From Obrimoposthia wandeli (taxonomy: Eukaryota), in assembly GCA_977020255.1 (NCBI GenBank), contig CDROCS010003282.1, positions 186,001-250,000 on the forward strand: 64,000 bases of DNA, in the 5' to 3' direction. The position numbers were made by a program, and so were the translations under genes. This document shows positions 1 through 64,000 of this stretch, piece by piece; position 1 is the first letter of the stretch; each line of letters starts with the position of its first letter. The notes under the pieces are model-generated. The model was given only the letters and a program-made list of their open reading frames with translations, had not been told where the DNA came from and searched no databases.

Positions 1-420
1 GCGATGGGAAATGGCAGTGTCCAACATGTTCTTGTATGAATGACAACAAGCACAAAAGTTGCCCAGCTTGCACTACGCAGAACCCAGCTACAGCTTCATT
101 AAGCAACCCAGAAACTGAAGCTGTAAGCAGAGCATCATCAACTTTTGACCTGTCAAGATTCAGCGCTGGGAAATGGCAGTGTCCAACATGTTCCTGCATG
201 AATGACAACAAGCACAAAAGTTGCCCAGCTTGCACTACGCAGAACCCAGCTACAGCTTCATTAAGCAACCCAGAAACTGAAGCTGTAAGCAGAGCATCAT
301 CAACTTTTGACATGTCGAAATTCAGCGATGGGAAATGGCAGTGTCCAACATGTTCTTGTATGATTGACAACAAGCACAAAAGTTGCCCAGCTTGCACTAC
401 ACAAAACCCAGAAGTAGCCG
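1..420 (+). repeat. 162-bp coding tandem repeat (54 aa, one RanBP2 zinc finger per unit), at least 3 units
   Basis: MNDNKHKSC.. unit starts at 36 and 198, a third near 360; the right gene copy has 2 such units. Confidence 0.9.
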
Positions 421-2648
421 CTTCTACGGAAGTAGATTCTCCCATTCTATTTGGCAAATCGCAGTCCAGTGACACAGACAAGCTTTCCAATGTATCATTG
501 CCATTCAACCTTTCCTCAAGCAGCGTTGGTGCGGTCATTAAGTTTGGCTTCAGTTCTTCACCAATGTCGAAGGTGGAGTTGACGGTAAAGGCAGAATCAG
601 ACGTGAAACGGCTGTGGACATGTAACGAGTGCACAACTGTCAACAATGCCGATAAAACAACGTGTATCGCTTGTGGCAATGGTAACAATATACCTGACTA
701 CGAGGGGAACAGCGAAATATCTTCGCACGACAGTGACGTACTTATAACCCACGAGCCCTACGTCACACAGGAACAGATTAACCGTGCCAAGGCACTTCAA
801 TTGCCGTTCTACTTCTTCTATTTTGAAAATCTTTCTGATTTAGAAGAACAGTCCGATGAAGACACTCAGTTCCTTCCTCAACATAGCTCCGCTTTGAAGG
901 GTCATCTAAATAAAGGGAAATGTACCGACTTTGCCTGTGACCAGAACAATTCCGGTCTTTTCTCGAATATACCGAGCTCTATACCTAGTTCGAATATTTT
1001 TGCAGACGTGCAGCCTAATCAGCATATTCCAAATCTGTTTGCCAAGAATGAGACACCAACGAGCACCGTCAATCTTTTTGGTAATAATACATCCAATGGG
1101 AGTATTTTTGGAAATTCACAAAATCCCGTAGAATCCAAAATCCTTGGAAATCAATCAGCAAACAGTTTGTTCGGAGACAATTCAACGTCTTCAAAATTAT
1201 TCGGTAACATGTCTGTCTCGAGTCAAGGCACCGTCAATCTTTTTGGTAATAATACATCCAATGGGAGTATTTTTGGAAATTCACAAAATCCCGTAGAATC
1301 CAAAAGCCTTGGAAATAAAGCAGCAAACAGTTTGTTCGGAGACAATTCAACGTCTACAAAATTATTTGGTAACACATCAGGCTCGAGTCAAGGCACCGTC
1401 AATCTTTTTGGTAATAATACATCCAATGGGAGTATTTTTGGAAATTCACAAAATCCCGTAGAATCCAAAAGCCTGGGAAATCAATCAGCAAACAGTTTGT
1501 TCGGAGACAATTCAACGCCTACAAAATTATTTGGTAACACATCAGGCTCGAGTCCAAGCACCGTCAATCCTTTTGGTAATAATACATCCAATGGGAGTAT
1601 TTTTGGAAATCTACAAAATCCCGTAGAATCCAAAAGCCTGGGAAATAAAGCAGCAAACAGTTTGTTCGGAGACAATTCAACGTCTACAAAATTATTTGGT
1701 AACACATCAGGCTCGAGTCAAGGCACCGTCAATCTTTTTGGTAATAATATATCCAATGGAAGTATTTTTGGAAATTCACAAAATCCCGTAGAATCCAAAA
1801 GCCTTGGAAATCATTCAGCAAACAGTTTGTTCGGAGACAATTCAACGTCAGCAAAATTATTCGGTAACATGTCAGCCTCGAGTCCAAGCACCGTCAATCC
1901 TTTTGGTAACAGTTCGAGCCTGTTTGGCCAGAAAGATGGCTCTACAGAAAATGTGTCTAAGTTATTCGGCAACGTGGGGAAGTTAAGAAATTCTAATCTA
2001 TTTGGAGAGACACCGCAAGTTAATGTTTCTGATAAGAAAGAACCAATCAATCTTTTTACAAGTAAGAGCGATTCAACAAGCATATTTATCTCGAACCCTT
2101 CATCGAGTACTGCTGAGTCAAGTAGTTTGTTCAAGTTCAATCTTGAGTCTGGGTCTGCAATCAAATTAGTTGAAGCTACTACGGAGAAAGAAGACGAGTC
2201 AGAACCCGGAAACGACCATGATCCACAATTTGAGCCTATTGTTCAGCTGGAGAAAGTGAAACTCATAACGGGTGAAGAGGGGTATGATGTGGAGTTCAGT
2301 GAGCGTGCAAAACTTTATCTATTTGGGAATGGAGAGTGGAAGGAGTGCTGTCTTGGCCCGATGAAGATTCTAAAAATGGAAAAAGAATCCACAACGGAAG
2401 GAAGGCTTTTGATGAGACAGGAGATTGTAGAGATTATTCGCTGTAATCAGAAAGTTACTCGGGAAATACCAAATTTTGTGGTAGCCAAAGAAGGAAAGGC
2501 AAAGAACATGGTTTGCTGGTTTGCTATGGATTTCAGTAAAGAAGAACCCACCAAGGTACAAATGATGATCAAATTCAAGACAGGCGACATCTGTGAGAAA
2601 TTCGTTGACACAATCAAGAAGATCCAAGAAAACTTATCAGAAGATTAA
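1..2648 (+). CDS. RANBP2: RanBP2/Nup358-like nucleoporin, 3' part (5' end lies outside the window); left copy
   Basis: Frame is open from base 3. RanBP2-type zinc fingers (W-x-C-x2-C-x3-N-x6-C-x2-C: KWQCPTCSCMNDNKHKSCPAC, LWTCNECTTVNNADKTTCIAC), LFG/IFG repeats, and a C-terminal Ran-binding domain (DPQFEPIV..TGEEG..FSERAKLY..EWKE..G.MKIL..RLLMRQE). Near-identical to the reverse complement of 56006-58200. Confidence 0.88.
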   Translation, partial: DGKWQCPTCSCMNDNKHKSCPACTTQNPATASLSNPETEAVSRASSTFDLSRFSAGKWQCPTCSCMNDNKHKSCPACTTQNPATASLSNPETEAVSRASSTFDMSKFSDGKWQCPTCSCMIDNKHKSCPACTTQNPEVAASTEVDSPILFGKSQSSDTDKLSNVSLPFNLSSSSVGAVIKFGFSSSPMSKVELTVKAESDVKRLWTCNECTTVNNADKTTCIACGNGNNIPDYEGNSEISSHDSDVLITHEPYVTQEQINRAKALQLPFYFFYFENLSDLEEQSDEDTQFLPQHSSALKGHLNKGKCTDFACDQNNSGLFSNIPSSIPSSNIFADVQPNQHIPNLFAKNETPTSTVNLFGNNTSNGSIFGNSQNPVESKILGNQSANSLFGDNSTSSKLFGNMSVSSQGTVNLFGNNTSNGSIFGNSQNPVESKSLGNKAANSLFGDNSTSTKLFGNTSGSSQGTVNLFGNNTSNGSIFGNSQNPVESKSLGNQSANSLFGDNSTPTKLFGNTSGSSPSTVNPFGNNTSNGSIFGNLQNPVESKSLGNKAANSLFGDNSTSTKLFGNTSGSSQGTVNLFGNNISNGSIFGNSQNPVESKSLGNHSANSLFGDNSTSAKLFGNMSASSPSTVNPFGNSSSLFGQKDGSTENVSKLFGNVGKLRNSNLFGETPQVNVSDKKEPINLFTSKSDSTSIFISNPSSSTAESSSLFKFNLESGSAIKLVEATTEKEDESEPGNDHDPQFEPIVQLEKVKLITGEEGYDVEFSERAKLYLFGNGEWKECCLGPMKILKMEKESTTEGRLLMRQEIVEIIRCNQKVTREIPNFVVAKEGKAKNMVCWFAMDFSKEEPTKVQMMIKFKTGDICEKFVDTIKKIQENLSED
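1064..1910 (+). repeat. 165-bp coding tandem repeat (55 aa FG repeat), 5 full units plus a partial
   Basis: CACCGTCAATC recurs at 1064, 1229, 1394, 1559, 1724, 1889. Confidence 0.92.
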
Positions 2649-2993
2649 CACTTTGTGTATTGTTTATATGTTACTTTATAAATAAAATATGAGCACTTTC
2701 ATCACTTTTTTCAATTTGAGCTGTTTTCGGAAAATGTAGTTATTATCGCGAAGTAATTTTGTACATATCTATGGATCACCAAATGTCAGTTCGCTTCTGT
2801 AAAATGAATGACTTTACTTTCTTAGTTAGTATATTTAGAGTATATCAATAATTTCCGAAAGTTTTGTGTTAAGGAACCATTTCTTAAATCTCAACATTGT
2901 AGGGCATTTACAAGCAGTTTTATATTTATTATGGACAGTCTACTCCCGCTAATTCGACTCCCTTGTTTATCAGACTCTTTTTGGTAGAACGAA

Positions 2994-3176
2994 TTAAGAT
3001 ATGTTAATTACTGACATTTTTTCAATTCCGCCTCTATTTTCTCTCTGTCCCAACTGTTCTACATTCATATTACATGCATTAGCCATATTCTCAATTACTT
3101 CTTCAATATTATTCAAATTAATTTCCTCAATCTCTTCTGGATTGGCAATTTCTATATCTTCTTGATTTAATTCCAA
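2994..3176 (-). pseudogene. Possible N-terminal fragment of a retrotransposon gag (mirror copy 55478-55660)
   Basis: Acidic Asn/Ile-rich stretch then MA..NV, loosely like the start of the gag at 8904; no diagnostic motif. Confidence 0.3.
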
Positions 3177-4784
3177 TATTTCCTTGTTACAAATCAGTCA
3201 AAAAGAAACTCTTGGTTGAAACTGCTGACCGATTTACAGTTACTGTTTCTTCGACAATAAAATATTTGTAACTTCTTCATCTGCTCGAGGAATCTGTTCT
3301 ACTCGGCTCTGTTTATTATTTTTATATCTTCCCGAGGAATTTGTTCCACTCGACTATGTCTTCTAATATTAAACGCGTGTCCTCTTTGACTATCCGTCTT
3401 ATCTCTTTATGACTTCGATTCTCTTATTGCCTTCGAAACACCGTTAAGTGATTAGCTCTCGGCTAGCCTGTTTGTTACTGAATCCGAGCGTTATCAAAAG
3501 GGTGAGTATTATCCAACTGAAATCCGTTTTACTATGTTAAGGTTCAATATATTTATTTTAGTACAATGATTTGAATCACTAAAAATCAAACTACAAATTA
3601 CACTAATAAACGATTATTATGGACAGGGTGACACTACGATTTTACAATTTACTTGGCGGGATACGGTTTATTACACCTTAAGTATTCGTTATTGATTCCC
3701 ATTTAGTACTTTAATTTATGACTTCAATATTCTACACAACTGTTAAACTTCAATTCTTTACTTTATTACTTTAGCACTCAATGGTTAAACCTTTTTTATA
3801 ACACTCCGAATTACTAGGTTATTGGGGCTCTACTGTATTCCTTCGAGTCGGTCTCCTTCATAGTGTCAGCCTCGTTCTAGTTTTTATGCGTCCCCAAGAA
3901 TACTCCTTGTAAAATTGTCTTATTTCCTGAAGTATCGGTGGCTTCGTTCCTTTGATCCGTATGATTTCACGAAGATAATCCTGGTGCAACTGTTCTGCAA
4001 TTCTTTGGGTTCTTTTTCGTATAATCTGACTTTTAAAACCAATACATATAAAAGAAATAAATTACCTTTAATTCTAAAACTCAGTGGTTAGAGAGAAACA
4101 TGATTCTAAAGTTATTATTAAGAAAATATACATTACTTATGAACAACCTATTAACAACAGTTTATTTACTGTACATACTGCTTATAGGACACACTCCTAT
4201 TATATAGGATATTAAGTCAAGGTTTGCATTCACTTGTACATCAAACGCATTAAACATTATAAAGTAATTAATAATTTTAAACTAAAATCTGAGATTTGTA
4301 CTAATATTTGTCAGAAGAAATGTAACCAAATTATTTAACACATTTTTATAAAAAAATTATATTTACTTTTATGAAAAATGATAATCGGTAGATAAAACAT
4401 ATTAAGATTTACAATAAACACGTCCTATGTGGGAATATATACGGTAGTTTATTTAAAATTAATATTTGTATAAAATAAAATCAAAAAAATGTATATTTAA
4501 TGTTACACAGTTTACAGTATACTCCCGTTAATCCAATCCTTTGCACCTCCATATAAAATGGGTCTTCAATTTTATATTTACAAATCGCTTTAATAAAATC
4601 TCTGCTCACTTCAGTACGTTTTATTATCAGGAATTTTTTACACGTTTTAACAAAATAAATTTTGACACAATTATTCAGTGATAAAATTAATATAGTTTTC
4701 GAAGCATGAGTTAAAAAAGCTAGGAGTCCGATTAGAGAGTTTTGAATGCGACGTTGAGACCAAACTTTACACAACTCACTGCAG

Positions 4785-5500
4785 ATCGCAAAGTTTAAAG
4801 GATATGTGGAAAGTTTCTGTGACTTCTTCGCAGAATATTCGAGTTGCGCATTTGTTCAAGGATGGAACGATAGAGAAAAATGTATTTGCGTATAAACACA
4901 TTTGACAGGATTAGAACTTGAAGTGAATAAACATATGACAGGAGCAGAACGTGAAAATTGGGAAACATTGGAAACTGTTTTTCTAGGAAAATTGGTATTG
5001 GGAGATTTAGCGAAAGTAAATAAACGAATTTAGAGAGAACGAAAACAGAAACATGATAAGAGCGTGAATGAATACGCATATGTTTTGAAAATCTTAGGAG
5101 CACGAGCGCATCCAAGAAAAATATTGAGAAAGGCTGCAGGCATAACTGTAGCTGCAGATGTACAATTAGTAGAAGATATTCAGAATCAAGGTGAAATGGC
5201 ATAAGTTTTGTTAGATATATTCAGAGGTGGATTGAAAAGGATAGTTAAGTGTTAAACAAAATAGACACAATAGACAAAATAGTCATCGAGTACAGTTTGA
5301 AGATGAACATAATAAAATATGTATTCAAGGAAGAAAACAGTGTTATATGTGTAAACAAATGAATAAACAAATTTAAACCAATTATGCAAGAAATTGTACA
5401 AGGGGTAAAGAGTTTGGTAATAGTAATTACAGAGGATATAATACACCCACCATAAAATATATGTGGAAGGTATACTCCACTGCAATGGAGAACGAATAAT
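4785..5500 (+). pseudogene. gag: Decayed Ty3/Gypsy gag of an older element
   Basis: Reading through stops gives IAKFKGYVESFCDFFAEYSSCAFVQGWNDREK..THLTG..RENWETLETVFL..RKQKHDKSVNEYAYVLKILGARAHP, collinear with the gag at 8949; CYMCKQ knuckle remnant near 5340. Confidence 0.7.
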
Positions 5501-5978
5501 CAGTACAGGGATAGACAACAATCACCAGGGAGATATAATTATTATGCAGATAGACAGCAGTAGCTCAGAGATATGATAATTCAGGAAGATATAATAATAA
5601 TGTTGAAAAGACAAATAATCGCGAAAGTTCATCGAAATCAAAAGAAAATTTGAGTTACATAAATAATGACAGTGATAGAAATAGTGAAACAGAACTTAGA
5701 CATGAAATAGATTTTGAAGACAATGATAATAAATTCGAACGAAAGTTGGGAATAATTGAAAATTCACCACATACGAAAATGGCGAATTCATCTACGTTAT
5801 CACGTTAAGAAAAAAAGCATCGCACAAGAGACGAGTTTAATGATCTGATGAATTGAGTCTTAGAAGCATATGAGACACCGATAGAAAAGAGTTGTAATGC
5901 ACAACCTATGATTGATCATGTAGAGACAGCGATGAATTCACAGAGTATCGAAAATGTTTACGAAATAATTAGTGTAAC

Positions 5979-7283
5979 TGTTAAGTTTAATTAATTAAAA
6001 GTTAATTAAAAAGTGCATTAGGTGCACATTTATTCCTTTCTGCCCAGTTCAAATTGCCTGGAGATGCTGCCATTTCTCTCTCTCTCTCCCCACAACCGCA
6101 GCTATCTCCCTCGGCATGCGACCGGCCTCCTGATTTTTGCCACTGCTGCTGCGACTAGTTTATCTCTTCCCCTTTCTGGCACGTGCTGGTGGCTAGTCGG
6201 TCCACAATCGTCCCAGTTGCTGTGGGGACTGAAGTGCAGATTATTTCGGACAGCGGCATCGGCCGCCTCTCTTTACTCTTCTCTCACCTCAAGATGCACA
6301 CACTCACAGAGCCTACCTGAATCTATGCCACATCAGCGACAATTATCCTCTCCCCTTACAACAGTACATCTGACTGATTTTATTGATTTTACCCATGTGT
6401 ATGCGTGTGTGGGCATGGCTTCTCCTCCAGTTACCTCTTCCCGATGCAGAAATTCCCCAACTACTGCGCCTATCTATCAATAAAGTCGAATCAAACTGAC
6501 CTATTTTCCCTTGTCTATTCCCTCTACCAAGCCGCCAATTGTGTTCCCCATGTACCATACAAGTCGACAATTCCCATCTGCCCATTCTATCACTTTCCGT
6601 GGCACCCAAACTCTAACTTACCATCTGCAGAAATTCTGCACATAATCGCCCTTTTTCCCTATCGATTATCTTCGCCGCTGCCGATGCTGCAATTCTGCAG
6701 CTGGCATTTATATACACTTGCTATAAATAGCAACAACAAATTGATATTGCTATAAATAGCAACGACAATATTTTCAGTGTACACAACTAAATTGGAAAAT
6801 CTATCGTTTCACAGAAGTCGTATTGATATTGGAAATCAAACAAAAAACAACCTAACACAATTTTGTTGAATTATTGAAAATTGTTGAGGCAGAAGTCGTA
6901 TTGATATTGGAAATCAAACAAAAAACAACCTAACACAATTTTGTTGAATTATTGAAAATTGTTGAGGCAGAAGTCGTATTGATATTGGAAATCAAACAAA
7001 AAACAACCTAACACAATTTTGTTGAATTATTGAAAATTGTTGAGGCAGAAGTCGTATTGATATTGGAAATCAAACAAAAAACAACCTAACACAATTTTGT
7101 TGAATTATTGAAAATTGTTGAGGCAGAAGTCGTATTGATATTGGAAATCAAACAAAAAACAACCTAACACAATTTTGTTGAATTATTGAAAATTGTTGAA
7201 ACAAAAATCATATTGTTATTAAATACAAATTTCGAGAATTTTTAGGACTTTTGGATCGAGTTATTATTATCGTTATTATAACA
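5979..7283 (+). repeat. 5' LTR (1305 bp)
   Basis: Direct repeat of 19443-20823; begins TGTTAAG, ends TATAACA. Confidence 0.97.
6813..7200 (+). repeat. 78-bp minisatellite inside 5' LTR, 5 units
   Basis: AGAAGTCGTATTG starts at 6813, 6891, 6969, 7047, 7125. Confidence 0.95.
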
Positions 7284-7284
7284 T

Positions 7285-7302
7285 TGGTGAGCCCGACTCG
7301 GA
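7285..7302 (+). promoter_or_regulatory. Primer-binding site (tRNA not assigned)
   Basis: TGGTGAGCCCGACTCGGA starts 1 nt after the 5' LTR; TGG is complementary to the tRNA CCA end. Confidence 0.75.
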
Positions 7303-8903
7303 ACACTGAACACCACAGGTCATTTATTATTTTTGATTTTTAAATTGTTTTATTTTATTTTATAAAAACTAAATTTTTCTGCATAATTATAGTGCATATA
7401 CATATATATGAATATATTTTTTTTTTAACTTAATTTGATTGTAGTAATTTATTTGGAGTAATTTGATTGTAGTAATTTATTTGGAGTAATTTGATTGTAG
7501 TAATTTATTTGGAGTATTTTGATTTTCCTAAAGAAAATTTTTGCAAAAATATTAATTTTGTGTTAGAAAATTGATTATTGTATTTAAAATTATATTTATT
7601 TCTAATAGTGATAGATAGAATTTCATAATCGTATAAATATTATTTTTGAAAATTAGGGATTCTTATAGTCTCACGAGTATTGTTTAAAAATTTTCGACCA
7701 TTTTTGAGCGGGACTGTTCCTCACTCTGCGGTAATCGAAACAAAGGTTCCGAGACCAAAATAAGCAGATAACCGTAGAATAAGGGAGCAGTTGTGGTCTT
7801 GGTGGTTGGTTAAGAAGGTAGAAAATAGAATTGCGGGAGACTGTAGGAATACCTTGACCTAAACATTTCTGAAAATATAATTACTGTTTAAAAGTTCATA
7901 TATCATAATTTTTATTAAAAACAATTTTACGGTTTTACAATTGTATTTGATTTTTGATTCAACTACTTATACCATTTATATTATCTCTCGAAGTTGGACT
8001 TACTATTTTACATTCATTTTTATTCTTTGGTAAACTGAATTGGAACCATAGAGTTGTTACATTAAAAAGTTGACATCATTAAAAATTATAACTAATTCAT
8101 AATTGTTAAAATCGTATATATTGTATACCATTTTTCAAATTTAACTTTGAAAAGTATCAATAAATAATCCTATTGTTCTGCGTATATATAAATATTTTTA
8201 TTCCTATCTTCATTGATAAAGTATAACAAACAATTAATTGACTTGTTGTTTGTAATAAAAGTAATCAGATCAAATAATATTTTATTAATAAAAAAAATAA
8301 AAAAAAATTTATACGTAACAATAATATAACTGAATTAGATTGACCCTTAGCGGTGGTGTATAGCTGATTTATTCAAAAGTAAGGATACTGTGATCAACCT
8401 CAAGCACTTACAGAATTTTGAACAAGATTTTTCTGTATCCATTTTTCATAATTGCGAAACAAGGATAGCCGACATCCAATAGGTCAGCAATCTTGAGAAG
8501 TCTGGGACAAATTATCTGATTCAAGAAAAGCTAAAAATTGGTTATTTAAACATTATAAATTCAACAACTTTAATAAAATCTACAACATAGTGATAAAAAG
8601 CGTTGAATAAATAAAAATAATAAAATTCATAAATCCAAACGTAGCGCTAGTCTTCACTGGCGACGAATTCAAGCCCGACTAGTAAGAACAGAACCTAAAG
8701 AATCACCACCACAGAGACCTAAATCTCAAATAAGCTTTAGAACAAATAGCGAATTTTTCCCAGAAACTTCATTACAACACCAACACCCAATCCAACTAAA
8801 CTTAACCAGCTCAGAAAGTCTAACAGATAGCCTTACTAACCAAACACTAGAAACCGATAGCTCAACAGAAGCTACTCAAAATACAAACACACCAGAACCC
8901 GAA

Positions 8904-10409
8904 TTGAACGAACCAAATAATATAGAAATAGATAATCAACCTCAAATAATGGCTGATCATAAATTAAATGTTCCTTTAGACGCTTTCAATGGCGATAAAT
9001 CTTCACTACCTGAATTTTTAAATAGATTTGATTCATTTGCTCAGGCATTTGAATGGACTAATGAAGAGAAACTTAGGGTTTTTCCAGCGTATTTAAAAGG
9101 CACTGCCTTAACAATTTATAGAGGATTAAACAATGAACAAAAGGACACATGGGACCATTTAGTTCAGAATTTTCAAAATATGATTTTGGGAACCCAATCA
9201 GAGCAAAATTACTTAAATCAGTTTAGACAACATGAGCAACATTTAGGAGAACCCACAAATATTTTTGCAATTGAATTAAGACGTTTAGCCCTAAAATCAT
9301 TCCCTGGAATTGAGGAAGTTTTAAGAGAGCGCTTACTGTTACATCAGTTTCTACATGGATTAAATAATAAAATCAAAAATCATCCAGCTCTACTAGAAGT
9401 AGAAAATTTTCAGCAAGCTGTAAATAAGGCTCAGCTTGTAGAAACAAGATTAAACATGTTACAACAATCTGAAGTTTCAGCATTAACCTTTGAAAAAATA
9501 CAAAGACCAACAACACCACCAAATTTCAATCAAACTCAAAACTATAACCCAAATACACAATCTAATTACCAAAGCCAACAACAATATACACCACCGACAA
9601 ATAACTTTTATAGAAATCAAACAAACAGAAACTATACAGACTCACAAATTACACAAAGACCTTTCCAAAAATGTACAAATTGTGGACTGAAAAATCACAC
9701 AATAGAGAATTGTTATAAAATAACCAACAACAAATTTTGTAGATTTTGTAAAAAAGACAATCATACTATTGAAACTTGCCGAAAATTGTTATACAGACAA
9801 GGTAATAATATAAGACCACAAAATAATAACTTTAACAATCCTAATAATAATTTCAAAAATACTAATAGTAATTTTAGAAGCCCATATAATAATTTCAATA
9901 ATCAAAATAATCAAGCTAAATATTTTAATACTAATACAAAATTTTGTAAAATTTGTTATATGAAAAATCACAATACTGATGAATGTAGCAAACTAAATAC
10001 AATGATTAACCAGTTTGGTAACGCAGCAGTGAAACAACAACAACCACAACCACAGAGTCAAAAAACAGTACAGTTTAACAATCAAAATCAACAATATGCT
10101 TACAGAAACCCAATACATACTATTGAAAACACTGATATAAATCAGGAAACAGAGGAGGTTGCATTGATGAGATTAAGACAACAAGAAATAGATAATCGCT
10201 ATAAAGAAACACATCAGCAATACCAAAACAATGAGCAAAACACAAATAGTACCAACTCTCAATCTGAATTCGGAGAAATATTTAGAAACGGTTGTCTAAC
10301 ATTAGAAAAAAGAACACAAATAAGTACAAAAATTAATCAAACTACTCAAACACAAAATAAAAAATCGAAAAATAAAAATAAACGAAAATCACCAAAAAAT
10401 AGTACATAA
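8904..10409 (+). CDS. gag: Gag (capsid plus three CCHC zinc knuckles); first ATG at 8949, frame open from 8607
   Basis: FNGD..EFLNRF..WTNEEK..LKGTA..W..L capsid pattern; CX2CX4HX4C three times (CTNCGLKNHTIENC, CRFCKKDNHTIETC, CKICYMKNHNTDEC); N/Q-rich linkers; basic C-terminus. Confidence 0.93.
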   Translation: MNEPNNIEIDNQPQIMADHKLNVPLDAFNGDKSSLPEFLNRFDSFAQAFEWTNEEKLRVFPAYLKGTALTIYRGLNNEQKDTWDHLVQNFQNMILGTQSEQNYLNQFRQHEQHLGEPTNIFAIELRRLALKSFPGIEEVLRERLLLHQFLHGLNNKIKNHPALLEVENFQQAVNKAQLVETRLNMLQQSEVSALTFEKIQRPTTPPNFNQTQNYNPNTQSNYQSQQQYTPPTNNFYRNQTNRNYTDSQITQRPFQKCTNCGLKNHTIENCYKITNNKFCRFCKKDNHTIETCRKLLYRQGNNIRPQNNNFNNPNNNFKNTNSNFRSPYNNFNNQNNQAKYFNTNTKFCKICYMKNHNTDECSKLNTMINQFGNAAVKQQQPQPQSQKTVQFNNQNQQYAYRNPIHTIENTDINQETEEVALMRLRQQEIDNRYKETHQQYQNNEQNTNSTNSQSEFGEIFRNGCLTLEKRTQISTKINQTTQTQNKKSKNKNKRKSPKNST

Positions 10410-12312
10410 AATACATATAATTTTAACAAAATCATCCAGAATTTATGGAAAATAATTCAAATAATATTTATGATATGTATAATTACAAATATAATAAAAC
10501 CTATAAATGCTCTTGAAGCATATGATTGTTCAAAATATAGTATTCAAAATAAATATTCACTAATGGATTTACAACAATGCGCCGACGCAGATCCAAATGA
10601 AGTAAAAGTTAAAACCACCAAGTTATTTCATGTATACCAGGAAACAGATTACATAAATACAGAAGTTTTCGAATGTAGAGTACATGTGGAAACATTCATA
10701 ACATATTGCGGACAACACAGCCATAATTCAATTGTTAAGCCAGCATTAGGAAAAACACCAATAATTGTTGACGCGTTAAATTGTAAAGATGCTTTTGCAA
10801 CAGGCGAACTGAGAATAGATAGAGAAATAAAAGTAAAAGCAATAAAAAACAAAATAATACAACAAATGATTACAGTGGTAGGAACTATCAAATCTGACGG
10901 AGAATGCACAACAGGATCATACGTCGTAATGGGAGTTAAACAAAATGGTTTAGTAGTTATAAAAAACTTTGAGGTAGAACTAAGAACATTTAAGGCAACA
11001 TTTGATCCATCTACAAATACCATGGTGACTATGCCTTTTTGTGCAGCGAATATCGGATATTGTAACACAGGATCCTCAATTTTATACTATAAGGTAAAAA
11101 CAGACCAATGTAAATTAATACTACTAAAATCAGAAAATTTCCAAATAATTCAAGGTCAAAGATTCAAAGATGATCCAGAGCTAGATCAACGAATTCCAAA
11201 AAATATACTTAAAAAATATAGAACTAGAAAAATACAAAAAACATCAACTCCAACTATTTTAATGTCAACTGAACAAGGTTCAGGTATGCGATTTATTAAA
11301 AAGAAAGAGGAATCCCGATGTGGACACTCTGTTTATTCAACTAATTATAAAGGAATATATCTAAGTAAAGAAAAAATTTATAATGCAAAAACTACACCAA
11401 CAAAATTTGATATAAAAAATTACGATTATTTCAATAATAAATTAGATTATTTTTATCACAAAGGATTAATGACAATAGAAGCTATTTATAGAGAAACAAT
11501 AATGAATGACTGTAAATTAAATCAAGAAATTTTGAAAACAAAACTAGCAATTATTGCTACAAATCCAGAATTAATAACACCATTATTACCGTTACCAGAT
11601 GGTACTTTCGGAAGAGTAATGGGAGAGGTATTATATACGTATCAATGCCAAAAAGTAATAGTTAATATAAGAAATCACAATAAATGTACTAAAGAATTAC
11701 CAATTTCATATAAAAATCATTCACTATTCGTAGAACCAATCACCAGAATAATACTTTTTAATACATTCAGTATAAAGGAAATGAATTGCTCAAACATAAT
11801 GGCACCTCATTATCAAATCTCAAAGGATATTTGGATATCACTCCCAAGAAGAGACATAGTCGCTCAACCATTAAAATTACAATTAACCGACCTCAATAAC
11901 GACATAGAAATAAAGTCAGACAATGAACTCAATACAAAAGGTATTTACATACAAGAAGACATAGACAAATTAAGAAAAGAAATTTTATTTCCTCAAATTA
12001 GATCACGAATTTTAACACAAATAATTGAAAGATCAGTACCAAACGGAATTGGCCGTCCTGATTATGATTTATTACTTTCTCCAAACCATTACATAAAAGC
12101 TACAAAAAATACAATGTCAAAAATATGGGGGAAAATTTTTAATATTTGGACAAGCATTTTCTGGACTGGTAGGAATATATGCACTACTAATATGCTTTAA
12201 AATACTATTGAGTCAAATTTTATCCACATACTATATTTATAAAGTTGGAGGATTAACATGGAAACTAATATTAGGATGTTTTCCATTTTTGGCAAAATTT
12301 CTTATATTTAAT
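10410..12312 (+). CDS. env: Chuvirus/Monjiviricetes-type fusion glycoprotein (env-like), with a +1 frameshift at G5 12127-12131
   Basis: Signal-like LWKIIQIIFMICIITNIIKPINA then LEAYDC; YSLMDLQQC; ITYCGQHSHNS; DCKLNQEILKTKLAI..NP..GEVLYTYQC..CTKELPI..FVEPITRI. After the shift: GKFLIFGQAFSGLVGIYALLICFKILL..GLTWKLILGCFPFL membrane region. Motifs match my recollection of chuvirus-like glycoproteins. Confidence 0.8.
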
Positions 12313-15300
12313 CATCATCAAAATACTGTAAACGCATTATCAAACGAAATGCGAGAAACAAATTTACAAAAAATAGTAGACAATAAAAATAAAGAGAATA
12401 CAGAATCTGCACAATACCCCGATTTAGAAAGATATAAAGAAGAAATAATAGTTAAAAAATCAACTGCACCAACAATATATACTATAAATCAAATGGATAA
12501 TGATAAACGACCTTATGTAAAAGTTGAAATAAATGAGTATAAATTAAAAGCTTTAATTGACACAGGATCAAGCGTAACAGTTTTAGACGAATCTTTCTTA
12601 AAACCACACCAAATATTGCTACTTCTCACAGATAATAGTCAAATAACAGCAGCAAATGGTCAACCCGTAAATATTATTGGTAAATTAGATTGCATTTTTA
12701 AAATAGGAGATAAATTTATAAAAATACCTACTAGAATAATGAAAAATTGTCCATGTCAGATGATAATAGGAATAGATACATTGAGGAAATTAGGAAACAA
12801 TTTTCACTTCGACTTTAAGAAAAATCAAATTAAAGACATTTACAGACCAAACGCTAAAAGCGAATACGAATTGGAAATAAAAGGAGATATCATCCTTCAA
12901 CCTAGAACAGAAACAATATTACAATTACAAACTAACATAGTTACAGAAAAAGACATCTTATTCGAACCTTATAAATATCAACAGGAAACATTAAATTACG
13001 TTCTACCAAATATAATTTGTAAAATAAAAAATAATACAATACCTATCAGAATACTAAATGGAGACATAAACGAGATTCATCTCAAAGTAGGAACACGCCT
13101 GGGAAAAATAAGTGTTATAGAGAATATAGAATTAATTAACAATGAAAAAATAGAAGACAATTCCACTGTAAAATTTGAAAATATTAGATTAAATGATTAT
13201 GAGAAATCAAAACTAAAATCATTGATGGAGAAATATGACGTAATTTTTGCAAAAAATGAATATGACCTAGGACGAACAGATTTAATTAAACATAACCTTC
13301 CGTTAACTATTAATACAGCAATCAAACAACGACCTTACCGTATCCCATACGCTTACAGAGAAGAAGCTCAAAGACAGGTAAAAGGAATGTTAGAGAATAA
13401 AATCATAAGAAGAAGTTTTTCAGCATGGACATCTCCAGTTGTTTTGATAAAAAAAAAAGATGGTTCACTAAGATTTTGCGTAGATTACAGAAAATTAAAT
13501 GAGATCACACATAAAGACACATATCCGCTTCCAAGAATTGATGAAATCTTAGATAAACTAAAAAATGCAAAAATATTTACAACCTTAGATTTACAAAGTG
13601 GATATTGGCAGATAGAAATAGAGGAATCAGATAAAGAAAAAACAGCATTCTCAACAGGAGAAGGATTATACGAATTTAACGTTTTACCTTTTGGATTAAC
13701 AGGTGCTCCAGCAACATTTCAGAGATGCATGAGCCACATTTTGATGGACGCCGATCATGTCATGGTTTATATCGACGATATTCTAATTTTTTCAAAAAAT
13801 TTTGAAGAACATTTAAAAGATTTAGAAAATGTATTTCTTAGATTAAAAATAGCAGGTTTAAAATTGAAACCAAAATAGTGTGAATGGATGAAAGACAAAG
13901 TGAATTATCTAGGTCACGCGGTATCAGCAAAAGGCATTCAACCAGATGAAAGTAATATAGAAAAAATAAAGAATTTTCCAATTCCAAAAACAGTAAAAAA
14001 TATACAAGAATTTTTAGGACTTGCAGGATATTATCGTCGATTTATCAGAAACTTTGCACAAATAGCAACACCATTAAACAAACTTATTAAAAAAGATGAA
14101 AAATTTGAATGGGAAACGGAACAACAAGAGTCATACGAGTACCTAAAACAAAAATTGATTGAAAAACCTATATTGAGATATCCTAACTTCAACAACTCGT
14201 TTCTAGTAATGACTGACGCAAGTGGATACGCGTTAGGAGCAGTACTAGGACAACAGGATAATAACGAAAAAGATCATGTGATAGCGTACGCAAGCAGAGG
14301 TCTTAAAAAACACGAAATAAATTATTCAACAATAGAAAGAGAATGCCTCACTATTTGCTTCGCAATGGAACATTTTAAACATTACTTATTAGGTCGAAAA
14401 GTTCACGTTTATACTGATCAAAGACCATTACAGTGGCTACTAAATCATAAAGATACGACATCTAGATTAATGAGATGGGCGTTAATTCTCCAAAAATATG
14501 ATATTGAAATTAAATATAGAAAAGGTAAATCAAACGCCAATGCAGATTGCCTATCTAGAATAAGAGAAGAAGTAAATGTAATAAATTCCAATGGTACCGA
14601 ATTAAATATTTTTACAATAATCAAGGCTCGATATGATGATAAAGTAATCACCGATCTTCAAAGCAAAGATACGGAATTACAACAAATAATTAAGTATATC
14701 ACCATCAATCAAGTTCCAACAGATGAAAAATTAAGAAAACATTTAAAAACTCATGAATCTCGCTATAAATTCAGTAACAATATTTTACATTATTTAAACG
14801 ATAAAAATCTGTACTCACTAGTTATACCTAAAGAAATACAATGCCAATTACTCCTTCAATATCATAACGGAGCTTTAGGAGGACATATGTCAACAAAAAA
14901 GACACATTCAAGATTAAATTTAAAATATTATTGGATTGATATGAAAGAAGATGTAAAAAATTGGTGTAATACTTGTGAAATATGTCTTAAAAGAAAAAAC
15001 ACCTTACGTACCACAAAGATACCTTTAAAACCAATACCGTATCCATCGGCCCCCATGGAAACTGTTGCCATGGATGTAATGGGGCCATTACCTGAAACAC
15101 CCCGAGGAAATCGATATATAATAGTATTTTCAGATTATTTTACAAGATGGCCAGAGGCTTTTCCAACACATGATCATAAGGCTGAAACCATCGCGAAGGT
15201 TTTAGTCGAAAAATTATTTTTACTTTCGGTGCACCCCGAAAATTATTAACCGACAAAGGTCCTGAATTTATAAATAATGTATTAGCATCAATAGCTGAAA

Positions 15301-16028
15301 TCTTTCACATAAAAAAGATCAATACAACACCATATCACCCTCAAACCGACGGATTAGTAGAAAGATTTAATAGAACCCTCGAAGATATGATGGCATCATA
15401 TACAAACAACAACCAAACAGATTGGGATTTGCACATACCCCCATGCCTTTTTGCATATAGAACATCAGTACATGCATCTACAGGAGAAACACCTTTTTAC
15501 CTTATGTTCCTCAGAGATCCGCAAATGCCTATTGATCTAACATTACTACAACCTACTACACAATACCTAGAAATACCTGAATACAAAATAGAAATTAGAG
15601 AAAGAATAAAACTAGCATTTGAAAAGGCTAAATTATTTGTAAAAAACATACAAGAAAATTACAAAGAATATTATGATAGAAGAACTAAACCATCAAATAT
15701 AAAAATCGGAAGTAAAATAATGATTCACAATCCACAAATCAATGTAGGATTATCACACAAATTATCAAAACCATACAAAGGACCATATACAGTTATTAGT
15801 ACCAATGGAACTAACATAACAGCTAAACTCGACAATGAGCTAAAATCAAAAGAAATAAGAACACACATAAATAGATGTCGACAAGTACCAGAAGAGAATA
15901 CAACAGTAAAAAGCCATAAATATAATTTGAGATCAAACACAAAAAACACAGTTTTACAAATGTTACCAATACAAGATATACAGAGAAAAATATTAAAAAC
16001 AAAAAATCTAAATGGAATAAGGCAATAG
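12313..16028 (+). pseudogene. pol: Pol (protease-RT-RNase H-integrase), broken by TAG at 13876 and a 1-nt deletion at 15209-15213
   Basis: ALIDTGSS (12559); LRFCVDYRKLN; LDLQSGYWQI; PFGLTGAPATFQR; YIDDILI; TDASGYALGAVL; YSTIERE; H..GGH..C..C; VAMDVMGP; LTDKGPEF and TDGLVERFN after frame repair; GPY motif. Confidence 0.96.
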
Positions 16029-16042
16029 TTATATCAATAAAG

Positions 16043-17290
16043 GAATTTTCAAAAATTTTAATAATATTCGCAATTTATCTCTTTATAAGTAAAAACGTGC
16101 AAGGAACAAATGCTACCAAACTAAATGATAAAAAACTAACTATAAAAAATGTTATAAATAAACATGACTCGACAACACATCTTATAAAAAATTTTGGTTT
16201 AATTACGATAATACCAGAAATCACATCTATAAAGTTAAAAATCTCGCTCTTTATAAACAAAACTGGAAATATACAAATTACACAAAAAGACAGAAAACAA
16301 AACATAACAATAATAGGAATAAAATCACGAAAATATACAATACCATTCTTAAGAGATGAAACACAATATGAAATTAAAATAAAATCAAATACACAAAACA
16401 TTACACTTTATCAAAGAACTATAGAAACTCACATATACCTAGCATCAATATTAGAAACAACAGCGAAATATATATCAAAACATAAAATAATGATAAAATG
16501 GGAATTTCAACTAAAAATAGACGACTTAGATAAAGCCCTAATTAGAATTAGATATAGAGGACATAATGTTAATTTTTGGAAAAACTCAGAAAAAAAATTA
16601 GGAAAAACACAAACTAAAACAAATTTAACCATAGAAAATATAAGATATCCAGAGAAAATAATAATACAATATAGAGAATGTGTAATCACAAATAAACCAA
16701 TGATGTATAGAAGTTGGGGACACATTTTGAATACTTACAAAAACATAACTACTTTAGAAATAATAGGAAAAAAGATATCAAAAATGTTTCAACCAACTCT
16801 TTTTTGCGGGAGTTGGCTAATAATAAAAATAAAAGAACCTATTTTAAATTCAACAAAAGTAATGAAAATATATTTAACACAATATACAACAAAAATATTT
16901 AAGAAAATATCATCAATCATTTCTAAAGAAAACATACAAAACCAGTCAACCTTTTTAAAAAATACAATAAATTCATCAAAATCGATGAACTTAAAACATA
17001 TGGCATTTTTTAGTCAACGAAATCATTCACAAAACATATATCGTGCAGAATTTAAGATAATAATAGCAATAATAATTGAAATGTTTAATATTTTAATAAA
17101 AGTAATAAGAAAAATAAGAAATTTTGAAAGAATTAAAACTAAAAAATCATTTCACTTAAACAAACTGTATGGACCACCAGGTCCACTCATAACATCCCTA
17201 ATACCAAGTGGTACAAATTCATCCAATACATCAATAGATACGGTAATCAAGAACTATAAGCACAAAGAGAAAAACAACACTGATTTGTAA
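16043..17290 (+). CDS. Putative type I membrane glycoprotein with an FN3-like beta domain (accessory ORF)
   Basis: Frame open from 15926; signal-like KILIIFAIYLFISKNVQG; IKW..IRIRYRG..W..TNLTIENIRYP pattern; nine N-x-S/T sequons; hydrophobic IIIAIIIEMFNILIKVI then basic residues; diverged homolog at 21325-21650. Confidence 0.55.
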   Translation, partial: EFSKILIIFAIYLFISKNVQGTNATKLNDKKLTIKNVINKHDSTTHLIKNFGLITIIPEITSIKLKISLFINKTGNIQITQKDRKQNITIIGIKSRKYTIPFLRDETQYEIKIKSNTQNITLYQRTIETHIYLASILETTAKYISKHKIMIKWEFQLKIDDLDKALIRIRYRGHNVNFWKNSEKKLGKTQTKTNLTIENIRYPEKIIIQYRECVITNKPMMYRSWGHILNTYKNITTLEIIGKKISKMFQPTLFCGSWLIIKIKEPILNSTKVMKIYLTQYTTKIFKKISSIISKENIQNQSTFLKNTINSSKSMNLKHMAFFSQRNHSQNIYRAEFKIIIAIIIEMFNILIKVIRKIRNFERIKTKKSFHLNKLYGPPGPLITSLIPSGTNSSNTSIDTVIKNYKHKEKNNTDL

Positions 17291-17355
17291 AAATCAAAAG
17301 ATTTATTTATTATTTTTTTTAAATAAGACTTAAAAACTTTTTAATAATTTAGAAA

Positions 17356-17664
17356 ATGAGAAATTCAAAATTAGTACAGAATAATAGAAGAAGATATAAG
17401 AGACAGAAAAAATGGGAAAATAAATTGTTAATAGAGAATATAAATCTGAGATCGCATTTAAAAGACAAGGAAATGGAATGTGAACGAATGAATAATGCTT
17501 TTGACGTTGCAATTGAAAGATTAGAATATAGCCAATCAAGCCAGGAAATACTAGTACAAAGACTCAGAGAAGCGTTAAATTCACTAATATCCTTACGATC
17601 AATGGTGAATCACTTGATGGGATTCCAACATATAGAAAGCGATGATTCTGGATGCGACAATTAG
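17356..17664 (+). CDS. Small basic/coiled-coil accessory ORF (102 aa)
   Basis: ATG start, RRRYKRQKK basic cluster, heptad-like helix, acidic tail; AG acceptor-like site 3 nt upstream. Confidence 0.5.
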   Translation: MRNSKLVQNNRRRYKRQKKWENKLLIENINLRSHLKDKEMECERMNNAFDVAIERLEYSQSSQEILVQRLREALNSLISLRSMVNHLMGFQHIESDDSGCDN

Positions 17665-17981
17665 TAAATTCCCTAGTGAGTAGAATTAAAATCATTTAAT
17701 AAAGACTGAGAATGAAATAGAGATTATGAGCATGATTTAGGAAAATAATGTTTAATGAATTAAAAAGGATAAAGAGAGAAAAATAATAATAATAAACATA
17801 ATTATATCTATATATATATCTATACTTTATTTATGATTATCGAGCAACAAGGAACTAGTACAATATTAGATATACTCTTGATTAACCAACTAACTAATGA
17901 ACTAATAATTTATTTTTATTTTTGCATGAGCTTTATGACTAATGACCTTGCTGTATTCTTATTCTGTTATATATATCACAG

Positions 17982-19126
17982 ATGGAATACTCAACAAACA
18001 AACGGAAATGGATCCGTGTAGTGGGAGAAAGTTGTTTAGACGGTCCTTCACCACCAGTTATAGATTTAAGCAACGATGAAATACAAACAAAGTGTACTCC
18101 AGAAATGAATATCTTAGCAAAGTTCCTTTATAGAAGAATGAGACAGTATAGGAAAGAGAAACTTAAAAATAATGATGAGAGCAAACACATTTTTGAAAAT
18201 CAAACGTTCATCCCAAATAAATTGAAAATCACTAAAACTAGTAGAAAAGGTGTCATAATCACCATGCATCATACAAAAAATGTAAGGATAAGTTTAATAG
18301 AATTGGTAGGTGAATTGATAGACATAGAGGAGATAGAGATACATGTAGCAGAAGGACGAGCCCACTTAATGAGTAAGCAAGAGAAAGATTTAAGTTACAT
18401 GTTCCTCCAAAATCATTCATACACCATCAGTAAAAACGAATTAATAAACGAATATTTATTAAAATTTAGTCCTAGACGCAATACATTTTTTATAGAGCTT
18501 ATAAAAAAGACAAATAAAATCATGTTCATAGAAAATAATACTACAAAACAGGCACCCGTTAAATATTTTATGGATTGTGAAATGGCCACCGCAGTTAACA
18601 AGTAAGTATCACGATAATAGATGAAAAGAACCAGATCGTGTTACATGAAATAGTCACACCGAGGGAAAGAATCCGAAATTATGTACATCGAGTGACTCAT
18701 TTTACGGAGAAATCATTGACAGGAAGAGCCGATGCGGAAGACATTATAACAAGAGCTCAAACAATACTAGTCGGAAACATCCTAGTAGGAGCAGGAGTAG
18801 AAAATGATTTAAAAGTTTTACGACTCGAAAGATGTCAGTTTGCAAGAATAGTAGATCTAGGTGCATCCACTGAAATTAGATCAGAACTAGGCCATAATCA
18901 TCCAAAAATAGCACTAAAAACAATGATAGAGAAATATTTTGGAGAAGAATCTCAAAAGAAATATCACACTTGTTTAGAAGACGCAAGAAACATTAAGCGA
19001 GTTTTTGACAAACGTAAAGAAAGACTGGTGGAGGAGTTCCGTTTGAATGATTTGTTGGGTACCCCAAATGAGATATCCGACTCCGACTCTGATTCAAACG
19101 ACTGTTTTATTCTAGACAACGTATAG
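17982..19126 (+). CDS. REX4/ISG20-like DEDDh 3'-5' exonuclease with N-terminal extension, split by a frameshift near 18600
   Basis: ExoI YFMDCEM (18570-18584) ends ORF 17982-18605. The other frame continues VSITIIDEKNQIVLHEIVTP..IRNYVHRVTHFT, ExoII NILVGAGVENDLKVL, IALKTMIEKYF and ExoIII HTCLEDA. Confidence 0.85.
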
Positions 19127-19442
19127 TTAAAAGGTATTATTATTACTGCACGAACAATTGACCTATTTGTTATCAAAAACCTATCAACTTTTAAACTATT
19201 TATCATTTTTAAAATGACTTCGTATACAAATTTTTCTGCAAATTACTGAAATTTTGATCCTGACATCAACTTTTAATGTAAGAACAAATTTTATACTCTT
19301 ATTATTTTATGCATCATGCAATAGATATTTTTACTACTCGCGAATGTGTAACATAAAAATTGACGTTTTACTTTTCATCTTCAAATTTTTTCATTTATTT
19401 TTGCGAACGTCAGAGGTCTGACTTGGTTTACCCCCATAGGAT

Positions 19443-20823
19443 TGTTAAGTTTAATTAATTAAAAGTTAATTAAAAAGTGCATTAGGTGCACATTTATTCC
19501 TTTCTGCCCAGTTCAAATTGCCTGGAGATGCTGCCATTTCTCTCTCTCTCCCCACAACCGCAGCTATCTCCCTCGGCATGCGACCGGCCTCCTGATTTTT
19601 GCCACTGCTGCTGCGACTAGTTTATCTCTTCCCCTTTCTGGCACGTGCTGGTGGCTAGTCGGTCCACAATCGTCCCAGTTGCTGTGGGGACTGAAGTGCA
19701 GATTATTTCGGACAGCGGCATCGGCCGCCTCTCTTTACTCTTCTCTCACCTCAAGATGCACACACTCACAGAGCCTACCTGAATCTATGCCACATCAGCG
19801 ACAATTATCCTCTCCCCTTACAACAGTACATCTGACTGATTTTATTGATTTTACCCATGTGTATGCGTGTGTGGGCATGGCTTCTCCTCCAGTTACCTCT
19901 TCCCGATGCAGAAATTCCCCAACTACTGCGCCTATCTATCAATAAAGTCAAATCAAACTGACCTATTTTCCCTTGTCTATTCCCTCTACCAAGCCGCCAA
20001 TTGTGTTCCCCATGTACCATACAAGTCGACAATTCCCATCTGCCCATTCTATCACTTTCCGTGGCACCCAAACTCTAACTTACCATCTGCAGAAATTCTG
20101 CACATAATCGCCCTTTTTCCCTATCGATTATCTTCGCCGCTGCCGATGCTGCAATTCTGCAGCTGGCATTTATATACACTTGCTATAAATAGCAACAACA
20201 AATTGATATTGCTATAAATAGCAACGACAATATTTTCAGTGTACACAACTAAATTGGAAAATCTATCGTTTCACAGAAGTCGTATTGATATTGGAAATCA
20301 AACAAAAAACAACCTAACACAATTTTGTTGAATTATTGAAAATTGTTGAGGCAGAAGTCGTATTGATATTGGAAATCAAACAAAAAACAACCTAACACAA
20401 TTTTGTTGAATTATTGAAAATTGTTGAGGCAGAAGTCGTATTGATATTGGAAATCAAACAAAAAACAACCTAACACAATTTTGTTGAATTATTAAAAATT
20501 TTTGAGGCAGAAGTCGTATTGATATTGGAAATCAAACAAAAAACAACCTAACACAATTTTGTTGAATTATTGAAAATTGTTGAGGCAGAAGTCGTATTGA
20601 TATTGGAAATCAAACAAAAAACAACCTAACACAATTTTGTTGAATTATTGAAAATTGTTGAGGCAGAAGTCGTATTGATATTGGAAATCAAACAAAAAAC
20701 AACCTAACACAATTTTGTTGAATTATTGAAAATTGTTGAAACAAAAATCATATTGTTATTAAATACAAATTTCGAGAATTTTTAGGACTTTTGGATCGAG
20801 TTATTATTATCGTTATTATAACA
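19443..20823 (+). repeat. 3' LTR (1381 bp), with six 78-bp units at 20275-20740
   Basis: Matches 5' LTR apart from one extra 78-bp unit, (CT)5 versus (CT)6, and a few substitutions. Confidence 0.97.
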
Positions 20824-21324
20824 TAACTACAAAAAGATTGATTTAACCGCTAGATGAAGCAAGCGAAGCTCCAAAAGTTTTACAAAACGTTACAACACGT
20901 TAAATCGCACAAATTTGGAGAATTGCGAACATAATTGTTTAAACATAGTCATGATAACCTGACTTACAGAGGTAACGCAAGGATTATTTAAAGGATATGA
21001 TCATTATGTACAGAGAGTTAACCAAAAGGATACACTAAATATTTCAATTCGATTAATTAATGGAAATATTATGCTTGAGAAACTTAACGTGTATCAAACG
21101 ATAAAGACATTTTGAAGAAGATTAGCAGAGAAAATTTGAATAAACGGAATGAATTTGTTATTTCATTATAACGATAGATCGTTGGATGATGAAGACGTAC
21201 CGGTTGAGTGCAGATACCCGATAGAAAAGAAATCAGAAGAGAGAATCGATGCGATTTATGTAGGACGAGAGGAATTAGAAGATCATAAAGGATTGTCAGG
21301 AATATTGAATATATACTTAGCATC

Positions 21325-21650
21325 AAAATTAAAAAGGACAGCAAAATATATAACAAAATATCAAATCATGATAAAATGGAAAATTCAACTAAAATAGATG
21401 ACTTAGATAAAGCCCTCATAAGAATAAGATATAGAGGACATAATTCCCATTTTTGGAAATATACAGAAAAGAAACAGGAAAAATCACAATCCAAAACCAA
21501 TTTAACCATAAAAATATAAGATATCCTGAGAAAATAATCATGGACAAAAGAGAATGTTTAGTCACTAACAAACCAATAATGTAAAGACAATGGGACAAAT
21601 ATTTGAGACTTGTAAAATCTAACAAAATTAACGAGTTTAGGAAATAAAAT
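21325..21650 (+). pseudogene. Decayed homolog of the FN3-like accessory ORF, from an older related element (mirror copy about 51762-52073)
   Basis: IYLASKLKRTAKYITKYQIMIKW..DDLDKALIRIRYRGHN..W..KTNLTI..IRYPEKII..REC..TNKP aligns with 16430-16750; many differences are synonymous. Confidence 0.85.
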
Positions 21651-22941
21651 ATCTTAACTATATCAACCTATGATTTTCTGTGGTCATTGGTTTAAAATTA
21701 AAATTTATGAATATATAAAAGATAAAAAGAAAAAAAGAAAAAGAAAATCATGTGAAAATTAATTTAAGTTTCATTTATAACCTTATATGACCTCCATCTT
21801 ATTTAAATTTTGGCACTAATTTGAATTTAGCCTAATTAAATTCGGGTGAATGCCTATGTTGCCATTGGTTTGTTTATATTTATCAAAAAAACAGCTGTTA
21901 AATTTATTTAATTTCGCTGTGTTTACTAACCTACATGTTTATGAATTTTATTCTTTTAAAAATCAACTATTGAGAATTTGTAAGCTATTGTATTACTTTA
22001 TTATTTTTTAAATTATTAAATATTTTGTATATACTTTATTAAATTATTATTCATAAATATATTCATTAATTATTAACAAAAATTAAACATATATATTTAT
22101 ATTAAACATGGGCAACGTTGCATGCCTTCAAAAAATGTTTATGATTAAGCACTTATTTCATGCTGTTTGGTACACATCCATCGAACTGAATCTCTGTCAG
22201 CTCTATACTTCAATTTCTTCTTTTCTCTGCATATTCTGCAGGTTTTTTCTTTATGAATAAACTCTAAAATGTCAAATTTGATAATTTAAGATATTAATAC
22301 CAAATGGCGACTTTTTCAATGTTTACATGGGCAACGTTGGCCTAATGCCTTAAATTCTTTATAGATTTTAAATTACCATCTCATTAAAACAAAATTTGCG
22401 TCAAATTAAATTTGTATCATATGAGATCTGCTTTTGCAGATATGTAACCCTGCATTACCGGGCCACCATTTAACTATGATTATATTCAATAAGATAATAA
22501 ATATATAAAAGAATGTGTATATGTATGTGTGTGTGTGAAAATTCTATATAAGTTATTGCTTATATTATGTGTCTGTGGGTATGTTTGGAAATTCTAAATA
22601 AGAATATATAAATAATTTTTATACTAGGTGTGTGTGTGTGAATGTGTATGTGTGTGAAACTTATATATAAGATATCGCTTATACTGTGTATGTATGGAAA
22701 TTTAATTTAATTTAATTTAAAATTTAAGGATATAATAAGATATTTTATACTAGGTGTGTGTATGCGTGTATGTATGTAAAATCCATATATATATATAAGA
22801 CATTGCTTATACTGTGTATGTGTGTATGTATGGAAATTCTATAAATTGATATAATAAGATATTTTTATACTAGGTGTGTGTATGTGTATGTATATGTTTG
22901 GAAATTCTATATAGAATATATAATTTTATACTAGATGTATA

Positions 22942-24207
22942 TGTTAACTGGTTCCAGGGAAAATAAATTTGGATAATAAAATAGATTTGGATAAGATTCA
23001 ATTTCAGTTTTCTATATTTGGATAATAAAATAGATTTGGATAAGATTTAATTTCAGTTTCTGTATTTGGATAATAAAATAGATTTGGATAAGATTCAATT
23101 TCAGTTTCTGTATTTGGATAATAAAATAGATTTGGATAAGATTCAATTTCAGTTTCTGTATTTGGATAATAAAATAGATTTGGATAAGATTCAATTTCAG
23201 TTTCTGTAATAATTTTTGTATAGGAAATTGTAAAATCAAAATAAATTTATTATCATGTCAGTTTCATGTCCAATTTTCATTACTTTTATAACAAATATAC
23301 GTCCAGATCTACACATACAACACCGCAGGAAAATGCACTTATCCAATCCTGCATACACAATCTCTCTGCACAAACCAAAGAAAAGCAGTGGGAAGCTGTG
23401 GTATCTGCCAGCGATATTAATCTACGACCAAATGTCAGAGAATGGCTGCTGAACTGGAATTGGCAGAACAACACCTGTTTGGGCTGATCTCGGTCTACTG
23501 GTTCTGTTTGTGTGTCTGTGTCAAAACTGTTATCTAAGACTTGAAACTTCAATTGAATAAAAATTCCCCAGAAAGCTGAGAACTTGAAAAAAGCGATATT
23601 ACAGTCGACCAATCAAAATAAGTAAAGGCAATGAACAGTTGGTATTTAATTTACATTCAATGATTATAAAATGTTTTGACACAATGACATAAATTACGAT
23701 ATTACTCGAGGACTGGTGCAGTGTGGAGGGTGAATTAGAGGCAGTATGGTGTGGGGCCCACGAAAAGTTAGTACACAGTATCAGGCGTGTTGACTATGCT
23801 GCTTGGGTAGAAATGATGATGATTTCGCTGTACTGTCTCCGAGGTTGGCAGGAGAAGATGTGAATTTGGATATGGGTTGGTTCGCCGTTGTGTTAGGAGA
23901 CCGGAGAAGATGGCCAGGAATTGTGGAGTGGTGCTGACCCATCGATCAAGGCAGCTGGATCAGACTTGTCGCTGGCCGAGAAAGGGCAGACCGCTGCTGT
24001 ATCTGCTGTTATTGCTGGGCGGAAAAACATTGTGTTTAATCTTGTTATCAAGCCGCCTTCCTGACGAGCCTGGTAAGGCGAAACGGGACCACCCCATCGG
24101 AGGCTGAACTTGAATACCTCCCAAATTGTTGGCATTTTTGATAAATATTAAATGTCAATTTAAATTGACTTAAAAATTAATTATTTATTTTAATTAATAT
24201 CCCAACA
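22942..24207 (-). mobile_element. Solo LTR (1266 bp) of a related family
   Basis: TGTT..AACA ends, TATA duplication at 22938-22941 and 24208-24211, empty site at 50135-50138. Orientation inferred from the position of the GC-rich part and the minisatellite relative to the full element's LTR. Confidence 0.88.
22967..23207. repeat. 48-bp minisatellite inside the solo LTR, 5 units
   Basis: ATTTGGATAATAAAATAG starts at 22967, 23016, 23064, 23112, 23160. Confidence 0.93.
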
Positions 24208-24724
24208 TATATGCCTGTGTGTGTATGTAAAACTTATAAATATGACATCGCTTATACTGTGTATGTGTGCATGTAGGGAAATTCTATATAAGGATAAAAT
24301 AATATTTTTTTTATATTAGGTGTGTGTAAGTAAATTAAAAAAATATATAAAAAATGTAACTACTTTTATTTACAAGTAGAAAAGTTATTTGAAAAATTTT
24401 AATTTATGTCATATGAGACCAGCTTTTTCAGATATGTCATGCTGTATTAACAGGTCACCATGTCACTTAAAGATATAATATATACAATGAAAACTCAATT
24501 TATAACTATAATCAATAATGAAATCTTTACCATGTTTATGATTATCTTTAATAATAATGAAATCAGTTTACTTTTATACTCAATTTGATTGTTCAACAAA
24601 AAAGAAAAAATATTTTTTATAACTTTATATTTTGTAGTTGACATTTTAAGATGAGAAGTTCTAACTTATCAATTTCGATTAACAACTCTTTAATATCTGA
24701 CTGATTTTCTAAGTATCCAATTTG

Positions 24725-24968
24725 TAATTTTTGAGGTTTTAATTTCAAATTCTCAGCTTTTGATACAAGAGATTCCGTTCTATAGTTCTAAAAGTTTTTG
24801 TAAAAATAATTTAATTTTTTTTTTAAAAGTAAAAAAGGTCTTGTAATAATTTTTGAGGTTTTAATTTCAAATTCTCAGCTTTTGATACAAGAGATTCCGT
24901 TCTATAGTTCTAAAAGTTTTTGTAAAAATAATTTAATTTTTTTTTTAAAAGTAAAAAAGGTCTTGTAA
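24725..24968. repeat. About 122-bp tandem duplication in the left arm only
   Basis: TAATTTTTGAGG at 24725 and 24847; single copy near 49485-49607. Confidence 0.88.
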
Positions 24969-25429
24969 TAAGAAAAAATAATTACAATTAAAAAAAATAT
25001 TCACAGAAGTATTAAAAATATTATTTGTAAGTTTTAAATTCTTGCAAGTAAATTACGACATAATGATTATTACATATCAATAGATTTGATATTCAAATTG
25101 AATTTATAAAATTCACATATAAATGATTTTAAACATATACATTATCCAAACTGATTTACAACATATTAGAAATGTATAATACAATTATTACACATAATGA
25201 TAAAAGTATATACATAAAGATTAGAAATGTAAAATAAATTTATCACACAAAAGTTTCGTTTTGGTTTAAATTTTAATCTGAATATATTTTCTATCAAATA
25301 CTTGTGTGATCCCACTTTTTTAGAAGACTTGATATAATATATCACCATCTCACTCTAAGTTTACAAATTATAATAATTCAAACACTAAAAAGTATTAAAC
25401 TGAATTGAGATTTTTTCGTGAAATTCTTG

Positions 25430-27513
25430 TTAAAATAAATTTAAAAATAGTTTAAAGTTTTAAAACTGTTATTTACTTGTTTTATAGTAAACTTCAATTT
25501 TAATACACATTTGTATATTCTTAAACTTTATACATGAATTTATATTTACAAACCGATTCCTTATTGTAGTATTTACCAAATAAATACAACTGATTTCTCT
25601 TTAAACACAAAGTCAATTGACAGTTGATTGTATACTTATTTGAATTGTAAAAAGGAATTTACTGCATTATATTACTGAATAAATAAAACTATTTACTAAA
25701 TACTTACAACGATTTATGATACATCTTATGATAATTCAATTTACAATTTATGATAATTCTTACAATAATTCAATTCACAATTTATAATAATTCTTACGAT
25801 AATCCAGTTCTCAATTACGTTAATTTTTCACGCTAAATTTAAGTTCTCACCAAGATCTATCTTGAGCTGGTCCGGTGCAATCCGATCCTAGATGTCCGGC
25901 TGCGATCTGATCCAAGTGCTCTAGTTGAGATCCGCGATGAGCTTGTCACACTTTGTTCGCTCTGTTTTGCTAGTTGGTGACCGCACTGGATTCCGGCCTC
26001 TGATCTGATTGTGATTCGACTCTCTATTTTTCGTCCGGCCGATTTCAATTCTAGTCTGATTTTAAAAAAAATTTCTTCTTTTATATATATTTTTACCTCT
26101 AATAGATGGCAGCTAGAATTTCGCAACAATAATTGTCTCTGTAGTAATTAATTTTACATGCCTGACTTGATTTTCTCTAATGTATGGCAGCTGACATTTC
26201 TCAAACGGTAAGTCCTTCTACGATTCTGCTAATGGATAAATATCAATTATTCTTTCTAATTTCAGGCTTACCTCTGTTGAGGATCCCACAAGCTGGTACT
26301 TCTCCCACGCGTCGAATTAGGCAATACAAGCTGGTTTGCCTCAATTATCGATTTCACTATCCTAAATTATCGTTTTTCTGTCGAGTCTTAGTTTTTTGGG
26401 GTCTTTGCTTTAAAATCAATCCCTTTATATACAACGCACTACACACGACCTCTTCAAGGTCCTAAATTATTTTAATTTACTATTTTTTAATTTCAACCAA
26501 TTTTAAATTTTTACTATTTAATTTCCTATTTTAACCTTCAATTCAAGGTTTAATTCCACTCTAGATAATTATTAATTTAATTTAATTTTCAAATTTCCTA
26601 ATCTTAACATACCTCCGGGGTTTTGAAAAAGTTACGTCCTCGGAACTTATAGATTTTAAGAGTCATCTTTGGTTACCTATTATACATACTTAATCTACAT
26701 TACAGTTGTAGATATAAATAAAACTTATCCAAAAAATTATTAAAATTCAGTATTAAAACGCTATATATTAAATATTTCTAAATATTACAATTGTTATTAG
26801 GTTGAGAAAATGGAAGAAGAAGGAGAAGAAAGCGGATATGTTAATGTAAGGTCAATTGTTTGAGATAAACTGTTTTGCTCCTCCAGGAACTGCATCACCC
26901 GCTCCAGTGGCAACATCGGGGAGACTGGTATTACACCGATATAGTGCTCCAGTTGTTGGATGACAATGAGGTTATAGCTTTGGTGGAATATGGGGACGCC
27001 CTGGTTATTTGGAATGTGTCGGTCTCGCGCAGCGAGCCACTCATTTCGTGCGTGTTGCCAGGATTGTCGGTCCCGACTGGAACGCCACACCTCTCTGGCT
27101 CACCGTTGTACGTCTTGACGACGCGTTGGGCACGTGGGACACTGCACTGATATCCGCCAATGCAACTCGCAGGATAGCATTTCCCCACGAACCAGCTTCA
27201 GATATTCTAAATACATTATGACAATTAATTTCTACATGATTTCAACATATTTCTACAATTGCTTTAATACTCAATTTCTACAACATATTCTACATCCTTT
27301 TACACACTAATTATCTACAACTAACTTCGACATGTCACTTCTTTATGGGATATGGAGGTAAGGGTCGCAATTTCACTTCCTCTATTATAGGCGTGTAACA
27401 CCATCTCAGTTCTTTGTACCTTCGTCGTATCTTCGGGCATACCTGACTGCCTTTCAAGCATATTACTATCAGCAGAAATACTGTAGTAGATACTACGGCC
27501 ATTGCTATTAGAG
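25430..27513 (-). mobile_element. 3' end of a third LTR family: TM-tail ORF remnant, small ORF, then 3' LTR starting at 26609 (distal LTR end not defined)
   Basis: On the minus strand CCCCGGAGGTA|TGTTAAG parallels CCCCCATAGGAT|TGTTAAG at 19443; upstream SLIAMAVVSTTVFLLIVICLKG..KIRRRYK is a TM plus basic tail, cut off by the TIR at 27514. Confidence 0.6.
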
Positions 27514-27956
27514 AGTAGGTGGATGTGTCCGTTCTAATCCACCTCTCCATCCGAGGCGCTACCACTGTTCTTTAAAACCGTGCATGTGTGTGGAGTGAAT
27601 TTTTTTCTATCTCCCCCCAACACCCTAAAAACTAATTAACCCCATTTAACACCCTTTAAAATTTAAAATCTCATAGTGGTCCTAAAGAGCGAGGAAGTAC
27701 CTGAGAGGCCATATAAGGGCTAACGCGTGCCTGACGAGCAATACATATATACAGGGTCGATATTACTATTTTAAATCTAATGATATACATGTATTCAATA
27801 ATCATCAAAAAACTTAAGAAAATACTATAAATTTTCAAATAAATTATTTGAATAACCCGCTCTCATTGGACGACAAAAAGAGGGTTAGTCTGATGTTTGT
27901 GTATATAAGAAGACCTCTTTTCATTATTTTTCATAAATCAAAATCAAGAATTAAGA

Positions 27957-28758
27957 ATGCCTATTTTCAACAACGTTGACCTAGACGAAGATATGGAGGT
28001 TCAGCTTATGGGTATCTCTCTCCAGTACAGCAGCGAACGCCACCACCATCACAGTCCATTGACTTACTTAGTCAAGACTCGTCGGTGGTGAGCGAAGGAG
28101 ACGAAGAAGAAGAAGCAGCAACAAGAGCGGAGCTGTTACTAGAAGAATCGCCATTGGCCAGCTCAACTCCGAGAGAAGAATCAATGGACGCGAGAGGTGG
28201 GTTACAGAGATCCCAATATATCAACCTGACTAGTCAAGATTCGATTGAGAATTGGGAAGAGTATAAGAGTATTCATTGAGTATAAGCCAAAATTTGGCTA
28301 GAGCTTGGGAGACTGCTTCTCTTCTGTCAACAGCATCTACCAGCCAGAACTTGAAGAGGGCCTGGGATGAAGCTTGATTGGAAAAATTCCTGGCGGAACT
28401 GGATCCTCCACAACCAGCAATGCTTCCAGATTCGCGAGGTCAGCATGATGCTGTCTCACGCCAGCTTCAGCGGGAGAAGGAGGAGAAATTGAATAAAGCT
28501 CCGCGGAAGAGGAAGGCTACAACTGCTTCGTCGGAGCCATCATCCTCTCAAAACGTTGCGGCAACTACTGTGAAAACCTCAGGAGGATCAATTGCTGCAC
28601 AGCAACCGGTGCAGCCGAAAAATAAACCTGGCCAACCAAAGAAGAAGGAGCCAGTGCCGCTTACTCCCTTATCACTCAGTCGGAGGGATATCGACGAGGA
28701 TGGTCCCAATAATGACTTTGTGGAGTGTTTTAGAAACAATATAATTTATAAAAAATAA
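27957..28758 (+). pseudogene. Frameshifted acidic/basic low-complexity ORF(s) of the TIR element (mirror 45692-46493)
   Basis: ATG at 27957 after a TATA-like motif near 27903; IDLLSQDS and INLTSQDS motifs; PRKRK basic cluster; pieces lie in different frames. Confidence 0.4.
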
Positions 28759-30099
28759 TTTTATGTGTTTTTTTTTATTTTACATTTTTTATATTTATTT
28801 CAAAAAAAGCTTAAAATACAATCATAAGTTTAATAAAATATAAAGTTGAAAAATAAAAAAATATGTAACTTATTCGAATGTGATTGGATTAATTAATAAT
28901 AAAATTATAGATGTCTTTAATTTCAAAAATATAAGTTTATTTATATAGAAATGCAATAATTAGTTATAGATTTATTAAATTATAAACTCTCCTTTGATAA
29001 ATAAAAATATATCATTTAATGGAATGTGATTGGATTAAAAATATTTGAAATTTATATATATAGGTTCAAATTTATTAACCTCTTCATATTTAATGGAATG
29101 TTATTGGATTAAAAATATTTGAAATTTATATATATAGGTTCAAATTTATTAACCTCTTCATATATAAAAATGGAATTTATTAAAATGAAAAGTCTCGTGA
29201 CGCAGGTAGAAGAAAACATCATAAGAAATGAGAAGAAAATAGATTTATGAAAGAGGGTCCTTATTCAGAATCTGTACGCTGCTGTCGCGACCGAGTGGAA
29301 TCGTCGGGTGGAGATTCAAGACAGGCGGCAAGCAGAACGATAACGGATCCTGGACTAGAATAGGAAGGTTGAATTAAAAAAAGAAACTGAATGAAAAAAG
29401 AAGAATGTAGATGCAGGACAATAGGCGAGCTGCAAGAAAGAGAATCCTTCAAATTAAACCTAAAGAGGGACCAAATAAATTTTGAAAGTTATTTTTTCTT
29501 TTGGCTTTATTGATTATTTTTGTGTTACATAATTGTTTAAATATTTTACATAAGCATACTAAATATAAACAATTTTATATATAATGTTTTTTATAATATG
29601 GATGATAAAATAAATTGGAATAAATTATACATTAAATATTCTCCAGATATATTTCACGTGATCATCTATTAAAAATTCCACGAAATATTTGCTGTCCATA
29701 TCGTGATCATGGTGACCATTGTGCATATAAAAAATGTTTATACATGTAGATAAACAATACTTCTAATTGGAGAAATTTATTATTTACAAAATAAAATTTT
29801 CATCTAATTACAAATACAAATGAACAATCCTTTAAATGGAGGAATAAAATATATTAAAAATAATATTTACAACCAATAACAGATAAACAATCCTTCTCAG
29901 TGGAGATATAAATTCATTATTTTCATCCTATAATAAAATGAGCATGTGTGCATAAAATTTAGTATATAAGCAAACACTTTTTTCATTACAATTCCCGATT
30001 TTTTATAATAATGAATATGGTAAGAACTATTATCTTTTATTTCTTTATTAATATTTCTTATTTCAGATTACGTGTAACCTATTCCCTGCGTATTGTGGT

Positions 30100-31512
30100 G
30101 CTTCGGCTCTATGGAGGAGATTTCTGCATGGCGATAATGTCCGCCTACTATCGGACAAAGTCTCAAGGGTGGGTATTCTTTGTCTGCCTCTTCTGCAGAA
30201 CTATAGAGGAGAAGGAGTTTCGAGACTTCTTCAGTGAACATCGAGATCACCTATCCTGTTTCACGGCCAACAACAAAAATAAAATTTAAAAAATCCTTTT
30301 GTAGATGTAATTTATAGGAGCAAAAATGAGGGGACTCAGGTCAACTTAATTTGACTCGAACATAATAAAAAATTCCATTATGCTGCAATTCTCAATTTAG
30401 ATCGTTTTCTAAATTTAGATAATGGAGCCTTACCGGTTAGGATAAGGTGTAAGTGGTGTTATAAATGTTTACATGGATTCCGACCCGAGCTCTCTTACAG
30501 CAAACATCTGACATTATGTTCACTGAATCCTGATGACAATACGCTATATAGCATGCCTAAGGATAAGGATTTAAAATTCAGGGATTGGGCAAAATGCATA
30601 CCCGTGGAATTCAGGGTGTATGCAGATTTTGAGTCAATTCTAGCATTGCACGACCAGTATGAGAGTATTCACCTACCGGCTTCGGCAGGACTACTATTCT
30701 TAGGCCCCAATATTACACAGTATCATAAATTTTCCGGTCCAAATTATATTTTAGATTTTATGTTAAAATTAAAAGAATTAGAAACAACAATTGTCAAACC
30801 GTGGTATGATCTTAATGCTCATCAAGCAATGATCATGACAGACATAGACTGGGTTAATTTTAATTCTTGTAGATTATGTTATTTGTGTGGAACCCAGTCT
30901 AAGTTAGTCAGAGATTACGATCATGTTACGGGGCGATACTTGGGAGCGGCGTGCAACCTCTGTAACCTTGGCCGTCGTCTCCATAAAAAACCACGCATTC
31001 CCATCGTGTTTCATAATATCAAAGGATATGATTTGCATCATATACTTAAATACGTGTTGGGTACATTAAACTCTTGGGAAATTTCATGTATACCTCAAAC
31101 TTCAGAGAAATATTTATCTTTAACTGCATATACTGAATTCTGTAGTTTAAGATTTATAGATTCTCTACAGTATTTGAGCGGGTCTTCAAAAAATTTAACG
31201 GCATCTTTAAATGCATGGTCAATCACGCAGTCAGTGTTCCCAGCTTCGGTTAACGATAGGGGATTTTTCCGTATAAATTTGCGAAAACCTTTGCAGATTT
31301 AGAAAATCCCACAGAAATCCCACCCATAACTGAATTTGAGGGTGTAAGTCTTCTAGACTATAATGAGGCCCGTACATTTCGGGCGAATAATTATCGAAAT
31401 CTTTTAGAATATATGCTTTATTATATGAAGTTAGACATTTATCTTTTAGCTGATGTTTTTGAGTTCTTTCGTGTAAAATCTTTAGCAGAAGATGGGCTAG
31501 ATCTCATGCATT
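30100..31512 (+). pseudogene. N-terminal/exonuclease part of a protein-primed family B DNA polymerase
   Basis: HYAAILNLDRFL; WCYKCLHGF..KHLTLC; FRVYADFES; endonuclease VII-like CYLC..RDYDHVTGRYLGAACNLCNL; IVFHNIKGYDLHHI; LRFIDSLQYL; YYMKLDIYLLADVFE..DGLD. Confidence 0.85.
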
Positions 31513-32967
31513 TCGAATTCCAAATAGTAAATTGAACCCAAGCATTGGTATTTTGCATCCCATAACACGACAATTGCCTAAAGAATTCAATATGAAAAAA
31601 AACTAACCTGTAAGAAAAATAACAACTGTGAAATTGTCAAACTTTTTCACATATTGTCTCGGCTTCCATTCATTGAATGGTAAGTACTAAACATCATCTT
31701 CTATTCTACCTTTATAATTTATATTTAAAAGTTTCATTAGACTAAAATTGTATTCTTTAAAATCTTCTTTATATATGTCTAAACCTGCTTTTTTATTGTA
31801 TGTTTCTTGTAATTATCTTGCAAACCTATTATAATTGGATGATATATTTCTTCCAATCAAATTAAATTTTTAATATGGATTTAGTCCAATCAAATTCAAT
31901 GCTTTAGTTATATTAACCAATGAGATTCATGTCTTTGTTACAAATTAGTATAAAAGAATGCGCCATTGGCCGTCGTCTTCATAAAAAACCACGCATTCCC
32001 ATCGTGTTTCATAATATCAAAGGATATGATTTGCATCATATACTTAAATACGTGTTGGGTACATTAAACTCTTGGGAAATTTCATGTATACCTCAAACTT
32101 CAGAGAAATATTTATCTTTAACTGCATATACTGAATTCTGTAGTTTAAGATTTATAGATTCTCTACAGTATTTGAGCGGGTCTTCAAAAAATTTAACGGC
32201 ATCTTTAAATGCATGGTCAATCACGCAGTCAGTGTTCCCAGCTTCGGTTAACGATAGGGGATTTTTCCGTATAAATTTGCGAAAACCTTTGCAGATTTAG
32301 AAAATCCCACAGAAATCCCACCCATAACTGAATTTGAGGGTGTAAGTCTTCTAGACTATAATGAGGCCCGTACATTTCGGGCGAATAATTATCGAAATCT
32401 TTTAGAATATATGCTTTATTATATGAAGTTAGACATTTATCTTTTAGCTGATGTTTTTGAGTTCTTTCGTGTAAAATCTTTAGCAGAAGATGGGCTAGAT
32501 CTCATGCATTTCGAATTCCAAATAGTAAATTGAACCCAAGCATTGGTATTTTGCATCCCATAACACGACAATTGCCTAAAGAATTCAATATGAAAAAAAA
32601 CTAACCTGTAAGAAAAATAACAACTGTGAAATTGTCAAACTTTTTCACATATTGTCTCGGCTTCCATTCATTGAATGGTAAGTACTAAACATCATCTTCT
32701 ATTCTACCTTTATAATTTATATTTAAAAGTTTCATTAGACTAAAATTGTATTCTTTAAAATCTTCTTTATATATGTCTAAACCTGCTTTTTTATTGTATG
32801 TTTCTTGTAATTATCTTGCAAACCTATTATAATTGGATGATATATTTCTTCCAATCAAATTAAATTTTTAATATGGATTTAGTCCAATCAAATTCAATGC
32901 TTTAGTTATATTAACCAATGAGATTCATGTCTTTGTTACAAATTAGTATAAAAGAATGCGCCATTGG
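30968..32967 (+). repeat. 998-bp tandem duplication (2 units; mirror 41484-43482 plus a partial third unit to about 41365)
   Basis: TTGGCCGTCGTC at 30968 and 31966; the repeat breaks at TTGG near 32964-32967. Confidence 0.92.
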
Positions 32968-32984
32968 AGGACAAATCACAGTAA

Positions 32985-33467
32985 ATGCATTCATATCAAA
33001 GACAATTATCAACGATGGACGGTAGCCAACGGATATTAAGCGGTGACGAAGATTCGGAAATATTTGAAGAATCGGATAAGTATATGCATGAAGAAGTGAA
33101 ACAATATTTCAAATACAAAGTCAGATTCTTGAAGAAGGCTCAACTGATTGCTTTAGAAAATTCTGTGACAATTGAAAGAAGAAAGTTCAGCTACTATCTA
33201 TCAAATATTCAAAAACCAGATTTTCAATATCTTAAACAGAAAGTTGAAAAGGCAGTTCCGAATTTTACTTTCAAAAAGAACGAATTTTATATCCGAGGAC
33301 CCGATGAAGCATTTCTAGATGACTATGGAAGATATGTTGATATTGATGCATTTCCGAAAAAGAAGCAATGGACTGTAACAATTCGATTTTATGGTTACAA
33401 GAAAGATGAAATGGGAACAAAGTTGCCTATGTGGAAAATTGAAAGAGCTCATATTTCTATGTTTTAA
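32985..33467 (+). CDS. Hypothetical 160-aa protein of the TIR element (possibly OB-fold ssDNA-binding)
   Basis: Intact ORF, also intact in the diverged inverted copy 36079-36561; function is inference only. Confidence 0.55.
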   Translation: MHSYQRQLSTMDGSQRILSGDEDSEIFEESDKYMHEEVKQYFKYKVRFLKKAQLIALENSVTIERRKFSYYLSNIQKPDFQYLKQKVEKAVPNFTFKKNEFYIRGPDEAFLDDYGRYVDIDAFPKKKQWTVTIRFYGYKKDEMGTKLPMWKIERAHISMF

Positions 33468-33637
33468 ATATTTGCGTGTAATAAATTATAATCGGTTTTA
33501 CTATGTTTCTTTCATTTGGCAATTAATAATCAGTTTTATTTTAAAAATATTTGTATCTTATATGTATCTCATATGTATTTTTTTATAAACATTGTTTTTA
33601 ATCAGTTTCCTTAATTTAGAATGGATTCTCTTCTGAG

Positions 33638-33934
33638 ATGTGTAGGAAATTTTATAATCCTGAAAGAATTTCAAAAGGAAAACAATGTTATATATTAAAG
33701 AGGCATCAAATTATAGGAGTTATGAATCCTGTGAAAATATCTAAAGTGGAGAATAAATGTCTAATCGAAATTTTAACAACATTTGATATTGATCAATATA
33801 AAAATATTTTGGGATTTTACATTCCTGATTATGTATATGAAGGAAATTGTTTCCAGCTTGAAACTGATCCCAGTCTGGATTTTAGAGATGATCTAGGATA
33901 TTTGATTGCTCCAATTCTAGATGAAGAACTATGA
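33638..33934 (+). CDS. Hypothetical 98-aa protein of the TIR element
   Basis: ATG ORF; remnant in the inverted copy near 35870-35980; F.DD.G motif shared with the 160-aa ORF. Confidence 0.4.
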   Translation: MCRKFYNPERISKGKQCYILKRHQIIGVMNPVKISKVENKCLIEILTTFDIDQYKNILGFYIPDYVYEGNCFQLETDPSLDFRDDLGYLIAPILDEEL

Positions 33935-34724
33935 TATATCTCAATACGTCTCAATGGATATTTTGCTTTTTCTCTTCTAAATTATAAAGATCTAATTTTT
34001 CTCTTATATATTTGACCTAAATATTTAACATGTAGTAATTTATTAATCTTTCTTAAAAATAGTAGTAATATATTATTTGAAATCTCGTCTACGAGATTCG
34101 TGGTAAATTTCAAAGTAAAATTTTTAAAAAATGTGGGGTGTCCCCCCCCCGTTCCTATTCGTTGCTTTTTCAAAATAATTTCTCCACACACATGCACGAA
34201 ATTTCACTCCACACACATGCACGGTTTTAAAGGACAGTGGTACCCCGAGGGTGTGGATTAGACCGAACACATCCACCTACTAAGGTAGTGATGACAGCTA
34301 TTTGGATTTGAACGATACTTTGTAATATGTAAAAGTTAAAACTGCTAATTCTAATGGAACAGATTTATAAGAGACTAGTGATGTAAGGGCTAGTAATTAC
34401 ATGTTTCATACTCTTTTTAAAGATGTTTTATTAACTTTAAATAATACTAAGATTGAAAATGGTAATAATTCATATTGTCAAAAAGCAATTCTCGATACTC
34501 TTTGAAACTTTAGTTCTGGTACGAAAAATATAAACTTGCGCTAAATAAATTTTTTTTATAATGAGATACATTTTTTTAAATAAATTATAATCTGTATTAT
34601 ATATTGTATTTATTGTTTAATACTTCAGTATTGGTTTACTTTATAGTTCTTTTAAAAATATTACATGTAAAAATAAAGTTGTTTCATAATTGAATATGAG
34701 ATTTCTCTTTAATAATGATAAATC

Positions 34725-35369
34725 TAACAAATTTACTCGATCAATTTATTTCAAGTGATTATATTTTAAACAAAACCAAATGTGGTTAAATTATTTCAAG
34801 TTGTTAAATATCTCTTAAATGTTTACAAATTATGTGTGATACTAAAATTTATATATAAAATTGCAAATATATTAAAAATATATATATATTTAATTGATGT
34901 ATACATGTGTATGATAAATCAGCAAATTCCAGTATGTCTTACAAACTTTATATTTACTCAGTGACTGATAATATTAAGGTAAAATCGAGAGGATCTAGAG
35001 CTATTAATCAATGTTATATAGATCAAGTAAGTTTTCATTGAAGACCTACTGATCAAGAAGAAGATTCAGTATTGAAAAAAAGGGTTAAAAAACAAATCAT
35101 ATTTTAAAAATATAACAAATTTACTCGGTCAATTTATTTCAAGCGATTATATTTTAATCAAATGCAAGGGTTGATAAATTATTTCAAGTTGTGAAATATC
35201 TCTTAAATGTTTACAAATTATGATACAAAATTTATATATGAAAGTGCAAATATTAAAAAAAGACCATATATTATTGATGTATACATGTGTATGATAAACC
35301 AACAAATTCTAGTATGTCTCACGAACTTTATATGTTCTCAGTATCTGATAATATTAAGGTAAAATCGAG
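34725..35369. repeat. Diverged direct repeat of about 260 bp (34725-34989 and 35113-35369) between two TIRs
   Basis: TAACAAATTTACTCG..TAAGGTAAAATCGAG occurs twice. Confidence 0.8.
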
Positions 35370-36078
35370 TGAGTAGGTGAATGTGTCCGGTCTAATCCAC
35401 CCCCTCCCCCGGGGGGCTACCACTGTCCTTTAAAACCGTGCATGTGTGTGGAGTGAAATTTCGTGCATGTGTGTGTACATTCTACCCGAAGGGGGGGGGC
35501 ACATTTTTTTATTTTACTTTGAATTTTACCGCTAATCGCAAAGGTGATTAAAGAAGACCACGGGAATCCATATTGACACCAACGGCTTATCGTAGACGAT
35601 ATTTCAAATAATATGTTTATGTGAATATATTACTACTATTTTTAAGAAAGATTTTAGATTAATAAATTACTACATGTTTGTTAAATATCTAGGTCAGTTT
35701 TATAATTTATAGGAGAAAAATTAGGTCAGATCTATATAATTTAGAGGAGAAAAACAAAATACGAGTCAAAATTATTTTCAAAACATTTATTAAATCCAAC
35801 ATAAAAGACCATATTGGCTTCACTCAAAGTCCAAAGAGGTCGCATTTTCCCGTCATCAGCACAATATCCATTGAGACGTATTCAGATATTCCATAGTTCT
35901 TCATCTAAAATTGGAGCAATCAATGATCGTAGATCATCTCTAAAAGCCAGACTGGGATCAGTTTCGAGCTGGAAACAATGTTTATAAAAAAATACATATA
36001 AGATACAAATATTATAAAAAATAAAACTGATTATTAATTGTCAAATGAAAGAAACATAGTAAAAATGAAAGAAAAAAG

Positions 36079-36561
36079 TTAAAACAAAGGAATATGAGCA
36101 CGATCAATTTTCCACATATGCAACTTTGTTCCCATTTCATCTTTCTTGTAACCATAAAATCGAATTATTACAGTCCATTGCTTCTTTTTCGGAAACGCAT
36201 CAATATCAACATATCTTCCATAGTCATCTAGAAATGCTTCATCGGGTCCTCGGATATAAAATTCGTTCTTTTTGAAAGTAAAATTCGTAACTGCCTTTTC
36301 AACTTTCTGTTTAAGATATTGAAAATCTGGTTTTTGAATATTTGATAGATAGTAGCTGAACTTTCTTCTTTCAATTGTCACAGGATTTACTAAAGCAATC
36401 AGTTGAGCCTTCTTCAAGAATCTTACTTTGTATTTGAAATATTGTTTCACTTCTTCATACATATCCTTATCCGATTCCTCAAACATTTCTAAATCTTCGT
36501 CGCCGCTTAATATCCTTTGGCTATCGTCCATCATTGATAATTGTCTTTGATATGAATGCAT
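36079..36561 (-). CDS. Second copy of the 160-aa hypothetical protein
   Basis: 14 amino-acid differences from 32985-33467 by manual comparison; same length. Confidence 0.55.
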   Translation of the reverse strand: MHSYQRQLSMMDDSQRILSGDEDLEMFEESDKDMYEEVKQYFKYKVRFLKKAQLIALVNPVTIERRKFSYYLSNIQKPDFQYLKQKVEKAVTNFTFKKNEFYIRGPDEAFLDDYGRYVDIDAFPKKKQWTVIIRFYGYKKDEMGTKLHMWKIDRAHIPLF

Positions 36562-37099
36562 TTATTGTGATTTGTCCTCAATTGGCGTATTCTTTTATAC
36601 TAATTTGTAACAAAGACATGAATCTCATTGATTAATATAACTAAAACATTGAATTTGATTGGACTAAATCCATATTAAAAATCAAAATTGATTGGAAGAA
36701 ATATATCATCCAATATAATAAGTTTGCAAGATAATGACAAGAAATGTGCAATAAAAAAGCAGGTTCAGGCATATATATAAAGAAGAATTTAAAAAATACA
36801 ACTTTAGTCTAATGAAACTTGTAAATATAAATTATAAAGGTGGAATAGAAGATGATGTTTCGTACTTACCATTCAATGAATGAAAGCCGAGACAATATGT
36901 GAAAAGGTTTGACAATTTCACAGTTGTTATGTTTCCCACAAGTTAGTTTTTTTATTTTCATATTGAATTCTTTTAGGCAATTGTCGTGTTATGGGATGCA
37001 AAATACCAATGCTTGGGTTCAATTTACCATTTGGAATTCGAATCACTGCAATACAATCAATCACGATTTCGGCTAATCTTGGGAAACAGATAAATCTTT

Positions 37100-40000
37100 T
37101 TAAAACTGCAGAGAAAATGAAAGAAGAATGCATGTTTGAACTAGAAATATTTCCTGCTCTTAGTTATTTGAAGTTTAAACCGCTTTGTGTAAATATATTT
37201 TGGATGATGGATTTATAGATGCGGGAGTAGATGCTATCAACAAGAAAACTGAGAATTACTCACATAGTAGCAGTAATTGGGTAGTGAACCGCTTCCTGGA
37301 GATTTCGTTTGTTGTGACTAAAACAACAACAATGAACTATCTCCAGGGAGCGGTTCACTACCCAACCCACCAAAGTTAGTGCTCTCACATTGCGTTATCA
37401 ATTTGCAGAACTCTAACACCTTTTTTTTCTTCATAGCACCTTAGCTGTACTTTTCCGTGAAGTATATCGTACTAATCCTCAGCACGTTAATCAACATAAA
37501 TGCCATGTTGAATCAATTAGTTTTTGAAGAAGATGAGATGCCGATGCGTCTACATAATATACCGAGATTTGAGAGAAAGAATCCATCTCTCTCATTCAAC
37601 GTATTTACATTCAATAGATTTTCTAATTTGGAAACGGATAGAGATATCTTTAAAAAATCTCTATATGGATGTAATTTATAGAACCACAAACCCAGACACT
37701 ACGCAAATCAATCTTCTCCTTTTAGAAAATAATTATAATTTTTATGATGTCGCTATTCCTAAACTCAATAGGCTACTTAATTATAGGAATATAGATGTAT
37801 ATAATTGCATCCAGTGAACTTGATGTCATAAGTGTATCTAATTGCATCCAGTGTACTTGGTGTTATTAGTGTCTTCATAGGTTCCGGAGACCGATAAGTT
37901 ACGCCAAACACGTTCCACTCTGTAGCATGAATTTTGATCATTCAACACTTTATTCAATGTCTACAGAGAATCATATTGAGTTTAAAAACTTTTCCAAAAC
38001 GATTTCTACTCCTTTTTCTTTTTACGTGGACTTTGAATCTGTGCTACCGCAACGGAATTCATCATCAGATCCAGCTACCAATCTCGGCCGGTATTATCAT
38101 GTCTCCCAATGCAGCCACGACAGGGCACACACACGATTTCTCGCTCTTTACAGGAGAATTTTGTGTGGTATCCTTTTCGAAATGCAACTTATCAAGTGAA
38201 TCACTTTTTTCCCGTCATATTTCATAATTTTATGGGTTATGATATGCACCACATACTGAAACATTCGTTGAATCAATTTCCGTATTGGAGTGTCTCTGTG
38301 ATATCTCAATAAACAGAAACATTTCAGGCTATGATGGTGCATATTGGAGAAGTTTGTATTTGCTTTATAAATTCATTGCAGTTTTGAATAGCGGGCTTGA
38401 GAAACTTGTTGAAAACCTGGATGTCACTTCTCTAACACATTATGTCTTCCTACAACATCTGGTGAGAGCCAAGGGTATCTTCCCATACGATATGGCTGTA
38501 TCAAAGACTGCTCTACATGCTATCACGAGCTTACCATCGATTTGGAGCGAGAAGATCAAACCAGCACAGTATGAGATGGCGAAGAAGGTCTGAACTCAGA
38601 GTGGTTGCACATCTCTCTGGGATTATATATTGGTATATATGAAAATATATATGCTAGCCGATGTTTTTACGGCATTCCGGACCAAGGCTATGGCAGACGA
38701 CGGGCTGGAACCACTCAACTTCTTCTCAATACCTGGTTTGAATCTATATGTTTAACTAATTTTTACTAAGTAATGATAAGTAAATGTTTTATTAATATTT
38801 TAATTCATATTTCTGTTTACAGGACTGACTTTTGCATCGGCCTTTAAGTCACTAATTCGTGTAGATACTGATTCCTCAGCTTCTTCTATACGAGTCGAGC
38901 TCATCCAGGATCCAGAGATGTATCGTCTCTTTGGGTTGGGGATTCGAGAAGGTATGACCTTTGTGAACGAGCACAATTTGGATGCTGTCAATGGTACCAA
39001 ACGGTTGTGTATATATGTAAACAATTTAAACGGGTAGACGATGTCCCAGTGTTTACCTTGTGGTAACGTTTCCTGTGTAACTGATCGATTAGAGTTGGGA
39101 AATTTTATTCCTAGCTTAAAATCAGCAGATTTGTCTTGTAGTCGCTTTGATCATATATTACAAATAGATTTATCTATTCCCAATGAGCTACATAATAAAT
39201 TCGACGATATTCCTCTTGTTTCAATTAAACAGGGTGTAAGACTGAAACATTATTACTTACACACTACCCTAGAAAGATTATGTTGTAGATTCTAGATTTC
39301 TAAAAATGGGTGGGTGCTAAGTTATATTTGGTATACAGAGATAATACAGTTTGAACAAACTAATGTTTATTAAAAATATTCTGAGGAAAACTATCTTAAA
39401 AGAGCTGCAGCTACAACAGATTTCGAGCGAGATTATAATAAACTGAAGATGAATTCTTTATTTGGAAAGCTCATTGAGAATCTAATGAAAATAAATAACC
39501 TTCGGATTTGTAATACTCAACAGAAGCTGGTAACCTATTGTAGTAAAGCCCACTTTCGTAGGACAATTGAAATCGATACGGACCTTATCGCAGTTCTACT
39601 GGATAAAGAAAATATTGTTTTGAATCGTCCTATTTATATAGGCCAGGCAGTATTAGATTTAAGTAAACTTCATATTTATGAGCTACAATATATGCGGTTG
39701 GAGAAATATTGAGCTCAATTTAAATGTGACATTAGAATTATAGCAAGTGACACTGATAGTTTTTTCTTGAAGTGTAATAATGTAAATGTTCAAGAAACAT
39801 TGTTACCTGCTATGATCGTTGATGGACTGTTGGATACTTCGAAATTTCCAAAAACTCATTCGCTTTATACAACGCTTAATACAGCGATTGGAAAATTTAA
39901 AGACGAGAGCAAGGGATTATTTAGTTATAGGCAGGGGATTTCCTACGTCCAAAATCCTATAGCTTAGAGACTACAAAAGGGGAATCTCAAATGAGAACTA

Positions 40001-40240
40001 AAGGTATTAGTCTCTCATAGACAAGTATTAAATATTCTAATTACTTAGCCCACTATGAGACTGGCATTAGCGAGCGTGTACAACAACAACGTATAAGCTC
40101 CTTAAATCATCAACCTTTTACTGTAAGGTTAAGTAAAATTGCCTTACGCAGTATCGATGATAAACTCAAGTGGATTGCTAAACATCGAACAGTTGCCTAT
40201 GGACACTTTTTATACCCGGATGAAATTGTGATTTTAAGGA
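37100..40240 (+). pseudogene. Near full-length decayed protein-primed DNA polymerase B (Polinton/adintovirus type)
   Basis: Ordered fragments: NWVVNRFLEI; FERKNPSLSFNVF; FYVDFESVL; IFHNFMGYDMHHI; KGIFPYD; LADVF..DGLEP..SIPG|LTF; ELIQDPEMY..IREG; KLKMNSLFGKLIEN; PIYIGQAVLDLSKLHIY; SDTDSFF; IGKFKDE; TKGIS; DDKL..AYGH. Confidence 0.9.
38736..38822 (+). other. Putative 87-nt GT-AG intron within pPolB
   Basis: CCTG|GTTTG..CTAAT..TTTCTGTTTACAG|GACTG; removal restores FFSIPGLTFASAFK; the unspliced frame hits TAA. Confidence 0.75.
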
Positions 40241-40989
40241 ATAGATGTTTTAAAAATATTTGTCTTTAATTATTTTCTTAGGAATTATTTAAAATACTTA
40301 ATTGATTTACAATTATTAATAATAATTAATCTAAATAGCAGCTGTAGTTTAATATAAACAGATCACTTCAACGTGACAGCTGCTGAAAAAATATAATTAA
40401 GATAAACCAGATGTTACCTCACTAGCGAATACACACATATACATATACTACTAATACTTAACACTTTACTTTAACATAGCACTGAACATATAACAGCTGT
40501 TTGAGATCTTGTCATTAATTAAATTACATACACACATACACACGAGATTACAATGAAAACAACAGTTAGCTAAGATCTTATCGCTACATGTACACATACA
40601 AACAATTAACAGATGGTAATAACATCATTAACAATAATTTAACACATTCACACACATACAAATATGATTATAGCTAGTAATATTTAAAGACTAATAGTTT
40701 AATAACTTAATAATAATTTTTGAAATTTTATATACAAGTAAAGATAAAATCAAAAAAGAACAATTTTGAAAATATAACATTTATTTTTTCGCTGAAGGAC
40801 CTTTTTCATATTGATAATATCAAATCCTTTTCTGCGCCTCTTGTTGTATGCCCTCCATAATAAATTCGACGATATTCCTCTTGTTTCAATTAAACAGGGT
40901 GTAAGACTGAAACATTATTACTTACACACTACCCTAGAAAGATTATGTTGTAGATTCTAGATCAATCTTTCGAGCTCTGCGTTTGTGCT

Positions 40990-41211
40990 TCATATCCAGC
41001 TTCCTTCCTTCTTTTTTTGCTTCAACTCTATCTTCTTGTTACACTCCAGACATCTTCTTCTTGCTTCGGCTACTCGTATATTTTGCAGTTTCTTATTCCA
41101 TTCTGCTGCTACCGCCTTATAAAAATTAAAATTTAATATCTTCTGCTGCAATTCTCGTTTTTTCTTATTCTTCTCAATATTCTTCCCTATTAGTCTCATC
41201 CGATCCTTCAT
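40990..41211 (-). CDS. Small basic hypothetical protein, homologous to a decayed ORF at about 29172-29400
   Basis: NFYKAVAAEWNKK..NKKIELK versus NLYAAVATEWNRR..NRKVELK. Confidence 0.45.
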   Translation of the reverse strand: MKDRMRLIGKNIEKNKKKRELQQKILNFNFYKAVAAEWNKKLQNIRVAEARRRCLECNKKIELKQKKKEGSWI

Positions 41212-42937
41212 TTCTGTTTTTTTTTTTTTATAAAATAAAACTAAAATGTGTCTCTTATCTACTCTTTCTATATTAATTAATTTTTATTGATGCAGTAAAA
41301 CATATTTTCTTTTAGTTAACAAAGGATAACAAAATAAAATTTCGAATTAAATAATATACATATATACATGAAATTTCCCAAGAGTTTAATGTACCCAACA
41401 CGTATTTAAGTATATGATGCAAATCATATCCTTTGATATTATGAAACACGATGGGAATGCGTGGTTTTTTATGAAGACGACGGCCAATGGCGCATTCTTT
41501 TATACTAATTTGTAACAAAGACATGAATCTCATTGGTTAATATAACTAAAGCATTGAATTTGATTGGACTAAATCCATATTAAAAATTTAATTTGATTGG
41601 AAGAAATATATCATCCAATTATAATAGGTTTGCAAGATAATTACAAGAAACATACAATAAAAAAGCAGGTTTAGACATATATAAAGAAGATTTTAAAGAA
41701 TACAATTTTAGTCTAATGAAACTTTTAAATATAAATTATAAAGGTAGAATAGAAGATGATGTTTAGTACTTACCATTCAATGAATGGAAGCCGAGACAAT
41801 ATGTGAAAAAGTTTGACAATTTCACAGTTGTTATTTTTCTTACAGGTTAGTTTTTTTTCATATTGAATTCTTTAGGCAATTGTCGTGTTATGGGATGCAA
41901 AATACCAATGCTTGGGTTCAATTTACTATTTGGAATTCGAAATGCATGAGATCTAGCCCATCTTCTGCTAAAGATTTTACACGAAAGAACTCAAAAACAT
42001 CAGCTAAAAGATAAATGTCTAACTTCATATAATAAAGCATATATTCTAAAAGATTTCGATAATTATTCGCCCGAAATGTACGGGCCTCATTATAGTCTAG
42101 AAGACTTACACCCTCAAATTCAGTTATGGGTGGGATTTCTGTGGGATTTTCTAAATCTGCAAAGGTTTTCGCAAATTTATACGGAAAAATCCCCTATCGT
42201 TAACCGAAGCTGGGAACACTGACTGCGTGATTGACCATGCATTTAAAGATGCCGTTAAATTTTTTGAAGACCCGCTCAAATACTGTAGAGAATCTATAAA
42301 TCTTAAACTACAGAATTCAGTATATGCAGTTAAAGATAAATATTTCTCTGAAGTTTGAGGTATACATGAAATTTCCCAAGAGTTTAATGTACCCAACACG
42401 TATTTAAGTATATGATGCAAATCATATCCTTTGATATTATGAAACACGATGGGAATGCGTGGTTTTTTATGAAGACGACGGCCAATGGCGCATTCTTTTA
42501 TACTAATTTGTAACAAAGACATGAATCTCATTGGTTAATATAACTAAAGCATTGAATTTGATTGGACTAAATCCATATTAAAAATTTAATTTGATTGGAA
42601 GAAATATATCATCCAATTATAATAGGTTTGCAAGATAATTACAAGAAACATACAATAAAAAAGCAGGTTTAGACATATATAAAGAAGATTTTAAAGAATA
42701 CAATTTTCGTCTAATGAAACTTTTAAATATAAATTATAAAGGTAGAATAGAAGATGATGTTTAGTACTTACCATTCAATGAATGGAAGCCGAGACAATAT
42801 GTGAAAAAGTTTGACAATTTCACAGTTGTTATTTTTCTTACAGGTTAGTTTTTTTCATATTGAATTCTTTAGGCAATTGTCGTGTTATGGGATGCAAAAT
42901 ACCAATGCTTGGGTTCAATTTACTATTTGGAATTCGA

Positions 42938-44350
42938 AATGCATGAGATCTAGCCCATCTTCTGCTAAAGATTTTACACGAAAGAACTCAAAAACATCAG
43001 CTAAAAGATAAATGTCTAACTTCATATAATAAAGCATATATTCTAAAAGATTTCGATAATTATTCGCCCGAAATGTACGGGCCTCATTATAGTCTAGAAG
43101 ACTTACACCCTCAAATTCAGTTATGGGTGGGATTTCTGTGGGATTTTCTAAATCTGCAAAGGTTTTCGCAAATTTATACGGAAAAATCCCCTATCGTTAA
43201 CCGAAGCTGGGAACACTGACTGCGTGATTGACCATGCATTTAAAGATGCCGTTAAATTTTTTGAAGACCCGCTCAAATACTGTAGAGAATCTATAAATCT
43301 TAAACTACAGAATTCAGTATATGCAGTTAAAGATAAATATTTCTCTGAAGTTTGAGGTATACATGAAATTTCCCAAGAGTTTAATGTACCCAACACGTAT
43401 TTAAGTATATGATGCAAATCATATCCTTTGATATTATGAAACACGATGGGAATGCGTGGTTTTTTATGGAGACGACGGCCAAGGTTACAGAGGTTGCACG
43501 CCGCTCCCAAGTATCGCCCCGTAACATGATCGTAATCTCTGACTAACTTAGACTGGGTTCCACACAAATAACATAATCTACAAGAATTAAAATTAACCCA
43601 GTCTATGTCTGTCATGATCATGCTTGATGAGCATTAAGATCATACCACGGTTTGACAATTGTTGTTTCTAATTCTTTTAATTTTAACATAAAATCTAAAA
43701 TATAATTTGGACCGGAAAATTTATGATACTGTGTAATATTGGGGCCTAAGAATAGTAGTCCTGCCGAAGCCGGTAGGTGAATACTCTCATACTGGTCGTG
43801 CAATGCTAGAATTGACTCAAAATCTGCATACACCCTGAATTCCACGGGTATGCATTTTGCCCAATCCCTGAATTTTAAATCCTTATCCTTAGGCATGCTA
43901 TATAGCGTATTGTCATCAGGATTCAGTGAACATAATGTCAGATGTTTGCTGTAAGAGAGCTCGGGTCGGAATCCATGTAAACATTTATAACACCACTTAC
44001 ACCTTATCCTAACCGGTAAAGCTCCATTATCTAAATTTAGAAAACGATCTAAATTGAGAATTGCAGCATAATGGAATTTTTTATTATGTTCGAGTCAAAT
44101 TAAGTTGACCTGAGTCCCCTCATTTTTGCTCCTATAAATTACATCTACAAAAGGATTTTTTAAATTTTATTTTTGTTGTTGGCCGTGAAACAGGATAGGT
44201 GATCTCGATGTTCACTGAAGAAGTCTCGAAACTCCTTCTCCTCTATAGTTCTGCAGAAGAGGCAGACAAAGAATACCCACCCTTGAGACTTTGTCCGATA
44301 GTAGGCGGACATTATCGCCATGCAGAAATCTCCTCCATAGAGCCGAAGCA
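42938..44350 (-). pseudogene. Mirror copy of the pPolB N-terminal fragment, with an extra 1-nt deletion near 43620
   Basis: ORF 30553-31302 is split into 43618-43896 and 43148-43621. Confidence 0.85.
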
Positions 44351-46936
44351 CCACAATACGCAGGGAATAGGTTACACGTAATCTGAAATAAGAAATATTA
44401 ATAAAGAAATAAAAGATAATAGTTCTTACCATATTCATTATTATAAAAAATCGGGAATTGTAATGAAAAAAGTGTTTGCTTATATACTAAATTTTATGCA
44501 CACATGCTCATTTTATTATAGGATGAAAATAATGAATTTATATCTCCACTGAGAAGGATTGTTTATCTGTTATTGGTTGTAAATATTATTTTTAATATAT
44601 TTTATTCCTCCATTTAAAGGATTGTTCATTTGTATTTGTAATTAGATGAAAATTTTATTTTGTAAATAATAAATTTCTCCAATTAGAAGTATTGTTTATC
44701 TACATGTATAAACATTTTTTATATGCACAATGGTCACCATGATCACGATATGGACAGCAAATATTTCGTGGAATTTTTAATAGATGATCACGTGAAATAT
44801 ATCTGGAGAATATTTAATGTATAATTTATTCCAATTTATTTTATCATCCATATTATAAAAAACATTATATATAAAATTGTTTATATTTAGTATGCTTATG
44901 TAAAATATTTAAACAATTATGTAACACAAAAATAATCAATAAAGCCAAAAGAAAAAATAATTTTCAAAATTTATTTGGTCCCTCTTTAGGTTTAATTTGA
45001 AGGATTCTCTTTCTTGCAGCTCGCCTATTGTCCTGCATCTACATTCTTCTTTTTTCATTCAGTTTCTTTTTTTTAATTCAACCTTCCTATTCTAGTCCAG
45101 GATCCGTTATCGTTCTGCTTGCCGCCTGTCTTGAATCTCCACCCGACGATTCCACTCGGTCGCGACAGCAGCGTACAGATTCTGATTAAGGACCCTCTTT
45201 CATAAATCTATTTTCTTCTCATTTCTTATGATGTTTTCTTCTACCTGCGTCACGAGACTTTTCATTTTAATAAATTCCATTTTTATATATGAAGAGGTTA
45301 ATAAATTTGAACCTATATATATAAATTTCAAATATTTTTAATCCAATAACATTCCATTAAATATGAAGAGGTTAATAAATTTGAACCTATATATATAAAT
45401 TTCAAATATTTTTAATCCAATCACATTCCATTAAATGATATATTTTTATTTATCAAATGAGAGTTTATAATTTAATAAATCTATAACTAATTATTGCATT
45501 TCTATATAAATAAACTTATATTTTTGAAATTAAAGACATCTATAATTTTATTATTAATTAATCCAATCACATTCGAATAAGTTACATATTTTTTTATTTT
45601 TCAACTTTATATTTTATTAAACTTATGATTGTATTTTAAGCTTTTTTTGAAATAAATATAAAAAATGTAAAATAAAAAAAAACACATAAAATTATTTTTT
45701 ATAAATTATATTGTTTCTAAAACACTCCACAAAGTCATTATTGGGACCATCCTCGTCGATATCCCTCCGACTGAGTGATAAGGGAGTAAGCGGCACTGGC
45801 TCCTTCTTCTTTGGTTGGCCAGGTTTTTTTTTCGGCTGCACCGGTTGCTGTGCAGCAATTGATCCTCCTGAGGTTTTCACAGTAGTTGCCGCAACGTTTT
45901 GAGAGGATGATGGCTCCGACGAAGAAGTTGTAGCCTTCCTCTTCCGCGGAGCTTTATTCAATTTCTCCTCCTTCTCCCACTGAAGCTGGCGTGAGACAGC
46001 ATCATGCTGACCTCGCGAATCTGGAAGCATTGCTGGTTGTGGAGGATCCAGTTCCGCCAGGAATTTTTCCAATCAAGCTTCATCCCAGGCCCTCTTCAAG
46101 TTCTGGCTGGTAGATGCTGTTGACAGAGGAGAAGCAGTCTCCCAAGCTCTAGCCAAATTTTGGCTTATACTCAATGAATACTCTTATACTCTTCCCAATT
46201 CTCAATCGAATCTTGACTAGTCAGGTTGATATATTGGGATCTCTGTAACCCACCTCTCGCGTCCATTGATTCTTCTCTCGGAGTTGAGCTGGCCAATGGC
46301 GATTCTTCTAGTAACAGCTCCGCTCTTGTTGCTGCTTCTTCTTCTTCGTCTCCTTCGCTCACCACCGACGAGTCTTGACTAAGTAAGTCAATGGACTGTG
46401 ATGGTGGTGGCGTTCGCTGCTGTACTGGAGAGAGATACCCATAAGCTGAACCTCCATATCTTCGTCTAGGTCAACGTTGTTGAAAATAGGCATTCTTAAT
46501 TCTTGATTTTGATTTATGAAAAATAATGAAAAGAGGTCTTCTTATATACACAAACATCAGACTAACCCTCTTTTTGTCGTCCAATGAGAGCGGGTTATTC
46601 AAATAATTTATTTGAAAATTTATAGTATTTTCTTAAGTTTTTTGATGATTATTGAATACATGTATATCATTAGATTTAAAATAGTAATATCGACCCTGTA
46701 TATATGTATTGCTCGTCAGGCACGCGTTAGCCCTTATATGGCCTCTCAGGTACTTCCTCGCTCTGTAGGACCACTATGAGATTTTCCATTTTAAAGGGTG
46801 TTAAATGGGGTTAATTAGTTTTTAGGGTGTTGGGGGGAGATAGAAAAAAATTCACTCCACACACATGCACGGTTTTAAAGAACAGTGGTAGCGCCTCGGA
46901 TGGAGAGGTGGATTAGAACGGATACATCCATCTACT

Positions 46937-49020
46937 CTATAATAGCAATGGCCGTAGTATCTACTACAGTATTTCTGCTGACAGTAATATGCATGAAAGG
47001 CAGTCAGGTATGCCCGAAGATACGACGAAGGTGCAAAGAACTGAGATGGTGTTACACGCCTATTATAGAGGAAGTGAAATTGCGACCCTTACCTCCATAT
47101 CCCATAAAGAAGTGACATGTCGAAATTAGTTGTAGATAATAAGTGTGTAAAAGGATGTAGAATATGTTGTAGAAATTGAGTGTTAAAGCAATTGTAGAAA
47201 TATGTAGAAATCATGTAGAAATTAATTGTCATAATGTATTTAGAATATCTGAGGCTGGTTCGTGGGGAAACGCTATCCTGTGAGTTGCATTGGCGGAGAT
47301 CAGTGCAGTGTCCCACGTGCCCAACGCGTCGTCAAGACGTACAACAGTGAGCCAGAGAGGTGTGGCGTTCCAGCCGGGACCGACAATCCTGGCAACACGC
47401 ACGAAATGAGTGGCTCGCTACGCGAGACCGACACATTCCAAATAACCAGGGCGTCCCCATATTCCACCAAAGCTATAACCTCATTGTCATCCAACAACTG
47501 GAGCACTATATCGGTGTAATACCAGTCTCCCCGATGTTGCCACTGGAGCGGGTGATGCAGTTCCTGGAGGAGCAAAACAGTTTATCTCACACAATTGACC
47601 TTACATTAACATATCCGCTTTCTTCTCCTTCTTCTTCCATTTTCTCAACCTAATAACAATTGTAATATTTAGAAATATTTAATATATAGCGTTTTAATAC
47701 TGAATTTTAATAATTTTTTGGATAAGTTTTATTTATATCTACAACTGTAATGTAGATTAAGTATGTATAATAGGTAACCAAAGATGACTCTTAAAATCTA
47801 TAAGTTCCGAGGAAGTAACTTTTTCAAAACCCCGGAGGTATGTTAAGATTAGGAAATTTGAAAATTAAATTAAATTAATAATTATCTAGAGTGGAATTAA
47901 ACCTTGAATTGAAGGTTAAAATAGGAAATTAAATAGTAAAAAAAATTAAAATTGATTGAAATTAAAAAATAGTAAATTAAAATAATTTAGGACCTTGAAG
48001 AGGTCGTGTGTAGTGCGTTGTATATAAAGGGATTGATTTTAAAGCAAAGACCCCAAAAAACTAAGACTCGACAAAAAAACGATAATTTAGGATAGTGAAA
48101 TCGATAATTGAGGCAAACCAGCTTGTATTGCCTAATTCGACGCGTGGGAGAAGTACCAGCTTGTGGGATCCTCAACAGAGGTAAGCCTGAAATTAGAAAG
48201 AATAATTGATATTTATCCATTAGCAGAATCGTAGAAGCACTTACCGTTTGAGAAATGTCAGCTGCCATACATTAGAGAAAATCAAGTCAGGCATGTAAAA
48301 TTAATTACTACAGAGACAATTATTGTTGCGAAATTCTAGCTGCCATCTATTAGAGGTAAAAATATATATAAAAGAATAAAAAAAAATTTAAATCAGACTA
48401 GAATTGAAATCGGCCGGACGAAAAATAGAGAGTCGAATCACAATCAGATCAGAGGCCGGAATCCAGTGCGGTCACCAACTAGCAAAACAGAGCGAACAAA
48501 GTGTGACAAGCTCATCGCGGATCTCAACTAGAGCACTTGGATCAGATCGCAGCCGGACATCTAGGATCGGATTGCACCGGACCAGCTCAAGATAGATCTT
48601 GGTGAGAACTGAAATTTAGCGTGAAAGATTAACGTAATTGAGAACTGGATTATCGTAAGAATTATTATAAATTGTGAATTGAATTATTGTAAGAATTATC
48701 ATAAATTGTAAATTGAATTATCATAAGATGTATCATAAATCGTTGTAAGTATTTAGTAAATAGTTTTATTTATTCAGTAATATACTGCAGTAAATTCCTT
48801 TTTACAATTCAAATAAGTATACAATCAATTGTCAATTGACTTTGTGTTTAAAGAGAAATCAGTTGTATTTATTTGGTAAATACTACAATAAGGAATCGGT
48901 TTGTAAATATAAATTCATGTACAAAGTTTAAGAATATACAAATGTGTATTAAAATTGAAGTTTACTATAAAACAAGTAAATAACAGTTTTAAAACTTTAA
49001 ACTATTTTAAAATTTATTTT
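46937..49020 (+). mobile_element. Mirror copy of the third-family LTR remnant (LTR starts at 47841)
   Basis: CCCCGGAGGTA|TGTTAAG at 47830-47847; mirror ORFs 46885-47115 and 47360-47653. Confidence 0.6.
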
Positions 49021-52000
49021 AACAAGAATTTCACGAAAAAATCTCAATTCAGTTTAATACTTTTTAGTGTTTGAATTATTATAATTTGTAAACTTAGAGT
49101 GAGATGGTGATATATTATATCAATTCTTCTAAAAAAGTAGGATCACACAAGTATTTGATAGAAAATATATTCAGATTAAAATTTAAACCAAAACGAAACT
49201 TTTGTGTGATAAATTTATTTTACATTTCTAATCTTTATTTATATACTTTTATCATTATGTGTAATAATTGTATTATACATTTCTAATATGTTGTAAATCA
49301 GTTTGGATAATGTATATGTTTAAAATCATTTATATGTGAATTTTATAAATTCAATTTGAATATCAAATCTATTGATATGTAATAATCATTATGTCGTAAT
49401 TTACTTGCAAGAATTTAAAACTTACAAATAATATTTTTAATACTTCTGTGAATATATTTTTTAATTGTAATTATTTTTTCTTATTACAAGACCTTTTTTA
49501 CTTTTAAAAAAAAAATTAAATTATTTTTACAAAAACTTTTAGAACTATAGAACGGAATCTCTTGTATCAAAAGCTGAGAATTTGAAATTATAACCTCAAA
49601 AATTACAAATTGGATACTTAGAAAATCAGTCAGATATAAAAGAGTTGTTAATATAAATTGATAAGTTAGAACTTCTCATCTTAAAATGTCAACTACAAAA
49701 TATAAAGTTATAAAAAATATTTTATCTTTTTCGTTGAACAATCAAATTGAGTATAAAAGTAAACTGATTTCATTATTATTAAAGATAATCATAAACATGG
49801 TAAAGATTTCATTATTGATTATAGTTATAAATTGAGTTTTCATTGTATATATTATATCTTTAAGTGACATGGTGACCTGTTAATACAGCGTGACATATCT
49901 GAAAAAGCAGGTCTCATATGACATAAATTAAAATTTTTCAAATAACTTTTCTACTTGTAAATAAAAGTAGTTACATTTTTTATATATTTTTTTAATTTAC
50001 TTACTATAAATTTACCTATAATTTACCTAATATTAAAAAAATATTATTTTATCCTTATATAGAATTTCCCTACATGCACACATACACAGTATAAGCGATG
50101 TCTTATTTATAAGTTTTACATACACACACAGGCATATACATCTAGTATAAAATTATATATATTCTATATAGAATTTCCAAACATATACATACACATACAC
50201 ACACCTAGTATAAAAATATCTTATTATATCAATTTATAGAATTTCCATACATACACACATACACAGTATAAGCAATGTCTTATATATATATATATGGATT
50301 TTACATACATACACGCATACACACACCTAGTATAAAATATCTTATTATATCCTTAAATTTTAAATTAAATTAAATTTCCATACATACACAGTATAAGCGA
50401 TATCTTATATATAAGTTTCCACACATACACATTCACACACACACACTTAGTATAAAAATTATTTATATATTCTTATTTAGAATTTCCAAACATACCCACA
50501 GACACATAATATAAGCAATAACTTATATAGAATTTTCACACACACACATACATATACACATTCTTTTATATATTTATTATCTTATTGAATATAATCATAG
50601 TTAAATGGTGGCCCGGTAATGCAGGGTTACATATCTGCAAAAGCAGATCTCATATGATACAAATTTAATTTGACGCAAATTTTGTTTTAATGAGATGGTA
50701 ATTTAAAATCTATAAAGAATTTAAGGCATTAGGCCAACGTTGCCCATGTAAACATTGAAAAAGTCGCCATTTGCAAAAAATGGCGATTACAGCTGTTTTT
50801 TTTCCATTCTAAATATAAAAAATTAAATCCTAATTATTAGACAAGAAATATATAGAAATATTATTAAAATATTTAAATATTTTAAAAATAACAAAATATT
50901 TACAATTTATTATATGAAATTTTAACATTATGAACATTAAAAATCCCTGACAAGTTTTAAAGATATAATTTATTCTAACTTTTTTAATTTATGAATTTTA
51001 ATTTATTTAAAAATTGAATTATATTGTAATGGAGCTCATAATATTTAATTATGATAATTTTAAGAAGAAAATTTTGAAAACATGCGAAGAGCTACAAAAA
51101 TATGGTATTTTTTAATATTTTAAATTATCAAATTTGACATTTTAGAGTTTATTCATAAAGAAAAAACCTGCAGAATATGCAGAGAAAAGAAGAAATTGAA
51201 GTATAGAGCTGACAGAGATTCAGTTCGATGGATGTGTACCAAACAGCATGAAATAAGTGCTTAATCATAAACATTTTTTGAAGGCATGCAACGTTGCCCA
51301 TGTTTAATATAAATATATATGTTTAATTTTTGTTAATAATTAATGAATATATTTATGAATAATAATTTAATAAAGTATATACAAAATATTTAATAATTTA
51401 AAAAGTAATAAAGTAATACAATAGCTTACAAATTCTCAATAGTTGATTTTTAAAAGAATAAAATTCATAAACATGTAGGTTAGTAAACACAGCGAAATTA
51501 AATGAATTTAACAGCTGTTTTTTTGATAAATATAAACAAACCAATGGCAACATAGGCATTCAGCCGAATTTAATTAGGCTAAATTCAAATTAGTGCCAAA
51601 ATTTAAATAAGATGGAGGTCATATGAGGTCATAAATGAAACTTAAATTAATTTTCACATGATTTTCTTTTTCTTTTTTTCTTTTTATCTTTTATATATTC
51701 ATAAATTTTAATTTTAAACCAATGACCACAGAAAATCATAGGTTGATATAGTTAAGATATTTTATTTCCTAAACTCATTAATTTTGTTAGATTTTACAAG
51801 TCTCAAATATTTGTCCCATTGTCTTTACATTATTGGTTTGTTAGTGACTAAACATTCTCTTTTGTCCATGATTATTTTCTCAGGATATCTTATATTTTTA
51901 TGGTTAAATTGGTTTTGGATTGTGATTTTTCCTGTATATTTCCAAAAATGGGAATTATGTCCTCTATATCTTATTCTTATGAGGGCTTTATCTAAGTCAT

Positions 52001-53049
52001 CTATTTTAGTTGAATTTTCCATTTTATCATGATTTGATATTTTGTTATATATTTTGCTGTCCTTTTTAATTTTGATGCTAAGTATATATTCAATATTCCT
52101 GACAATCCTTCATGATCTTCTAATTCCTCTCGTCCTACATAAATCGCATCGATTCTCTATTCTGATTTCTTTTCTATCGGGTATCTGCACTCAACCGGTA
52201 CGTCTTCATCATCCAACGATCTATCGTTATAATGAAATAACAAATTCATTCCGTTTATTCAAATTTTCTCTGCTACTCTTCTTCAAAATGTCTTTATCGT
52301 TTGATACACGTTAAGTTTCTCAAGCATAATATTTCCATTAATTAATCGAATTGAAATATTTAGTGTATCCTTTTGGTTAACTCTCTGTACATAATGATCA
52401 TATCTTTTAAATAATCCTTGCGTTATCTCTGTAAGTCAGGTTATCATGACTATGTTTAAACAATTATGTTCGCAATTCTCCAAATTTGTGCGATTTAACG
52501 TTTTGTAACGTTTTGTAAAACTTTTGGAGCTTCGCTTGCTTCATCTAGCGGTTAAATCAATCTTTTTGTAGTTACACTAATTATTTCGTTCACATTTTCG
52601 ATACTCTGTGAATTCATCGCTGTCTCTACATGATCAATCATAGGTTGTGCATTACAACTCTTTTCTATCGGTGTCTCATATGCTTCTAAGACTCAATTCA
52701 TCAGATCATTAAACTCGTATCTTGTGCGATGCTTTTTTTCTTAACGTGATAACGTAGATGAATTCGCCATTTTCGTATGTGGTGAATTTTCAATTATTCC
52801 CAACTTTCGTTCGAATTTATTATCATTGTCTTCAAAATCTATTTCATGTCTAAGTTCTGTTTCACTATTTCTATCACTGTCATTATTTATGTAACTCAAA
52901 TTTTCTTTTGATTTCGATGAACTTTCGCGATTATTTGTCTTTTCAACATTATTATTATATCTTCCTGAATTATCATATCTCTGAGCTACTGCTGTCTATC
53001 TGCATAATAATTATATCTCCCTGGTAATTGTTGTCTATCCCTGTACTGA

Positions 53050-53765
53050 TTATTCGTTCTCCATTGCAGTGGAGTATACCTTCCACATATATTTTATGGT
53101 GGGTGTATTATATCCTCTGTAATTACTATTACCAAACTCTTTACCCCTTGTACAATTTCTTGCATAATTGGTTTAAATTTGTTTATTCATTTGTTTACAC
53201 ATATAACACTGTTTTCTTCCTTGAATACATATTTTATTATGTTCATCTTCAAACTGTACTCGATGACTATTTTGTCTATTGTGTCTATTTTGTTTAACAC
53301 TTAACTATCCTTTTTCAATCCACCTCTGAATATATCTAACAAAACTTATGCCATTTCAACTTGATTCTGAATATCTTCTACTAATTGTACATCTGCAGCT
53401 ACAGTTATGCCTGCAGCCTTTCTCAATATTTTTCTTGGATGCGCTCGTGCTCCTAAGATTTTCAAAACATATGCGTATTCATTCACGCTCTTATCATGTT
53501 TCTGTTTTCGTTCTCTCTAAATTCGTTTATTTACTTTCGCTAAATCTCCCAATACCAATTTTCCTAGAAAAACAGTTTCCAATGTTTCCCAATTTTCACG
53601 TTCTGCTCCTGTCATATGTTTATTCACTTCAAGTTCTAATCCTGTCAAATGTGTTTATACGCAAATACATTTTTCTCTATCGTTCCATCCTTGAACAAAT
53701 GCGCAACTCGAATATTCTGCGAAGAAGTCACAGAAACTTTCCACATATCCTTTAAACTTTGCGAT
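53050..53765 (-). pseudogene. gag: Mirror copy of the decayed gag
   Basis: Reverse complement of 4785-5500. Confidence 0.7.
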
Positions 53766-56005
53766 CTGCAGTGAGTTGTGTAAAGTTTGGTCTCAACGTC
53801 GCATTCAAAACTCTCTAATCGGACTCCTAGCTTTTTTAACTCATGCTTCGAAAACTATATTAATTTTATCACTGAATAATTGTGTCAAAATTTATTTTGT
53901 TAAAACGTGTAAAAAATTCCTGATAATAAAACGTACTGAAGTGAGCAGAGATTTTATTAAAGCGATTTGTAAATATAAAATTGAAGACCCATTTTATATG
54001 GAGGTGCAAAGGATTGGATTAACGGGAGTATACTGTAAACTGTGTAACATTAAATATACATTTTTTTGATTTTATTTTATACAAATATTAATTTTAAATA
54101 AACTACCGTATATATTCCCACATAGGACGTGTTTATTGTAAATCTTAATATGTTTTATCTACCGATTATCATTTTTCATAAAAGTAAATATAATTTTTTT
54201 ATAAAAATGTGTTAAATAATTTAGTTACATTTCTTCTGACAAATATTAGTACAAATCTCAGATTTTAGTTTAAAATGATTAATTACTTTATAATGTTTAA
54301 TGCGTTTGATGTACAAGTGAATGCAAACCTTGACTTAATATCCTATATAATAGGAGTGTGTCCTATAAGCAGTATGTACAGTAAATAAACTGTTGTTAAT
54401 AGGTTGTTCATAAGTAATGTATATTTTCTTAATAATAACTTTAGAATCATGTTTCTCTCTAACCACTGAGTTTTAGAATTAAAGGTAATTTATTTCTTTT
54501 ATATGTATTGGTTTTAAAAGTCAGATTATACGAAAAAGAACCCAAAGAATTGCAGAACAGTTGCACCAGGATTATCTTCGTGAAATCATACGGATCAAAG
54601 GAACGAAGCCACCGATACTTCAGGAAATAAGACAATTTTACAAGGAGTATTCTTGGGGACGCATAAAAACTAGAACCTGGCTGACACTATGAAGGAGACC
54701 GACTCGAAGGAATACAGTAGAGCCCCAATAACCTAGTAATTCGGAGTGTTATAAAAAAGGTTTAACCATTGAGTGCTAAAGTAATAAAGTAAAGAATTGA
54801 AGTTTAACAGTTGTGTAGAATATTGAAGTCATAAATTAAAGTACTAAATGGGAATCAATAACGAATACTTGAGGTGTAATAAACCGTATCCCGCCAAGTA
54901 AATTGTAAAATCGTAGTGTCACCCTGTCCATAATAATCGTTTATTAGTGTAATTTGTAGTTTGATTTTTAGTGATTCAAATCATTGTACTAAAATAAATA
55001 TATTGAACCTTAACATAGTAAAACGGATTTCAGTTGGATAATACTCACCCTTTTGATAACGCTCGGATTCAGTAACAAACAGGCTAGCCGAGAGCTAATC
55101 ACTTAACGGTGTTTCGAACTCCAGAGTATTCAAAACCGAGTTGATTAAGTTACTCAAAAAGATAAATTGAAAAAAGGCATTTGTAAAAATAATAGTCGAG
55201 TTATCGATATACAGGAGATATAGGCAATAAGAGAATCGAAGTCATAAAGAGATAAGACGGATAGTCAAAGAGGACACGCGTTTAATATTAGAAGACATAG
55301 TCGAGTGGAACAAATTCCTCGGGAAGATATAAAAATAATAAACAGAGCCGAGTAGAACAGATTCCTCGAGCAGATGAAGAAGTTACAAATATTTTATTGT
55401 CGAAGAAACAGTAACTGTAAATCGGTCAGCAGTTTCAACCAAGAGTTTCTTTTTGACTGATTTGTAACAAGGAAATATTGGAATTAAATCAAGAAGATAT
55501 AGAAATTGCCAATCCAGAAGAGATTGAGGAAATTAATTTGAATAATATTGAAGAAGTAATTGAGAATATGGCTAATGCATGTAATATGAATGTAGAACAG
55601 TTGGGACAGAGAGAAAATAGAGGCGGAATTGAAAAAATGTCAGTAATTAACATATCTTAATTCGTTCTACCAAAAAGAGTCTGATAAACAAGGGAGTCGA
55701 ATTAGCGGGAGTAGACTGTCCATAATAAATATAAAACTGCTTGTAAATGCCCTACAATGTTGAGATTTAAGAAATGGTTCCTTAACACAAAACTTTCGGA
55801 AATTATTGATATACTCTAAATATACTAACTAAGAAAGTAAAGTCATTCATTTTACAGAAGCGAACTGACATTTGGTGATCCATAGATATGTACAAAATTA
55901 CTTCGCGATAATAACTACATTTTCCGAAAACAGCTCAAATTGAAAAAAGTGATGAAAGTGCTCATATTTTATTTATAAAGTAACATATAAACAATACACA
56001 AAGTG

Positions 56006-59000
56006 TTAATCTTCTGATAAGTTTTCTTGGATCTTCTTGATTGTGTCAACGAATTTCTCACAGATGTCGCCTGTCTTGAATTTGATCATCATTTGTACCT
56101 TGGTGGGTTCTTCTTTACTGAAATCCATAGCAAACCAGCAAACCATGTTCTTTGCCTTTCCTTCTTTGGCTACCACAAAATTTGGTATTTCCCGAGTAAC
56201 TTTCTGATTACAGCGAATAATCTCTACAATCTCCTGTCTCATCAAAAGCCTTCCTTCCGTTGTGGATTCTTTTTCCATTTTTAGAATCTTCATCGGGCCA
56301 AGACAACACTCCTTCCACTCTCCATTCCCAAATAGATAAAGTTTTGCACGCTCACTGAACTCCACATCATACCCCTCTTCACCCGTTATGAGTTTCACTT
56401 TCTCCAGCTGAACAATAGGCTCAAATTGTGGATCATGGTCGTTTCCGGGTTCTGACTCGTCTTCTTTCTCCGTAGTAGCTTCAACTAATTTGATTGCAGA
56501 CCCAGACTCAAGATTGAACTTGAACAAACTACTTGACTCAGCAGTACTCGATGAAGGGTTCGAGATAAATATGCTTGTTGAATCGCTCTTACTTGTAAAA
56601 AGATTGATTGGTTCTTTCTTATCAGAAACATTAACTTGCGGTGTCTCTCCAAATAGATTAGAATTTCTTAACTTCCCCACGTTGCCGAATAACTTAGACA
56701 CATTTTCTGTAGAGCCATCTTTCTGGCCAAACAGGCTCGAACTGTTACCAAAAGGATTGACGGTGCTTGGACTCGAGGCTGACATGTTACCGAATAATTT
56801 TGCTGACGTTGAATTGTCTCCGAACAAACTGTTTGCTGAATGATTTCCAAGGCTTTTGGATTCTACGGGATTTTGTGAATTTCCAAAAATACTTCCATTG
56901 GATATATTATTACCAAAAAGATTGACGGTGCCTTGACTCGAGCCTGATGTGTTACCAAATAATTTTGTAGACGTTGAATTGTCTCCGAACAAACTGTTTG
57001 CTGCTTTATTTCCCAGGCTTTTGGATTCTACGGGATTTTGTAGATTTCCAAAAATACTCCCATTGGATGTATTATTACCAAAAGGATTGACGGTGCTTGG
57101 ACTCGAGCCTGATGTGTTACCAAATAATTTTGTAGACGTTGAATTGTCTCCGAACAAACTGTTTGCTGCTTTATTTCCCAGGCTTTTGGATTCTACGGGA
57201 TTTTGTGAATTTCCAAAAATACTCCCATTGGATGTATTATTACCAAAAAGATTGACGGTGCTCGTTGGTGTCTCATTCTTGGCATACAGATTTGGAATAT
57301 GCTGATTAGGCTGCACGTCTGCAAAAATATTCGAACTAGGTATAGAGCTCGGTATATTCGAGAAAAGACCGGAATTGTTCTGGTCACAGGCAAAGTCGGT
57401 ACATTTCCCTTTATTTAGATGACCCTTCAAAGCGGAGCTATGTTGAGGAAGGAACTGAGTGTCTTCATCGGACTGTTCTTCTAAATCAGAAAGATTCTCA
57501 AAATAGAAGAAGTAGAACGGCAATTGAAGTGCCTTGGCACGGTTAATCTGTTCCTGTGTGACGTAGGGCTCGTGGGTTATAAGTACGTCACTGTCGTGCG
57601 AAGATATTTCACTGTTCCCCTCGTAGTCAGGTATATTGTTACCATTGCCACAAGCGATACACGTTGTTTTATCGGCATTGTTGACAGTTGTGCACTCGTT
57701 ACATGTCCACAGCGGTTTCACGTCTGATTCTGCCTTTACCGTCAACTCCACCTTCGACATTGGTGAAGAACTGAAGCCAAACTTAATGACTGCACCAACA
57801 CTGCTTGAGGAAAGGTTGAATGGCAATGATACATTGGAAAGCTTGTCTGTGTCACTGGACTGCGATTTGCCAAATAGAATGGGAGAATCTACTTCCGTAG
57901 AAGCGGCTACTTCTGGGTTCTGCGTAGTGCAAGCTGGGCAACTTTTGTGCTTGTTGTCATTCATACAAGAACATGTTGGACACTGCCATTTCCCATCGCT
58001 GAATCTCGACATGTCAAAGGTTGATGATGCTCTGCTTACAACTTCAGTTTCTGGGTTGCTTAATGAAGCTGTAGATGGGTTCTGCGTAGTGCAAGCTGGG
58101 CAACTTTTGTGCTTGTTGTCATTCATGCAGGAACATGTTGGACACTGCCATTTCCCAGCGCTGAATCTTGACAGGTCAAAAGTTGATGATGCTCTGGTTT
58201 CAGTTGGTTGTGACGAGGATGGGAGAGCCGACTGATTCTTGTTTATAGTGTACTGCTGTGTCTGACGTGATTCGACCTGCTTAAGGATCTGGGATGTTTT
58301 GTAAAGCTTGTCCAAGGAGTCCCGCCCAAAGTCAGCGAGCGGTTGCTGGATGCAGTTTGTCAGCTGATTACAATAATCCTGCGCATTCTGACGTATCTCC
58401 AGTTCGCGAATACGGCGCTCCAGTCGAGAACACTCGTCTTGGTTCATCAGCGACTCAACAGTTTGTCGCAATTGTTCATTTTCTACGGCCAGCACCTCAT
58501 TCTTGCACTCCAGTTTGTGCATCTTTCCATAAAGTGTCTGCACTTGGACTGCCATATTTGCATAGAGTCTGTTCTGTCTGTCTACATGGCTGGATATCAC
58601 ACTTCTCTCATTCTGGCCATACGATAGAGACCCGTTCATGTCACGAAAAGCTTTCATACAGGCTGTCATACCAGACCGAAGTCTCTCGCTACCAAGGTCG
58701 AGCTGCATTAGGCGCTCTTCCACTTCATCCATTTTCCGTGAGGCTATATTATCCACATTTTCAAGCCGATGCATTGCAGGTACTGCTGCTGGAGTACACA
58801 TCTGATTGCTGTTGCTAGTCTCGCTATTAATAGAAAAGTTCAGGGTGGAGAAGGCCTTTCCCACTGGAATGGGTGCCGTAAGCTCGTTTACATAACCTAT
58901 AAACTGCTTGTACATACTGTGAGCAGTATCATCAGTCCGACTGGCAGTCTCCACAAGCCTACAACCTCTCTGCGCCACAACGAGGGCTTCTTCTGGTCGT

Positions 59001-62000
59001 GACAGTCGCAGTAAATACTGCACCTTTAGCAGGTGGAACTGCGCACACTTCTCGAAGAGCGGCTCTAGCTCCTTTAACATTTGATCAACTCCAGGAGAAA
59101 ATGTCTTGTCTGAAAGGTTGGCCCCCTCTCGCAGCTCCGTCTCTAAAATCAAGAGACCTCCTTCCTTCCGCCAATCATTGAGTTGCTTCTCATCATCGGG
59201 GCCCAAGAAGTAACAGTGCTGCTGTTGGCGATACAGGTACGGTTGCTGCTGTTTGAATGGCAGTATATGAAGTGCAAGAGAACGCATGCTCGTCAGGACT
59301 GATCGGTAGAGCATCTCACTGCGTCTTGAGGCTGCCTCTTCTCCCGTAGACCGAGCGTACTGGAGTAGCAAATGCGCTGTTCTTAGAGCACTCGCATCTG
59401 GCAGAGAAGCTGCTGCGTTTCCACTGACTGATAGGCCACTACACTGCATGGTCTCAAGACCGTGTTTAAGCAACTCACGCATGACCCCAATGGAAGTGAG
59501 ACGTCGCTTCTCGAGAGCATAATCACACAGAGCCGTCCACCAGCTACTGAAGAAATCTGGGAAGACTGAATTGGCTATTTCTGGTGGCGAAAGCAGAGGC
59601 GTGGTACTGTCTAAGCGACGAAGTGAAGTCTGATAAGAAACTAATGCAGCGAGAATAAAGGCCACCACATCAATCTGAGCTAAGTTCTGAGGAGGCCTTG
59701 TGGAAGGAAAACTAGGGCACTCAACCGAGATACTATTTTGAAATAGGCTACGGACAAATTTGGAAATGGATCTTGCTGCCTCAGGGCTTAAATCGTGGTT
59801 GTTGTCGGTGTCCGGGTTTATGCAAGACAAATGGAACATGAGCAGATCAAAGTCCGACTCACAGCCATTTGGAGGTGCGATTATTGATTGCAATGACCTT
59901 GACTCTGGGATTGAATAAGAAAATAAATATATGAAAGAGTGAAAATAATAGGTACTTTACTTTTACCAAAAATGTAACAATTGTTTAGTTTATCGAAGAC
60001 AATAACAGAATAATACAGAACCACTCACCAACATGGGGAAACCCTGAGCAGATTCTGTTTAGCGAGTCCAGTATGTTAGCTTGCTTTTCTTTGGGCCACA
60101 CGATGCCAGTCACCAATTCCATCCACGAGATGTTAGAGTTCGCATCCGAATCGCAATTGGGACGCAGTATGTGTTCACAGACTGCCAGGTGACGCAGTCT
60201 TTGCAGTTGCAACCATACTGACACAGCACTGCTGTCCATGTCAGAAGGAGTACTGGATAGACGGTCTACAGAAGACAATATCCTTTAGGTATGAAGATTG
60301 AAATATGCAATAGAACCCATAAAATGAACCAAATTACAATTTGAAAATCACATAATTAAACCTAGCTTAATAAGTTGTATATCGACCTCAGTAACATTCA
60401 TAACTGGCAGGCAAACAGAAGTTTACATAACTAGGTTGTATACAGATTATCTAACATACATAACATAAATGCAGCAACTTTTGATGCATTATGAAGAGTT
60501 GCTGTGATATCTATTTTAAGTTACTGTAATTCAGATGTAGTTCGACTCCATTCTCAACTGGTAAAATAACGTTTGGCACTTGTTTGAACAATTGTATGTT
60601 ATTTTATGACATCTAGGGATCCATCGTATACATACTTTTAGAAAGCTTGATTATATTTTTACAATTAATTTACAAATATACACCACTTACAATATCACAA
60701 CACGAGTATTAAAGTAATGTATCTACTCATAAAAGCATTACAACTTAACACTGTAATCAGAAATTACTTGATACGATTTGCACTTAATTATGGTTGAGAT
60801 TTATTGATATAAATGGTAGTTTACCTCTGCAACTTGAGTAGCATTGCAGTAGAGCTGCCACATGCAAACCGGAGCACTTGTATTGACCCGATGGAAATGA
60901 CGCCAGTCTTATGTGAGTTACGCAACTAAGGAAGTATAGAAACTGTCCTGCTAGATCCGGTAAAAAAGTAGAATTGTTCAGCAGAATCAGCAGATTTAGA
61001 AGCTCTGTCAGACATTGTTCTAGGCCAAATTCATCGATTTTGTCAATGAAGTGGAGATACTTCAACAGGGCCACACTGTGATACAGTCTGCTTGGTGGTG
61101 TAAAAAAAGAAAATTAATTTTATAATAGACTGTATGAGTTTTACACTATTTAACATGCGAATTAAATAAATGTTATGGTATTAACTATATTGATAGTTTC
61201 GTTCACTTCACCTAAAGAATGACCAGTGATTTCCTGCAAATTTTATCGTCTTCTGTGTGATAAATCATATGTAAAAGGCGGTGAAATCACCCCAAATACC
61301 TTTAAAAATATTAAGTAAAATTAGCAAATAGATTCAATAAAATTTAAAATAAAAATAGGGGTCTGTTTCCCAAAATACATTCAGAAGATTTCGTTTAATT
61401 TTACTCAGTGATTACAGAAATAAACTAAATAAGTATTTTAATTTTTATGAAAAATTAACGAATTAATACTCCTTTTATATAATTTAAATATCTGTTTAGT
61501 CAGCATTGAAATACCTGTGAGAATCACAATCACCTTCGTTATTGATGCTGTTGCGGAATACGGATAGAAGTAACCGACAACTCTCAAACTTCTCGATTTT
61601 TTGCTGTTCCATCAACTCTATACATCTTTCTAAAGTACCACTTTCAGATTTCTTCGCTGACAAAGCAGCCAAATAACGATTAAGCGCTTTCTCATTTTCT
61701 CCGACTTTCTCTTGCAACTCAAGGAACTCAGCATCACTCATTCCGCCATTGGACATATCACCGAACATCAGTTTCCCTTTAAAGTCCTTTTCAATCGTCT
61801 GCATCCAGTATTTTACTTTTGAATCGGATACTTTAGGAATACTTTGTAGCATTTCAACAATCTTTTTTGCACATAACTCTGACTTATTAAGTAAATAGAG
61901 CTGTTCATAAGAGTTAAGAGCATAATCGTACTCTTCAAGACGCTCGTGAATCAGTGCTTTCAGTTCCCAAGCTGACAAATTATTACTTTGGAATTTTGTG

Positions 62001-62194
62001 TATTTTAGTATATATGATTTTGCCACTGCAAATTCTTTTATATCAAAGTACAATTTAGCAATTTTATTAAATTGCTTAACATTCTAAACATACCTAAAAT
62101 ATCATTCTAAAATAAATATTACGTCATTATGATCTTTAGAAAGGGATAAAAGCTTCTTAACATGTTCATCTACATTAGCTTTAGACGAAAACAT
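56006..62194 (-). CDS. RANBP2: RanBP2/Nup358-like nucleoporin, complete 5-exon model (62194-62123, 62083-61515, 61087-60825, 60265-60029, 59904-56006), 1679 aa
   Basis: N-terminus MFSSKANVDEHV..AKLYFDIKEFAVAKSYI resembles vertebrate RanBP2 (MRRSKADVERY..AKLYYEAKEYDLAKKYI). All four introns are GT-AG with compatible phases, and exons sum to 5040 nt. TPR-like region, coiled coil, 3 zinc fingers, FG repeats, one C-terminal RanBD. Confidence 0.85.
56745..57260 (-). repeat. 165-bp FG coding repeat, 3 full units plus a partial
   Basis: 330 bp shorter than the left copy (mirror coordinate sum shifts from 58654 to 58324). Confidence 0.9.
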
Positions 62195-63689
62195 AAGTAA
62201 TTTTTATACAGAAATAAAATACAAATTTCCTACAAATGCATGTATATTAAAACAAAATTGAACAAAATTATCATATTAATCAGTTAACTTCTTCTTCTTC
62301 TTTAAGGCTATCAGCATATGCTATGTAGTCATCTGACGTATATATCTGTTATGACTTCTTTTTGTTGTTGTTGTATATATTTTATTTCATTTGGATTCAT
62401 TTTCATTTTGAATATTACTTTCTCCACTCATTGAACCTCTAAAACCATTTCACTAATTTTTTTATAATTCCACATCAACGTCTAGACTTGTCATTTGGTT
62501 TGCTTTAGCAAATATCAATAAATTATTTAGTTCATCGTTAAATTTGATTTATCTGGACCCATTAATGACGTGTGAGGATCTCTAATGCTTGTATAATTAG
62601 GGAAGTAAGTTTCGATGAGTAATTTATTCTGAACCAGATCTTGAAAAAATTTCCAAATTTCATCTGCATTCTTATAATTATTACTTTTAAGAGCCAATAT
62701 CCTGCGAAATATTTCTCTTTTTTTGTTAGCAATATGAAATTATTTTTTGAAAATTAACAAATGGTCCAATCTTCTGTTTTCAATTCAGCTTTTGAATTTA
62801 ATTTGTAATTTACACATTGATTTTGTTAATATAACATTTTAAATATCCACGTACAATCAAAAACTGTTAATTGATTTAAAATATGCAACGAGTATGAGAA
62901 TTTAAAGTTACTAAATGAAACTTCAGCGTCATAGTATTACTGTATTAAAAAAAATGACACCCTAATGTCCCGTATGTGTGAGAGGAAATAGAAAATAAAC
63001 TGAATATATATTAGACAATGAGTACAGAGAGTATATCGACAGGCAGCGAAGCAACCCCTCATTCTTAATATGGTTACGAGAATTCTGGTAATGCTAAAAT
63101 GTATAACAGATCCTTTTATAGCTAAAAACCGCTTCAAAACAATAAATACACAAAATTCTTCTAATTTTCAATTTATAAAATATAACCTAGTCAAAATTAG
63201 ATTTTTACTTAAAACTGGTTGATATTCAATATTTTTTTAAAATAAAATTATACACGTGGTCATTTCAAATTTTATATTTCCTTCAACTCCACAGCACTTT
63301 TGGAAGAAATTCTTACATATTATGTAGTTGTGTGGACCCCTTGACTTAATTAATGCTTTTTCATTATATTTTAAGTCATAACCTCTTTTATTCCTTAAAT
63401 AATTACAAATCACTGCCTTAGATAGTGTTTTTTCCTATCCACACTAATTCCATTAGAAAGGTACCTGTCAGTCCAGATACTTTGAGTATGCCCAGTCTTC
63501 GGTCACAATTTGCTGCAGACAACAGTTCTAACATTGAATTTTTTCAACCAGACGGCGGTTTGTAGACTGCACACAGATGTAACTAAAATGTACAGTTAAA
63601 AAATATTCCAATGTTTTGGTGAAAATTTTATTTTATTTTTAGCAACAGTGAAATCAAAATGTGCTGAGAAATATTATATTGCAAACTTC

Positions 63690-63915
63690 TGTAAATCAAA
63701 TTGTTCTGAATAAATCAAATTATTCTCTGTAAATCAAATTGTTCTGTAAATCAAATTGCTTGCTCTGAGAAATATTTTATTGTAAAATTCTGTAAATCAA
63801 ATTGTTAAACTTTTGTAAATCAAATTGTTAAACTTCTCTGTAAATCAAAATGTTTTCATGTAAATCAAATTGTTCTGTAAATCAAATTGTAAAATTTCTA
63901 TAAATCAAATTGTGT
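63690..63915. repeat. Degenerate short tandem repeat with core TAAATCAAATTGT, about 10 copies
   Basis: Core recurs mostly at 17-25-bp spacing. Confidence 0.85.
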
Positions 63916-64000
63916 CTGTAACTCTAGCACATATTCCACAATTCCATCTGTTATAAATGACCACTGCAACAAATAATATTTATTCGATAGATTCAATTCA

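Follow-up and report, generated by a model that had tools for sequence, protein, structure and literature searches.

The window, a 64,000-nt stretch of an Obrimoposthia wandeli contig, contains a 14.8-kb Ty3/gypsy LTR element (5979–20824; features are on the forward strand unless stated otherwise) that carries a long open reading frame behind its integrase, here called ORF X. The element is bounded by a 5′ LTR (5979–7284) and a 3′ LTR (19443–20824), both of the TG...CA type and 99.1% identical over 1242 nt, with the target-site copy TAAC ahead of the former and directly after the latter. It is present in only one arm of a giant inverted duplication (121–33600 and 36000–58200, about 99% identity), and the mirror arm retains an empty site with a single TAAC near 52570. 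A primer-binding-site-like sequence starting with TGG is found at 7285–7298; we take it to resemble a tRNA-Trp primer-binding site, and a search for tRNA genes gave none. Both LTRs hold a 78-bp tandem array (6812–7220 and 20274–20760) that differs by one unit between them, and the stretch ahead of the 3′ LTR (19425–19442) is C-rich, unlike a typical polypurine tract. Elsewhere in the window, a Nup153/RanBP2-like host ORF of 1316 codons on the reverse strand (56006–59956) combines RanBP2 zinc fingers with FG repeats and a RanBP1 domain; the mirror of this ORF, at 1–3400, looks broken. Near the palindrome centre, weak matches to endonuclease VII and DNA polymerase B2 (30355–31302) suggest a Polinton/Maverick-like relic.

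Pfam domains in the element follow the order gag, gB-type/Monjiviricetes fusion protein, protease, reverse transcriptase (RT), RNase H and integrase, that is, gag, gB-type env and PR-RT-RH-IN. The gag gene (8949–10409, frame open from 8607; Retrotrans_gag E=2e-4) ends at an in-frame TAA (10407–10409). It is followed by a gB-type (class III) env (10410–12200; PF24664, E=9e-77), which has an internal signal with no ATG ahead of the signal core and a frame break near its end. The next frame (12097–13878) encodes the env anchor, the protease and the N-terminal part of RT and ends at a stop within RT. The remainder of RT, RNase H and the N-terminal part of integrase lie at 13879–15249, with a frame break within the integrase core, and the C-terminal part of integrase at 15186–16028, with a Y-x-L-R motif at 15921–15932, just ahead of a second signal. 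PR-RT-RH-IN with gag upstream, two TG...CA LTRs, a short target-site duplication and a primer-binding site place the element in Ty3/gypsy (Metaviridae), and its env, of the gB/class III type and located after gag and before pol, is that of GAG-ENV-POL gB-type errantiviruses. The intact ORFs of that group are missing from the window copy, which is damaged by two stops (10407–10409 and 13876–13878) and three frame breaks, one inside env (12097–12200), one inside the integrase core (15186–15249) and one at the overlap of integrase and ORF X (15926–16028); in the relatives described below the ORFs are open.

Two further genes lie between ORF X and the 3′ LTR. A small charged ORF (17353–17664) belongs to no family and has no convincing match in the relatives. 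The second is an accessory DEDD/RNase T-type exonuclease gene (17946–19126), split at 18599–18605, with 31% identity (E=1e-23) to an ORF of the relative L001 that itself matches PF00929 above cut-off; a separate exonuclease gene is present in L001 and L002, there as one ORF. Contig depth summed over this gene reaches roughly one hundredth of the pol value, and depth is no copy number; many element copies may be without it.

ORF X is a stop-free frame of 454 codons (15926–17290) that overlaps the integrase tail by 103 nt (15926–16028) in the −1 frame, as the preliminary description had proposed. A chance ORF was rejected, since 2000 Markov resamples of its DNA gave longest frames of 60 codons on average and 126 at most. 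The first in-frame ATG is at 16490, downstream of a putative internal signal (16043–16105) that comprises a basic n-region, a hydrophobic core (16055–16090) and small residues at −3/−1, as judged by hydropathy only; the earlier observation that no ATG precedes the signal-like stretch thus holds. It is followed by domain 1 (16160–16429), domain 2 (16431–16837) and, further on, the hydrophobic-then-basic segment noted earlier, a candidate membrane anchor (17051–17107, KD 2.26) with basic residues next to it. Glu and Asn lie inside this anchor; the relatives' anchors are clean. The frame ends in a cytosolic tail of 60 aa and the stop (17108–17290), with weak likeness to the L001 tail (E=0.06). 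By eye, a Pro-Pro cluster lies 20–30 residues past the anchor in the tails of P0004, P0005, L001 and L002 and in the window at 17170–17270. Nine N-glycosylation sequons had been counted previously, with the caution that composition inflates such numbers. The count is in fact 14, against a shuffle mean of 6.4 (P=0.002), and 10 of these lie in the ectodomain between signal and anchor (4.3 in shuffles, P=0.004). None of eight other ORFs fell below P=0.06, and env was not enriched (2 versus 5.6); a composition artefact was rejected because X exceeds its shuffles and the other ORFs do not. Hydropathy and the sequon excess fit a type I membrane glycoprotein, albeit one with polar residues in the anchor.

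ORF X was under purifying selection. Domain 2 has a broken homologue at 21311–21704 (78% nucleotide identity), somewhat longer than first noticed, with a mirror copy on the reverse strand in the second arm of the duplication (51705–52087). Comparison of X with these two gave dN/dS values of 0.29 and 0.33 (bootstrap 0.16–0.54; 129 and 125 codons), not near 1, and the past selection suspected from synonymous changes is thus borne out; the same comparison in other frames gave 1.1–2.0. In the first pair, 45 of 88 differences fall at third positions. The homology is limited to 16431–16837 of X. We rejected the possibility that the homologue at 21.3 kb is part of the LTR element, as its position is outside the 3′ LTR and the empty arm carries it too. 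The 14.8-kb element is inserted into an older relic element that has its own gag relic (4779–5165). In that relic (4779–5978 and 20825–21704), the homologue of domain 2 comes about 1.3 kb after gag, with no env or pol between them.

Relatives of the element were collected by an env search among long proteins, which gave five (P0001–P0005), and a metagenome scan, which gave at least four loci (L001–L004) in 591 stretches; L001–L003 come from one assembly. The window gag matches P0002, P0003 and P0005 at E=1e-19 to 1e-25. A tree of six rows, drawn from the element's own matches, had no starred branch. Four of the nine relatives are uninformative about the region after integrase: P0001–P0003 lack RT and stop behind their protease domains, and L003 reaches no further than env. 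Among the matches listed, all five relatives that reach past integrase have one open frame running from env through integrase, the Y-x-L-R motif and a signal to an ectodomain and an anchor. The polyproteins measure 2855 aa (P0004), 2694 aa (P0005), at least 3426 aa (L001), 3703 aa (L002) and 2693 aa (L004). The signal lies 13–41 aa after the Y-x-L-R motif (about 45 codons to the signal core in the window), and in L002 and L004 Met is absent from the stretch that separates the motif from the signal core. The ectodomains, of about 120–284 aa, are followed by a hydrophobic anchor and, in most members, a cytosolic tail of 60–115 aa; in L004 the anchor is weaker and there is almost no tail. L001 contains a third module of signal, FN3-like unit and anchor (4529–5530), located between two protease domains of the same polyprotein, which brings the predicted membrane passes to six. 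P0001–P0003 are Gag-Env-protease polyproteins with 2–3 protease-like repeats, and their ORFs include neither RT nor integrase; weak Bcl-2 matches occur in P0001 and P0003 and ankyrin repeats in P0003. They are Burro-like and may be non-autonomous.

Fibronectin type III (FN3) folds are best documented in the relatives. Five units of about 95 aa in L001 and L002 are mutually similar (phmmer E down to 1e-7 in a small database), and their alignment folds as seven strands (pLDDT 77, pTM 0.67). The Foldseek PDB matches listed for this unit are mostly FN3 (best E=1.7e-3, probability 1.00, TM 0.62), with none at E≤0.001; a search of a viral structure library likewise gave no match at E≤0.001. A wide structure search aligned 70 residues to a designed Ig sandwich (Z 8.5, rmsd 1.9) and 82 to a monobody (Z 8.3, rmsd 3.4), followed mostly by FN3 chains at Z 7–8, a middling range. 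The profile of the relatives matches IGF1R FN3 domains at E=0.024, and the P0004 ectodomain gives an FN3 lead (0.89). As modelled, the repeat unit of the relatives is a seven-stranded FN3 sandwich. The Cys-rich ectodomains of P0005 and L004 belong to no family and gave no FN3 evidence.

For X itself, the preliminary description had placed an FN3-like core at 16430–16750. Weak support for such a fold was found, but it is best for domain 1 (16160–16429) and not for that core. The sole Pfam match of domain 1 is fn3 (PF00041; E=0.067, below cut-off, with 13.8 bits against a gathering score of 25), and 20 of 3000 shuffles score as high against the profile of the relatives; an hhalign comparison gave P=0.014 and a probability of 3%. 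ESM features of X are all FN3 at 0.86, which is under 0.9 and counts as a lead only. The same profile was not significant against the whole of X (247 of 2000 shuffles as high) or its ectodomain (240 of 3000), and domains 2 and 3 gave no match to it; a single-sequence AlphaFold run of the ectodomain (pLDDT 29) gave no usable model. Taken together, these leads indicate that X likely contains a predicted FN3 fold. Homologues of X were absent from three large searches (7999 candidates, 8000 longer candidates and 1.84 billion representatives), and scans of viral contigs found nothing. Among PDB sequences there was no homologue, the one match, to eL6, being unrelated (E=0.048), and BLASTP of X against the P0004 ectodomain gave E=0.73. 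Judged from sequence, X appears to share slot and topology with the relatives, a common ancestry not being demonstrable.

The state of the window copy was compared with other copies by aligning the contigs of four runs to 10300–19300; X1, X3 and X4 represent one sample and X5 another study, and contig depth was not taken as copy number. Across all identity bands, 50,140 contigs aligned from X3, 53,604 from X1 and 45,472 from X4, and since the matches span all bands, many diverged copies exist. About 99% of contig depth differs at the RT stop (13876–13878), so this stop is private to the window copy. The gag and env of the window are in one frame but for the TAA between them, and an in-frame stop between gag and the env signal is also found in L003 (3058–3060). 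The RT stop is among the best 40 substitution rows (368 further rows follow), and the gag-env stop is absent from them. RNA structure after the gag-env stop was found in neither the window nor L003. It may be a stop that family members share and read through; between gag and env, P0002, P0003, P0005, L002 and L004 contain none.

The −1 offset between integrase and X invites the idea, raised in the preliminary description, that a ribosome slips at the heptamer A AAA AAT (16001–16007). The heptamer is indeed there, in the integrase (zero) frame and within the overlap, and a programmed −1 frameshift could plausibly serve to reduce X to a fraction of the Pol output. Heptamers of the X XXY YYZ type are at background frequency, however, with 44 in frame in the six ORF pieces (0.33–0.67 per 100 nt), two of them in this overlap. 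The RNA behind the one at 16001–16007 is less stably folded than its shuffled versions (z +0.85, +1.83 and +1.58; pseudoknots lie outside the model). Among the matches listed, the offset is conserved in none of the five informative relatives, all of which are fused and share the Y-x-L-R motif before the second signal, and a heptamer at the junction was found in one of the three DNA loci checked. The contigs speak to the same question. In the indel tally, 12 of 59 rows are listed; ten belong to one class and lie away from the breaks, and the two of the other class lie in break overlaps. One of these two falls in the integrase-core overlap (22, 8 and 7% of depth in X3, X1 and X4) and the other in the overlap with X (30, 12 and 13%), which makes up 1.1% of the stretch. 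The latter row thus reaches only a minority of depth, and X5 (22 contigs) covers the junction at depth 5.7 with no variant, both of which suit a programmed slip; homopolymer noise, seen as the ten-row class, is as large as the signal in X1 and X4 (11–22% of depth), with 0.4–10% in X3. The integrase-core break must be a lesion, however, so the true frequency is higher than these shares suggest; the row at the junction with X is at least as strong as that of this certain lesion. The two arms of the inverted duplication differ by 0.77 indel events per kb. Given the fused relatives, the indel row in the overlap, the background frequency of heptamers and the lack of downstream structure, the offset is most likely a lesion of the window copy or an assembly indel, one of its five breaks, and the slippery site is most likely incidental; we regard programmed frameshifting as very improbable.

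It is just as improbable, in our assessment, that X is a separate gene expressed from a spliced or subgenomic RNA or from a non-AUG start, like the third ORFs of many gypsy elements. Third ORFs are usually separate and spliced in the portion of PMC5408684 available, Burro accessory ORFs can be either separate or fused in that of PMC6431247, and the interval 15872–16026 contains six yAG sites. Upstream of the signal, on the other hand, the frame of X is open only through the integrase overlap, and among the matches listed the five informative relatives are fused in frame. We therefore consider it probable that the element, a Burro-like GAG-ENV-POL Ty3/gypsy element, encodes one Gag-Env-Pol-X polyprotein in which X comes last. 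From the gag ATG to the X stop this amounts to about 2,780 codons, the length suggested at the outset as possible. The domain order, the in-frame fusion in relatives, the signal-ectodomain-anchor layout by hydropathy, the selection on X and the modelled FN3 fold of the relatives' unit are shown by the data.

The proposed polyprotein has two internal signals; the env of the window uses an ATG-less internal signal of the same kind as X. In ER topogenesis, alternating internal signals and stop-transfer anchors set which segments are lumenal and which cytosolic, and in RNA viruses with polyproteins, signal peptidase releases the glycoproteins. By the same logic, the first internal signal would send Env into the ER lumen, and the Env anchor would bring the chain back into the cytosol, where PR-RT-RH-IN, like Gag, would lie. 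Through the second signal X would enter the lumen and be glycosylated there, and its anchor would leave a short cytosolic tail, the polyprotein crossing the ER membrane four times. Host signal peptidase would free Env and X, the latter a fast-evolving second type I glycoprotein, and the element protease the enzymes. Env and X would arise in a 1:1 ratio in one membrane, X having no start codon of its own; it would need no ATG because signal peptidase would release it from the polyprotein. With dN/dS of 0.3 and in-frame fusion in the relatives, the original suggestion of a selected second surface-type protein that needs no own ATG has stood up well.

What X does once in the membrane can be stated less firmly, as constant topology and exchangeable receptor-like ectodomains point to a host-facing role but do not choose among functions. 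It is plausible, if short of probable, that X works alongside the class III fusogen in attachment or triggering and occupies a slot in which lineages exchange one ectodomain for another. The same architecture could also place X at the host cell surface as a receptor decoy, an immune modulator, a superinfection block or an adhesion protein where cell-cell transfer takes place, which we hold to be possible yet rather doubtful. Cytokine and adhesion receptors typically contain FN3 folds, most members have cytosolic tails of appreciable length, and the ectodomains are interchangeable, with the further copy between two protease domains in L001; small membrane proteins of other gypsy elements, such as sORF2, mediate cell-to-cell transfer (PMC11952523, as far as its available text goes). 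Heavy glycosylation and a synthesis tied obligately to that of Env and Pol, however, fit a virion protein equally well. The polar residues of the anchor, the end of the relic homology at 16837 and a domain 3 that matches nothing would agree with X being in decay or secreted in the window lineage, where domains 1 and 2 would be real and the C-terminal third and the anchor would have drifted. This seems unlikely, as all 454 codons are open, a basic cluster directly follows the anchor as in the relatives, and the contigs of the runs cover the whole of X.

Returning to X as the final module of the polyprotein, part of this architecture has precedents. In the planarian element Burro/GYPSM1, env is part of a single polyprotein, fused in frame to gag ahead of it and to pol behind it (PMC6431247, in the part available, as for the following comparisons), a feature found also in P0002, P0003, P0005, L002 and L004. 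The Burro env is related to mononegavirus fusion proteins, and P0001 and P0003 carry Bcl-2-like/ankyrin matches as Burro does. The window element, in contrast, measures 14.8 kb against more than 30 kb and gave no Pfam match to Bcl-2, BIR, MATH or ankyrin domains, and the available account of Burro has nothing after integrase and no fibronectin (PMC6431247). GAG-ENV-POL errantiviruses of the HSV/gB type occur in nematodes, bryozoans and flatworms (PMC13524379, again from the available parts). They resemble the window element in ORF order, gB-type env, Ty3/gypsy pol and multiple copies, but only three ORFs are treated there. The available main text has 0 mentions of fibronectin, exonuclease, polyprotein or frameshift, and the text of its seven supplements, figures apart, has 0 mentions of fibronectin/FN3/immunoglobulin/exonuclease. 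According to the available text of PMC9094657, Atlas virus (Belpaoviridae) has a single 2,828-aa polyprotein that ends in a fusogen and a presumed attachment protein; it differs in its BEL/Pao pol, its class II fusogen and the position of both glycoproteins, adjacent after pol, whereas the window pair flanks pol and its second member is FN3-like. LTR elements of bdelloid rotifers are alike in having variable ORF3 cargo after pol, including small transmembrane proteins and DEDD exonucleases, but these are separate ORFs with no FN3, and the cargo usually replaces env (PMC5408684, in the part available). In Dingle, integrase is followed by a gB-like env (10.1101/2020.05.07.078311, in its available part). 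A second FN3-like membrane protein after integrase had no description in the literature searched, outside which lie most subscription papers and the Repbase notes. Env inside a polyprotein is thus known, and the notable feature here is a variable, predicted type I membrane module that recurs in frame after the integrase of Burro-like elements. In the available parts of PMC13524379 and PMC6431247, the region after integrase of the published GAG-ENV-POL and Burro elements bears no annotation.

The elements described here would encode a retroelement polyprotein with four predicted membrane passes (six in L001) around cytosolic enzymes. The usual assumption for env-bearing gypsy elements is a single envelope protein. 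It is possible, and we advance it tentatively, that the elements described here form an invertebrate Ty3/gypsy clade with a two-glycoprotein envelope in one polyprotein, where a conserved class III fusogen lies before Pol and a swappable, host-receptor-like attachment protein (FN3 or Cys-rich) after integrase sets tropism; this would parallel herpesvirus gB and its partners and would have arisen via capture of cell-surface domains. A recurring second membrane module with a variable ectodomain is a candidate for the cell choice of gB-type elements.

Follow-up and report, generated by a model that had tools for sequence, protein, structure and literature searches.

Exonucleases are among the listed accessory domains of LTR elements (PMC6338049). 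In the bdelloid LTR elements Juno and Vesta, and in Terminons, ORF3 was described as a separate DnaQ-like 3'-5' exonuclease, encoded downstream of pol, with intact catalytic residues and spliced messages (PMC5408684). Two further kinds of element are close in organization: the errantiviruses of flatworms, nematodes and bryozoans, for which a GAG-ENV-POL arrangement was reported (PMC13524379), and the planarian giant gypsy elements Burro/GYPSM1, with an envelope amid gag and pol and with TRAF/MATH, RING, BIR and ankyrin cargo (PMC6431247). We analysed a 64,000-nucleotide stretch of Obrimoposthia wandeli DNA (the window, to which all positions given without a locus name refer), in which an errantivirus-like element carries a predicted exonuclease gene.

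A retrovirus-like element and its last gene

The LTR retrotransposon at 5979-20823 is a retrovirus-like gag-env-pol element of 14.8 kb with a chuvirus-like envelope. Its LTRs, target duplication, primer-binding site and protease, reverse transcriptase, RNase H, integrase order are those of Ty3/gypsy (Metaviridae) errantiviruses, and the HSV gB/chuvirus-type envelope is placed between gag and pol, as in GAG-ENV-POL errantiviruses. The following features were identified:

5979..7283, + strand: 5' LTR, TG...CA, containing 78-bp tandem repeats
7284..7301, + strand: primer-binding site with TGG start; sister copies start alike
8607..10409, + strand: gag with zinc knuckles; Pfam Retrotrans_gag E 2e-4, below cut-off
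10410..12420, + strand: chuvirus-like (HSV gB-type) envelope, flanked by gag and pol, frameshifted in the window copy; PF24664 E 9e-77 and 3e-10
12480..16028, + strand: protease, reverse transcriptase, RNase H and integrase, interrupted in the window copy
15926..17290, + strand: orfX, predicted membrane protein with two hydrophobic stretches; in several sister copies it continues the pol frame
17353..17664, + strand: orfY, short ORF, likely coiled coil
17962..17981, + strand: splice-acceptor-like site, pyrimidine-rich, with AG abutting the start codon
17982..18605, + strand: nuclease gene, first piece (disordered leader, jelly-roll domain, ExoI)
18057..18071, + strand: SIM-like motif, putative SUMO binding
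18087..18521, + strand: predicted double-stranded beta-helix domain, AlkB/2OG-oxygenase-like, canonical metal ligands apparently absent
18599..19126, + strand: nuclease gene, second piece (ExoII, ExoIII of putative DEDDh type, acidic tail)
19406..19442, + strand: short block before the 3' LTR, at the polypurine-tract position, atypical; common to types with unrelated nuclease DNA
19443..20823, + strand: 3' LTR, mosaic of type-A and type-D LTR parts, joint near 19,870

A 78-bp repeat unit and a gap of two bases aside, the 5' and 3' LTRs are equal at 1302 of 1303 aligned bases, the element is flanked by TAAC, a 4-bp target duplication, and the empty insertion site is preserved in the mirror arm of the large inverted duplication of the window; we therefore consider the insertion recent and the element young. 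This giant duplication makes up most of the window (121-33473 and 36073-58203, with arms 95-100% complementary) and, since the LTR element is present in one arm only, insertion followed duplication. At the polypurine-tract position, 19432-19442 is C-rich and not purine-rich, yet conserved across types.

From its hydrophobic leader, ectodomain, membrane span and short tail, orfX would resemble a type I membrane protein at the end of a polyprotein. Divergent versions share 51-57% identity and evolve faster than pol (dN/dS 0.3-0.7); no match to a solved structure or Pfam family was obtained for orfX, one of the seven versions tested giving one weak fn3 match (E 0.02). The short orfY, with an AG shortly upstream of its start codon, accompanies nuclease types A, C, D, D2 and H (types are described below) and is absent with B, E and I; a similar short coiled-coil ORF lies upstream of the nuclease at loci L123-L126.

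The nuclease gene is the last gene of the element, placed after pol and before the 3' LTR. All catalytic motifs of a DEDDh exonuclease, which the initial annotation had noticed in order but split over two ORFs, were located: D-C-E-M (18573-18584) in frame 17982-18605, and G-V-E-N-D (acid at 18806) and H-T-C-L-E-D (His 18965 and Asp 18980) in frame 18599-19126. The succession of D and E (ExoI), D (ExoII), and H and D (ExoIII) is that of a DEDDh nuclease, as judged from these motifs. The break had been suspected of hiding a larger deletion and, in fact, the window copy is 13 bases shorter at approximately 18,600 than 28 of 29 close copies, the alignment of the 29th ending before this site. These sister loci come from a DNA search in which the best 40 of 334 candidates were scored and 29 other loci fetched; all three motifs share one frame in 26 of the 29, and the frame has at least 385 residues in 19. 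An intron at the break was rejected, since sister copies are continuous in one frame. The window copy cannot encode the whole nuclease protein. Contigs from four runs of one sample are compatible with a real 13-base deletion or an assembly error; in the same contigs, depth is far greater over orfX/orfY than over the window nuclease type, which is consistent with a mix of alleles and is no measure thereof.

All five catalytic residues are present in 74 of the 77 ORFs of at least 330 residues in the same genome and in 12 of 14 metagenome ORFs, most loci having been chosen by likeness to unbroken queries. The histidine of the REX 'GH' motif before ExoII, conserved in REX, is replaced in 74 of the 77. 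An AG lies immediately 5' of the ATG in 69 of the 77 own-genome and 6 of the 14 metagenome ORFs, and 1-3 bases upstream in most others; this placement of the AG is the one that a spliced subgenomic mRNA would lead one to expect, and the gene is likely expressed in this way.

The SIM-like PVIDLS pointed out in the initial annotation is indeed present, in a leader modelled with low confidence (disordered), and is not universal in the family. Within the first or last 45 residues we found such a motif in 22/24 A, 12/16 B, 8/14 C, 5/5 D, 4/4 D2 and 3/4 H ORFs (near the N-terminus in A and B and near the C-terminus in C, D, D2 and H), and in 0/6 E, 0/1 I, 0/3 F and 0/14 metagenome ORFs; shuffled termini gave 113 in 36,000. 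Short ORFs of another repeat, at 27980-28758, also have acidic, SIM-like motifs.

Predicted folds of the nuclease and N-terminal domains

The earlier assignment of the enzyme as DEDDh and REX4/ISG20-like holds by its motifs, by its matches to SDN1 and ISG20 and by the predicted model. A natural unbroken copy matched, among solved structures, Arabidopsis SDN1 (E 1.2e-5) and human ISG20 (E 1.2e-4), and the family profile matches SDN1 at 8.9e-11. The model of the unbroken copy (pLDDT 83, pTM 0.78, 22 sequences) superposes on ISG20 with Z 21.4 and rmsd 2.0 over 162 aligned residues (VIA), and ISG20 was also the best Foldseek match (E 9e-10), so that a DnaQ-like fold closest to ISG20 is predicted. 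The suggested profile check, made with Pfam RNase_T, divided the family: types C, D, D2 and E score above the cut-off (2.2e-11 for a sister type; 15 of 22 aligned family members at E<=0.01), whereas A (the window type), B and F are unmatched. A word-based homologue search with the nuclease region found no homologue among 206 candidates, the viral contigs searched held no relative of the gene, and an atlas search with the whole protein gave weak RNase_T leads only (0.86). Many top RNase_T matches in the same genome assembly are single-exon frames of DnaQ/PolC size, suggesting bacterial contigs.

The fold, the five catalytic residues and D-C-E-M are shared with ISG20, ISG20L2, REX4 and SDN1. However, identity to ISG20/SDN1-type structures is 18-21%, the element nuclease branches apart from named REX4 proteins, and its N-terminal jelly-roll was undetected in the 64 cellular-side rows of the tree described below.

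For this N-terminal part, a weak RRM-like stretch had been suggested; it forms strands of a beta-helix in two confident models and had no RRM match in Pfam, and we reject the RRM reading. Folded alone (pLDDT 87), the domain is predicted to be an eight-strand double-stranded beta-helix with flanking elements, the structural organization of AlkB/2OG-Fe(II) oxygenases. The best whole-domain matches, largely tied, were Ofd2 (Z 11.9, rmsd 2.8, 135 residues), ALKBH6 (11.4), ALKBH7 (10.9), ALKBH5 (10.7) and prolyl hydroxylases (10.4); cupins reach Z ~9 over 95-99 residues, yet come first by E-value in Foldseek. Among the viral structures, plant-virus replicases are among the best matches, and poxvirus proteins are found too. 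The predicted fold is shared with AlkB/2OG-Fe(II) oxygenases, among them the AlkB domains in replicases of plant RNA viruses, over 134-142 of 145 residues, but at 4-14% identity and with an HxD...H that is not conserved here. There is no conserved His, Asp or Arg (the HxD...H iron ligands and the 2OG-binding Arg) in the columns on strands II, VII and VIII, which we assigned from what we take to be the double-stranded beta-helix topology; in the model, the iron ligands are apparently absent and the domain is likely inactive as an oxygenase. Tyr50, Pro78, His121, Gly125 and Glu172 are nearly invariant.

As to ancestry, no sequence-profile match supports an AlkB/2OG origin: no AlkB Pfam domain was found in the 65 proteins scanned among 150 listed library matches, an atlas search with the domain returned nothing, and its profile recovered, in the homologue search, six proteins, all family members. 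A literature search on the poxvirus dead-oxygenase fold found no relevant paper.

Diversity, exchange and relatives of the nuclease gene

We were able to identify in the same genome, among the matches listed in searches with PF00929 and with divergent members, at least nine nuclease types (A, B, C, D, D2, E, F, H and I) and one further variant. The proteins of A, C, D, D2, H and I are 35-82% identical, with synonymous sites saturated in most pairs, and their pol segments are 98-100% identical; the backbones of B and E are 93-96% identical. DNA likeness to the window is lost at 17,370-17,800 and regained for about 70 bases at the LTR start. Among 39 copies picked by integrase identity (from the best 40 of 1,524 candidates), 36 carry a nuclease gene (14 D, 12 I, 7 C, 2 A and 1 new variant) and the remaining three break off inside orfX; the nuclease frame is whole in 20 of 36 sampled copies and not in 16.

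The first 430 bases of the window LTR are common to only 4 of the 29 type-A loci, and the next part matches type-D elements. The LTRs (window 19443-20823; L002-L030, L101-L116) are hypervariable mosaics, nuclease genes 99% identical being found with unrelated LTR bodies; across copies only the first 30-160 bases of the LTR bodies are common, and the two LTRs of each copy match at 97-99.8%. The presence of divergent types and mosaic LTRs on one pol indicates frequent recombination near the 3' end and old nuclease versions that outlived a recent backbone sweep: old, divergent versions were repeatedly exchanged onto one young backbone. Since the LTRs are even more mosaic than the nuclease, this swapping may be a by-product of frequent 3'-end recombination.

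When types A and B are compared, the whole gene has a dN/dS of 0.09, its nuclease domain 0.06 and its N-terminal half 0.09, against 0.06 in the reverse transcriptase; within types the ratio is 0.24-0.44. The pairs in these comparisons are not independent. Among C, D and D2 it is 0.07-0.11. All values are rough, because synonymous sites between types are near saturation. The comparison across copies that had been proposed as a check thus gave approximately 0.1, a purifying selection as strong as that on the reverse transcriptase.

A REX4-like gene, single-copy and intron-split, is also present in the same genome; it shares 41-51% identity with cellular REX4s but 25-33% with the element proteins. 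In a quick, unrooted tree of 117 of 171 nuclease domains (54 lower-ranked library matches were left out), the element proteins do not group with cellular REX4: 53 rows, with all element proteins and every jelly-roll-bearing protein, are separated from 64 rows with the named REX4s by a branch of 0.89 (SH-aLRT 100). Selection, conserved residues, distance from the host REX4 and this split together argue for an old element-borne family and not for a fresh host fragment.

Relatives were found elsewhere. When 1.84 billion proteins were searched with a profile, 3,067 matched, and the N-terminal domain is present in 20 of the best 150; the ten matches whose clusters were looked up had no informative names. 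In one metagenome assembly, relatives are encoded at twelve loci. The envelope-pol-nuclease order recurs at one of them (pol 44-56% identical); at a second, pol is accompanied by ankyrin repeats and by two nuclease paralogues, of which one is catalytically dead; a third lies near a gag, and a fourth has two RING genes and TRAF upstream. On the short contigs of the other eight, gag, env and pol are all missing. Two metagenome paralogues lost the catalytic residues and kept a 460-residue frame. At L128:6867-8246 and L130:64-1434, a catalytically dead two-domain paralogue is in tandem with an active-looking one. Related polyproteins with more than one aspartic protease domain are encoded at L121:1-9663 and L128:1-6660, the latter with ankyrin repeats after the integrase.

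Type F (31-39% identical), from the same genome, is preceded by a Burro-like pol (42-58% identical), a 1,792-residue ORF and a RING gene. A Polinton origin of this type was considered, from pPolB and capsid pieces near one locus, and rejected; nesting is the simpler reading, because another F copy has a gypsy pol and a RING gene upstream. One type-F nuclease copy (L141:83-2590) has a long C-terminal array of 34-residue repeats, acidic and with SIM-like motifs, and upstream of a type-F element pol, at L155:9341-9901, there is a stretch that by eye we take to be BIR-like.

Possible functions and comparison with known systems

We tentatively propose, as a reading that falls a little short of probable, that this conserved accessory gene, whose mRNA is likely spliced, specifies a predicted ribonuclease of the ISG20/REX4/SDN type joined to a likely inactive AlkB-like domain, and that it acts in counter-defence. 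The predicted 3'-to-5' ribonuclease would trim or destroy RNA used by the host against the element, and the jelly-roll domain could pick the substrate or a partner protein, by analogy with the extra domains of SDN1. The substrate might be a guide small RNA or the immune-stimulating RNA of the element itself, the SIM-like motif may take some types to SUMO-rich silencing sites, and many versions would persist if no single one stays effective or unsilenced.

Since one pol (98-100%) pairs with six nucleases (35-82%), a host- or rival-facing gene is a better fit than a polymerase partner. Counter-defence is further suggested by the nearest solved structures, those of an antiviral RNase (ISG20) and a trimmer of small RNAs (SDN1), by the TRAF, RING and ankyrin genes that adjoin the relatives, an apoptosis/ubiquitin cargo as in Burro, and by the retention of the gene in 36 of the 39 integrase-picked copies, along with its conserved catalytic residues and the purifying selection on it. 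SDN1 was described as acting on Argonaute-bound small RNA (PMC6123492), an arenavirus DEDDh nuclease that suppresses innate signalling provides a precedent (PMC7968707), and planarians were reported to have a dsRNA response and RNAi (PMC8797187). Against counter-defence are the SIM-like motif missing in E, I, F and metagenome ORFs and the two dead paralogues that were kept, and so are the replaced REX 'GH' histidine and the chance that allele swapping is a recombination by-product. The 2'-O-methylation of piRNAs, which hinders many 3' exonucleases, also counts against it. A more specific version, which we regard as unlikely, is that of an enveloped gypsy clade with an anti-silencing enzyme, whose dead AlkB-like domain would recognize either an Argonaute/PIWI partner or RNA modified at its end or on a base, and pass it to the SDN/ISG20-type nuclease, with ancient alleles swapped in an arms race with small-RNA defence; if true, this would be a transposon-encoded enzymatic suppressor of animal piRNA or dsRNA immunity.

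The nuclease could instead help replication, by trimming element RNA, primers or cDNA ends or by proofreading, and so aid the copying of a 15-25 kb genome, a role that we consider rather doubtful. Nearly all copies that extend to the 3' end have the gene, selection acts on it as strongly as on pol, the DEDDh nuclease of nidoviruses serves in proofreading (PMC7968707), and the same idea was offered for the DEDDy cargo of rotifers (PMC5408684). However, the nuclease is a separate gene, outside the polyprotein, the nucleases paired with one near-identical polymerase go down to 35% identity, and most gypsy elements manage without such an enzyme. To our knowledge, enzymes of the ISG20/REX/SDN type are not proofreaders, and the evidence favours counter-defence over proofreading.

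An ISG20-like destruction of the RNA of competing elements or viruses, with the own type spared, would explain the many versions and is in line with ISG20 as the closest fold, with the coexistence of at least nine old types in one genome and with the antiviral role proposed for accessory domains (PMC6338049); it is nonetheless quite unlikely, as the types freely exchange LTRs and backbones by recombination, for which they must be expressed and packaged together and not excluded, and no type-specific RNA signal was found. Equally, the protein may mainly bind, the jelly-roll domain (and the SIM) blocking a host protein with catalysis secondary. Selection on the N-terminal domain (0.09) equals that on the nuclease, the domain has its invariant Tyr, Pro, His, Gly and Glu, dead paralogues were kept, and poxvirus proteins with a jelly-roll fold are among the viral matches, but all five catalytic residues persist in 74 of the 77 own-genome ORFs, at identities of 31-82%, which makes this improbable. 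Finally, a host REX4 fragment acquired by chance and carried without function, the outcome that loss of catalytic residues in other copies would have indicated, could account for the broken window copy, the 16 of 36 copies without a whole frame and the Pfam miss of the window type, but is largely refuted and highly improbable, given the conserved residues, the strong purifying selection, the low identity (25-33%) of a host gene that is closer to cellular REX4s (41-51%), the family's own side of the tree and a pol that is broken as often in the same copies.

Active counter-defences in animal retrotransposons are an open question with few candidates, and the nuclease makes it directly testable: the protein is small and soluble, its active site is clear, natural alleles are many and dead paralogues exist, and in the host group RNAi knock-downs and piRNA studies are routinely made. 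Old alleles swapped on a young backbone are the pattern expected of a conflict gene.

With the GAG-ENV-POL errantiviruses of Platyhelminthes, which have an HSV/gB-type ENV (PMC13524379), the element shares the gene order, the kind of envelope and the young multi-copy family, and its envelope resembles by eye the listed Smed_errantivirus_1 fragment. The terms 'exonuclease' and 'DEDD' are absent from the main text and the seven supplements of PMC13524379 searched, and the 3' accessory nuclease, orfX and allele swapping, features of the element here, are undescribed in those parts. In Burro/GYPSM1 the envelope is also amid gag and pol, and cargo types of Burro adjoin relatives of the nuclease gene (PMC6431247). 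However, Burro/GYPSM1 elements have 25-30 kb and BIR, MATH/TRAF, BCL2 and ankyrin cargo, whereas the element here has 14.8 kb and none of these in its ORFs; a nuclease is unnamed for Burro in the available part of PMC6431247. Type F lies downstream of a Burro-like pol.

In the literature searched (Repbase, subscription papers and the primary Burro paper being outside its scope), DEDDh cargo of the REX/ISG20 type, the jelly-roll fusion and allele swapping were not found for such elements, nor was the fusion of an AlkB-like fold to an ISG20-like nuclease in the literature and databases searched. The contrast with bdelloid exonuclease cargo drawn in the initial annotation stands: ORF3 is an RNase D-like DEDDy enzyme (PMC5408684), whereas the element nuclease, with its ExoIII His and DEDDh best matches, is REX4/ISG20-like, and this difference argues for independent capture. 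Unlike ORF3, for which PMC5408684, in its available part, detected no purifying selection, the element nuclease is under clear purifying selection, is fused to a predicted jelly-roll and has an envelope alongside. Exonuclease cargo is already known from the DEDDy enzymes of rotifers, and the predicted DEDDh jelly-roll fusion appears to be a new variety of it.
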